DNA of 64,000 nucleotides from Phaeosaccion multiseriatum. Lineage: Eukaryota > Protista > Ochrophyta, other classes. Within the stretch, counting starts at the first letter, position 1. Every line of letters begins with the position of its first letter. The stretch lies in assembly GCA_965112735.1 (NCBI GenBank), contig OZ218954.1:372001-436000 (forward strand), in the 5' to 3' direction. Below the pieces are notes generated by a model. That model did not search any database and was not told where the DNA came from. It was given only the letters and a program-made list of their open reading frames with translations. Made by a program: the position numbers and the translations under genes. Shown piece after piece: positions 1 through 64,000 of the stretch.

Positions 1-1246
1 TGCTCCCAGCGGAGCAGGAAGAGAAGCGAAAGAAGGAGATGGAGAAGAGGAAGAAGAAGGGCTGTGACATGTCTTCGAGCGCAGACAGGGTAGATTGCGC
101 AAGTGGTGACCACTTCGTAGGGTTTTCTTCGCCGCCCCTTGGTCGCACGTCTAAGCGGTACGTTCTCAATTATCGCCTCTTCGCCGCCCTTTCTGTACAT
201 ACCTTGACACACTTTCTTGCCCCTGTTGCTCTCGCCCCCTTTCTACATCTTTTCTTTGTGCTAACAGGGGTGAGAACGACGAGGATGAGGACGAGGAGGA
301 TGGTAATACGGGCGAGGAGGGGGGCGGTTGTGGTGGGGGAGGGTTTGGGACGAAGAATAGACCACCAGCGCAGACTGAGTTCATCAAGGTAGCACTCCAG
401 GCGGCAAAGGATCAAGAGAAAGGGTTGCCTGCTTGGCAAACTCCCTACTTCAGGGCCTCGACGCCAAGCCGCCAGTCTGAAGTGGGGGGGGTACGCCCAA
501 CGTGACGTGTATGTCCACCTCTTCCACAACCTTGGAGAGGACCATCGACAGCCTCTTTGCGCATGGCATACCTCGTCAAAGTGTGTACAAGCTAAAGGAT
601 GGACGTCGCCGCAGCGGGCTGTGTATGTCACCAGCCTCGAGGACAACTTTTTCATGGTGGGGACAAGGCATCGGTGTACAGAGCGATTGGAGGAGAAGAA
701 ACGGGTGAAAGCTGAGTACAACGAGGCGGAGAAGAGGAAGGAAACATTGCAAGAGCAGGTTCGTGTGCTTCGGTTGTGTCTCATTTGCGCTACTCTCTGG
801 GGCTTTTGATGAAGACGCCTCGCCTCTCTTCTTCGCCCTCCTTCCTTGTCCCCACCCCTGTTCAGATTGCCGCTCAGAAGAAAGCCGTTAGCGAGTACTC
901 GACCTCCTTCTACTCCTACGACCCACGCGTCACCACAGCGTGTAAGGAGAACGTGTGCTTCCAGTGGGTGACTGCAGAGCTGCCTGGAGGATCAGCCGTG
1001 GGAGCAGGGGGAGCAACAGCAGGAGTAGGAGTAGTACGTGCCGGTTCTGCTGCTGCTGCTGGAGGAGGAGGAGGAGGAGGAGGACGAGGAGCTGCTGCTG
1101 CTGGAGGAGGAGCTGCTGCTGCTGGAGGAGGACGAGGAGGGGAAAGGGCAGCAGCAGCAGAAGTAGGACCACCGCCGGCACCAGCAGCCGCAGCACTGTG
1201 GCCTGCAATGGGAGGATCAGGGGCAGGACCGGCGGCTGGAGGATAG
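1..1246 (+). CDS. 5'-truncated multi-exon hypothetical protein (possibly degenerate); Cys/His-containing segment reminiscent of DUF6729-like proteins
   Basis: ORF 507-759 (DVYVHLFH...C..H..KC...GW...RAVYVTSLEDNFFMVGTRHRC) has a donor CAG|GTTCGT at 760 and splices in phase to TTCAG|ATT at 866 (IAAQKK...FYSYDPRV...), ending at TAG 1246. The frame upstream of ~390 is interrupted. The family resemblance is from memory only. Confidence 0.3.
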
Positions 1247-1931
1247 GGGGCAGGAGCAGCTGTAGCACCTGCAGACTCTGCTGCTGCAGAGGGTGGTGTC
1301 GCTCTCGGGGGGCGGAGGTGAGAGAACCCGCGAGACAGAGCTACGGAAGAGGAGGGAGGCCGAGAAAAGGAGAAGAACAGAGGCAGGCGCGGAGGGGAGG
1401 GAGAGGGCAAAGCTCCAGAAAAGGGCAGCGCGGCAAAGGGAAAGGGAAAGGTTACAGCAGGCTAAGCAGGGCCCTTCAGGGTGACTCTTACCTTTCTGTG
1501 TACGTAGTAATGGAAATAGTAATGGAAGAAGGGGAGGAGCGAGCAGCACCGAGGAGGAGGAGGAGGAGGAGAAGGAGGAGGAGGAGGAGGAGGAGGAAGA
1601 GGAGGAGGAGGAGGAGGAGGAGCTGCAGCAGCAGCACCAGCAGCAGCACCAGCAGCAGCTGCAGCCGCGCACTGTGGCCGGCAACGGGAGAAAAAAAGAA
1701 GCGAGAGGAAGGCGCGAATAAACAGTTTCAGTTTCCTTTTTTTCGTTTTTTTTTTAAACTTGTCGTCACTGGACTATTATCATTACGAGCGCTCCACCTC
1801 TAATAAAGGAAGGCAAGAGCCCCCGCCTTATGCAGCGACGTGGATTGCGATTGGTAGTGTCCCATTACTTGCACAAGGTGCCTCTGTTTGGCTGCTGAAC
1901 GGCGAGCGTGGCTGAGTGAGGCCCAGCATGC

Positions 1932-2556
1932 ATGATCTGGCGCAAAAGGGATAATCCGATAATCCAGAAGGAGGACGCGGACAAGGAGGAGGGGCTCACG
2001 GGCAACTGCGAGCTCAATGCCGACGAGGTGAGAGGAGAGAGAAGAGGCACACCGGCTTACGTATCATCGGGCATCTCTGCCTCTCCTTTTCAACCAACCA
2101 CCAATGCTCAGTGCTTCTCTGATCTCTTTTGTGGGCCGGTTGTGGCTCTGACTGTGGCGGCGCTAACGATTGGCTGTGATGTGTGGCTGCTTCCTGTTGC
2201 TTGCTGTCCTGTCCTCTTCTGTGCAAACAGCTTGGTTGGCGCACGTTTGCATGGATCATATAATGCAAACAGACAGTGGGCCTTGTTTCCGGCCGGCCTT
2301 TCTGCTGGCAAGCACAAACTGGAGCTTGCCGGCGTCGTGGACAAGGGGGGTGTGGCCTTTATGCGCAAGCGGTACAGCGTCTGCCGTCGCAAATATTACC
2401 ACGATGCAGAGCATGATCGCCGAGCAGCAGGGAGGAGGAGGAGGCATGTGGCTGCAATTTCATGCCGGGGCCGGGCATGGGAGGCCCCACAGGAGTGCCC
2501 CCCCCCCTGGGATGGGCCCACCGCGGGCATGATGATAACTTTCCCTTTCCCGCCAG
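1932..2556 (+). CDS. Two predicted exons (1932-2027, 2277-2556) of unknown function; possibly the 5' exons of the downstream deaminase-Fanzor gene
   Basis: Phase-0 GT at 2028 matches the acceptor before 2277. The phase-1 donor GTGAGT at 2557 is compatible with phase-1 acceptors before 3251 or 3257. An exon-like segment at 2908-3086 does not fit this phase. Confidence 0.3.
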
Positions 2557-3258
2557 GTGAGTGAGTGCGTGAGTGAGTGCGTGAGTGAGTGAGTGAGTGA
2601 GTGAGTGACGGAGGGAGGGAGGGAGGGCGTGAGCGAGGGAGGGAGTGAATGAGAGACTGAGAGAGGGAGTGAGTGAGTGAGGGAGTGCGTGAATGAGTGG
2701 GTGAATGAGTGGGTGAATGAGTGAGCGAGTGAGTGGGTGAATGAGTGGGTGACCAACACGGAAGAGCGGGCGGTCGCAGAAGAGGAGAGAAGGGAAGAGA
2801 AGGGCGGATGGAAGGAGGCTGATCCTTCACTCCTTCGCCCGCCTTTTGTCTCTTTTGTCCCCTCCCATGTCCCCCTCTCACTCCTTTTGCTTGCTCTGGC
2901 GAGGCAGCATTTGGGTGTTCCTGCCGAACCTTTTTGGCCTGAAATTGAGTTTCAGCTCATGAGGGGAAAAGAAATCTTTAGAACCCTATTACACTCAGCT
3001 GCCTGGGAGCTGCGGGGAGTGAAAAAACAGGCTATGGCCCGGGTGCTGGCACCCTCCCTTCAGCAGCAGCACTCCTACGAAGAGAGGTGAGCGAGAGGTT
3101 TGAGAGGTTGGGTAGGAGGAAAAGAGGGATGAGTAGCGGCCCGGGCAGGAGGAACAACAACTAGTAGCTACGCAACACCCTCTCTCCCGTTTGCGTCATT
3201 CTCCCCAACGACAAACTTACCCCTCCTGTGTGCTGTGGCACCTGCCTCAGTAACAGCC

Positions 3259-4824
3259 ATGAACGGCGCAAGAGAGGAGAGAGAACTCAAGGCATGGAAA
3301 CGTGCCTTCGGAGTCCTCCAGGCATGCGAACCATCCTTCCGACTCATCCTTTCATGGCCTGAAGCCTACGAGGCAGCTGCCGGACTCTGCCACGAACTTT
3401 TTCCACACAAAGCAGACCTTTGTGTGGAGGGCCAGGCTCACGCGCAAACGAGAATAAGGTGAGGAGCGAGAATGGGACAAAGAGAGGGCGGGGGGAGAGA
3501 GTGGTGAGAGCAGCAGCACACACTGGACACGCATCTCTGCTGCGCAGGGGAGAAGGGGAAAGAAGACTTGAACTGCACTCTCTTGTTTCCCTTCCTGCCT
3601 GCGTGTTCGGGAAAGGGAAACTTGCCTCTCATCCCCTCTGCCTACCCTCTCGCCCCGCTGTGCTTTGGCAGCTGCCTCAGTGACAACACGTACGGCCTAA
3701 GAGAGGGAGAGAGGATGGGACAGGAGGCTTCCTCCGAACTGTTTGCCAGGTGGAGTTCATTGTTCGGCGAACTCTTCGACTCATATATGATCCACATCGT
3801 GCACCTCCAGTTAGCCAAACCCAAGTTGTTGGGTTTGGCAGGTGTGCTACGCTCCAACGAACCATGTCAGGAAAAGGTGAGTAGTGAGTGTGTTTCTTTC
3901 TTCGTGTGAAAGGGGGGGCTTTTCTTGGTAGGGGAAGAAAGGGAGGAGAGGGGAGCGAGTCTTCCCTAGTGAGAGGGACTTCAGGGGGGAGAGAGAGAGA
4001 GAGTGAGCGGAGGGGGGGGGAGGGGCAACGCGGAAGGAGGAAAGTAAGGTAGTGAATGAGAGGCTGGGCCCTGATTCATGTATAATCCGTGGAGAGGAAG
4101 GTCCATCTCGTCCCGAGTTTGAGCAGTGAGGGAGGGAGGGGAAGGGATGGGATGGGACTTCTGTCGCCAGCTGTGACAGAAACGGACCTCCATCCATCTC
4201 TCTCACATCATTTCTTCCACATTTGCCCTTGCTCCCTCGTTTTGTCCTCCTTCTCGCAACAAAACCACTCACCTGTATGTCCCACTCACTCTTTGCTTTC
4301 GTGCCTCGTCTGTCCTTTCGTCTTTGGTCCGGCGCAGCACTTGGACTCGCGGTTGGACTTGGACTTGGACCCAAACCGAGCAGGAGGGGCAGCGGCACCC
4401 GCGGCCAACAGCAGTAGCAGAGCGATTGGTAGCATTGGAAGCCTCGGAGGTATCGGCAGTCTCAGCGGTTCAACGGATAGTCTGAGTCAAGAGCAGGCTG
4501 GAGTGGGTATGGGCAGTGACGGTGGTGGTGGTGGTGGAGGAGGTTGTGGTGGTGGGGGAAGGGGGCGAAGAAGAGGAGGAGGGGGGGGGAGGGGGCGAGG
4601 AAGAGCAGGAGGAGGAGGAGGAGGAGGAGGAGGAGGAGGAGGAGGAGGAGGAGGAGGAGGAGGAGCCACGCCCAGCGATGGCTCCGCGTCAGGCTCTCCG
4701 TCTGGACCGCCGGGTGAGGACAAAGGAGGGTGGATATTTGTATCGTACGGAGGACGAAAGCACCGGCATGGAGCAAAGCCAGGCAGAGGGCCGGAGGGGC
4801 TGCCACAGACCGCCACAGGAGGAG

Positions 4825-4866
<42 letters not shown>

Positions 4867-7800
4867 GAGGAGGAGGGGGGAGACAAACTTCTGGCGAGAG
4901 CTCACAGCCCGTCAGAGTCTCCGCATCGAGGAAAAGAGCCCGCGGAGCAGCAGCAGGGGCAGCAGCAGCAGGAGGAGGAGGAGGAGGAGGAGGAGGAGGA
5001 GGAGGAGGAGGAGGAGGAGGAGGAGGAGGAGGAGGAGGAGGAGGAGGAGGAGGAGGAGGAGGAGGAGGAGGAGGGAGGGGACAGGCGCATTCGGACTGCC
5101 CATATCATCCTCTTCCTCAGCTATGGGAGTGGATCCCCGTAGAAGCAGGAGGAGGAAGAGGAGGAGGAGGAGGAGGAGGAGGAGGAGGAGGAGGAGGACG
5201 AGGACGAGGAGGAGGAGGACGAGGACGAGGAGGACGAGGACGAGGAGGAGGAGGAGGAGGAGGACGAGGACGAGGAGGAGGAGGACGAGGACGAGGAGGA
5301 GGAGGAGGAGGACGACGACGACGAGGAGGAGGAGGAGGAGGAGGACAAGGACGAGGACGAGGAGGAGGAGGAGGAGGAGGAGGAGGAGGAGGAGGAGGAG
5401 GGGGGAGACAAACTTCTGGCGAGAGCTCACAGCACGTCAGAGTCTCCGCATCGAGGAAAAGAGCCCGCGGAGCAGCAGCAGGGGCAGCAGCAGCAGGAGG
5501 AGGAGGGGGAGGAGGGGGAGGAGGAGGAGGAGGAGGAGGAGGAGGAGGAGGAGGAGGACGAAGGGGAGGAGGAGGAGGAGGAGAGGGAGGAGGAGGAGGA
5601 GGAGGAGAAGGAGGAGGAGGAGCAGGAGGAGCAGGAGGAGCAGGCGGAGGAGGCGGAGGAGGCGGAGGAGGAGGAAGAGGAGCAGGAGCAGGAGCAGGAG
5701 GAAGAGGAGGAGGAGGCGGAGGAGGAGGAGGAGGAGGAGGAGGAGGACGAGGAGGAGGAGGAGGAGGACGAGGAGGAGGAGGACGAGGAGCAGGAGGAGG
5801 AGGAGGAAGAGGACGAGGACGAAGACAAGCCTCTGGCGAGAGGTCACCGACCCCTCCGAGAAAAAGATCTCGAGGAGGAGGAGGAGGAGGAGGAGGAGGA
5901 GGAGGAGGAGGAGGAGGAGGAGGAGGAGGAGGAGGAGGAGGAGGAGGAGGAGGAGGAGGAGGAGGAGGAGGAGGAGGAGGAGGAGGAGGAGGAGAAGGAG
6001 GAGGAGGAGAAGGAGGAGGAAGAGGCGGAGGAGGAAGAGGAGCAGGAGCAGGAGCAGGAGGAGGAGGAAGAGGAGGAGGACGAGGAGGAGGAGGAGGAGG
6101 AGGAGGAGGAGGAGGAGGAGGAGGAGGAGGAGGAGGAGGACGAAGACAAGCCTCTGGCGAGAGGTCACCGACCCCTCCGAGAAAAAGATCTCGAGGAGCA
6201 GCAGCAGCAGCAGCAGCAGGAGGAGGAGGAGGAGGAAGAGATGATGGCAGCAGTGACGAGGACTGCTCTGACACTGAGCTGCAGGGGGAGCGAGGCACGG
6301 CGACGGCGAGTCCGAAGGTGAGGAGAGCTTTGGCTGGGGGGCAAAGACGAGGCACGCAAGCTTGCTTCTGTTTCCCTCAAATAGTTGGTTAATTTTTTTG
6401 TGCTTGCTTTCATCGCCCCCCTCGGTCTCCCCAACAACAGGAGCCCACTCGCCGATCCAAGAGGGCAAGGAAGCCCAAGGCTTGGTCCAGCGATTACGAA
6501 TCGACCAATGACGAGGAGTGCAAGAGAAAGCAGAGAGGCAGGGGTGGACAGGGCAGCAAGAAGGTGAGAGGCCTTGGCCTTGCCAGTATCACACTGACTG
6601 GCTGGCTGACTGTGAGCGAGCGTGTGGCTGCGTCCTCCCTGCCTTGCTCGGACCCTTCTAACACCCCTCTCTTCTTGACCCCTTGCTCCCGGTCGTGTAT
6701 ATACTGCCTCATCATGTGCGTCTTAACAGAAGGGGGAGGAGGACAAGGCAGAGGGGCAGAAGGCAGCTGTGTCGAGGGTAGTCCAGTCCTTCCAGAACGT
6801 AGTGCCAAACTTCGTTGTGGACGTGGCCCGGCGTTGTCGTCCCTCAGGAGCACGGGCGGAGACGAGGAAAAGGCAGCAGGTCCATGCTCAAGAAGACAGG
6901 GCCAGCTTGACTTTCCAATCGGCAGACGCCGGGGGTAAGGTGCAGCTCTTGCGCAACAATTTCAGGTCATGGTGGCGGGCTGAGGAGCGAAACGCTTGCT
7001 ATTTTTTGCCATTGATCGGCAAGCTCCGAGCCTTTGTGGTCGATCGTCCCACGGTCCTTGGTAGTGAGCAAGCGGTCATGATTACGGCGGTGCTCGAGGA
7101 GCAGAAGAGGGATGACCACACCGACTCCCAGCAGCAGCAGCAGCAGCAGCAGCAACAGCAACAGCAGCAGCAGCAGCAAGAACACCACTCTTCGGGGAGA
7201 AGCAGTCGTGTAAAGTTCCGCATCTTCCTGATCGGAGACCTCACGGTGCGGGGCGTGGAGCAAGAGGGGGGAGAGGCGCCCATCACTCTGAAGGATATAA
7301 AGTTTCCGGTGGGGGGAGAGCGGGAGGAAAACTTTTCTTGTCTGGGTAAGCAGGAGGCGCCAAAGGCTGCAGCGGCCTTGCTCCAGCGCCTCAAACGGTC
7401 GGACGATTGCCTCGCCCTTGTCGTTAGACGGGAAAGTGGTGAGGGGGAGAAGAAGGGCCATTGCAGGGGTACGCTCCTGTTCAGCGCCCTCCACTTGCCC
7501 ATCGAAGACGTGCACCGGCTCAATGCAGTGGCACCCGCCGCCATCACGAAAGGGGGGCCGACTGTGGCGCCGAAAGGGGGGCCGACTGTGGCGCCTGGCA
7601 AGCATTCTGTGAGCCAATTGGCGGATACATGTACGACCATCGCCGTAGCCGGGAAGCCCGACCTCGTGCCCAAGCTCAAGCAGTTGGCTGCGAAAGTGTT
7701 TGAGAAAGCGGTGGAGCGAGGAAAGGCAGGGGGTGAGCGGTTCGGAGCGATTGCTGCCGGCCTGCTCAACACGGACACCGGCGCTATACTCGTGTCTGGC

Positions 7801-9486
7801 AGGCAGGGGCCGTGTAGAGCTCACCCCCAATCGGGTCTCCATGGCATCACCGAGGATGGTGCTCATGCTGAGCCAGATGTCATTTCCAGGGCACTGCGGC
7901 GGGATGACTGGCATTGCAAGCAGGCGCTCGTGCTGGTTGTGTCCACAGCCCCATGTTATGCGTGCGCCAGATTCATTGTGCAAATTGTGACGGAGGGTAA
8001 GCTGAACATCACCCACGTCATTGCCGGAGAGGCTGAAGCCGTCGTTCGACTGGATGGAGTCGACAAACTGAGGGAGACCAACATTCAGGTAGGTAGGGTA
8101 GTGAGAGAGAGACCCTCGCTCAGCCCACCTCCGCTGCCTTTCTCGCCCTCCAACTCACTCTCCTCCTGTGCTGTGGACTGACGCATGTACATGTGTGTGT
8201 GTGTGTGTGAAATGCAGGTGCTTAGAGACGAGGTGTTTTGTGCTAATCTCCTGCCCCGGTACACAGCGACGGCTATCCCCGACACCACCATATCGGCTCA
8301 CTATGCGGCCGGGGAGGCAGATTGGCGCAGCTCCGCCGAGCTTCCTCTTCTGCTCTTCTCTAGTCCGGAGTGGCAGGAAGGGGGGGCAGGCGAGAGGCAT
8401 CTCGAGGGGCCTCTCCGACGCTCGATGCTTCTCGCTCTGGCGGCGGTCGGCATGAATGCAAGAAGAAGCTGGACAGACATGGGCCGAGAGAAGCAAAAGC
8501 GGCTGCGACAGGCAGCGATGAGAGAGGGGGGGCGTGGCGCAGGCTCAGTGCCTCCGCTGTTGCTTGTGGGCTCGGATCTTATGCAGGTCCTGCTGTCAGA
8601 GAAGCAGGGCGGCGGAGAGGGCGGCGCGTCGGAGGGGAGGAGGAATGAAGACGCTGGCGCTGCTGCTGTGAGAGATGCGGCGAGTCAGTCCCTCCCCCTC
8701 CTCAACAGCAATGACGATGTCGTCGGAGGCTTCCAGCCTTGGTTCGACGCCGATCCCGATGTCAGTGCAGGGGTGGTATGTCTTCGACCGTGGGGGCTTC
8801 GTCTGCGGGAGGGACGGCCTGTTCCAGCTTCTTTGGTCCAAGGGGATCTGACACCCCCAAAGCAGGTAGAACTCAAGCTAGAGCAGAGGAGAGAGAAGAA
8901 GACGAAACACTTCTCAAGGCTGGAGCGCAGAACCGAAGAGCAGCGGTGGAAGGACGCGTGCAAGCGAGCTTCCTTCGGCCTTTTCGCTGGAGACCCACGA
9001 AAGGCTGGAGAGAAGGACTTGGCCGGCGCGCAGCGGACTCTCGACGGAGCTCATAAGAGGGGGAAGAGGATGACGGGGGGTCCTGCTTCAGATGATGCGG
9101 AGGAGAAGAAGAAGAAGAAGGAGGAGGAGGAGGAGGAGGAGGAGGAGGAGGAGGAGGAGGAGGAGGAGGAGGAGGAGGAGGAGGAGGAGGAGGAGGAGGA
9201 GGAGAAGCAGGAGGAGAAGGAGGAGGAGAAGGAGGAAGAAGCGACCTTCCGCGTGAGGGCCGCGAGCATCAAACTCCAGCCCAGCGCAAGTGTGCAGCGT
9301 GTGATCGAGCAGGGGCTTCATTCCAGGGGGCTGGCCGATAAGATTATGAATCGCACGGCACTTCTGGCGGCCGTGCTACCCCTCCTACCTCGTTTTGTTT
9401 TGGAGGAGGGAGAGAGGGGCATGAGCAGCACGGGCGAGGAGGAGGGAGAGATGGAAGGGCCGGCTCCCTCCCCTACTAGCGACGCT

Positions 9487-9519
<33 letters not shown>

Positions 9520-12500
9520 CAGCAGCAGCAGGAGGAGAAGAAGAAGGGCCCACCGAGCGACATTTGCAACGACTGGAGGAAGCTGAGAGACGTTTTGTGG
9601 GCCTGGAGTCGGGCTCATGAGGCGGCCGGTGAGGAGGACACTGTTGATGATGCCGAGACTCTCATCCAGTGTGTGCGCGACGTTCTACTCAAACGTGATC
9701 CCTCGCTCCTCACCTCCATGGTGAAGGGGACTATCGTGGGCAAGGCGAAGCTCGCTGCCTTCCTCCCTGCTTTTCGGAGAATGGAGAAGCTTTTGGGTCT
9801 CGTGCGCAATGACGAGCTGCCGGAGGGCCAGAAGCGGGGGTTTACCATACACCCCGGTCAAACCTCCTACAGAGAACTTCTCGATCGATTCGAGACGTGC
9901 TTGGGTGTTTTGACGTCAGCCAGGTGCACCGACAGCACCCGACAGCAGGAGCTCACAGCATGGGCATTGGAGTGCGTGGGAAAGGATGGAGACAAGAAGG
10001 TCATTCCCCACTCTTCAAAGCGGGGCAAGGGGAGGGGGAAGAAGAAGAAGAAGAAGAAGAAGAGCAAGCAGAAGGAGATAGAAGGGGCGCAACAGGCTGG
10101 GCGCACAAAACGAATGCGGGCGGGCTCTAGAAAGACACACGCTCAAGTCCAGGAGGAGCGGCTGAAGAAATGTGAGAAGCTTGGCACCGAAGTGTGGAAG
10201 AGCAGCGTGCGTGCTGTGTGGGGCGACATCGACGCCTTGTTGAGGAGGATACTGGCCCCGCTCTTCGCCCACGACAAGGAGTTTATGGGCCGAGAGGACA
10301 AAGTTGTAGGGGAGTTGAAGGAGCTTCTCGAGTCCGCATCCGAGGAGAACATGGCATGGGCAACACTATTCGGATCAGAGTCGGCGAAGGGGCCAGGGAA
10401 GGAGGGGGAGAAGTTCCATCGCGACTTTGCCGGGAAGCTATTCTCCCTGCTCATCTCGGGACGGTATGAACGCTGCAAGCTGGTAAGTCTCCAGTACAGA
10501 AGGGGTCAAAACATGCAGCGCCTTGCAGCTGAGCTACAGCTGTATGTGTGTGTGTGTGTGTGTGTGCGTGTGCGTGCGTGCGTGTGTGTGTGTGTGCGTG
10601 CGTGCGTGCGTGTGTGTGTGTGCGCGTGCGTACGTGTGTGTGTGCGTGCGTGCGTGAGTGAATGAGTGCGTGCGTGCGTGCGTGTGTGCGTGCGTGTGTG
10701 TGTGTCTGTCTGTCTGTCTGTGTGTGTGCGTGCGTGCGTGTGTGTGTGTGCGTGTGTGTGTGTGTGCGTGTGTGTGTGCGTGTGTGTGTGCGTGTGCGTG
10801 TGTGTGTGTGTGCGTGTGTGTGTGTGTGTGCGTGTGTGTATGCGTGTGTGAGTGAGTGCGTGTGTGTGTGTGCGTGCGTGTTTGTGTGTGCGCGTGTGCG
10901 TGCATGTGTGTGTGTGTGTGCGTGCGTGCGTGTGTGAGTGCGGGCGTGCGTGCGTGCGGGCGTGCGTGCGTGCGTGCGTGCGTACGTGCGTGCGTGCGTG
11001 CGTGCGTGCGTGTGTGTGCGTGTGTGTGTGTGCGTGCGTGCGTGTGTGAGTGCGGGCGTGTGTGCGTGCGTGCGTGCGTGCGTGTGTGAGGGAGTGAGGG
11101 AGTGGGTTTCTGTGAGAGTGAGTGAGAGTGCGTGAGTGCGCGAGTGCGTGCTTGCATGCGTGGGTGCGTGCGTGCGTGAGGGAGTGAGGGGTTCTTTCCT
11201 TGCTCCTCCAAAAGCTCATTGCCTGTCTTCCCTTCTTGTCTCCACCCCGACCCATCTGTCCCGCACGCACACACACACACGCACACACACACGCAGGTGC
11301 AAGGGGGGCTCAGTGAGTTGGCGGCGCTGCACCTTGCGCAGGCCGAGATTGTTCTGTCCTTGACGGATCACTTTACGCGCAAGGTTGGCGCAGTGGGGAG
11401 TGAGGAGCGTCGCGGCAAGCAGGGAGGAGCCAAGCTGCCCGACAGAAGAATCTTGCTCGCCGATGTTGCCGCCCAGCTCAAGAAGATGGAGGCCTTGAAA
11501 GACCTCCATAGGGTTAAGGGTGACGCAGAGACACTGGGCCGAGATTTTGTGCAGTTCATAGTGCCGACCACTGAGTTTGCTGCAGACCCCAAAAGGAGTG
11601 ACGAGAAGATTACAGCTGCAGCTGCAAAGGTGGCGTTGCAGGCGGCTTTCGCTGCGGGTGCCTACGTTGAAGCTTCCAGCAGAAGAATGGACAGGTCAAC
11701 CTGGGTGGCAGCGGCGGCCTCTGGGGCAGCTGCCTTTTATTTTTCTCGTCTACAAGGATACCACCCCAGCGCCGAGGACAGGAAACTGGCGATGGCCATG
11801 GGGCGGTTGCTGGCACAGAAGCTTGAGACAGCTTCTTCTGATGCCTTCAAACCAACACCCTTCTCCAACGAGGAGACGACGGAGGACGAGGGAGAGAGTC
11901 GGGCGACGTGGCTCAAAAGAGCGGAAGAGGTGATGCGAGGAAGCGAGAGTCGGCCCATGCAGCCCGTGTTCCAGGCGTTGTTTCTTGTGACACTCTACAG
12001 GGAGTGGTACTCGAAGGGAACGCTCAAGGCTGACGATGAGAACCTTTCTCGCCTGGTGCTTCAGGCCCTGGCACGCACGGAACCGAGCGGGCCGAGCGGA
12101 CAATCCCCCGAGTGGACAGCGTTTCTTTGGGCTGCCCTTTATCAGCACTTGCGGCAGACCTACGGCCTTCCGAGGATCAAGAAGCAGAGGCTGGGCAGTA
12201 TGAAGCCCGCCAGCCTTGTCCAGGAGGCGAGGGAGATGGCGAGCAAGATGGTGCACGAGGAGGGAGAGGAGAGGAGTGAGGAGGGGAAGAAGGAGGCAGA
12301 GAAAGCAGCGTCGTCAAAAGCGGCAAGAGCGGCCTTGAGGTACTCACAGAAGTCTTTGGCGCACGAGCTGGGGGCTCAGCAGACCAACAGCGGACAGGTG
12401 CGCTACCGTGCAGCACGAGAGACGAGGAGGGAGGGGCAGGAGGAGGACTTCAAGGTGCGCAGCAGCTGTGAGTACCTGGAGGTGAGCTCAGAGTCCGACC

Positions 12501-14641
12501 CCAACAAGGAGCTGGCGACATCAGAGTGCAGGCTCTCTTATAGGAAGACAGCGCCGCACTCCCCGGACCGGTATGTAGACAAGGTGATCGTCAAGCTGCC
12601 TACCGACAAGTGCGAGTTCGTTCTGTTGGACCTGACGAAGGTCCAGGACCAACGCAAGCTGCTGCGGCTGCCGGGCATGGGGCGGGCAGCAGGGGGGAGC
12701 CGAGGGGTGGAGCCGAGATGGGTGGCCGTGCGGGCAGATACGCTGAATGGCGAGCCTGTTCCCGGCACCATTCGGCTCGAGGTTATCTTTAGAGACTATG
12801 GCCAACCTCCGCCACCGCCTGCTGTTGGGGTGCAAGAAGGAATCGTGCCAAGGCTAGTCGACTTCCGCCCACCAGGGTTCAAGGAGGAGAGGGCCTGCTG
12901 CGCGCCCGAGGTGAAGGTGACGAGGGAGAAGGTGACGAGGGAGAAGGGGAGGGACAAGCTTGTAGCTCTCCGAGTTGAACACTCCGAGAAGGCCCGCTCT
13001 CTGCCGAAGGTGCCGAAAACGAAGACTCAGCGGAGGAAGAGCGCAGAGGCTGCCGCTCTCCGCAAGAGAATTCGCGACGCGGACCAGGCGAGGGCGAAGG
13101 CGTATGGTGGAGGGCACCGCAAGTGGCGCCCATTACGGGAAGGTGACTTGTCTCGCAGGGCCGGGCTGGGGCCGAATACCCATTCCGTGCAAGTGCTTGA
13201 TGTCATGGAGGGCTGTTCCGCAGAGGATGCCACGAGCCTACGCGAGTACTTGGAGAAGCTCACTCCCTGTCAGCGCTGGGGCGGGGCGGATCCGGGGGTT
13301 CGCTCTTTCCTCCATATCTACGACATGGGGAATAACCGCGTGTATCGGGTTGGGCACAAGTTCTCTGCTAACGTGCGGAAGGTGCAGAAGAAAATCGCCC
13401 GCCTGGACGGGGCCATACACGAGGCGAGAGAGGTAAGCAAGGAGCTTAGTAGCGAAAGGCAAGGCAGGGGAAAACTGACAGCTCACTCGCTCCGCTCAGC
13501 CATGGGAGGAGGCCTCCCCTCCGCCCCTCCTCTCTTGCCCCTACTCTTGACTTGTTCCCTGGCTGCTGACTGAATCGGCCGCTCCCGCCCTCCTCTCCCT
13601 CTCCCTTGCTAGGTCGGCGACACTGCCATCCTCAAGGCGCTGTGCTCTGAGCAAGCCAAGATACGCCAGCGTTTGAAGCACCATACTTTGGTGCTTCACA
13701 CAATCGCCATCAGGCTCATCACAGCGACTTTTACCCACTTTGTGTTGCCCCCGGTTGACGCCAAAGCGTGGGCGAGCCGGAAAGGCCGCTTGAGAGCGGG
13801 TCTGCCCAGGGACATGGGGAAGGACATGGCGGCTCTATCCTTCGGAAAATTTCGACAGCGGCTTCGATTGGTGAGTGCTGGCTGGACAGGAGTTAGGGGA
13901 AGGGAATAGGGAGCCCAAAGCTGTATACGAGGAGGCGACTGCCCTCGCTCCGCCTTGCTTGCCTCTTACTAGGCCTACTTGCTGCTCCTTTGCCTCTGCC
14001 TCCTCTCGCTCGTCCTCCTCCCTCACCAGGCGGCATCGTCTCCATCCTGCCCTCTGACGACCCTCTGTGAGCCCAGCGAAGCCTACACCACCAAAACGTG
14101 TGGCTCTTGCGGGGCTTACAACGAGGCCGTCGGCGGCAAGAAGCAGTGGGTATGCCCCACTTGCCACCAGATGCTACTCCGCGACCCCTCAGCCGCCCGG
14201 ACCATCACTCTGTTGGGGTTGCAGGAGTTCGCAAGGGGCGTGCTTCCATCCTCGTCCGTGCTGAAGCCACAAGCGAAGGCACGGACACACCAAACCTCCC
14301 CAGTACGTCGTGTTGGAAGAAGGCATAAGCAAGTCGCCCGCCCTGCCGAGCACCTGCGTTCTTGTTCTTGTTTGTGTCTGCCTGCAACAATACCCTTCCC
14401 CCCCTTCCCTTCAGCTTTTCTTCTTCACTTGCTCTTGCCTGGGCCGCTTTTCTTGCTTTGCTTTCTTGACTTGTTGCCCTGCCTCACTACCTCGCCTGCC
14501 TGCCTGCCTGGCCTCGCTCCGCCCTCTCGCTCGTCCTGCTGTTGCTTTGCTAGTCGGGGCCACCTGCCGGGGGAGCAGCCGGAGGGCTTGCCCAAGAGGC
14601 TGTACAGGCTACTTCGCGATCGGAGCGTAGTCTGTAGGTGA
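3259..14641 (+). CDS. Giant spliced protein (~3,000 aa): Gly/Arg-rich region + zinc-dependent deaminase + enlarged Fanzor2/IS607-TnpB-like RNA-guided RuvC nuclease
   Basis: Predicted exons 3259-3458, 3672-3876, 4338-6317, 6441-6563, 6730-8088, 8218-10482, 11297-13432, 13613-13870, 14030-14641. Every junction is GT..AG with matching phase (first phase 2, rest phase 0) and the joined frame has no stops. Motifs: HAE..PCYAC, RAASIKLQP, GADPGVRSF, VLPP, EAYTTKTCGSC, CPTC, RDPSAARTI. The true start and the C-terminal end are uncertain. Confidence 0.7.
4520..6240 (+). repeat. (GGA/GGC/CGA)n coding low-complexity tract encoding poly-Gly/RG/RGG with two duplicated basic motifs
   Basis: Long GGA runs. 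RQTSGESSQxVRVSASRKRARG occurs at ~4880 and ~5405; RRQASGERSPTPPRKRSRG at ~5820 and ~6140. Confidence 0.9.
7690..8235 (+). other. Cytidine/dCMP/TadA/RibD-superfamily zinc-dependent deaminase domain
   Basis: GAIAAGLLNTDTGAILVSG...HAE (H 7864-7866, E 7870-7872)...LVLVVSTAPCYAC (C 7954, C 7963)ARFIVQ...ITHVIAG...GVDKLRETNIQ|VL follows the HxE...PCxxC fold pattern from the first strand to the terminal helix/strand. Confidence 0.85.
10543..11293. repeat. Compound (GT/GTGC)n microsatellite in a Fanzor-gene intron, with a short (CA)n tract just before the acceptor
   Basis: Read directly; lies within predicted intron 10483-11296. Confidence 0.9.
13280..14210 (+). other. TnpB/Fanzor RuvC + C4 zinc-finger module split by two introns
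   Basis: RuvC-I GADPGVRSFLHIYD (D 13289). Bridge helix and KIRQRLKHHTLVLHTIA. FVLPPVD has Pro at the canonical RuvC-II Glu position. MAALSFGKFRQRL, then the relocated Glu in SEAYTTKTC (E 14078), CGSC...CPTC, and RuvC-III RDPSAARTI (D 14183). Confidence 0.9.
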
Positions 14642-14889
14642 GATGGCTGCTGCCTGCTGCTCGCTCCCCTGCACCCCCAGCCACGCCAAAGTCATGAACT
14701 CTTTCCTAACAACCTGCCCCTCTCCCCGCCCGCCCCCCCCCCCGCCCCTCCGCCCCTGCCCTCTGATTGCTTCCTGCCTCCTGCCTCGGCGATTGCTTTT
14801 GCTTCCCGCGATATCTTCCCGCCTCCCGCTCCCGCAATCTCCCGCCTTTGCCAAAAAATTCCAAATTTCGTTTTCTTCTCCCTTTTTCG

Positions 14890-15050
14890 GGCCGGCGGTC
14901 GACGGTATAAAAATGCGCCCAGATCCTGACACGCTATCGCCCACTTTCTCGATAGCGGATAGCACACCCCCACCCCTCGACACCCCCCCCCCCCCAAAGC
15001 CGGCTGGCGCCGGCGATAGCGGATAGCGGATAGCGCGTCAGGGGTCGACT
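14890..15050 (+). ncRNA. Structured segment downstream of the Fanzor ORF; candidate omegaRNA or element end
   Basis: Hairpin CGCTATCG(14932-14939)/CGATAGCG(14950-14957). Long-range inverted repeat CCTGACACGCTATC(14925-14938)/GATAGCGCGTCAGG(15029-15042). GCCGGC-TGGC-GCCGGC hairpin at 14999-15014. Function is inferred from position only. Confidence 0.25.
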
Positions 15051-15958
15051 CTCTCACTCTTTCCTCTCGAAGGCAGAGCGAAGTAAGGCTGTTGAGCTAT
15101 CAAGAGAGTGTTGATTTATCGATAATCTAGAAAATAAAAAAATAAAAAAATAGAAAAGCAAGGTTGGGCCGACCGCGTGTGCTTCTTACGAGCGCACGAA
15201 GGGACCTCAGGAGTGCATTCGCCAAAGGGAGTCTAAAGGCTACCCAACCTAAAACGGAAACTCCCCGAGTGGAGTGCGTCGTGTGAGATATAACGATGCT
15301 GCGGCGCATGTGGAGCTTCCCTTGCTTTGATTGCTTCCCTCGGTGCTGTCTCCTGGCTGATGCACCTCCGCCGGCTCCTTTCCGTGGGACATTCCTACTG
15401 CCTCCTCGTGCACCTCCATGGCCTCCTCTGCCTCTGGAGGGACTGCGCCAAGCCACACCCGAGAATGGAGGGGATTTTATTGACTTACAGGAATCAACCT
15501 AAGACTTACGTATGCAAGGAGGGCTGCTGCTCATGGACCGGATTTGGCCCTTGATGAAGTCAACAACAAGCGGGTGCTGTATACAGCAGGGCTGTCGGCA
15601 GTTTGCAGTTCGCAGTTCATGCAACCTTATCAAAATTGAACACCAAAATGGAATCGACATTCCGGCCTGATGAGGGGGGGCGTGGGTGCGTGCGTGCCCG
15701 GCCCAATCCGATTGTCCCGTAACGGTTTTTCTGAAAATGCATCGCATAGCGCCGGATCGCCTGATTTCAATAGCGCCGGATCGCCTGATTCCTCTGCATC
15801 ATCGCGACGAAGCTCCACTCGAGAAGGCTCCCACTTCCACTTGTGCAGCTCCCACTCCTGCTTGCGCCACGCCTCCTGCATCTTCTATAACTAATTGGAG
15901 AAGGGTTACACTAGGACAGCTTGAAGGTCTTCCCTCAGCCACGCTTCATCCACCTCCA

Positions 15959-18900
15959 ATGGCCATTGTGATTTTTCAGGATGGCAGCGAGGAGACTCTG
16001 TCAATAGGGGAGACGTTAGAGGATACCTTGTCTCCCATCTTTCGTGAGCGATACACTCCAAATGGTGAGTGAGGTATCGATCATGGCTGGTCCTAAGTGC
16101 TTGCTGGTTTGTTAGGACCTGCTCGGTTGACCCGCACCTAATCTGGCGATCTTTCCTCTGATGTCGCTGCACCCCATGATGAAGGCGCGGTGGTGAAGTT
16201 ATGGGTGGCGTTTGGAGGCTTATCAGGTGAGGAGTGCAAGAATAAATTTTTGCGTTTCGAACCATGAGCAACGGAGGTATCAGCCCAGCAGCCCCGTTCA
16301 GCGCTATGTCCGCCCCCCTACTGGTTAAGCACTTCTTCTGCCTATCTGTGTTGCCGAATCTCCCGCTCTCCTCCCCCCCCAACAGGCCCCATTCCCTCCG
16401 AGCTCGGGAATCTCCATAGCCTCACGTACCTAGACCTTTCCACCAACCACCAGCTGTCGGGTGAGTGCATGGGGGGGTCGAGTTGTGTCCGAGGAGACGG
16501 GTGTGCATCCCTGCTGCTCTTGAGCAATGCCCTGAGCTGTGGCGGGGAGGCCTCCAACGAGCTGCATGCATGACGAGCGATGACTCACTCTATGTACTGC
16601 TCCTGCCGAATGCCCCTCTTCTTCCCCCTGACAGGCCCCATTCCCTCCGAGCTCGGGAATCTCCGTAGCCTCACGGAACTATACCTTTCCAGCAACCAGC
16701 TGTCGGGTGAGTGCATGCGGGGGTCGAGTTGTGTCCGGGGAGACGGGTGTGCATCCCTGCTGCTCTTGAGCAATGCCCTGAGCTGTGGCGGGGAGGCCTC
16801 CAACGAGCTGCATGCATGACGATGACTCACTCTATTGACTGCTTCTGCCTGGGCTGCCGAATGTCCCCCTCCCCCCCCAACAGGCTCCATTCCCTCCGAG
16901 CTCGGGAATCTCCATAGCCTCACGAAACTAGACCTTTCCTGCAACCAGCTGTCGGGTGAGTGCATGCGGGGGTCGAGTTGTGTCCGAGGAGACGGGTGTG
17001 CATCCCTGCTGCTCTTGAGCAATGCCCTGAGCTGTGGCGGGGAGGCCTCCAACGAGCTGCATGCATGACGAGCGATGACTCACTCTATGTACTGCTCCTG
17101 CCGAATGCCCCTCTTCTTCCCCCTGACAGGCCCCATTCCCTCCGAGCTCGGGAATCTCCGTAGCCTCACGGAACTATACCTTTCCAGCAACCAGCTGTCG
17201 GGTGAGTGCATGCGGGGGTCGAGTTGTGTCCGAGGAGACGGGTGTGCATACCTGCTGCTCTTCAGCCATGCCCTGAGCTGTGGCGGGGAGGCCTCCAACG
17301 AGCTGCATGCATGAGGATGTCTCACTCTATTTACTGCTTTCCTGCCGAATGTCCCCCTCCCCCCCCAACAGGCTCCATTCCCTCCGAGCTCGGGAATCTC
17401 CATAGCCTCACGATGCTATTTCTTTCCAACAACCAGCTGTCGGGTGAGTGCATGCGGGGGTCGAGTTGTGTCCGGGGAGACGGGTGTGCATCCCTGCTGC
17501 TCTTGAGCAATGCCCTGAGCTGTGGCGGGGAGGCCTCCAACGAGCTGCATGCATGACGATGACTCACTCTATTGACTGCTTCTGCCTGGGCTGCCGAATG
17601 TCCCCCTCCCCCCCCAACAGGCCCCATTCCCTCCGAGCTCGGGAATCTCCATAGCCTCACGAAACTAGACCTTTCCTGCAACCAGCTGTCGGGTGAGTGC
17701 ATGCGGGGGTCGAGTTGTGTCCGAGGAGACGGGTGTGCATCCCTGCTGCTCTTGAGCAATGCCCTGAGCTGTGGCGGGGAGGCCTCCAACGAGCTGCATG
17801 CATGACGAGCGATGACTCACTCTATGTACTGCTCTCCTGCCGAATGTCCCCCTCCCCCCCCAACAGGCTCCATTCCCTCCGAGCTCGGGAATCTCCATAG
17901 CCTCACGATGCTATTTCTTTCCAACAACCAGCTGTCGGGTGAGTGCATGCGGGGGTCGAGTTGTGTCCGGGGAGACGGGTGTGCATCCCTGCTGCTCTTG
18001 AGCAATGCCCTGAGCTGTGGCGGGGAGGCCTCCAACGAGCTGCATGCATGAGGATGTCTCACTCTATTTACTGCTCTCCTGCCGAATGTCCCCCTCCCCC
18101 CCCAACAGGCTCCATTCCCTCCGAGCTCGGGAATCTCCATAGCCTCACGTACCTAGACCTTTCCACCAACCACCAGCTGTCGGGTGAGTGCATGGGGGGG
18201 TCGAGTTGTGTCCGAGGAGACGGGTGTGCATCCCTGCTGCTCTGCAGCCATGCCCTGACTGAGCTGTGGCGGGGAGGCCTCTAACGAACCTGCACGCATA
18301 ACGATGAGTCATCCTCCCGCCCCCTCCCTCTTCCCCCCCTCCCTCGCTCAGACAACCCTGGAAATCTTTACGGTCGTGGGGGGTCCTGGGCCGCTGACGC
18401 CGTGAAGCGTTGGCAGGCACAGATCGCCCCTCCTCCACCCCCCCCTCGACCGCAGCCCGCTGCAAGAGCAGCAGCAGCAACAGGAGTAAATGGTGTCAGG
18501 ACGAGCAGTGGCGCCGCGAGTCCCCTGTCTGCGTGGCTGAGAGACAAGTGCGGCTTTGACAACCCCGACAAGCTGGCCAAGGACCTTGCCGGTGTGGGCG
18601 TCGACATGGGCGTGGTCCGCTTCTCGGAGCAGGAGGACCTGGAGGAGGCCATTGCCAGTCTCACGTGGGCCCCCATCCGCAAGAAGGCCTTCCTCAGAGC
18701 GTGCAAGGCCGGGAGGAACGAGCAGGGATCGGAGTGCCTGAACAAGGCCTTCCATGACTTCACAGTACACAACAAATCTGCGGCAGGGGAAGCAGCGGCA
18801 GCTGCTGGCGTCGGGCCACTGCGTGGACCGTCGTTGGTGCGAATGTGCAGTGACCCACGGCACCCCCCCACCGACTTCACACACGAGCAGTGGGTTTCCA

Positions 18901-19325
18901 CGCGAGATGCTCTATACCAGTACAAGGGCAGCACGGACTCGAAGCATAATCAGGCGCATTGGGTGGCTAAGCACATGAATATGATGCAGGAGAATTACTT
19001 ATCCAGCATCAGCCAGGTGGGGGGCTGCGGTCGCAAACTCGCGGAAGCCGCGGCCATGTGCCACTTGGGGGTGGGCAGACCCCCACCCAAGCCCGGGAGA
19101 CCCGTCAACAGTACTAAGCACAGCGACTGCATGAGCCTTGGCGAGATGATCAGCAAGATGCTTCGCGAAGTGCCCGCCGTGACCACCAAGACATCCTTCA
19201 CGGTGCTGCGGGAGTTCGGCAACGATGAGTCGCATCACAACGCGTGGCGGAAACAGTATGACAGGAAGATTGACTTCGTGCATGCTGCATACGCCGTCGC
19301 CAGTGAGATTCTACACTTGATCTGA
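15959..19325 (+). CDS. LRR (8 single-repeat exons) - SAM-like - DUF4145/HEPN-like protein
   Basis: First exon 15959-16064 (phase 1). LRR exons 16386-16460, 16635-16706, 16884-16955, 17130-17201, 17372-17443, 17621-17692, 17867-17938, 18109-18183, each encoding G[PS]IPSELGNL[HR]SLTxLxLSxN(H)QLS. Last exon 18352-19325 is in phase and contains LSAWLRDKCG...EDLEE...RKKAFLRAC and RKLAE...SLGEMI...LREFGNDESH. Confidence 0.85.
16350..18300 (+). repeat. Tandem array of eight 242-249 bp exon+intron cassettes
   Basis: Exon starts are spaced 249, 249, 246, 242, 249, 246 and 242 bp apart. Intron 5' portions are nearly identical. Confidence 0.95.
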
Positions 19326-19851
19326 GCTGTACCACCAACGCGCTAACTACCATGGCAGACTCGCCCTGCACAGCAGAAGCTGTCATTTGTAAATACATTT
19401 CACTTTCCATCTTCATTTCAGTTTAGTTCTGCACTTGCTGCACCAAGCCCCCGCTCCACCGCTGCTGCCAGAGCTGTGCACATCCTGGGTCTGTTGCTTG
19501 GCGACGACGTCGGGCCGCTGCCGTATGTAGTACTGCCGTGGCCAACGATACCCCCAGGGAGCACAAGTCAGTCCCCCATGCGCCTCCATCATAGCAGGGG
19601 ATGGCAGCCAATGGCAGGCATGCGCTCCTACAACGTCCAACCCTCTCCCCTTCCCCCCTCACCTCCTTGCAGGAGCAAGCAGTTGGTAATACAGCAGCAG
19701 CTGCAGAGAAGATCCCTCTCCCCTCTTCGAAATGCAATGTCCTCGACTCTCCTTCTCTTACCCCAGCCCCACCTTCCTCTCCTCCACCCCTACCCCCCCC
19801 CCCTCTCCTCCTCCTTCTCCTCCTCATCATCATCGTAGCTCGTCCTCATCC

Positions 19852-22800
19852 TCACAGCCCTCCTCCTCCTAATGGCACGACTTCTCCTCCTCCATCCACT
19901 GCCATCCCCTCCTCCTCCTCATCGTCATCCTTGTCGCTCTCCTCCCCGAGTGAGTGCTGTACCTCCCTGAAGGAAGCGCTCCTCTGCCTCAGCACCTCCA
20001 TGCCCTCGAAGCCCTTATGTAACATTAGGTAGGGATAGAGGGGAGGGAGGGAGGGAGGGAGGGAGGAGAGGAAGAGAGAGGAAAGGGGAGAGGGACAGAG
20101 AGGGCAGGTTGGGGGTGGGGGATGGGGGTGAGTACAGACCTGGTGTTAGACTTCCTAGAGAGGGATGCCAATGTACGGGGTACCTGCTGCTCCTCCTCTT
20201 CCTCCCCATTGCTTGGCGCTTACCTCCTCGCTCCTTAGGCTATGCAGCTGCTCTCTGCGGTCCCTCGCCCCCTCGCCGAAGTTCGCAGACACGTGGTCGT
20301 AGGCGTAGGAGGAGCGCTGCTCGGCGCCAACCGTCATGCCTAGGCCTTCCAGATCGGCCTGTTGGTGATACAGGGGGCGGGGGGGGGGGGTGGATGGGTA
20401 GTTGGATGGGTAGGTAGATGGGTAAGTGGATGGGTGGACGGGTGGATGGATGGGTGGATGGGTGGGTGGGAGGGTGTGGGTGGGTGGGTAAGTCGGTGGA
20501 TGGTTGGGTGGATGTTACGCGAACCCAAGTCCTCACACCCACATGACGAATCAGCACATCTTTCATCCACTGCCATCCACCCACTCACCGCCGGCACCCC
20601 TGCGTTGAGCATGTGCAAAGAGGCCTTGTTGAGGCGGAACACGCCCGTGTCTGCGTCCATCTCCGCCGCGGGTTCCAATCCGGCATGGTCCTGTAGCGTA
20701 ACGGTTTTTCATTGGATACAGTGGGGGGTTGGGGTATGAGGTATGGGGTACAGGGTCAAGGGTGGAGGGTGTGGGGCATGGGGTTTAGGGTATAGGGTAT
20801 AGGGTATAAGGTATAAGGTATAGGGTATGGGGCATAAGGTATAGAGTATAGGAAGGAGGGTAGGGGGTTTAGGTACCTCTTGCTCTCGGAGGTCATGATG
20901 GTCCTTGATCTTAGTGAGCAGGTCCACTCCCTGCGTGTGTGCGAAGGCGAACGAGGGAGAGGAGACGGAGGAGGAGGAGGAGGAGGAGGAGGAGGAGGAG
21001 GAGGAGGAGGAGGAGGAGGAGGAGGAGGAGGAGGAGGAGGAGGAGGAGGAGGAGGAAGAGGAAAGAGAGAGGGAGAAAGAGAGTTACGGGCAACGTGTGG
21101 GGGTGGCCAGTTAGATGGCAGTCAATGGGGTGGGCTGCAAGATGGCAGCCAATGGGTTGAGCAGATTCGCGGCAGTCAATGGCTAAGTACATAGATGGCA
21201 GTCAATGAGGCGAGTTCTATGTGTCGAGCGCGGACTGCAAAGGGCGGGGTATGAATGGAGTCGGGGTATGCATAGGGTGAGAGGCAGGGTGGGGTATAGG
21301 GTATGGGAAGTGGGTAGCGGGAGTGGGTGGTCGGTAGTGAATAGCGGCTAGAGGGTAGATATAGAGAGCATGCGATTGGGTAGTGGGGTTCCGACACCCA
21401 CCTTCTCACTGGTGTAGCCCCGATCAAACTCAATTGCGTGATTCGAGACGGTGGGGAAGAACTGTGCCTCCACCCACATGACAAAGCTGTCAGCGCACCA
21501 GGACAGGCACGGAACCTGGAGGGAGGGAGGGAGGGAGGGAGAGAGGGAGGGAGGGAGGGAGGGAGGGAGAGAGGGAGGGAGGGAGGGAGGGAGGGAGGGA
21601 GGGAGGGAGGGAGGGAGGGAGGGAGGGAGGGAGGCAGGGAGGGAGGGAGGGAGGGAGGGAGGGAGGGAGAGAGGGAGGGAGGGAGGGAGGGAGGGAGGGA
21701 GGGAGGGAGGGAGGGAGGGAGGGAGGGAGGGAGGGAGGGAGGGAGGGAGGGAGGGAGGGAGGGAGGGAGAAGTCACAGAGATACACGGGTAAGTAGCGGC
21801 AGCGGACGGAAGTGGATGGGGAGTGAGACTTGAGGCCTTCATGAACTTAATCTGAACAGGGAGTGTGAGCCTGATTCGACGACGCTTTGACCCAACTTTG
21901 AACCACTTTAGACCAGCCTTTGACCCAACTTTGAACCACTTTAGACCCGCCTTTGAGCTCAACTTTGAACCACTTTAGACCCGCCTTTGACCCAACTTTG
22001 AGCCACTTTAGACCAGCCTTTGAGCCAACTTTGAATCAACTTCGGCCCAACTTTGAGAAGCCAGGCAAGGTTCATTCACAGGTGGATCAAAGATGACTCG
22101 AGTTGGTTCAAAAGCGGTTCAAAGCTGGTTCAAACAGAGGCCAAAAGTGCTTCAAAAGCGATTCAGACATGTGTTCATTCGGGGCTCAGGTCTCACTCAA
22201 CCGCGAAAGCGAAGTAGACCAGACCCAGACAGAGTGAGCAAACTCAAACTCAAACTTCCAAAGCCCGTCCTTCCCTCCCTCCCTCTGAATCACCAACCCG
22301 CTCACCTGAATGACGAGAAGCCAGAAAGTACCTCTGCTCATCATTTGATACGCCACGCCGTAAAAGTCGAAGGCGTAATCCACCTGTTGCCAGTTTTCAG
22401 TTCCAGTTTCCAGTGAGTCAAGTTGGCCCTCAAACTGCAACTGGTCTCGTGAGGCCTATCAACAAGGGTACTTAAGCTCCTTTTCCTTTCCTTTCCTTTG
22501 CTTTGCTATCAAAAATGAATACTCGTCACTCACCAAGGAGCTATACCCGAGCAGAAAGGCCGTGTAGAAGAGGACGGAGAAGATGATGCCAGCGAAGGAG
22601 TACTTGGTCCAAGTACGGGTCATACTGGCACACTGAGCGAGGTGGTGATACAGGCAGCCACGCAGGCAGGCAGGGAGGGAGGAACGAAGGAGGAGAGGTT
22701 GAGTTTCAAAGATGTTGGATGCTCAGGAAAGGGGGCAGTGACAAATGGCGACTCAAGCAATCCAAGCAAACAACCAACACGCGTACCTTGAGCAACATGG

Positions 22801-25800
22801 AGAGGATGAGGACTGTGTACACGGTGGTGCCGAACACGAAGATGCCGTCGGCGTAGCCCCTCTGGAGGGTGAGGTGAGGTGAGTGAGTGAGTCAGTGGGA
22901 GTAGGTGAGTCAGTGAGTGAGTGAGTGGGGATAAGTCAGTGGGTGAGTACGTGAGTAAGTAGGTAAGTGAATGAATGAATGAGTGAGTGAGTGGACGTGT
23001 GCGTAAGTGAATGAGTGTGTGTGTGTAAGTCAGAGAGGCTCAATCCATCACGCTCCGCATCCTCACCTCGGCCCACACGGTGCGTGGCTTGTTGTAGGCC
23101 GCGTAGGGCAGGAAGAAGATGAGGAAGGAGTCGAGAATGGCCTGCACGATCATCTTGCACATCACCTTAGGGCAGTGGATGGCAGTAGATGACAGGGCAT
23201 GGATGGCAGCGGACGGCAGGGGATGAATGGCAGTGGATCATGGCAGAGTGTGAGTGAGTGAGTGAGTGAGTGAGTGAGTGTGTGTGTGTGCGCGTGCGGG
23301 TGTATGAGCGTGTGTGTGTGTGTTTGTGTGTATGCGCGTATGTGTGCGTATGTACGGTGCATGGAGAGGCTCCTCAAAGGCCGTAACCGCAGAGCTTTCT
23401 CAAGCACCAAGCACCCGACGAGGGGACTTCAACCCCCCCTCCCTCTAGCTCAAACTCAAACTAAAGGGGAGTTCAACCGCCCTACAGTTCAACTCAAACT
23501 CAAACTCAAAGTCAAGTGGAGGCTCCTTCCTTGACTTACGAACCTTGAGGTTCATATCGACGTTGTTGATGCCGATGCGGTAGAGCTTCTGACAGGCCAC
23601 CGCCGTGCCCTCACTCACGTCCTGTTGTGTTGTGTTGTGATGTGTTGGATAGCAGATGTCAGGAGATGGCAACGAATGGTTTGGATGTGTCGGTGGATGG
23701 CTGTGGATGGAGGGGTGGAATGTCTGGATGGACGGCAGCAGATGAATGGACGCCAGCAGATGGATGGATGGATGGATAGATGGATGGCAATGGATGGAAG
23801 GGGTCCGATAAACTAAACTGAAAGTGAAACTGACCTTGTCGAAGACCCCCATGAGGAGGGGCGGGAAGGCGAGGAACCAATTGAAGCCCGAGTACACGAT
23901 ACTCTCGTACAGCGACTGCCCGGACACGCCGCTGGGTGGGTGGGGGGGTGGGGAGGCTTAATTAGTAAGAGGAAGTGTGTAGGAAACAAACAAACAGCAC
24001 GCCAATATCAACTCCAATGCATCCTTACGATTGAAACAAATGATACCAATGGTTTTACACGAAATGGCAATTCATTCATACAGTACCTGAAGAAGATGTA
24101 GTAGAAGAGGATGAAGGTGAGCACGATGTTTTTGTAGAACGAGTACAAAATCACCTTCGAGGACGGATGGCAGCAGAGGGAGGGGGAGGATTGGTTAGAG
24201 GGAGGAAGCAGACTCACCCACCTTCCCGTTCACCGTCCTGACAGCCCTCACCCCTCTGTCCTGACACCCCTCACCCCTCTGTCCTGACACCCCTCACCCC
24301 TCTGTCCTGACACCCCTCACCCCTCTGTCCTGACACCCCTCACCCCTCTGTCCTCACACCCCTCACCTTGCACATTCTCCTGTAGTCCCAATGGCCGTGC
24401 ACGAGCATGAGTTGCCTCAAGAAGCGGAACTGTGCGATGGCAAAGTCGCAGTTGTTGACGGCCTGACGCCCCTCTCGACCACTGATGCCGATGCCCACCT
24501 AGAGAGGGGAGGGAGGGAGGGAGGGAGGGAGCGAGGAAAGGAAGGGAGGGAGGGAGGGAGGGAGGGAGGGAGGGAAGAAGGGAGAGAGAGAAAGAGGAAG
24601 GACTTGTTCATAGAGTAGTATATGTACACGTAGAAGCAACCAACCTTCCTCCCTGCCTCCCTCCCTTCCTCTCTCCCTTCCTCCCTCCCGCCCGCCCTCC
24701 CTCCCTTTGTCCTTCTCACCTGTGCTTCCTGAATCATTCCAACGTCGTTGGCTCCATCCCCAATGGCGAGGGTCAGGGGTGTTGGACTGATCCTCCTCTT
24801 GACCAAGCGGACGATGTTGGCCTTCTGCTTAGTTGAGGAAGGTAGTGACGAGGGTAGGGTAGGGGGGGAGGAGGGAGCGGAGGGAGAGAGGGGGTGGATG
24901 GATTGAGGAAGGCAGGGAGGGAGAGATGGAGGAAGGAAGGGTGGTTGGGATGAGAAGGGTGGTGAGTGAGGTTGGTGGGTGGTCTGATCGGTAGTGAGGA
25001 AGGTGAGTGAGGGGGTAGGAAGGAGGCGTTGCTGGCTAAAGCGTGAGGGGAGAGGGAGGGAGGCAGGGAGGGAGGGAGGGAGGAAGGGAAGGAAACAGGG
25101 AGGGAGGGAGGGAGGGAGGGAGGGAGGGAGGGAGGGTGGACTTGCTTCTTGACCTGCTTGGGGGACACTCGGCACGCCACGACGGACTTGCACAGCTTTG
25201 CGATCTTCAGCAGTTTGATCTGAGCGCGTTGGTGACATGGGGGTGTGCGTGGAGTGGGTGGGTGACAAAATAGGGAGGAAATGGAGATGAGTGATTGCGC
25301 ACTGAGAAGCAGCCCCATCTGTGTCAGGGCTGTCACCTAAGCCCCGGCCAGGACGTCTGTACATTGAACTCATCCGCTTCCCATCCCCCTCCTCCTCTCT
25401 CTGTCTGCTGTATCACCAACTGCTGTATCACCAACTGCTCACCTCCATGGCGGGTATGCCCAGGACGTTGTTGAGGGTTGGTCCGTCGATGACCATAGCC
25501 AACGAGTCACTTTCAGACACAGACAGATAGACAGGCACAGAGAGAGAGAGAGAGGGAGAGAGAGAGAGACAGAGACAGACAGACAGACAGAGAGAGAAGA
25601 GACAGGGAGAGTGAGAGGGACAAAGAGTTAGGGACGGAGTCACCTAACCAACCACCCAACCAACCACCCAACCAACCAACCAACCAATCAAATGACAAAC
25701 CACCCAACCAACCAAACAACCAACCACCCAACCAACCAATCAAATAACCAACCAATCAAATCACCAACTAACCAACCACCAACCAACCAACCAACCACCC

Positions 25801-28800
25801 ACCCACCCACCCACCCTACCTACCCGCCCTACCCTGCCTTACCTGGAGAGTTCTGCTAGCGGCGGTGACCCGGACGGCTGCTGCAGGAGGGTGTCTGAGA
25901 GGGGGGAGGCCTCCACAGCTGCCGCCCCCGAGCCTCTACCTCCCCCTCCTCCTACTCCCCCCACTCCGCCCCCTCCCCCACTTCCTCCTCCTCCTCCCCG
26001 ACTACGACCGAGGCCAGGGAGGGAGGCCAAGCCGAGCGTGCGACGCCAGAGCTGCTGGAATATGCCTGCCTCATCTGTGAGTCGGGAGAAGTGAGAGAGG
26101 AGCTTGTCCAACTGCTCACCGACGGACCCGGCCGCTCCACCCTCCTGTTTTGGGTTGGGTATGGGTGGAATGGAGGGAGATGAAGGGAGGGGGTGGGTGG
26201 GTGCGGTTGGGTGAGTGGGCGTGGTTGGGACCCTCCCTTCCACACTGCCATCCCTGCCATCCACTGCCACCCCTTCCTCACACAGTTCCACTCCCTCCTG
26301 AGCCTCACAACGTTCCCCTTCGCTTTTCCCACGAGCAATTATCAACCTACTTGTGCTCCTACTCCAAACGTTTATGACCTCGTTCCCAGTACGTGAAAAG
26401 TCGCTTGTCGGAAACCCCCAAACTCCCCATCTCCTTCATCCATCCACTGCCATCCCTAACCTTGATCTTGATGAGAGTCATATCGGGCTCAAGCAGACGG
26501 CAGCTGTAACCGATGTTGATGGCCGTCTCCATCTTGTCGCCCGTCAGCACCCACACCTTGACTCCTACGGGGAGGGGAGGAGAGGGGAGGGGAGGAGATG
26601 AGGAGAGACTGAGGCTGACACAACTTGTAGTGGATGTGAACTTTAGAGTAGAGGGCTGTGCTATCATTTCATCATTTCCTCCCCCATCCATCCTCTGCCT
26701 CCCCCTCCCCTCACCCCCATCTACTGCCATCCCTGTAAGTGCCCACTCACCTGCCTTGCCGATGTCGGCAATGGTGCCGGCAACGTCGTCTTGAAGCTTG
26801 TCCTCGATGGCGGTTACACCAACCACATCTGAGAGGACCAGCAGAGGTGTATGGGCAGGGCACGGTAGAGGTGTATGGGCAGGGCACGGTAGAGGTGTAT
26901 GGGCAGGGCACGGTAGAGGTGTATGGGCAGGGCACGGTAGAGGTGTATGGGCAGGGCAGGGTAGAGGTGTGTGGGTAGGGCAGGGTATAGGTGTGTGGGC
27001 AGGGCAGGGTAGAGGTGTATGGGCAGGGCACGGTAGAGGTGTGTGGGCAGGGCAGGGTAGAGGTGTATGGGCAGGGCAGGGTAGAGGTGTATGGGCAGGG
27101 CACGGTAGAGGTGTATGGGCAGGGTAGAGGTGTATGGGCAGGGCACGGTAGAGGTGTGTGGGCAGGGCACGGTAGAGGTGTATGGGCAGGGCAGGATAGA
27201 GGTGTATGGGTAGGGCACGGTAGAGGTGTATGGGCAGGGCAGGGTAGAGGTGTGGGCAGGTACAGGTGTATGGGCAGGGCAGAGGTGTTGAGAGACAAAA
27301 GAGGTATGTAGGTCCACGCCAACTGTGAGGACCCTCTAAACAGCTTCCCCGACTCACCCATCACCACTGCCATCCACTGCCATCCCCCACTGACATACTA
27401 CACCCACCCACCTAGATCGGACTCGACCTCCATGGCCACCTTTGCGATCGCCTCGGGTCGGCCCTCCGTCTTGGGGAAGGAAAGCAGGGGATGGCAGTGG
27501 AAGGGATAGGGAGGGGATGGCAGTGGAAGGGATAGGGAGAGGATGGCAGTGGAAGGGATAGGGAGGGGATGGTAGTGGACGGGGGAGGGGATGGGTGAGG
27601 GAAGGGCAAGGCAAGGGGGGAGGGGAGGGAGGGAAGAAAGAGGGAGGAGGGGAGGGGAGCGGGAGGGGGAGGGAGGGAACGGAAGGGAACGGGAGGGGGA
27701 GAGCAGGGCAAGGCAAGGCAAGAGATGGGAGGGGAAGGCGTCTAATGCGATCCACTGCACAAAATGTCTTCCGCTGAGACCCATCCACCCCCTGCCATCC
27801 ATCCACTGCCATCTGTCTTGTCACCTGCACGGAAGCGTCCTTGTACCGTTCGTACCACGCCATGAACTCCTTCTCGGGCAGCTCTCTCTTGGCCAGCAGC
27901 AGAGTGCGCAGCCCGTCATTGGCAAACACGCCAAGATGAGCCACCTGAGGAGAGAGAGAGAGAGAGAGAGAGAGTTGGAGCAGGTACAGTTTGAGGTTCG
28001 GTTTGGGTGTCAGTTTCAGTTCCATTTCGGCTTGTGAGAAGGCGGGGCTGACCACCAATTCGTGTACCATGCCGTTCCACAGATGGAAGATTTGAAGGCC
28101 ATTGAAAGGCTTGTCTATATCCATATCTATCTCTATCAATCAATCTTTCTCTCTCTGAAGACTGGTGATTCATTTCGTATTTCATGTCCATTTATGACAC
28201 TGACAACTCACCACTGTTGCGAGGGAGGACCCGTTGTAAGTGATGGCTCGGTCCATGATGATGTTATCCGCTCCCTGAGAGGGATGGTAGCGGACGGCAG
28301 TAGATGGTAGTGGATGGTAGCGGACGGCAGTTGATGGGTGGGGTGGTGGGTGAGTGAGTGAGTGAGTGAGTGAGTGAGTCAGTGAGTGAGTGGGTGAGTG
28401 AATCAGCAGTGAGTGAGTGAGTGAGTGAGTGAGTGAGTGCGTGAGTGAGTAAGTGAGAGAGAGTGAGTGAGTGAGTGAGTAAGTGAGTGAGTGAGTGTGT
28501 GAGTGAGTAAGTGAGTGAGTGAGTGAGTGAGTGAGTGAGTGAGTGGGTGAGTGAATCAGTCAGTGAGTGAATGAGTGAGTGAGTGAGTGTGTGAGTGAGT
28601 AAGTGGGAGAATGAGTGAATGAATACATTGAGTGGAAGAGGGAATGAGTGAGTGAGTGGGGTGAGTGAGTGAGTGAGTGAGTGATTGAGTGAGTGAGTGG
28701 GTGAGTGAGTTGAGTGGAGGAGTGAGTGAGTGAGTGAGAGAGTGAGTGAGTGGGTGGGTGAGTGAGTGAGTGGGTGGATGGGTGGGTCGGTCGGTCGGTC

Positions 28801-31800
28801 AGCCCGTCCAAGGTGGTGAGTGGCACTTGCCTCGTCCTTGACACTCACACACCCACACACACACACCTTGCAGTACACGAAGTACCTCCCCTCGGGGCTC
28901 TTGACCACAATGCTCATCCTCTTCCTCGTGGAGTCGAAGGGGATGGTCAGTAGCAGCGAGTACGTCAAATCCTTCACAACCTTCGGCGGCCCACCCCCTC
29001 CTCCTTCGGTAGCGCTCCCTTTGGTGCCATCTGCAGAGCCATTGTGTTGCAGGGTGAGGTGCACAAGGCCGGGGTCTCGGCCCTTGAAGGTGATGCCCAG
29101 GCCCTCTCCGCCGTCAACGAGCGCAGACTCGTCCGGCGACTCTGCTTGCAGGACCTGTTGGTGACATAGGGAGGAGAGGGAGGGAGGGAGGGAGGGAGGG
29201 AGGGAGGAAAGGGAGGGAGGGAGGGAGGGAGGGAAGAGAGGGAGGGAGGAGGGGAGAGGTGGAGGGGAGGGGAGGGGAGGGGCGGAGGGAGAGGAGGGAG
29301 GGAGGGAAAAGGAAGAGGGAGACGAAAGGGGCGGAGGGAGAGGAGGGAGAGGAGGGAAAAGGAAGAGGGAGACGAAAGGGGCGGAGGGAGAGGAGGGAGG
29401 GAGGGAAAAGGAAGAGGGAGACGAAAGGGGCGGAGGGAGAGGAGGGAGAGGAGGGAAAAGGAAGAGGGAGACGAAAGGGGCGGAGGGAGAGGAGGGAGAG
29501 GAGGGAAAAGGAAGAGGGAGACGAAAGGGGCGGAGGGAGAGGAGGGAGAGGAGTGAAAAGGAAGAGGGAGACGAAAGGGGCGGAGGGAGAGGAGGGAGAG
29601 GAGGGAAAAGGAAGAGGGAGACGAAAGGGGCGGAGGGAGAGGAGGGAGAGGAGGGAAAAGGAAGAGGGAGACGAAAGGGGCGGAGGGAGAGGAGGGAGAG
29701 GAGGGAAAAGGAAGAGGTGCAGGGCAGATGAGGGGTTAGGGAGGTGAGGAAAGGCAATGGGGAGAGAGGCTAGAGGCTAGGGCTTCAGGTGTCGCGGTGC
29801 AGGAGGGGGGTTGAAAAGGGCCGGCGCTCCTGCCTCACCTCCCCTCTCCCTCCCTCCCTCCCTCCCTCCTTCCTTCCTTCCCTCCCTCCCTCCCGCCTTC
29901 CCTCCCTCCTCTCCCTCCCCACCCATCCGTCCACACTCCCACCTCCTGTCCTGACACCCGCTGACCCCCTGTCCTGACACCCGCTCACTCCCTGTTCTAA
30001 CACCCACCCATCCACCCTCTGTCCTGACACCCACCCACTCACCCGCTCGCCTGTCTTCTCGTCCGTCTCCACCACAACGGTGTGGTTCAGCGCGAGGCAG
30101 AGAGCGAAGTGTGTAGCGGCATCATCGGGCCCCGCCGAGGACAGCGCAGATGCGAGTTGGGTCAGTGGAGGAGCGTCCACCACACCAAGTCTCTGTTGTG
30201 GGGCATTCGTTTAGAGGCGTATGGAAGGACCAGTTAGAGGCATAAAGGAGAGCCAGTTGGAGGGAGGGAGATAGGAGGGAGGGTGAGGGAGAGAGGCATA
30301 TGGGAGAGCATAGATGTGAGGTGGATCAGCGGAGGAGCGTCCACCAACACTGAGTTCTCTGTTGTGAGGCATTAGTTTGGAGGCGTATGGAAGGACCAGT
30401 TAGAGGCATAAAGGAGAGCCAGTTGGAGGGAGGGAGATAGGCCTGGTTGGCGTTCATCAGTTACAAGCATTAGGAGGAGGGCTAGTTGGAGGCATAGAAG
30501 GGTCAGATGGAGGCATATGGATGGACACTTGCCTGGTGAGGGGTCATTTTGGCCTTCTCAGCGGCGGTGATCTCTCCGTACATTTGACCCGCCACAGAGC
30601 AGCGCCTGTTAGAGGCATATGGGGAGTGGAGAAGGCCAATGAGAGGCATATGGGGAATGTGAGGACCAGTTAGAGGAACATGGGACATGACCAGGCAGAC
30701 AGCAGCACTTGACGGCATGAGCGACATACTGTAAGCGAACCACTTATCAAAGAGGTGTATGGGAGAAGGGAGGACCAGTCAGAGGCATATGGATGAAGAA
30801 GTGACGTCACTCACCTGAAGGTCATGATGTTTTGGGTAAGGGTGCCCGTCTTGTCGGAGAAGACGTACTCGATCTGTTGAGGAGGGAGGGAGGGAGGGAG
30901 GGAGGGAGGGAGGAAGGCAGGGAGGGAGGGAGGGAGGGCGGGAGGGCGGGAGGGAGGAAGGGAGGGAGGGAGGGAGGGAAGGGAGGACAGCATATGGGAT
31001 AACAGCGGACAGGACGTTGGTTTTAAGAATGCCCTCACTACCCAAACCAACTGAAACTTGAAACTCACCTGGCCCAAGTCGGCAGCCAGCCCCGAAGTCC
31101 GTGCCAAAGCAGGCGTGTCCTGAGACTCATCGTACATCTCGAGATCAGAGTCGATATAGAGGGCCTGTGTGAGGAGGGGGGGGGGGGATGGCAGTGGATG
31201 GGGGGGAGGGAGTGAGGGACGGGTGGAGGGAAGGAGGGAGGGGAGAGAGCAATTACGTAAGATGACCTAATCGTTACGTAACACAAGGTATATATGTATG
31301 TATGCATGTATGTATGTGTAAGTATGTATATGTGTGTGATGTATGTATGTATGTATGTATGTATGTATGTATGTGTGTATGTATGTGTGTATGTGTGTAT
31401 GTGTGTATGTGTGTATGTGTGTATGTGTGTATGTATGTATGTATGTATACCTGCATGTAGTTGACCATCTCCAAAGTGACGTAGAGACTGATGGGCACGA
31501 AGTTGTTGTAGAGAATGAGGAAGGTGAACCAATATCCCGCATCGGAGCCGGTAGAGGACGAGTCGCAGTTGTCTCTGAGGAGGGCACGGGGATGGCAGGG
31601 GATGGGGGGGAGGGACAGAGGATGTGAGGACAAAGGAAGAGGAGGAGGAGGAGGAGGAGGAGGAGGAAGAGGAGGATGAGGAGGAGGAAGAAGAAGAAGA
31701 AGAAGAAGAAGAAGAAGAAGAAGAAGAAGAAGAAGAAGAAGAAGAAGAAGAAGAAGAAAGGAGGAGAAGGAGGAGCAGAGGCGACAGGCGCATTTGTCTC

Positions 31801-34800
31801 AAAGGATGGCAGTGGATTGAGGGGGGTGTAAGGATGGAGGGTGGATGGCAGTAGATGGCATTGCTCATGGCGTGCGTACCTGAAGAGGGGGATGGGGGAG
31901 TTGTCCGAATCGTAGCAGAGGTAGTACAAGTCACTCTCGTACTCCGCCTGTTACAAGTTGTTTGGGCAAGGGAAGGGAGGAGGAGGAGGAGGAGGAGAAG
32001 GGGGGGGGGTAGCAGTGAAGTAGTAGGAGTAGGAGTAGCAAGGGAAAGAAGGGAGATGGCGAGAAGAGCGTTTAGAGAGAAGGAAAAAAGGAAAAAGCAC
32101 AAAGGCTCCCTCCCAGCCTGACGGACTCTCTCCCTCCCTTCCCGCCGCCCTCCTCCTCCTCCCCCTCCTCCTCCTCCTCCTCCTCCTCCTCCTCCTCCTC
32201 CTCCTCCTCCTCCTCCCCCTCCTTCTCCTCCTCCTCCCCTCCGTCCCCTACTCTCCCCTCCCCTCCCTCCCTCTCTGACCTTGAATATGATGTACGCGAT
32301 GAGACTGAGGGTCGTGACCATGGCCATGGCACCGAAGATGACGACCATGATCTTGTTCGTTGTCTTGTCCACGTTGCTGTGCTTGGAAGGAGCCTCGCGC
32401 TGGTTCTTGCTCACCTAATAAGGAGGAGGGGCAGTTACAGTCACAGTTACAGATACAGTCACAGTCACAATTACAGATACAGTTACATAGAGCTGCCCGG
32501 TTTTCTCAGGTTGCGGTTCACTTCACATAGACCTTCTCTTGGTCCAACTCCATACGTTTGATGACTTCGATAACTCCGAATGCCTTCGATACCTCCGAAT
32601 GCCTTCGATACCTCCGAATGCCTTCGATCACTGCGATGCCTTCGATACCTCCGAATGCCTTCGATACCTTGCCCCTCACCTTGCTTTCCTTGCCCGTGTA
32701 CACCACCACCCCGATGGCCCACTTGGTGTTTCTGAGGCTTGCCCCTCTTAACAATAAGTTGCTCTGATCCAAAGGTACCTCTCTCTCCTCCCCGTCCTCC
32801 TCGGCTAAGCGCATCCTCAGCGTGCCTCTGAGGAGGGATGGTAGTGGATGGGAGGGTGGGTGGAGGGATGGCAGTGGATGGGGTGGGTGAGTGTGGTGCG
32901 CAGAGGTGTATGGAGGGAGGGTATGCATACGAGTTAAAGCCTCCTATGCAGGCCTCAACGGGGGCTACCACTAGTGCACACACAACATCTAGTAATACTC
33001 AAGAGAACAAGTGGATTCTGTCGTCGGGTCTCTCGCACTCCACCTCCCATCTCTCTCCCGTCCCCTCCCCTCCCATACTGCACCGCTCCCCCCCCCCCCC
33101 TCCTCCTCCTCCTCCTCCTCCTCCTCCTCTTCCTCCTCCTCCTCCTCCTCCTCCTCCTCCTCCTCCTCTTCCTCCTCCACCTCCCCAACCCCCCCCCCCC
33201 CCCCCCTCCTCCTCCTCCTCCTCCTCTTCCTCCCCCTCCTCCACCTCCTCCTCCACCTCCTCCTCCTCCTCCTCCTCCTCCTCCTCCTCCCCCCTCCTCC
33301 TCCTCCTCCTCCTCCTCCTCCTCCTCCTACTCACGAGAAGAAGTGGATCCTGTCGTTGGGCCTCTCGCACTCCACCTCCATATCCAGTCCCATCATCTCC
33401 TCCGGTGTTTCCCATATGGGCCCCGGAGGCAGTGTGCGCTTGGTAGGAGCGCTGACTCGAATCTTGAGGTTGGTCTCGCCGTCAATTTCGGCCGTTTCAA
33501 TGTACGCCACACCCGAAGCTTCGGAGGAGGTGAGGAGCACGATGTCGGCGGGTACCTCGTCGCCGGCTTGGATCTGTGGCAGTGGGGGGGGGTCAGGACA
33601 GTGTGTGGGTGGGTGGGTGGGTGGGTGGGCGGGTGGGTGGGTCAGAACAGGGGGTGGGTGGGTGGGTGGGTGTCAGGACAGTGGGTGGGTGGGTGTCAGG
33701 ACAGGGGCTGAGTGGGTGTCAGGATAGTGGGTGGGTGGGTGTCAGGACAGTGGGTGGGTGGGTGGGTGGGTGGGTGGGTGTCAGGACAGTGAGTGGGTAG
33801 ATGGGTGTCAGGAGAGTATGTGGGTGATGGCACCAGAGGGGTAGGTGGTCCCTCTCCATCCCTCCCTCCCTCTCCCCCTCCATCGATCCCCTCCTTCACT
33901 TCCTCTCTCCCCCTCCCACCCTGCCATCCCCTGCCATCCAATGCCATCCCCTACCATGCCCTGCCATCCTCTGCCATCCCCTGCCATTCCCTGCCATCCT
34001 CTGCCATCCCCTGCCATTCCCTGCCATCCCCTACCATCCCCTGCAATCGCCTGCCATCGCCTGCCGTCCCCTGCCATCCCCTGCCATCCCCTACCATCCT
34101 CTGCCATCCCCTACCATCCCCTGCCATCCCCTGCCATCCCCTGCCATCCCCTGCCATCCCCTGCCATCCTCCCTACCTTGATGAGCATCCCGGGCTTCAC
34201 GTCCTTCCAACGCAAGGATTTGAAGATATGCCCGTCTGGCAGGGGAGGGGCTTTGAGTTTCAATTGATGCGTCCGCCGGGTGTTGACAAAGCGATCACTG
34301 CGATGCCGTTTCAAGTCGTCCACGCCCTCCTGTGAGGACACGATTTACCAACGTGTGGGGGTGGTGAGGGGAAGGGAGGCGGGCAAGTGTTTCAACAGCA
34401 GAGAGTGTGATTTGGTCGTCCACTATTATTTTGCTCGTCCATGCATGATCTCGACCCTCTCTCTTCCCTCCCTCCTTCCCTCTCTCCCCTCCCTCCCTCC
34501 CTCTCTCCCTCCCTCCCTCGCTCTCCCTTCTCGCTCTTTTCTTTACCGAAGAATGCAAAAACTGACAAAAGAGGAAAGAGTAGCAAAGAGTGACAACATG
34601 CATTTTCTTCACAGAGTACCGAAAGGCATGCCACCAAGAACCATACCAACTCCTCAACAACACAACTAGGCTGAGAGACGCATGTCAAGACCAACGCCAT
34701 CGTCCAACAACACGACTAATAGGCAGAGAGAGAGAGTCAAGCTAACCGTGGACTTGCTGACGAGCATGAGTCGTTCCCCTGGGGATGCGCATCTTCTGAC

Positions 34801-35217
34801 TCTCATCACACAAGTGGTGAGCAAGACGGCCCTTGAAGTGTCAATAGGAAGGGGGCAAATGGGTATACTAAAACAACCACACACCACACACCGTCTCACC
34901 TTTGCCATGGTGAGTGACATGACGATGAGCAGGGGGCCCAGGGTGGAGTAGGGCGTGAGGGGCGACGTGAAGAGGGAGGTGTAGGTCCCGATGATCATAA
35001 GGATGGAGATGAAGAGGAAGTAGACATTGGCCGCCCTCCTGAACTGCTCCAGCAGCGAACGAGGAATGTAGGTCAAGAGGTTATACTTGCTCGTGGTGAT
35101 GGAGTTGTCGGCGAACCTCCGTTGCTCGTCCGAGAGCACTTGACCCTCCTCAGGGTCGCGCAGGATGGCGATGAGACGGTTGGGTGAGTCTTGCACCTTT
35201 GTAAAGAAGCTGCCCAT
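19852..35217 (-). CDS. P4-type ATPase (phospholipid flippase), many exons
   Basis: [57 protein letters not shown] (phosphorylation site, ~30840-30870), [55 protein letters not shown]. The 3' end is approximate. Confidence 0.95.
21821..22198. mobile_element. Possible non-autonomous foldback/MITE-like insertion in a P4-ATPase intron
   Basis: Imperfect terminal inverted repeats GAGTGAGACTTGAGGCCTTCATGAAC / GTTCATTCGGGGCTCAGGTCTCACTC (21/26 match). Five 33-34 bp subterminal repeats at 21885-22050 and inverted TTTGAACC-type motifs at 22101-22133. No clear TSD. Confidence 0.4.
26842..27285. repeat. Intronic 24-bp minisatellite (GTAGAGGTGTATGGGCAGGGCACG)n
   Basis: Direct tandem copies with few substitutions. 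Confidence 0.9.
29280..29716. repeat. Intronic purine-rich ~45-bp minisatellite
   Basis: Repeated GGAGGGAAAAGGAAGAGGGAGACGAAAGGGGCGGAGGGAGA units. Confidence 0.85.
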
Positions 35218-35558
35218 GGTGGAACGAATTGGGTTACCCTCTCAAACGCTTCCCTTCTGTTTGCCGCCTCTGCTGCCTGCTGCCCCAGCCCCTCTTCCTC
35301 CCCGCCCCCCCCGCTTGCTGTCAAGCCGGGAGTTCTCAGCCCACCACGGCGCTGTTGCCGGGCCTACCTGGGCTTGCTAATGTTCTATTTTCATCTTCCC
35401 GTTCGCAATCGACATCGACATCCAGTGCCATCGGAAGGTCCTGACACCTGTGACTGTTGACTTATGTGAATTTGGTTCTAGAATGTTTTTGCAATTAGAA
35501 CAAACAACACAAAAATTGTATTGCATCACAAGTATCATCACAAAAGGCAGAGCAAACC

Positions 35559-36827
35559 ATGGCAAAGAAGGACTACTACGAGGTGCTGGGCATCAAAAAG
35601 GGGGCCGACGAGGCTGCCATCAAGAAGGCGTATCGGAAGATGGCCTTGAAATGGCACCCCGACAAGAATGTGGACAACAAGGAGGAGGCCGTGAAGAAGT
35701 TCCAGGTAGGTAGGAGAGTGGGAGGGGGGGGGGGGAGACCACAGGAGTAGAGGTTAGGAGCGAGAGAGGGAGAAGGAGAGAGGTAGACGGAGGGAGGGAG
35801 GGGAAAGGAGAGAGGGATGTTGAAGAAGGGCACCTTTAGAAAGGACAGGGCGGGACAGGAGCGATCAGCGGATGTGTTCCTTCTCCTTCCTGGCCTCCTC
35901 CTGCTAGAGTTTGGATCGAATAGTGAATAGTCTGTCCGTCCCGTGAGGGTCGATCATAGGTAGCCTGACTTTTCCCCCCTCCATTGCTGCTCTCTCTCCC
36001 TCTCCCGCTCTCCTTCACCCCTTGCCTTCTCCTTCCCCTCGTACCGCCTACGAAACTAAACGAATAGGAAATCGGAGAGGCCTTTGGTGTGCTTAGTGAC
36101 CCGCAAAAGAAGAAGATGTACGACCAATTCGGTCATCTGGATGGCGCTCCGAGTCCCTCAGACATGCCCGGAGGAGGAGGAGGAGGAGGAGGAGGAGGAG
36201 CAGGGATGCCAGATATGAGCTCTTTCTTCTCATCCATGGGAGGAAGAGGAGGAGGAGGTGGACCAGGAATGTCGCAGTCAGCAGGTATGGGACAAGGTTT
36301 TGATCCCAATGACATCTTCGAGCATTTCTTCGGCACACGAAACGTCAACGAAGTCAATGGAGGGGGAGGGGGAGGCATCCCGGGGATGCAGACCATGTTC
36401 AGCAGCAGCGGTGGTGGTGGTGGTGGTATGGGTGGTTCGCCATTTGGCAACATGATGTTTCAGCAGCAACAAAAGTCGTCTTCGCCGCCACCGGAGGCCA
36501 AAACCGTCGAATCTCCTCTGAAGGTGAGAGTGATGGGTGGGTGGGTGCGTGGGTGAGTGAGTACGGAGGGAAGCAGCAGCACGGAGCAAGGAAACCAGCG
36601 AACGGTGTATGGGGTGATTATGTCTTATTCTCATCTACTGTCGCTCGCCTGCCCCATCCACTGCCATCCGCAGGTGACTCTCGAAGAGCTCTACACCGGC
36701 ACCACCAAGGTATGTAACGTTAACATAATACTTACGTAGTACTTACGTAGTAGGAAGGAAGGGGATTGGCCCCACATACGCCTTGGGTATAGGCCTAGGT
36801 CAAATGTGGACGGAAAGTTCTCCTGGA

Positions 36828-36881
<54 letters not shown>

Positions 36882-38583
36882 GAGAGAAGACTCAAGTCCC
36901 TCCCTCCCCTCCTCTCTCCCCTCCCCTCCCTCCCTCCCTCCCTCAGCGAATGCGCATCACCAAGAAAGTTCTCCGGGGCGGTACTGTGGCTGTAGACAAG
37001 AGCATCACGGTCAAGCCTGGGTGGAAGGATGGCACCAAAATAACCTTTAGTAGGGAAGGAGATGAGGTGAGACTGTAACTGTTGAGTGATTGAGTATGGG
37101 CTGTGATTGCTTGCTTCTTTGATTGATTGGTTGATTGATTGGTTGGTTGGTTGGTGGTTGGTTGGTGGACTAGAAGGGGGGGTAATGATTGATGTGATTG
37201 ATGTGATTGATTGATTGATTGATGGACTTCGGGCTGCTATTGATTCTTTTCTCCTACTTGGATCGATTTTGTTGTCGTTTTCCAACTGACCCCGAAACTG
37301 TGCCACCTGGAAACAACACTGAAACTGTGAAAACAGATAGCCCCAGGCGTGCCTCCGGGGGACATTACGTTTGTGATAGAGACCAAGCCCCATACACGAT
37401 TTACAAGGGAGGGGGCGGACCTCATTTACACAGTCAAACTCACACTCAAGCAGGTGGGTGGGTGGTGTCAGGATGATGGGTCAGGACAGGGGGTGGATGG
37501 CAGCGGATGGCAGTGAGTGGATAGGTGTCAGGATAGGGGGGGGTGATGGGTGGGTGCTTGAGTGTGTGAGTGTTTGTGCACGCGTGTCGTGTCGTGTCGT
37601 GTCGTTCTCTCCTCTCTCCTCCCTCCTCTCACTCTCTCACTCTCTCACTCTCTCACTTTCTCACTCTCTCACTCTCTCACTCTCTCACTCTCTCACTCTC
37701 TCACTCTCTCACTCTCTCACTCTCTCACTTTCTCACTCTCTCACTTTCTCACTTTCTCACTCTCTCACTCTCTCACTCTCTCACTCTCTCACTTTCTCAC
37801 TCTCTCACTTTCTCACTCTCTCGCCCTCACCCTGCCTCCCCCTTCCTCACCCCTCCCTTCCTCATCCCTCCCTTCCTCACCCCTCCCTTCCTTCCTTCCT
37901 TCCTTCCTTCCTTCCTTCCTCCTTCCCTCCCTCCCTCCCTCCCTCCCTCCCTCCCTCCCTCCCTCCCTCCCTCCCTCCCTCCCTCCCTCCCTCCCTCCCT
38001 CCCTCCCTCCCACCCTCCCTCCCTCCCTCCCTCCCTCCCTCCCGCCCTGTCCATTCCCCACACAGGCGCTGACGGGTTTCCAATGCGAGGTGCAAAACCT
38101 TGCTGGCAAGGTGTGCGCCTTCTCGGAGCGCTCAATTCCTTCCAGTGGTTGGGAGACAAGGATAGTCGGGGAAGGCATGCCAAGGTACGACATTAACGGA
38201 GGGTTAACATGGGTGAACGGAAGGTTCATGAGGTTGTTGAAATGGAGCGTTCACGCGAGACAAGGATAATCGAGGTGCAACTACGTCAACGAAACAAGGA
38301 CAGAGATAGGAAGACAGACAGTTTCCCTCCCCTCTTTCTCTCTACTCTCCCTCCTCACTGTTTGTATGTGATGCTTACTGGTGCTTGCTCTCTCTGTCTC
38401 TCCCTCCCTCCCTCCCTCCCTACCTACCTACGTCTTCCAATCATCAATACCCCAATCATCATCGCCAGTCACAAGGACTTCAAACAGAAGGGTGACATTG
38501 TGGTGCGTTACATTATCAACCTTCCCAAAGTCCCCACAAGCAACAAGAGGAAGCTCGACGCTCTGGAGCAGGTGGTGTCGTAA
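35559..38583 (+). CDS. Type II (class B) DnaJ/Hsp40 co-chaperone
   Basis: [11 protein letters not shown]...WHPDKN J-domain, G/F- and G/M-rich linker, [46 protein letters not shown]; GT-AG introns. Confidence 0.95.
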
Positions 38584-39600
38584 GTCAACGAGACCGCAGG
38601 GCAAGTGAGCCGAGCTGTCCATGCATGGAGTGCCATCTGTCGCTATAAGAAAGGGAAGGCACTCTTATTGTGTGTGGCTCTCCGGCGGCGCCCCCCCTCC
38701 TCTGTCTCGCCTGAACAGAGACAGAGTGCTACTTGGTGTCAGGTCAACAAGTCCGGCCTTGTGTGGAGAGAGCGGTGCACACTCGGTACTCGGTGTCAGG
38801 CTGAAGTGATGCAAGTAGAAAGACTGTGTGAGAGAGTGGATCCACAGCCATCGAAGGAAGGTCTCGATGGTTCTGTGGTTTATGCGGAAGCGGGTGAGGC
38901 GGAGCACTTCTCTTCCTTCCATCCCTACCCTTGGGCGTTCCATCACACTGCTGGGGACGAAAGAAAGGCATTGACATTCTTCTCACAAGCCTTCATGCCT
39001 TCATTTCCTGCTTTGCTTGTGTACTGTTGGGCCTCTCACTCGGCTTAGGATGCAACAGCCCCTTGTAAATAGAAGCTGTTAGATAATTTTTGATTAATTA
39101 ATTAAAAAATGAATGAAGAAAGTGGCCCACACAAACCATCCAACCTGCTTTCCCCTTCACCCGTTGGGTAAGAATCGGATTTATGCTACCCCGATGCTTC
39201 ATCCATTGGTCGGCCACGGCCGAACGGTCGATTCCTGACGTCCTGCCAACCGATTCTCGGTAGCATGCTACTGGCGACCGGCCGGTAGCAGGTAGCACGC
39301 CTGCTGACGTCGATATCTGCCGCTGATTTCCTTTGACTTACAGTAGCTAGAGGAATCAGCCTAAGGACCTGTGCTGGAAGCGCACACGTGCGAGGAGGGA
39401 AGCCCCTCCTGTTTGCTGAGCGCTTGAGGGAAATTCATTCATTGACTTCAGAAGGAATCACGTAAGAAGGAAGTGGGGGTGGGACGAGAGCGAAAGTAGG
39501 GTGTGAGTGATGGGACACCCAACTCAACTTTTTCAATTACAAGAAAGAGGTGGATTGAAAGAAAGAATAGCGGAGCCAAAGCAAGCCAGAATTCCACCCC

Positions 39601-40905
39601 TTACTGCCCTCCTCCACCACCGACCCGCATCACCACCCTCCCCGGGTTTTGTTCGTCTTCCCATACTTCGACGCCCGGCCTCTCCTGCAAGTAGGCCAGC
39701 ACCGCGGGCTTGAGAACGCTGATACCGTCCTCACTGCCTCGGCCTCGGCCTGTGATGACCTTGATCTCAGCCCCCGCCTTCGCCTCTGAGAGCACGTGAC
39801 GAAGGGCTGCCTTGCTCATTGCCCTGGTGAAGTCGTGCAAGTCCACCTCCTGCCCCCCTTTCTTCCAGTGATTCAAGACCCCTTGCGATACGGCCTTTGC
39901 GTACAGCTCGCCAGCAGCGTCCTCGTCGCCACCCTCCTGCAGAGCATCAATGGTGGCGCCGTAGCTGATTTCATCTGGAGCGAGTCCTGCTGCCTTCATC
40001 TCCCGCAGTAAACCCAGTGCCTCCACATGTTGGCTGGCCCTGGCGCATGCATTAATAGTGGCGTTGTAGCTCATTTGATTGGGAGCGAGTCCTTCTGCCT
40101 TCATCTCCCTCAGTAAACCCATTGCCTGCACATGTTGGCTGGCCCTGGCGCATGCATTAATGGTGGCGCTGTAGGTGATTTCATCCGGAGCGAGTCCTGC
40201 TGCCTTCATCTCCCTCAGTAAAACCATTGCCTCCACACGTTCGCTGGCCCTGGCGCATGCATTAATGGTAGCGTTGTAGCTGATTTGATTGGGAGCGAGT
40301 CCTTCTGCCTTCATCTCCCTCAGTAAAACCAATGCCGCCACATGTTGGCTGGCCCTGGCGCATGCATTAATGGTGGCGCCGTAGCTGATTTGATTGGGAG
40401 CGAGTCCTGCTGCCTTCATCTCCCTCAGTAAACCCATTGCCTCCACATGTTGGCTGGCCCTGGCGCAAGCATTAATGGTGGCGTTGTAGCTGATTTGATT
40501 GGGAGCGAGTCCTTCTGCCTTCATCTCCCTCAGTAAAACCAATGCCGCCACATGTTGGCTGGCCCTGGCGCATGCATTAATGGTGGCGCCGTAGCTGATT
40601 TGATTGGGAGCGAGTCCTGCTGCCTTCATCTCCCTCAGTAAACCCATTGCCTCCACATGTTGGCTGGCCCTGGCGCATGCATTAATGGTGGCGTTGTAGC
40701 TGATTTGATTGGGAGCGAGTCCTGCTGCCTTCATCTCTACCAAGAGAGCCAAGGCGCCTTTCCACCGCCCGCAATTCCCAATCGCTGTAATAGCAGCATT
40801 CATGCAGTACATGTCGGGCTTGAGGCCCTCATGCCGTGCGCGCTCCAGAGTAGGTGCCACCCTTTTCCAATCCCTGCTCCTCCCCAGATCTTGAATCTCC
40901 CTCAT
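39601..40905 (-). CDS. PPR protein with C-terminal SMR (MutS2-type) domain
   Basis: About nine 35-aa repeats (QISYNATINACARASQHVEAMGLLREMKAAGLAPN), then DLHD...VITGRG...LKPAV...NPG. The true N-terminus may extend to ATG ~41117. Confidence 0.92.
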   Translation of the reverse strand: MREIQDLGRSRDWKRVAPTLERARHEGLKPDMYCMNAAITAIGNCGRWKGALALLVEMKAAGLAPNQISYNATINACARASQHVEAMGLLREMKAAGLAPNQISYGATINACARASQHVAALVLLREMKAEGLAPNQISYNATINACARASQHVEAMGLLREMKAAGLAPNQISYGATINACARASQHVAALVLLREMKAEGLAPNQISYNATINACARASERVEAMVLLREMKAAGLAPDEITYSATINACARASQHVQAMGLLREMKAEGLAPNQMSYNATINACARASQHVEALGLLREMKAAGLAPDEISYGATIDALQEGGDEDAAGELYAKAVSQGVLNHWKKGGQEVDLHDFTRAMSKAALRHVLSEAKAGAEIKVITGRGRGSEDGISVLKPAVLAYLQERPGVEVWEDEQNPGRVVMRVGGGGGQ

Positions 40906-41279
40906 GAGCCGTATCTGCCTCGACTTCTCATCTCCCCCAGTAGAGGAGGAGAACCATTGCTGCGGCAGCTGCTTCAGGATCGCTTCAGCTGATGGAGAGC
41001 TGAGTCGGAACGCCGCTCAGCACCTGTGCCTCCTACTGTTGCAGGTCCTCTTCTATTCCTGCCAATGTAAGAGGAGTAGTAGACTCTAGCCACACCCCTC
41101 AACGACATTGCTCTCATGGTAGTGGCAAAAAGGGGGGGGGGAAGGAAAAAAAATTCATGGCGAATACCCATCCAACTGTGACTCGAAGAACCAACTCCCC
41201 CCTCCCCCCCCCCACCCATTCTCTCATCTTCTATACATTTTCATTCTCTCTTCTCTTCTCTTGTGAGGAGCCACGCACC

Positions 41280-43329
41280 ATGGCGAAGGATGGAGTAGGC
41301 GAAGAAGCGGTAAAGCGCCTACTGGACCAGTTCGACTTCCTGTCCATGGTGCCAGGCCGCAGCAACAAGATACGCTGTGCAGGTGGGGTGGAGAGGAGGA
41401 GAAGGACGGATGGAAGGCGTGGGGGAGGGACTGAGGATAGGGGAAGCGAGGAGAAGGAGGGATGGAAGGAGTGGACTGAGGGAGGGGAAGAGATGGGTGG
41501 AGAGGAGGAGAAGGGGGGGTTGGGCAATGAACTCCCCTCCTTCGTGTGAGGGACTGAGGGGGCGGGAAAGGAGGAGAAGGATGAGAAGGAGGGGAGGAAA
41601 GAGAGGGGAAGAGAAGGAGGGAAAGGAGGAAAGGGGTGGAGGAAGCGCAGATCCCATGGAGACCGGGTCGTGTGCCCGCCGTGGATGATGCGATGACCAA
41701 CCATGCGGGGGGGGGTTCTTTACCTCTGACATACCTTCACTTCCTGCCACTGCTTCTCCCTTCTCTCTCGCCCTCCTACCTCTCGTACTTGCATACATGC
41801 ACTACCATGCACTACCATCCACTACCATCCACTACCATCTACTTCACCCAACTACTGGGCAGTGACGAGTCACGATATGCCTGCTTCTGCGGCAGTGGTG
41901 GAGCAGCACCTGCAGTCCAAGAAGTTCAAGCGGGCCAAGGAAAGGTGAGAGACACAGAGAGAGAGGGGGGGGTGGGCGGGGGGGGTCGATCAGAGCACAT
42001 AAGTAGTGGTAGCAGCAGCAGCAACAGCAGCAGCGATCTGCGGCATGTTCACTCCCCCCCCCCCAGGCTCGGTCTTTCACTCTCTCACTCACTCACTCAC
42101 TCACTCACTCACTCACTCACTCACGCACTCACTCTCTCACTCTCTTACTCACTCACTCACTCACTCAACTCACTCGCTCACTCACTCACTCAACTCACTC
42201 GCTCACTCACTCACTCACTCTCTCACTCACTCACTCACTCACTCACTCACTCACTCACTCACTCACTAACTCACTCACTCACTCACTCACTCACTCACCT
42301 CACTCACTCACTCACTCACTCACTCCCTCACCCCCTCACTCCCTCACTCACTCACTCACCCGCTCCCTCACTCACTCACCCACTCACTCACCCACCCGTC
42401 TATCCATCCATCCATCCATCCATCCACTGCCATCCCACAGCTATAAATTCGACTTTACGCAATTCGAGCCCTACGTTACGCCCAACAAGAAGGATCCGAA
42501 GCTCCTCTATTGCCATTTGACCAAAAAGAGTCTCCATAGGGTGCCATCGGAGGTCCAGAGTCACATCTCGGGTCGGAAATACAAGTTACGTAAGGCGGAA
42601 AGGGAGACGGCGGAGGCTCGAAGTCGCGCAGACAAGGCAGCAGCAGCAGCAGCTGCCGCCGCAGGAGGAGGAGGAGGAGGGGAGGACGAGAAGGAAGAGG
42701 GAGGAGAGGGGGAGGAGGAAGAGGAGGTGTTCTGGAAGCCTGAAGAGGGGTTGTATAGCGACGCAGAGGGGGGCGGTACCGAGGAGGAGGAGGAGGAAGA
42801 GGAGGAGGAGGAGGAGGAGGAGGAGGGGATGGCAGTGGACGGCGAGGATGGGGAGGGTACTTTCTGGGTGGGAGGACGAGAGCCTCCTGTGGGTAAAAGG
42901 AAGGAGGTTGGAGAGGGAGAGGGGATGGCAGTGAATGGCGAGGATGGGGGGGGAATCGGTACCGGCAAGAGGCAACAGAAGGGCGGTGCAAAGGGAGCGA
43001 AGGGGACCAAAGGGAAGAAGGTACGAGGAGGCGGGGAGGAGGGGGAGGAGAAGGGGAAGGGGAAGAGAAAGAAGGAGAAGAAGAGAGGGGAGTCGAGGAA
43101 ACCGGGCTGGGGTGTGCGGGTAGTTGGCGTGGGCAGCGCGGAAGGGGGTAAGGCGACGACAAGCAAGGCGGCCAGCAAAAGCAGGGGCAACAAGAAAGGA
43201 GGGGAAGGAGGAGGAGCGACTACGGCTGCTGCTGGTACTGCCACTTCGTCGTCGTCGTCCCAGAAGAGAAGAGCAGCGGTTGGTGATATAGCAGCAAAAG
43301 CCGGTACCAAAAAGAAGAGGAAGACGTGA
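41280..43329 (+). CDS. SURF2: Surfeit locus protein 2-like
   Basis: Spliced KIRCAVTSHDMP...HLQSKKF...DFTQFEPYV...LYCHLTKKSLHRVPSEVQSHISGRKY, followed by an acidic/basic tail. Confidence 0.8.
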
Positions 43330-43852
43330 GAGTACTTCGGCCTCAGTTGTGACGATTGGAACTCATGCACTTGGGAGCAGTCATTCACATGAATTCATCT
43401 CAAATCTTTAGATAAACATGATTTCAATCCCCTCTCTCTCTCTGCCCCCCCCCCCCCCCCCCCCCCACACACTCCCTCTCTTACCTCACGTCAAAACCAA
43501 CCTGCCCCCCTCTTGCCCGCCACTAAAATCGGCCTCGACCCACCCACCATCCACTGCCATCCACTGCCATCCCCCTTCCCAGAGGCAACGCGCACCAGCC
43601 ATCCAGTGCCATCCCCCACTCCTCTCTCATCTCTCTCTTTATATAGGACGGTTCCTTGGCCCCCAGACTGACTGCTGTTGCATCACCAGCTGCTGTATCA
43701 CCAACTGCTGCTGCTGCTGCTAGGCCGTTATCTGTTATCCCCATCCCATCATCACCCACCCTGCTCAGCTCTGCTCTGCCCATATGCCTCTGTTCTGCTC
43801 CGTATCTGCTCTGCCCATATACGCCTCTCCTCAAAGCGTTACAGTAACAGCT

Positions 43853-46793
43853 TCAGCTCTTCGATCTACTCCTCGACGCCGACTCTTTTCGAGCAACCTT
43901 CTTCTCACCCCCTTCCCCACCCGAACCCACAGCTCCTCCTCCTCCTCCTCCTCCTCCTCCTCCTCCTCCTCCTCCTCTAGAGCTACCGCTTCGGCTCCTG
44001 CTCCTGCTCCTGCTGCCGCTCCCACTTGCGCTCCCACTCCTGCTGCTCCTGCTCCTGCTCCTGCTCCTTCTCCGTCGTGATGGGGGCGAACGAGAGCGCC
44101 CTCCTCCACCCCGTCGCGGCGACCCTCCCCTCCCTCTACCCCCCCGGGGTGGTGGGCTATCCATAGCACGGGAAGCGTACCCCCCACCCCCACCCCCCCC
44201 AACCCCCCTCCTTCCTCCTCCTCCTCGGTCTCCTCCTCCGCCCCCTCCGTATCTCCGCTCCAGAGAGCGGTCTCTTGCTCCTGCAAAACCTCCTCGATGG
44301 CCGTTATTGTTATTCGTACCCCGATCCCGATAGTCTCGATCCCAATCTCTGCCTCCGCCTCCTCCTCCTCCTCCTCTCTCCGAGCGGAATCCCCCACCCC
44401 TCCCTCTGTCTCTCTCTCTGCTGTCACGGCCTCCGCCCCCACCCCCACCCCCAAACCCTCCGTTCCTGGTGTTGTTTCGGTCATCTCTTCCTCCCCCACG
44501 CGCCAAGGCTCCTCCTCCTCCTCCTCCTCCTCGTCCTCCTCCCTCCATGCCTGGCTTAGGGCCCCTACCCCTCCTGTTGACAAGCACAAACGCAACCTGG
44601 GGGAGGTGGATGCAAGGGAAGTGTGTTGGAGTGTTGGAGTGTGAGTGTGCACTCCTGTGCCTCTTTTCCTCTCCCCTCTCTGCTCTCTTTCTCACTTCTC
44701 TCTCTCCTCCCTCTCTCTTCCTCCGTCCCTTTCTCTCTCTCTGCTCTCTTTCTCACTTCTCTCTCTCTCTCTCCTCTCTCTCTCTCTGTTCCTCCGTCCC
44801 TTTCTCTCTCTCTCTGCTCTCTTTCTCACTCCGTCCCTCTCTCTCTCTCTCCTCCCTCTGTTCCTCCGTCCCTTTCTCTCTCTCTGCTCTCTTTCTCACT
44901 CCGCCCCTCTCTCTCTCTCTCCTCCCTCTCTCTTCCTCCGTCCCTTTCTCCCTCCCTCCCTCCCTCCCTCCCTCTCTCTCTCTAACCCTTCTACCTGTCT
45001 CTCTCTCTCTCTCACCTTCACATGTTGGCCATCCAGCTGCCCTCCATCCATGTATAGCTGAGCCTGCTCCGCATCTTCGCGCCCGGAGAATTCCACAAAT
45101 GCAAAGCCCTTTTGACATTCGTACCGGAGGAAGGGAGGGAGGGAGGGAGAGAGATGGAGGGAGAGGGAAAAGAGGGGGGGAGGGACAGAGAGGGGAAGGG
45201 AGAGAAACAGAGTGTGAGTTTACATTCGACGGACGCCACAGTACGTCGAGACAAAGCAAAGTAGCGGAGGAAGGGAGCGAGGGACAAGGGTAATAGAAGG
45301 CAACCCTATATATATTATATATATACCGTAGGGCCTCCCTTCGATCCCTCTCCCTCCCTCTCTTCCCTCCCTCTCTCCCTCCCTCCCTCTCTCCCTCTCT
45401 CCCTCCCATCAACCCTCCGTCCACACACGCACCTTGGAGAGCCCCACCCGTTGGTCCTCCGCGAGATCGACATTGGCGACGTCTCCGTAATTGTTGAAGA
45501 TCTCTCGCAGATGCTCTGAGGTGACGTTTCGAGTCAAGTTACTGACGTGCAGCCTTGCGGGGGGAGGAGGGGTGGGGCTCCTGCTCCTGCTCCTGCTCCG
45601 GCGGCGGGGGGCGTCCTGACACCAAAACAGAGCAGAGTAGAGCAGTTGAGGAGAGAGGTGGAGGTAGACGGGAGGGGAGGGGAGAGGAAGGGAGAGAGAG
45701 GGGACTAAAAGTGTTAAGAACAAGGCACACTGGGGGGTGAGCAGCGAGCAGTCCTACAAAGTGCTGGCTTGTATTACCAACGGCAGCAGCAGCAGCAGCA
45801 GTTGGTGATACAGCAGTTGGCAACACAGCACAGCACAGCAACGGTGTTGGGGTGTAGCGCTGTTGTACGCCAAGGGTCGTACAATATGAAATCCGCCAAG
45901 TGCCGTATACTCCACTCCACTCAACTCCCTCGCCCTCTCTTTTGACTCGTTCTCTCCCACTCGTCATCTCTCTCCCTCTCCTCTCTATCTCCTCTTTTCT
46001 CTTTTCTCTTTCTGTCTCTCTCTCCCCAGCCACTCACCCTTGCACCCGCAGCTCTCACCCCGTCTGACGCCCTGCGATGGTCGCGACCAGGCCGCCGCCC
46101 TCTTCCCTTGGAGCGTGATCGAGACCGAGAGCTGCTGTTTGCATTGGTGGGACAAGAGAGAGAGGCGGAGGAGGATGAGGAGGAGGAAGGGAAGACAAAG
46201 GTAGTCGAAATCAATCCTGTTCCTTCCGATACGTCGGTTTGCTGATACGTCTGTCTCTGTCAGCAGCAGCGGTGGTGCTCAAGTGTTCACGACAGGAGGA
46301 TAGTCCACATTGAGTAAGATGAGGAAGGCAGCAAGATGCACAGCCTTGTGTAGTGAGGCTTTAGCAACGCTGGCTGGAGGATGATGAGGAGGGGCCAAAC
46401 AGCAGCTGCAGCTCCCTTCGAGGCTTCAGAATGGAGCCCGATAGTATAGACACGCATGATATCACTACCTCCTCCGTATATTCCAGGCTTCGCTTCCTAC
46501 CTGTAGCTGCTGCCGCTCCTGCTGGAGCTCGCACTTCGCGACCGCCTCCTCCCCCGCCCCCCGGCTCCCCCTCCTCCTGCGCCACCCCCACCCCCCCCTC
46601 CTTTGCTGACAGGGCTCCGGCTCCTGCTCCTGCTGCTTCCGCTGCTCCTGCTGCTGCTGCGGGACCCCCTGCTCCTGCTCCTGCTCCCTCCACCCTTGCC
46701 ACCCTTGCCCGCGCCCTTGGCGGCCGGTGACCGAGAGCGAGACCGAGAGTAGGATCGCGACCCAGAGGCAGAGCGGGAGGGCGACCTAGCCAT
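43853..46793 (-). CDS. RNPS1: RNPS1/SR45-like RS-RRM splicing factor
   Basis: N-terminal RS domain; RRM LHVSNLTRNVTSEHLREIF...|GFAFVEF...AQLYMDGGQLDG; C-terminal RGG/RS tail. Confidence 0.85.
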
Positions 46794-47224
46794 TCTTCCC
46801 CTCGTCCTCCTCCTGCTCCTCCTTCTCCTCCTGCTGCTGCTTCTTCTTTCTTTTTGCGCTTGCTTGCTTACTTCTTCGACCTGGAATCTGGAGTAGATCA
46901 GGAGGGACGACCCACCGGGGGCTTTATGTGAGTTTCGTTTTGCTGTGTATGCCATCTGCTGCCATCGCATTGGCACGCGCCGCCTTCGGAAATGGGCGCG
47001 CTTTCCGGCAACGTCTGCCTTCCATCCGAGCCACGCTCTTATTACAGCGGTAGCCCTGGGGCGAGCTTACACGAAGGAAGCACAGACGCACAAACATCAA
47101 TCCTCTCACCACATTTTTTCTACAGCTTGCTGCTGCACTGGCCGGATAGTACTGTCACAAAGAAAGAGGAAGGAGTTGAAGAAAGGGAACCGTTAGCGTG
47201 ACGGTAGGCACGCTTGACAGAGAA

Positions 47225-48883
47225 ATGGCCAGGCTGCACCACCGTCTTGTGAGGAGGAGGTCTCTATCGGGCTCTTCCTCCCCGAAGAGGGGGGAGACCC
47301 TTCGAGCCTTCTCCATCGCCACGATCACCTCGCTCTCGCCTCTCCTCCTCTTCTCGGCCATGCTCTTCTTCTTTGGGCTGCCGAGTCGCGCCACGGCCTT
47401 CGTCACTGCGCCGTCAGCCTCATCATCAGCAGCGGCAGGGGGGGGGAACACCAGCACCAGCAGCAGCTTCACTCACAATGGAGTCGCTTACCAAAGGGGA
47501 CGCCTGGTGTCCCGGTCGATGTTGAGTCCAGCAGTTAGGGTGGCGCGGAGAGGCAGGCCTGCTGGCGGCGCTGGTGTTGCTGCGGCCTCCAAGACCCGAT
47601 TGTCCATGTGTGTCGCGCGGGAGACCGGTGAGGATGACCCACAGGTAAGAAATAGCAGGGAGGGAGGGCATTCCCGCGCAGGGCTTGAGACGTTGTGGTG
47701 GTGTTTGTCTTCGGACCCTCACGGTCCAACTGCCGCCACGGCCCGACTGCCGGCACGGCGCCATGCCAGCAGCTCTATCCTCTCTGTTAGATGCTGCACA
47801 GTCCGACATGACAGACTGTGTTTCCTTCAGTCGCTAACCCCCCGGCATGGCATGGGCATCATTACATTTTTTTTTTTTCAAATGCTGACGTCCTCCAATC
47901 CCGACCTTCCGCCTCCTGCTATTGCAACCCCCCTCAGGTGTCGATGCTACACCAGTCCGCCCGTCTCGCCACCAAGGCAGGCCGTCTCGACTGGGCGAGG
48001 CAGTTCTACCACCTGGTGCTCTACAGCTGGCGGAGTCCCCCCAAGGTGAGCAAGTGAACAAGGGCAGCAGTCGGGGGGGGGGGGTTCGGGCCGGCGTGGC
48101 GTTGTGGCACGTGGGGGGGGGGTCCGGGGACTCATTCACATGCCTACCCTCGCAACCATACTAATCCTTCCCTCCCTGTCTCACCGTCTCCCCCTCTCCC
48201 CCTGTGCTCCACCTGCTCCACCCGACGACCACAGGGATGCGCCATGGCACACACCTACCTCCTGCTGGCCCTCCTGGAGCAGAAGGTTGGGGACATGGAC
48301 GCTGCTCGTCGAGTATTCATAGAGGGAAGCGCCCGAGCTCCTGGTGAGTCAGAGGTGTTTGTTTGTTTGTTTTGTTTACGGACTTTATAGGAAAGGAATC
48401 AACTAGAAACGAAACTTGAAGGAGGTGTAGGCAGTAACCCCCCACTTCCAGTCCCCTCCATTTTACTTTGCTCACGAAGGAAAGCAGGCTCAGCACACAC
48501 ACACATATATATATATATATACACCCACCCCTACTCACCCACTCATTCACTCCCCATTCAGTCACAACCCGTTCATGAACCAACTGACTCACCCCCCCAC
48601 CTCACCACCCCCCCCACCCACAGAGTGCGCTCGCCTGTTCCAAGCTTGGGCTCTGTTCGAGTACAAGCAGGGCAACGGAATAACCGCCAAGTGCCTGGCG
48701 GAGCGGGCCGTGCATCTGGACGGCAACTTACGCCCCCTCCTGCGATGGAAGATCTGGCGGGATCTGGAAGACATTCCACCGCGCGACGTTACATCATCTT
48801 CTTCTTCTTCCTCCTCCTCGCCCGTCCCGACCACCATCGCCGTCTCTTCGGCAGAGTCGAGTGCTGTGCCTCTGGCAGCCTGA
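47225..48883 (+). CDS. Plastid-targeted HAT/TPR-repeat protein (HCF107/Mbb1-like)
   Basis: Hydrophobic signal ending RATA-FVT (ASAF-type) and a Ser/Arg-rich transit region. Spliced HAT repeats LALLEQKVGDMDAARRVF and LFQAWALFEYKQG. Confidence 0.7.
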
Positions 48884-50317
48884 GGTCTTGTGAGTTTGAG
48901 TTTTTGAGAGTGTGTTTGTAGCCTGAGCGTGGGGGGCCAGGCGTACATCACAAAAGGGTCTTCAATATGCCTGGATGGCAGCTGATGGATGGACTCAATC
49001 GCGCGCGGGGGGGGGGGGGTGGGCGGGGCGGAGGGGCGGTTGAGAATTGGAAAGGAATGGGCTCCCCGTTATGAGGGAGACCCAATTTCGAGAGGATGAG
49101 TGAGGGGGAGAGGGAGGAGGAGACGGGTGTGGATGTGAGGGATAGGGGAAAGGGAAAACTCCTTCTCCTTCGCTCCTCCCCCTTCTCCTCCTCCTACTCC
49201 TCCTACTCCTCCTCCCCCTCACGGGTGTGGCGACGGGGCGGGGCGAGGGTCTGGCGGGGTGGAATGTGGTGCACGCATTCCATATCCAAAACGCCAATAC
49301 TCTCTGTCGCCGTTTGTGAATATACCGTCGCCATCTGTAAATAGAGGGGTTTGCTTGTACACTGTGGAAGGGGTGAGGGGGGGTTATGTGTGGGTATGTG
49401 TTTGTGCGTGTGGATGTGGGTGTGTGCGTGTCGGTGGGTGTGTCTACACCACTGAAATTGGAAATTGACTTGGGGCAATCGCAGGCGGGAAGAATAATTC
49501 ATCATTCTCATGTAAAGTAATACTTACGTAAAATTACTTTCTTTTCTTTTCAATATACACTTAAGTTTCATTCAAGCCTCTGTGCTGATCAAGTACGTGA
49601 CGTGTGTGTAGTTTGCTCGCTCTCTCGCTCTCTCTCTCTCGGGGACTGCCTCGCTAGCCCCCATCGACGACATGGCGACGACATGGATCGACCATCGATT
49701 ATGCCGACATCGGCCACCAGCCCCCTGCCTACTCTACATCCATCAGCTGCCATCCGAAGAGTTGATAGTCGGATGGACAGGGTCTACTCCTTTATTTGTG
49801 CCTACGTACATATGAAGTACCATGGAAAGCGAAGTAGTGACGCTTCCGACTTAACAGCTGCTGTCCCCCCCCCCCGCGGATGGAAGACAGCGAATATCTG
49901 AAATTGAAGCTGCAACTGCAACTGAAATTCAAAGGGACAGGCCCTTAGAAATGCAGCAGTACAGTACAGTAGGAGCAGCAGCGTATCACCAACTGCTGCT
50001 ACTGCTGCTACTGCTGCTGCTGCTGCTTGATTGATCGATCAATGTGGTTTGTCTATTCGTTATATTCCAATCTCCATGCTCTTGACACACAAACATGATG
50101 ACTACGGTAAAAGATTAGTGCCCAGTTCTGTCTTTCTTTCTCTCTCTCTCTCTCTCTCTCACTACACCTCTGAGTTGGTGTAGTGAGGTGAAGTGAGAGG
50201 TGAGGGAGATACAGCAGCAAATGTATTCGGCATTCCACTCGCAGTCTCTCTGATCTCTCTCCATAAGGAGGCGCCTCCCCTCTCTCCTGCCTCACTGACT
50301 TACTGCATCACTATCTT

Positions 50318-53300
50318 TTACGCCTGCGCCTCGCTGATGGCGGCCATTTTATCCAGACAGGGCGCGGCATCCATATCCTCGAGGGCATCGAATATAGAGC
50401 CCTCAGTGCCATCCGCTGCCATCTTCACCCGGGGGTCCACACTCCATGCCTGAGTGAGTGTCAGGACAGTGAGTGTCAGGACAGTGAGTGTCAGGACAGT
50501 GGGTGTCAGGACAGTGAGTGTCAGGACAGTGAGTGTCAGGACAGTGAGTGTCAGGACAGTGAGTGTCAGGACAGTGGGTGTCAGGACAGTGAGTGTCAGG
50601 ACAGTGAGTGTCAGGACAGTGAGTGTCAGGACAGTGGGTGTCAGGACAGTGAGTGTCAGGACAGTGGATGTCAGGACAGTGAGTGTCAGGACAGTGGGTG
50701 TCAGGACAGTGGGTGAGGGAGTGGATAGATGGGTGGGATGAAGGGGGGGGAGGAGGGAGGGAGGGAGGGAGGGAGCGGAGTGGGTGGGCGGATGGAGGAA
50801 GTGAGTGGAGTGAAGAGAGACAGACAAGGAAAGAGGGAGAGTAAAGAGAGATAAAGCAAGACAGGTAGACAGAGATGAGGAGGGAAATGAAGAGGGAGAG
50901 GACGAGATAGAGAGGAGAGAAGGAAGAGAGAGACAGGAGAGACAAAAGAGCGAGATGGAGAGAGAGGTAGAGGGAGAGAGGTGTATAAATAGACAGGTAG
51001 GGAGAGAAGATCGAGAGCCATATAGAGACAGCGAGAGCGATACAGAGACAGTGAGAGAGAGAGAGGGAGAGAGGGAGAGGTAAGAGCGAGGGTTTGAGAG
51101 GCAGAGAGAGAAGCAGAGCGAGAGAGAGAGGGAGAGTGAGGGAGAGATGGAGAAGGAGAGGGAGAGGCAGAGACAAAGGGCGAGACAGAGAGAGAAATAG
51201 AGAGAGACAGGGAGCGAGAGAGAGAGGCAGAGAGAGAGAGAGAGCTGTGTACCTGGATGGTTTCTGCGGAGAGTCCCTTGGCGATGAGGCTGGATCCGAA
51301 GGGGTCATCTTCCGCCTTGGCCCCCAGCCTGACACCAGGTACAGTACGGTACGTACACACACAGGGATAGAGAGGAGGGAGGGAGGGAGGGAGGGAGAGA
51401 GGGAGGGAGGAGGAGGAGGAGGAAGGGATAGAGGGAGGGAGGGAAGGAGACAGGGAGGGAGAGAGGGGTGCAAGGAGACAGGGAGGGAGAGAGTCAGAGT
51501 CAGGGTCAGGGTCAGGGTCAGGTACGACAACAGCACCCACCCACCCACCCACCCACCCAACCATCCGCACACACGCACACACTCCACTGTCCTGACACCC
51601 ACCACCCTCTGTCCTGACACCCACCCACCCATTGTCCTGACACCCGCTCACCCACCCACCCATTATCCTGACACCCACCCACCCACTGTCCTGACACCCA
51701 CCCACCCACTGTCCTGACACCCACCCACCCACTGTCCTGACACCCACCCACCCACCCACTGTCCTGACACCTATCACTCACCAGTTCATCCTCTCCGCCA
51801 GGCCCTCGAAGGGAGAGGCGCTGGCATGCACGCCGTTGTCGCCCTTGTCAGGCTCTGACTTGAGCCCTGTCATAAACAATCCAATAAAGAATACGATGAT
51901 GTAGAGTGAGTGTCAGGACACAGGGTGGGAGGGTGTCAGGATCCATCGGTCGTAGCATGAGTAAGGACGTCACCGCTCTCGTCGTCCTTCTCCTCCTCCT
52001 CCTCCTCCTCCTCCTCCTCCTCAGCTCACCAAATTCCTCCCACTTTGTGAGAATCGTGTTGCGGATGGACTCAGGGGGTCCCTCCTTGGGGTCTGTGGGA
52101 CCCAACAAAGACCCTCGGAAGTCAGCCCAGGACAGCGCGCTGGGGAGGGAGGGAGGGAGGGAGGGAAGGAGGGGGAGGGGAGGGAGGGAGAGAGTGGGAG
52201 ACGAAAGAGAGAGAGAGAGAGGGAGGGAGGGAAGGAAGGAAGGGAGAGGGAGAGAGAGTGTGTGAGTGAGCGAGAAAGAGGGGAAAGAGGGGAGAGAGAG
52301 GGGACAGGAAGGGAGGAGGGAGGAGGGAGGAGAGAGCGCTTTCGGGGGTCTCTCAGTGGTCAGAGACGCACGTACGCACACACACGCACACACACACGCA
52401 CGCATTGTTCCCTAACTTATTCACGCCCCTCACGAAAGGAAAGCCCCCTAAATATTAGAAACAAGTGGTGAGTGAGTGAGTGAGTGAGTGAGTGAGTGAG
52501 CCCCCTAGCGGAGGATGACATTCATTGACTTACGAAGGGGTCCACTCCACGGAGTAGTAATGGATCTTCTCTCCGGGGGCTGTGAACTTGGAGCGCATCC
52601 TGCATTCGACAGATGGCAGTGGATGGATGGATGGCAGGGGATGGCAGTGGATGGATGGCAGGGGGTGGCAACGGATGGATGGGATGGCCACAGACACAAC
52701 AGAAAGGAAATGATGAGGATGTTGGCAGCGGGGGTAGAGAGAGGGGGTGTGGGGGAGGGGGGATGAAAGTTCATCTCGTATGGCCCGCTTGGAAAGGCAG
52801 TGGAGGATGGCAGCAGATGCTTGGAGGGGAGGGTTTGTTGACATATGAGGTGTTCCTTGACTTACACCATGAAGAAGGCGTTGAAGACGTAGCACGGCTC
52901 CTTGCCCTGCGAAGCGTAGGGAGGAGGAAGATGGCAGTGGATGGAGGAGGAGGAGGAGGGGGAGGAGGAGGAGGAGGGGAGGGGAGATTGCTTGCTAAGT
53001 TATACAAAGGAGGGAGAGAGAGACGGAAAGAACGAGAAGAGGGGGGGATAGAGACGGATACAGGGAGAGGAGTAGAGAGGAGAGAGAGAGGAGTAGAGAG
53101 GAGAGAGAGAGACGTTTCGCTCCCCCGAACCTCAACCTCCTGCAATGGATTTCAATAAAACTCACTGACATGTACACTATATACTCACTGCTTTATACTC
53201 TCACTGCTTTACACTCACTCACCTCCACAGAGTCGATCTTTCCACAGTAGAAGCCCCCCCCGAACTTGGTGGGGGTGCACTTCTTCCACTCGGCGTCAAG

Positions 53301-53780
53301 CCCCGCAGCATCCACACCGAGGTACTCACAGGCGTCCATCGCGTTGTACGCGGTGCCGGCCTTCAGCTGTTGGTGATACAGGGAGGGAGGGAGGGAGGGA
53401 GGGAGGGAAGGGAGGGAAGGGAGAGAGGGAGGGAGCGAGGGAGGAAGGGACGGAGGGAGGGAGAGAGGGAGGAAGAGAGGGAGGGAGGGAGGCAGGGACG
53501 GAGGGAGGGGTTAGGGGAGTGGAGGGAGCAGGAAGTCACTGAAACTGAAACTTACACACACACATTAAAACTCAAACTCACCACCGCCTCCCAAGACTCT
53601 CCGAACGCCTCCTGGAACTTTTCGGATGGCACCGCAAGGTCAGCGGGCTTGAGGATGGTGGCCTTGGAAGCGATGGCGTAGTAGTGCTGAGTGTCAGGGC
53701 AGGGGGTGGGTGGGTGGGTGAGTGGGTGGGAGGGAGGGGGAGGAGGACGAGCAGACAAGGCCAAACGGTCGGGGGGGAAT

Positions 53781-53826
<46 letters not shown>

Positions 53827-55580
53827 GGAGGGCGACGAAGGAAGTGTGAGAGAAGAATCAAACAGTACCGTCTGAGTGTGTGGCGTACGATAGCAGCGAG
53901 GGTTGCAGTTTCAGTTCCAGTTGTTCTTCCACCTTACGAAGCCTTACGAAGGAAGCCCTACGCTACCCAACCTCAACCAAGGAAGCTTTCTTACCTGATC
54001 GATGAGCTTCTTGGAATCGATGTCCTCAGAAGAAATGTCCCCCTCGGAGAGGATGGTCAGGCCCTGTCAGGGCAAGAGAGGGAGGGACAGACGCACAGAG
54101 GGAGAGGGAGAGGGAAAGAGAGAGAGAGGGAGAGACAGCAGGGAGAAGGGGAGAAAGAGGGGAGTGAGGAGAGAGGGTGGAGGGAAAGAGGCAAGAAGAC
54201 AGAGGGAAAAGAGGGAGAGAGAGAGCATCCCATCCCATCCACTGCCATCCATTGAGTCGTCCCATCCACTGCCATCCACTGCGTCGCACCTTGTCTACGA
54301 GCTTAGCCTTGACCATCTCCTGAACTGCCTCTGTGCACGCGTGGGGCTTGATGAACACGAAGGCCGCGTTCTTCATCGACAGCGCACTCTTCTCTCTGTG
54401 GGAAGAGTGGGTGGAGTGGGTGGAGCGGGTGGGTTGGTAGGGACAGCAGAGCGTGGGTGGATGGGTATAGAAGAGGGTGGGTGGGTGGGTACAGAAAAGG
54501 GTGGGTGTCAGGACACAGGGTGGGGTGGGTGGGTACAGAAAAGGGTGGGTGGGTGTCAGGACACAGGGGTGGGTGGGTGGGTGGGTAGGGGTAGCAGAGG
54601 GAAGACGGGGTGGGCATCTTGGGCATCTTGGGCATCTTGGGATGTTGATGTTGGGTGTCCTTTATGTGGGGTGGGCCAACATGCCCCACCCTTTCAGTCC
54701 CATCCACTGCCATCCCATCGCATCTCTAATCTCTGACGTGTCCAGTGGGGTGCTGGACCAACTCTCTCTCTTGTTTCTTGCCTCTTATAAGGATCAAGCA
54801 ATCAATCTATTTATCAATCTCTCTGTCTCCGTCTCCCTCTCTTTGACCTACCATATTTACCTGAGGAAGACCTCCTTGGTGATGTTTCCCTCCTCATCCT
54901 TGAGGCTACCAATCTACCTATCTATCTCTCCGTCTCCCTCTCTTTGACCAACCTTATTTACCTGAGAAAGGCCTCCTTGGTGATGTTTCCCTCCTCATCC
55001 TTGAGGCTGTCGAAGAGCTCCTCATTGAAGGACTCACCAGCGAGCTCCTTGCACTTGTCCTAATGGCAGAGTAGTAGATATAAAGGGAGGAGGAGGAAGA
55101 GGAGGAGGGGGAGGAGGAGGAGGGAGGAGAAGAGGTAGCAGTTGCAGTAGGGGGAGGAGCAGACCAGCAATAAACACAGGAGTGAGAAGAGGAAGAGAGG
55201 GAAGGAGGAGGTGAGAGGAAGAAGAGGGATAATCGCAAGGTGCTCATGGGTGGATGAGATAAAGGAAGGAACAAGAGGAAGCCAAGGGATTCTTGGCCTT
55301 GTCTTGGGCGATACAAGGCAGATACGAGCAGAGATCTTGCTAGGGGGGGGCGGGGGGAAGGGTTAGAACAAGGGGGAGGGGAGGGAGGGGGAAACAAAGT
55401 GGAAAACCACGAAGAGGCACCATAAAGCCTTGCAGTTGTTGTACACAGGACAAGCAAGCAGCGACACCACACTGCCGTGCAGGAGATGGGGGAAGGGACA
55501 AACGAAAGACGAGGGAAAAGCAACGAGTGAAAGGCTGATGCCAGGATACCTTGTCGATCTTGTCAGGAAGGGACCTCGGC
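50318..55580 (-). CDS. Nucleoside diphosphate kinase-like protein with N-myristoylation motif
   Basis: MGSGAS N-terminus; AFVFIKPH, QHYYAIASKA, FRGSLLGPTDP, SIR, DNGVHASASPFEGLAERMNW; many GT-AG introns. Confidence 0.85.
50455..50712. repeat. 15-bp minisatellite (GTGTCAGGACAGTGA)n in an NDK intron; the same core recurs in many introns
   Basis: About 17 tandem copies. Related units at ~24236-24365, 29947-30040, 33590-33810 and 51588-51775. Confidence 0.9.
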
Positions 55581-56037
55581 GTGGATGCTCCCGATCCCAT
55601 GATGAGTCTAGTTAGTCTCTATGTAAGGGAGGTGGAGATACTCTACTTCCAGAGGGAGGGTGGGACGCGCAGACAAAGAGAGAGGAGGGCAACGGTTGTA
55701 TCGATAGAATCCAAAGGGTGGAAGGGGCTGTAGACTGCCATCCCAAAATCCGTTAAAGGGAGAGCAGCTCTTTGCTCTAATAATAAGCCCCTTTACAGCT
55801 AATGAGGTCCCCTTCAGAACTCAAGGGGGAATAGCAGGGGAGGGTGGGAGCTAGGGCTAGCAGCAGTACCCTTAGAGGGCTTCTCTGGCTTTCCTTTTAC
55901 CATCGTTTGGGCTTCGATCCCCTTCGATCGTTTGGTCTGATTTATTTCGTCTCCAGATAGGACGAGCAGCAGCGACGGGCCAAAATAGCTAAGAGTAGTA
56001 AGATAGTTCTCCTCTGTTAGAGGAGGAGCGATCAATC

Positions 56038-64000
<7,963 letters not shown>

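What the first reader, a model, noticed from the sequence alone, without database searches (positions are those of the whole stretch)
6730..14641. Candidate natural deaminase-Fanzor fusion: a base-editor-like RNA-guided protein hidden by introns
Seen in sequence: five ORFs that look unrelated in the six-frame track join without stops through canonical, all phase-0 introns. These are 8089-8217 (CAG|GTAGGT..TGCAG|GTG), 10483-11296 (CTG|GTAAGT..CGCAG|GTG), 13433-13612 (GAG|GTAAGC..GCTAG|GTC) and 13871-14029 (TTG|GTGAGT..ACCAG|GCG). The joined protein carries an intact HAE...PCYAC deaminase zinc site, a linker with a poly-Glu tract, and a full TnpB/Fanzor core ending in DPG / EAYTTKTCxxC / CxxC / RD. 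Established: HxE-PCxxC defines the cytidine/adenosine deaminase superfamily, and TnpB/Fanzor proteins are omegaRNA-guided DNA endonucleases that open an R-loop with a displaced ssDNA strand, the substrate exploited by engineered base editors. Inference: this could be a natural RNA-guided deaminase/nuclease that mutagenises or edits its targets (viruses, transposons or the host). I know of no described Fanzor with this architecture but cannot exclude one.
Basis: partly seen in the sequence, partly recalled or inferred. Interest (0 to 1): 0.95.

Follow-up and report, generated by a model that had tools for sequence, protein, structure and literature searches.

The report
Transcribed, spliced deaminase-Fanzor fusion gene
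A gene in this GC-rich eukaryote, transcribed and spliced in public reads, joins a zinc deaminase domain to a Fanzor-type (TnpB-like) DNA-cutting module in one reading frame; this is the layout of a laboratory base editor and I found no natural example in the literature, but whether the two parts act together is untested.

Summary
Five ORFs join through four GT..AG phase-0 introns into one 2196-codon frame (6769-14641, first ATG at 7078).

The N-terminal part passes Pfam's threshold for a zinc deaminase (28 bits against a cut-off of 25) and keeps the HAE and PCxxC motifs.

The C-terminal 205 residues are a Fanzor2/IS607-TnpB RuvC plus zinc-finger module. A family profile scores 96.6 bits (E 7e-32), in one alignment that runs unbroken across the last two joins. 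All invariant family residues are kept, including the Fanzor-type relocated glutamate.

One public run of the same organism (X24) behaves as RNA. Its contigs lack introns 1, 2 and 3, so the join that links the deaminase half to the nuclease half is made in transcripts.

Limits:
- No WED/REC guide-binding region can be recognised.
- Both structure predictions failed.
- The 1400-residue linker evolves as if neutral.
- One DNA run carries a stop at codon 681.
- No guide RNA, transposon ends or orthologues outside this genome were found.

The scan had already found this architecture on other DNA of the same genome (s1-333998, frameshifted copy; s1-331311). This copy is intact and adds the transcript evidence. 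I rate the single-gene architecture at about 0.85 and guided base editing at about 0.2.

The parts
6769..8088 (+). Exon 1 of the model (aa 1-440). The first in-frame ATG is at 7078 and there is an upstream in-frame stop at 6724, so the true 5' end is unknown.
   Evidence: An X24 RNA-like contig (record 25) reaches back to about 7567.
7654..8088 (+). Zinc deaminase domain (aa 296-440; the last strand continues into exon 2). HAE at 7864-7872 and PCYAC at 7951-7965, with 26 residues between the Glu of HAE and the Pro of PCYAC.
   Evidence: Pfam dCMP_cyt_deam_1: 28 bits against a cut-off of 25, E 2.2e-6, profile positions 9-94 of 102. Nine other deaminase-clan families give sub-threshold hits on the same core. 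58 of the 100 nearest Atlas clusters are deaminases (a lead only).
8089..8217 (+). Intron 1 (129 nt, GTAGGT..TGCAG), removed in run X24.
   Evidence: X24 record 25 has depth 82.5. Bin 7950-8149 reads 56.9, which equals 138/200 x 82.5. Bin 8150-8349 reads 54.9, which equals 133/200 x 82.5. So 8089-8216 is uncovered, and the record carries 522 nt upstream of 8217.
8218..10482 (+). Exon 2 (aa 441-1195): the end of the deaminase fold followed by a low-complexity linker, with poly-Glu at 9099-9236, poly-Gln at 9487-9531 and poly-Lys at 10039-10062.
   Evidence: Coding periodicity. No Pfam domain.
10483..11296 (+). Intron 2 (814 nt, GTAAGT..CGCAG, mostly a GT/GC microsatellite). This is the join that links the deaminase half to the nuclease half, and it is removed in run X24.
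   Evidence: X24 record 28 is 554 nt, which equals 165 nt (10318-10482) plus 389 nt (11297-11685). X24 depth is 92.6 both at 10404 and at 11451. Bin 10350-10549 reads 62.5, which equals 135/200 x 92.6. Bin 10150-10349 reads 179.2, which equals 198/200 x 166.1 plus 32/200 x 92.6.
11297..13432 (+). Exon 3 (aa 1196-1907): 660 residues with no detectable relatives, then RuvC-I (D1860 at 13289-13291).
   Evidence: There were no hits in 1.84 billion representative proteins. RuvC-I aligns to the family profile. X24 shows no difference from the window between 12278 and 13430.
13433..13612 (+). Intron 3 (180 nt, GTAAGC..GCTAG), removed in run X24.
   Evidence: One search lists the joint 13430->13611 as 'skips 180, GT..AG (cut +2)' in X24 record 30. 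X24 depth over the intron is zero by the bin arithmetic.
13613..13870 (+). Exon 4 (aa 1908-1993): the middle of RuvC. The canonical RuvC-II glutamate position is a proline (P1953, 13748-13750).
   Evidence: HMM alignment. Proline at this position is the Fanzor/TnpB2 state described in PMC10530073.
13871..14029 (+). Intron 4 (159 nt, GTGAGT..ACCAG), supported by homology only.
   Evidence: The profile alignment and about 30 uninterrupted tblastn alignments to intronless relatives run across aa 1993/1994. The reads did not cover this join.
14030..14229 (+). Exon 5, conserved part. It holds the relocated catalytic Glu (E2010, 14078-14080), zinc-finger cysteines C2017/C2020 (14099-14110) and C2035/C2038 (14153-14164), and RuvC-III R2044-D2045 (14180-14185).
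   Evidence: Pfam Cas12f1-like_TNB scores 30.5 bits against a cut-off of 26.3. PDB hits are UnCas12m4a at 1.3e-7 and mimivirus TnpB-like L79 at 2.4e-4. NCBIfam gives IS607_TnpB at 1.2e-4. Invariant columns are kept.
14230..14641 (+). Open-frame tail of 137 codons without codon periodicity. It is probably 3' UTR, non-coding RNA or a further unrecognised intron.
   Evidence: GC1/2/3 is 0.61/0.61/0.58. Relatives end about 10-20 residues after RuvC-III.
14030..14310 (+). Strongly structured RNA stretch overlapping the 3' end of the conserved ORF. It is a candidate guide-RNA scaffold and a lead only.
   Evidence: MFE is -120 kcal/mol against -98.5 +/- 5.3 for 200 shuffles, z -4.06. It was the strongest of 30 sliding windows. 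There was no Rfam match.

Best explanation
SHOWN: 6769-14641 is one transcribed, spliced gene. Its reading frame carries an N-terminal helix-4-type zinc deaminase domain with all catalytic and zinc ligands. This is followed by about 1400 residues of fast-evolving, largely low-complexity sequence. The C-terminus is a Fanzor2/IS607-TnpB-type RuvC plus zinc-finger nuclease module with an intact D-E-D site of the relocated-glutamate kind. FROM EARLIER NOTES, NOT TESTED HERE: it belongs to a small repeated family in this genome that is thought to be transposon-borne. INFERRED: the C-terminal module, together with the unrecognisable 660 residues before it, acts like other Fanzors. It would bind a guide RNA transcribed from the 3' end of the gene, open an R-loop at matching DNA and cut it. 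The deaminase, tethered by the long flexible linker, would be carried to that site, where it can deaminate exposed single-stranded DNA. The result would be local mutagenesis or uracil marking of targets such as empty donor sites, rival elements or invading DNA. Rough odds: single-gene architecture 0.85, nuclease module catalytically competent 0.6, guide-directed deamination 0.2-0.25. The overall confidence given (0.4) is for the statement as a whole, mechanism included.
For: The frame joins mechanically with canonical phase-0 introns. Codon periodicity runs through all of exons 1-4 and is absent from the introns. The deaminase passes Pfam's cut-off (28 against 25 bits) over profile positions 9-94 of 102, with HAE and PCxxC intact. 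The domain is cut by intron 1 at profile position 94 of 102, so it needs exon 2 to be complete. A profile of 76 Fanzor2/IS607-TnpB relatives matches aa 1855-2059 at 96.6 bits, E 6.8e-32, unbroken across joins 3 and 4. About 30 intronless metagenome relatives align over aa 1860-2057, the best at 7e-21. All ten invariant family columns and the near-invariant relocated Glu are kept. Proline sits at the canonical RuvC-II position with a Glu 57 residues later, as described for active Fanzors (PMC10530073). Run X24, a different sample of the same organism, lacks introns 1, 2 and 3 in its contigs. Its depth is similar (about 80-100) on both sides of intron 2 (with the arithmetic given under parts). 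Between X24 and the window there are 13 differences in about 2660 nt of exons 1-3 but none in the 1360 nt from 12278 to 13817. At the upstream rate about 6.6 would be expected there, P about 0.001, which suggests constraint on the nuclease end. A structured RNA stretch lies where Fanzor guide RNAs usually start.
Against: No WED/REC homology was found: the family N-terminal profile scores aa 1560-1856 at -2.4 bits, the same as shuffles, and hhalign finds only RuvC-I. Guide binding is therefore unsupported. Both AlphaFold runs failed (pLDDT 31.6 and 36.9), so neither fold is confirmed. Of the 13 differences in the linker, 11 are non-synonymous, which is compatible with no constraint. DNA run X21 has a stop at codon 681 (8938 G>T). 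X24 has no contigs over 9089-9550, so no chain of contigs spans the whole gene, and contigs are not single molecules. The near-invariant Asn after RuvC-III is Thr here. No inverted terminal repeats or transposase were found near this copy. No relative with this fusion was found outside this genome. A 1400-residue linker is unlike any engineered editor.
Confidence: 0.4

Rival explanations
1. The fusion protein is real, but its modules work independently. It would be a mobile-element multi-domain accessory protein. The Fanzor part serves element maintenance or homing. The deaminase does something unguided, for example acting on nucleotide pools, on single-stranded transposition intermediates or on host factors, or it is released by processing.
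For: The linker is about 1400 residues and appears unconstrained. Earlier notes on this genome describe deaminase domains inside other giant multi-domain genes with OTU, Ulp1 and Nudix-like parts in transposon-rich regions (untested). The best Pfam family is the general dCMP/cytidine deaminase family, and PHROGs hits are to dCMP deaminases.
Against: Physical tethering would concentrate any deaminase activity wherever the nuclease module binds. Secondary Pfam hits lean towards nucleic-acid deaminases (MafB19, SNAD4, APOBEC-like), though all are below threshold. No protease domain or cleavage site was found in this copy.
Confidence: 0.3
2. It is a decaying element gene. It is still transcribed and spliced, but the protein has no function any longer, and the open frame is a young relic.
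For: The non-synonymous to synonymous count is 11:2 in the linker. DNA run X21 carries a nonsense variant at codon 681. An earlier follow-up found another copy frameshifted (s1-333998). The WED/REC half is unrecognisable. The ORF tail lacks coding signal.
Against: A frame of 2196 codons across five exons is intact, and every catalytic and zinc-binding residue of both domains is kept. There are no differences between samples over the last 1360 nt examined, against about 0.5% upstream. The only indel seen between samples is in frame, a net 33 nt.
Confidence: 0.2
3. There are two neighbouring genes, a deaminase gene and a Fanzor gene, that are joined only in occasional read-through transcripts. 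The main products are separate proteins.
For: X24 has no contigs between 9089 and 9550, so an internal end or start cannot be excluded there. Exon 3 has an in-frame ATG at its codon 62 that could start a nuclease-only protein.
Against: There is no stop codon between the deaminase and the nuclease in the spliced frame. The contig across 10482/11297 has the same depth as its neighbours, about 92. Coding periodicity is continuous. Earlier notes report the same arrangement at other loci of the genome (untested here).
Confidence: 0.08

Closest known systems
Fanzor2 / IS607-type TnpB of giant viruses and eukaryotes (for example mimivirus L79 = ApmFanzor, PDB 9b0l; the IS607-like element on viral contig L003)
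   Same: The RuvC-I Asp, proline at the canonical RuvC-II site with a relocated Glu, the CxxC..CxxC zinc finger and the RuvC-III Arg-Asp are all shared. The profile match is 96.6 bits. The reference element L003 has a MerR-resolvase TnpA next to the nuclease gene, which is the IS607 type.
   Different: This protein is three to five times longer. It has introns inside the nuclease, no recognisable WED/REC or HTH_OrfB_IS605 region, no adjacent serine recombinase, Thr in place of the near-invariant Asn after RuvC-III, and an N-terminal deaminase. None of the 75 closest family proteins or the 50 fetched loci carries a deaminase.
Engineered base editors (deaminase fused to Cas9, Cas12f, TnpB or IscB)
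   Same: Both put a zinc deaminase and an RNA-guided RuvC-family protein on one polypeptide.
   Different: This fusion is natural. The nuclease site looks active rather than dead or nicking. The linker is about 1400 residues rather than tens. No guide RNA or activity is known. The comparison is a working analogy only.
Helix-4 zinc deaminases of the CDA superfamily (TadA, dCMP deaminase, MafB19 toxins, AID/APOBEC-like)
   Same: HAE and PCxxC are present with the same 26-residue spacing as I recall for E. coli TadA (from memory, not tested). The predicted strand-helix order ends in helix 4 and strand 5. The Pfam threshold is passed.
   Different: There is no close relative by sequence: no hits in two large protein searches or in a metagenome scan. 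PDB matches to TadA and APOBEC2 reach only E 0.2-0.4. The substrate class cannot be assigned.
Paralogous deaminase-Fanzor loci of the same genome noted earlier in this scan (s1-333998, s1-331311, s1-357164)
   Same: They have the same reported architecture, and one reported RuvC-III variant, RDPCAARTI, is close to RDPSAARTI here.
   Different: I could not read those loci. One is reported as frameshifted and without transcript data. This copy is intact, and reads of a public run show its splicing.

Membership tests
CDA-superfamily zinc deaminase (Pfam dCMP_cyt_deam_1, clan CDA) | H[AC]E and PCxxC zinc/catalytic motifs in the right order and spacing | tested here: met
   HAE at aa 366-368 and PCYAC at aa 395-399, with 26 residues between the Glu and the Pro.
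CDA-superfamily zinc deaminase (Pfam dCMP_cyt_deam_1, clan CDA) | Profile score above the curated family threshold | tested here: met
   28 bits against a cut-off of 25, E 2.2e-6, profile positions 9-94 of 102 on the trimmed domain. The whole exon scores 25.0, exactly at the cut-off of 25.
CDA-superfamily zinc deaminase (Pfam dCMP_cyt_deam_1, clan CDA) | Deaminase fold (five-stranded sheet with the two zinc-binding helices) | tested here: inconclusive
   The single-sequence AlphaFold model has pLDDT 31.6 and is unusable. No homologues were available for an alignment.
CDA-superfamily zinc deaminase (Pfam dCMP_cyt_deam_1, clan CDA) | Deaminase activity and substrate (free nucleotide, tRNA, ssDNA) | not testable with these tools
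   This needs a biochemical assay.
Fanzor / TnpB RNA-guided nuclease | Split RuvC domain with catalytic Asp-Glu-Asp | tested here: met
   D1860, E2010 and D2045 align to the invariant or near-invariant family columns. The profile scores 96.6 bits, E 6.8e-32.
Fanzor / TnpB RNA-guided nuclease | Fanzor/TnpB2-type rearranged site: an inert residue at the canonical RuvC-II Glu and an alternative Glu about 45 residues downstream | tested here: met
   P1953 sits at the canonical position and E2010 lies 57 residues later, just before the zinc finger. The definition comes from PMC10530073 section 11.
Fanzor / TnpB RNA-guided nuclease | Zinc-finger (TNB) insertion, CxxC..CxxC, between RuvC-II and RuvC-III | tested here: met
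   Pfam Cas12f1-like_TNB scores 30.5 bits against a cut-off of 26.3. The four cysteines align to invariant columns.
Fanzor / TnpB RNA-guided nuclease | N-terminal WED and REC domains (Pfam HTH_OrfB_IS605 region) that hold the guide RNA and the heteroduplex | tested here: not met
   There is no Pfam or NCBIfam hit in exon 3. hhalign finds only RuvC-I. The family N-terminal profile scores -2.4 bits, the same as shuffles. The AlphaFold model is unusable. A diverged or replaced domain cannot be excluded.
Fanzor / TnpB RNA-guided nuclease | Guide (omega/f) RNA encoded at or beyond the 3' end of the gene | tested here: inconclusive
   There is a structured stretch at 14030-14310, z -4.06, but no Rfam match, no relatives for covariation and no small-RNA data.
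Fanzor / TnpB RNA-guided nuclease | Eukaryotic nuclear gene (introns, NLS-like tracts) | tested here: met
   Introns 1-3 are absent from the RNA-like contigs. Lys-rich tracts lie at aa 737-741 and 1048-1055. The neighbours are host genes, a PPR-SMR gene and a P-type ATPase.
Fanzor / TnpB RNA-guided nuclease | Residence in a transposon (terminal repeats, or a partner transposase such as IS607 TnpA) | tested here: not met
   No inverted repeat was found between 1-7000 and 14000-30000 apart from simple repeats. No transposase domain was found in the large ORFs of the window. Earlier notes report ends around other copies; I did not test this.

The most novel reading that the evidence does not exclude
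A natural RNA-guided base editor or mutator. The Fanzor module would use a locus-encoded guide RNA to open an R-loop at matching DNA, and the tethered deaminase would convert bases on the displaced strand. This would give a eukaryotic mobile element, or its host, a programmable point-mutation or uracil-marking system. It could be a guided analogue of repeat-induced point mutation or of APOBEC restriction.
Probability: 0.2. Interest if true: 0.97.

Novelty: new variant of a known kind. Interest (0 to 1): 0.8.

Why it matters
Fanzors are the only known eukaryotic RNA-guided DNA nucleases, and their biological role is still unclear. All deaminase-nuclease fusions described so far are laboratory constructs. 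A transcribed natural gene with both modules intact would show that evolution has tried this combination. It would make the question of what Fanzors do in eukaryotes directly testable through a mutational read-out. It could also supply a new deaminase and a new nuclease scaffold. Even if the domains act independently, this is a new Fanzor architecture: very large, intron-rich, and with the guide-binding half replaced or diverged beyond recognition.

Tried and rejected
1. Protein searches with the start of exon 3, the deaminase domain and the whole of exon 3 against 1.84 billion representatives gave no hits. The genome's proteins are not in those collections. In hindsight the deaminase query was too short to catch exon-sized ORFs.
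2. A metagenome scan with the deaminase found no relative.
3. Single-sequence AlphaFold failed for the deaminase and for the last 320 residues of exon 3, with pLDDT 31.6 and 36.9, so I ran no fold search.
4. PDB sequence searches with the RuvC-I region and with exon 4 gave only chance hits.
5. In the search for WED/REC, hhalign produced colinear weak motif matches. I rejected them after a shuffle test showed no signal.
6. In the search for terminal inverted repeats I found only GGA/CCT simple-repeat pairs, and nothing after low-complexity filtering.
7. Rfam returned only microsatellite-driven microRNA look-alikes below threshold.
8. The Atlas search on aa 140-300 gave scores of about 0.55, which is meaningless.
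9. Upstream ORFs (1-6900) contain no OTU, Ulp1 or other domain, unlike what earlier notes report for another copy.
10. There is no second copy of the gene in this window.
11. The RNA-run search returned only runs sharing 5-7% of words, which is low-complexity matching. The informative run X24 was listed as 'DNA?'.

Full report
**1. The observation**

The five ORFs are at the stated coordinates. All four introns begin GT, end AG and are phase 0, and each holds 1-7 in-frame stops, so the frame exists only after splicing.

| Motif | Residues | Window coordinates |
|---|---|---|
| HAE | aa 366-368 | 7864-7872 |
| PCYAC | aa 395-399 | 7951-7965 |
| DPG | aa 1860-1862 | 13289-13297 |
| SEAYTTKTC-GSC | aa 2009-2020 | 14075-14110 |
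| CPTC | aa 2035-2038 | 14153-14164 |
| RD | aa 2044-2045 | 14180-14185 |

GC content by codon position is about 0.65/0.45/0.70 in every 150-codon block of exons 1-4, the 'linker' included, and flat in the introns. So the whole stretch is coding in this frame.

Two corrections are needed. There is no in-frame ATG before 7078, and a stop lies at 6724, so the 5' end is open. The last 137 codons (14230-14641) have no codon periodicity and are probably not real coding sequence.

**2. The deaminase end**

Exon 1 hits Pfam dCMP_cyt_deam_1 exactly at its cut-off (25 bits). The trimmed domain (7654-8088) scores 28 bits, E 2.2e-6, over profile positions 9-94 of 102. Nine further families of the deaminase clan (MafB19, SNAD4, APOBEC2, OTT_1508, NAD1, Bd3614, APOBEC1 and others) match the same core below threshold.

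The profile is cut off at position 94 of 102 by intron 1, so the final strand must come from exon 2. The Atlas feature search agrees: 58 of the 100 nearest clusters are deaminases, at a score of 0.87, which is a lead only. PDB matches to APOBEC2 and TadA are not significant (E 0.2-0.4). The fold could not be confirmed because the single-sequence AlphaFold model was unusable (pLDDT 31.6) and no homologues could be gathered for an alignment. My reading is a genuine CDA-superfamily domain of the helix-4 type with all ligands intact and an unknown substrate.

**3. The nuclease end**

- Exon 5 passes Pfam's cut-off for the Cas12f1-like TNB zinc finger (30.5 against 26.3 bits).
- It matches the C-termini of UnCas12m4a (1.3e-7), mimivirus TnpB-like L79 (2.4e-4), LaTranC and ISDra2 TnpB in the PDB.
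- In NCBIfam it scores best on IS607_TnpB.

A scan of viral contigs gave three relatives. One of them, L003 on a 255-kb viral contig, is an IS607-type pair of a MerR-resolvase TnpA and a TnpB-like gene. That is Fanzor2 in the sense of Bao and Jurka (PMC3627910).

I built a profile from L003 and 75 of its homologues. It aligns to aa 1855-2059 of the spliced protein at 96.6 bits, E 6.8e-32, covering profile positions 378-570, which is the whole RuvC plus zinc finger. The alignment is a single stretch that crosses the exon 3/4 and exon 4/5 joins. About 30 of 47 intronless metagenome relatives align over aa 1860-2057 in a single uninterrupted tblastn segment, the best at 7e-21.

All ten invariant family columns are kept: the Asp and Gly of DPG, Thr-Cys, three further Cys, and Arg-Asp. 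So is the near-invariant Glu (correct numbering). The canonical RuvC-II glutamate position is a proline and the Glu lies 57 residues later. This is the arrangement that Jiang et al. showed to be the active site of Fanzors (PMC10530073 section 11). The near-invariant Asn after RuvC-III is Thr here.

**4. What is missing**

The 660 residues of exon 3 before RuvC-I have no relatives in 1.84 billion representative proteins and no Pfam, NCBIfam, PHROGs or PADLOC domain. hhalign against the family recognises only RuvC-I. A permissive hhalign run gave colinear weak motif matches. However, a profile of the family's WED/REC half scores the real sequence at -2.4 bits, the same as 1000 shuffles. The AlphaFold model was unusable (pLDDT 36.9). 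So the guide-binding half of a Fanzor is not demonstrable here. 'A full TnpB/Fanzor core' is an overstatement.

**5. One gene or two**

No run labelled as RNA holds the locus; the RNA-labelled runs share only 5-7% of words, which is low-complexity matching. Runs X19, X21 and X23 come from one sample and X24 from another sample of the same organism, and all hold the locus. X24 is listed as 'DNA?' but behaves as RNA.

- **Intron 3.** Record 30 of X24 skips 13430->13611, reported as 180 nt with GT..AG ends, which is exactly intron 3. The bin depths over the intron equal what the exon parts alone would give.
- **Intron 1.** Record 25 (1395 nt, depth 82.5) lies on 8217-9088 and has 522 more letters upstream. 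Bins 7950-8149 and 8150-8349 read 56.9 and 54.9, which correspond to 138 and 133 covered bases. So 8089-8216 is uncovered and the contig piece ends at 8088.
- **Intron 2, the join that matters.** Record 28 is 554 nt, which equals 165 nt (10318-10482) plus 389 nt (11297-11685). X24's depth is 92.6 both at 10404 and at 11451. Bin 10350-10549 reads 62.5, or 135 bases at 92.6; that is coverage ending at 10484, as expected because exon 3 also begins with GT. Bin 10150-10349 reads 179.2, which is 198 bases at 166.1 plus 32 bases at 92.6. The implied start at 10318 overlaps the previous contig by 30 bases, a length I take to be k-1 for an assumed assembler word size of 31.

The DNA runs keep the introns: X23 record 23 runs through intron 3. 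X24 depth is about 80-100 on both sides of intron 2.

Three limits remain:
- The tool dropped the two joints at masked repeats, so introns 1 and 2 rest on arithmetic rather than on a listed joint.
- X24 has no contigs over 9089-9550 (poly-Glu and poly-Gln).
- Contigs are not single molecules.

I put the single-gene reading at about 0.85.

**6. Variation**

X24 differs from the window at 13 sites, all between aa 433 and 1492, and 11 of them are non-synonymous. There is also one in-frame indel, with 38 nt replaced by 5. There are no differences in the 1360 nt from 12278 to 13817, where about 6.6 would be expected at the upstream rate (P about 0.001). The linker therefore looks unconstrained while the nuclease end looks constrained. 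DNA run X21 has 8938 G>T, a stop at codon 681, which X19 of the same sample lacks. It could be an allele, a paralogue or an error. If real, it would uncouple the two domains in that allele.

**7. Context**

The neighbours are ordinary host genes: an LRR array, a P-type ATPase and a PPR-SMR gene. I found no transposase and no terminal inverted repeats, no upstream OTU or Ulp1 domains and no second copy in the window.

Earlier notes of this scan report the same architecture at other loci of this genome. They include two follow-ups: s1-333998 (a 14-kb transposon, frameshifted, with no transcript data) and s1-331311 (a repeated mobile-element gene, last join not shown). I could not read those loci. 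DNA depth is 3-4 times higher at 11350-11550, with at least four contigs carrying a variant at 11451. That fits a few diverged paralogues sharing one conserved segment.

**8. Guide RNA**

The stretch 14030-14310 folds far better than shuffles (z -4.06) and was the strongest of 30 windows. It lies at the 3' end of the conserved ORF, where Fanzor guide RNAs start, and it is followed by the non-coding-looking ORF tail. There is no Rfam match and there are no relatives for covariation. This is a lead only.

**9. Literature**

Full-text searches for Fanzor or TnpB together with deaminase returned only engineered editors. The founding paper and the three large Fanzor surveys do not mention a deaminase or any fused catalytic domain, and a further search found none. 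Green-algal genomes are known to carry Fanzor elements (PMC12633428).

**10. Verdict**

It is a new architecture of a known kind of system. The base-editor mechanism remains an inference at about 0.2. The main rivals are independent action of the modules in an element-encoded giant protein (0.3) and a decaying but still expressed gene (0.2).

Noticed in passing
window 8938: DNA run X21, from the assembly's own sample, has G>T here, which turns codon 681 (Glu) into a stop. Run X19 of the same sample and the RNA-like run X24 have G. It could be a segregating nonsense allele, a paralogue or an error.
   Followed up: partly
window 12240-12277: In run X24, 38 nt are replaced by 5 nt (TGCAC), a net in-frame loss of 11 codons in the exon 3 linker.
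   Followed up: no
window 11350-11550: Summed contig depth in the DNA runs is 3-4 times that of the flanks, and at least four contigs carry 11451 T>C. The RNA-like run shows no excess. This is a short multi-copy segment at the start of exon 3, probably shared with paralogues.
   Followed up: no
window 13452: Run X23 has an 18-nt insertion inside intron 3, and a cluster of differences at 13893-13906 inside intron 4. The introns vary more than the flanking nuclease exons.
   Followed up: no
window 4970-6140: An (AGG)n array of about 388 units keeps a 767-codon Gly/Arg-rich ORF open (4089-6392) just upstream of the gene. It is unclear whether it is a gene, upstream exons or simple repeat.
   Followed up: no
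window 16370-18311: There is a tandem array of 246/495-bp units (7.8/3.9 copies, 89-92% matches) that encodes LRR-like exon cassettes with their introns. Other first-stage findings already noted it.
   Followed up: no
window 39604-40905 (-): A clear PPR-SMR protein (PPR_2 E 2e-73 and an Smr domain). Together with a P-type ATPase fragment at 28267-29757 (-), this shows that the neighbourhood consists of ordinary host genes of a probably plastid-bearing eukaryote.
   Followed up: partly
L003 2368-4165: A 255-kb viral contig carries an IS607-type pair: a MerR-resolvase TnpA overlapping a 597-codon TnpB/Fanzor2 ORF. It was the closest full-length relative of the nuclease module that I could fetch.
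   Followed up: yes
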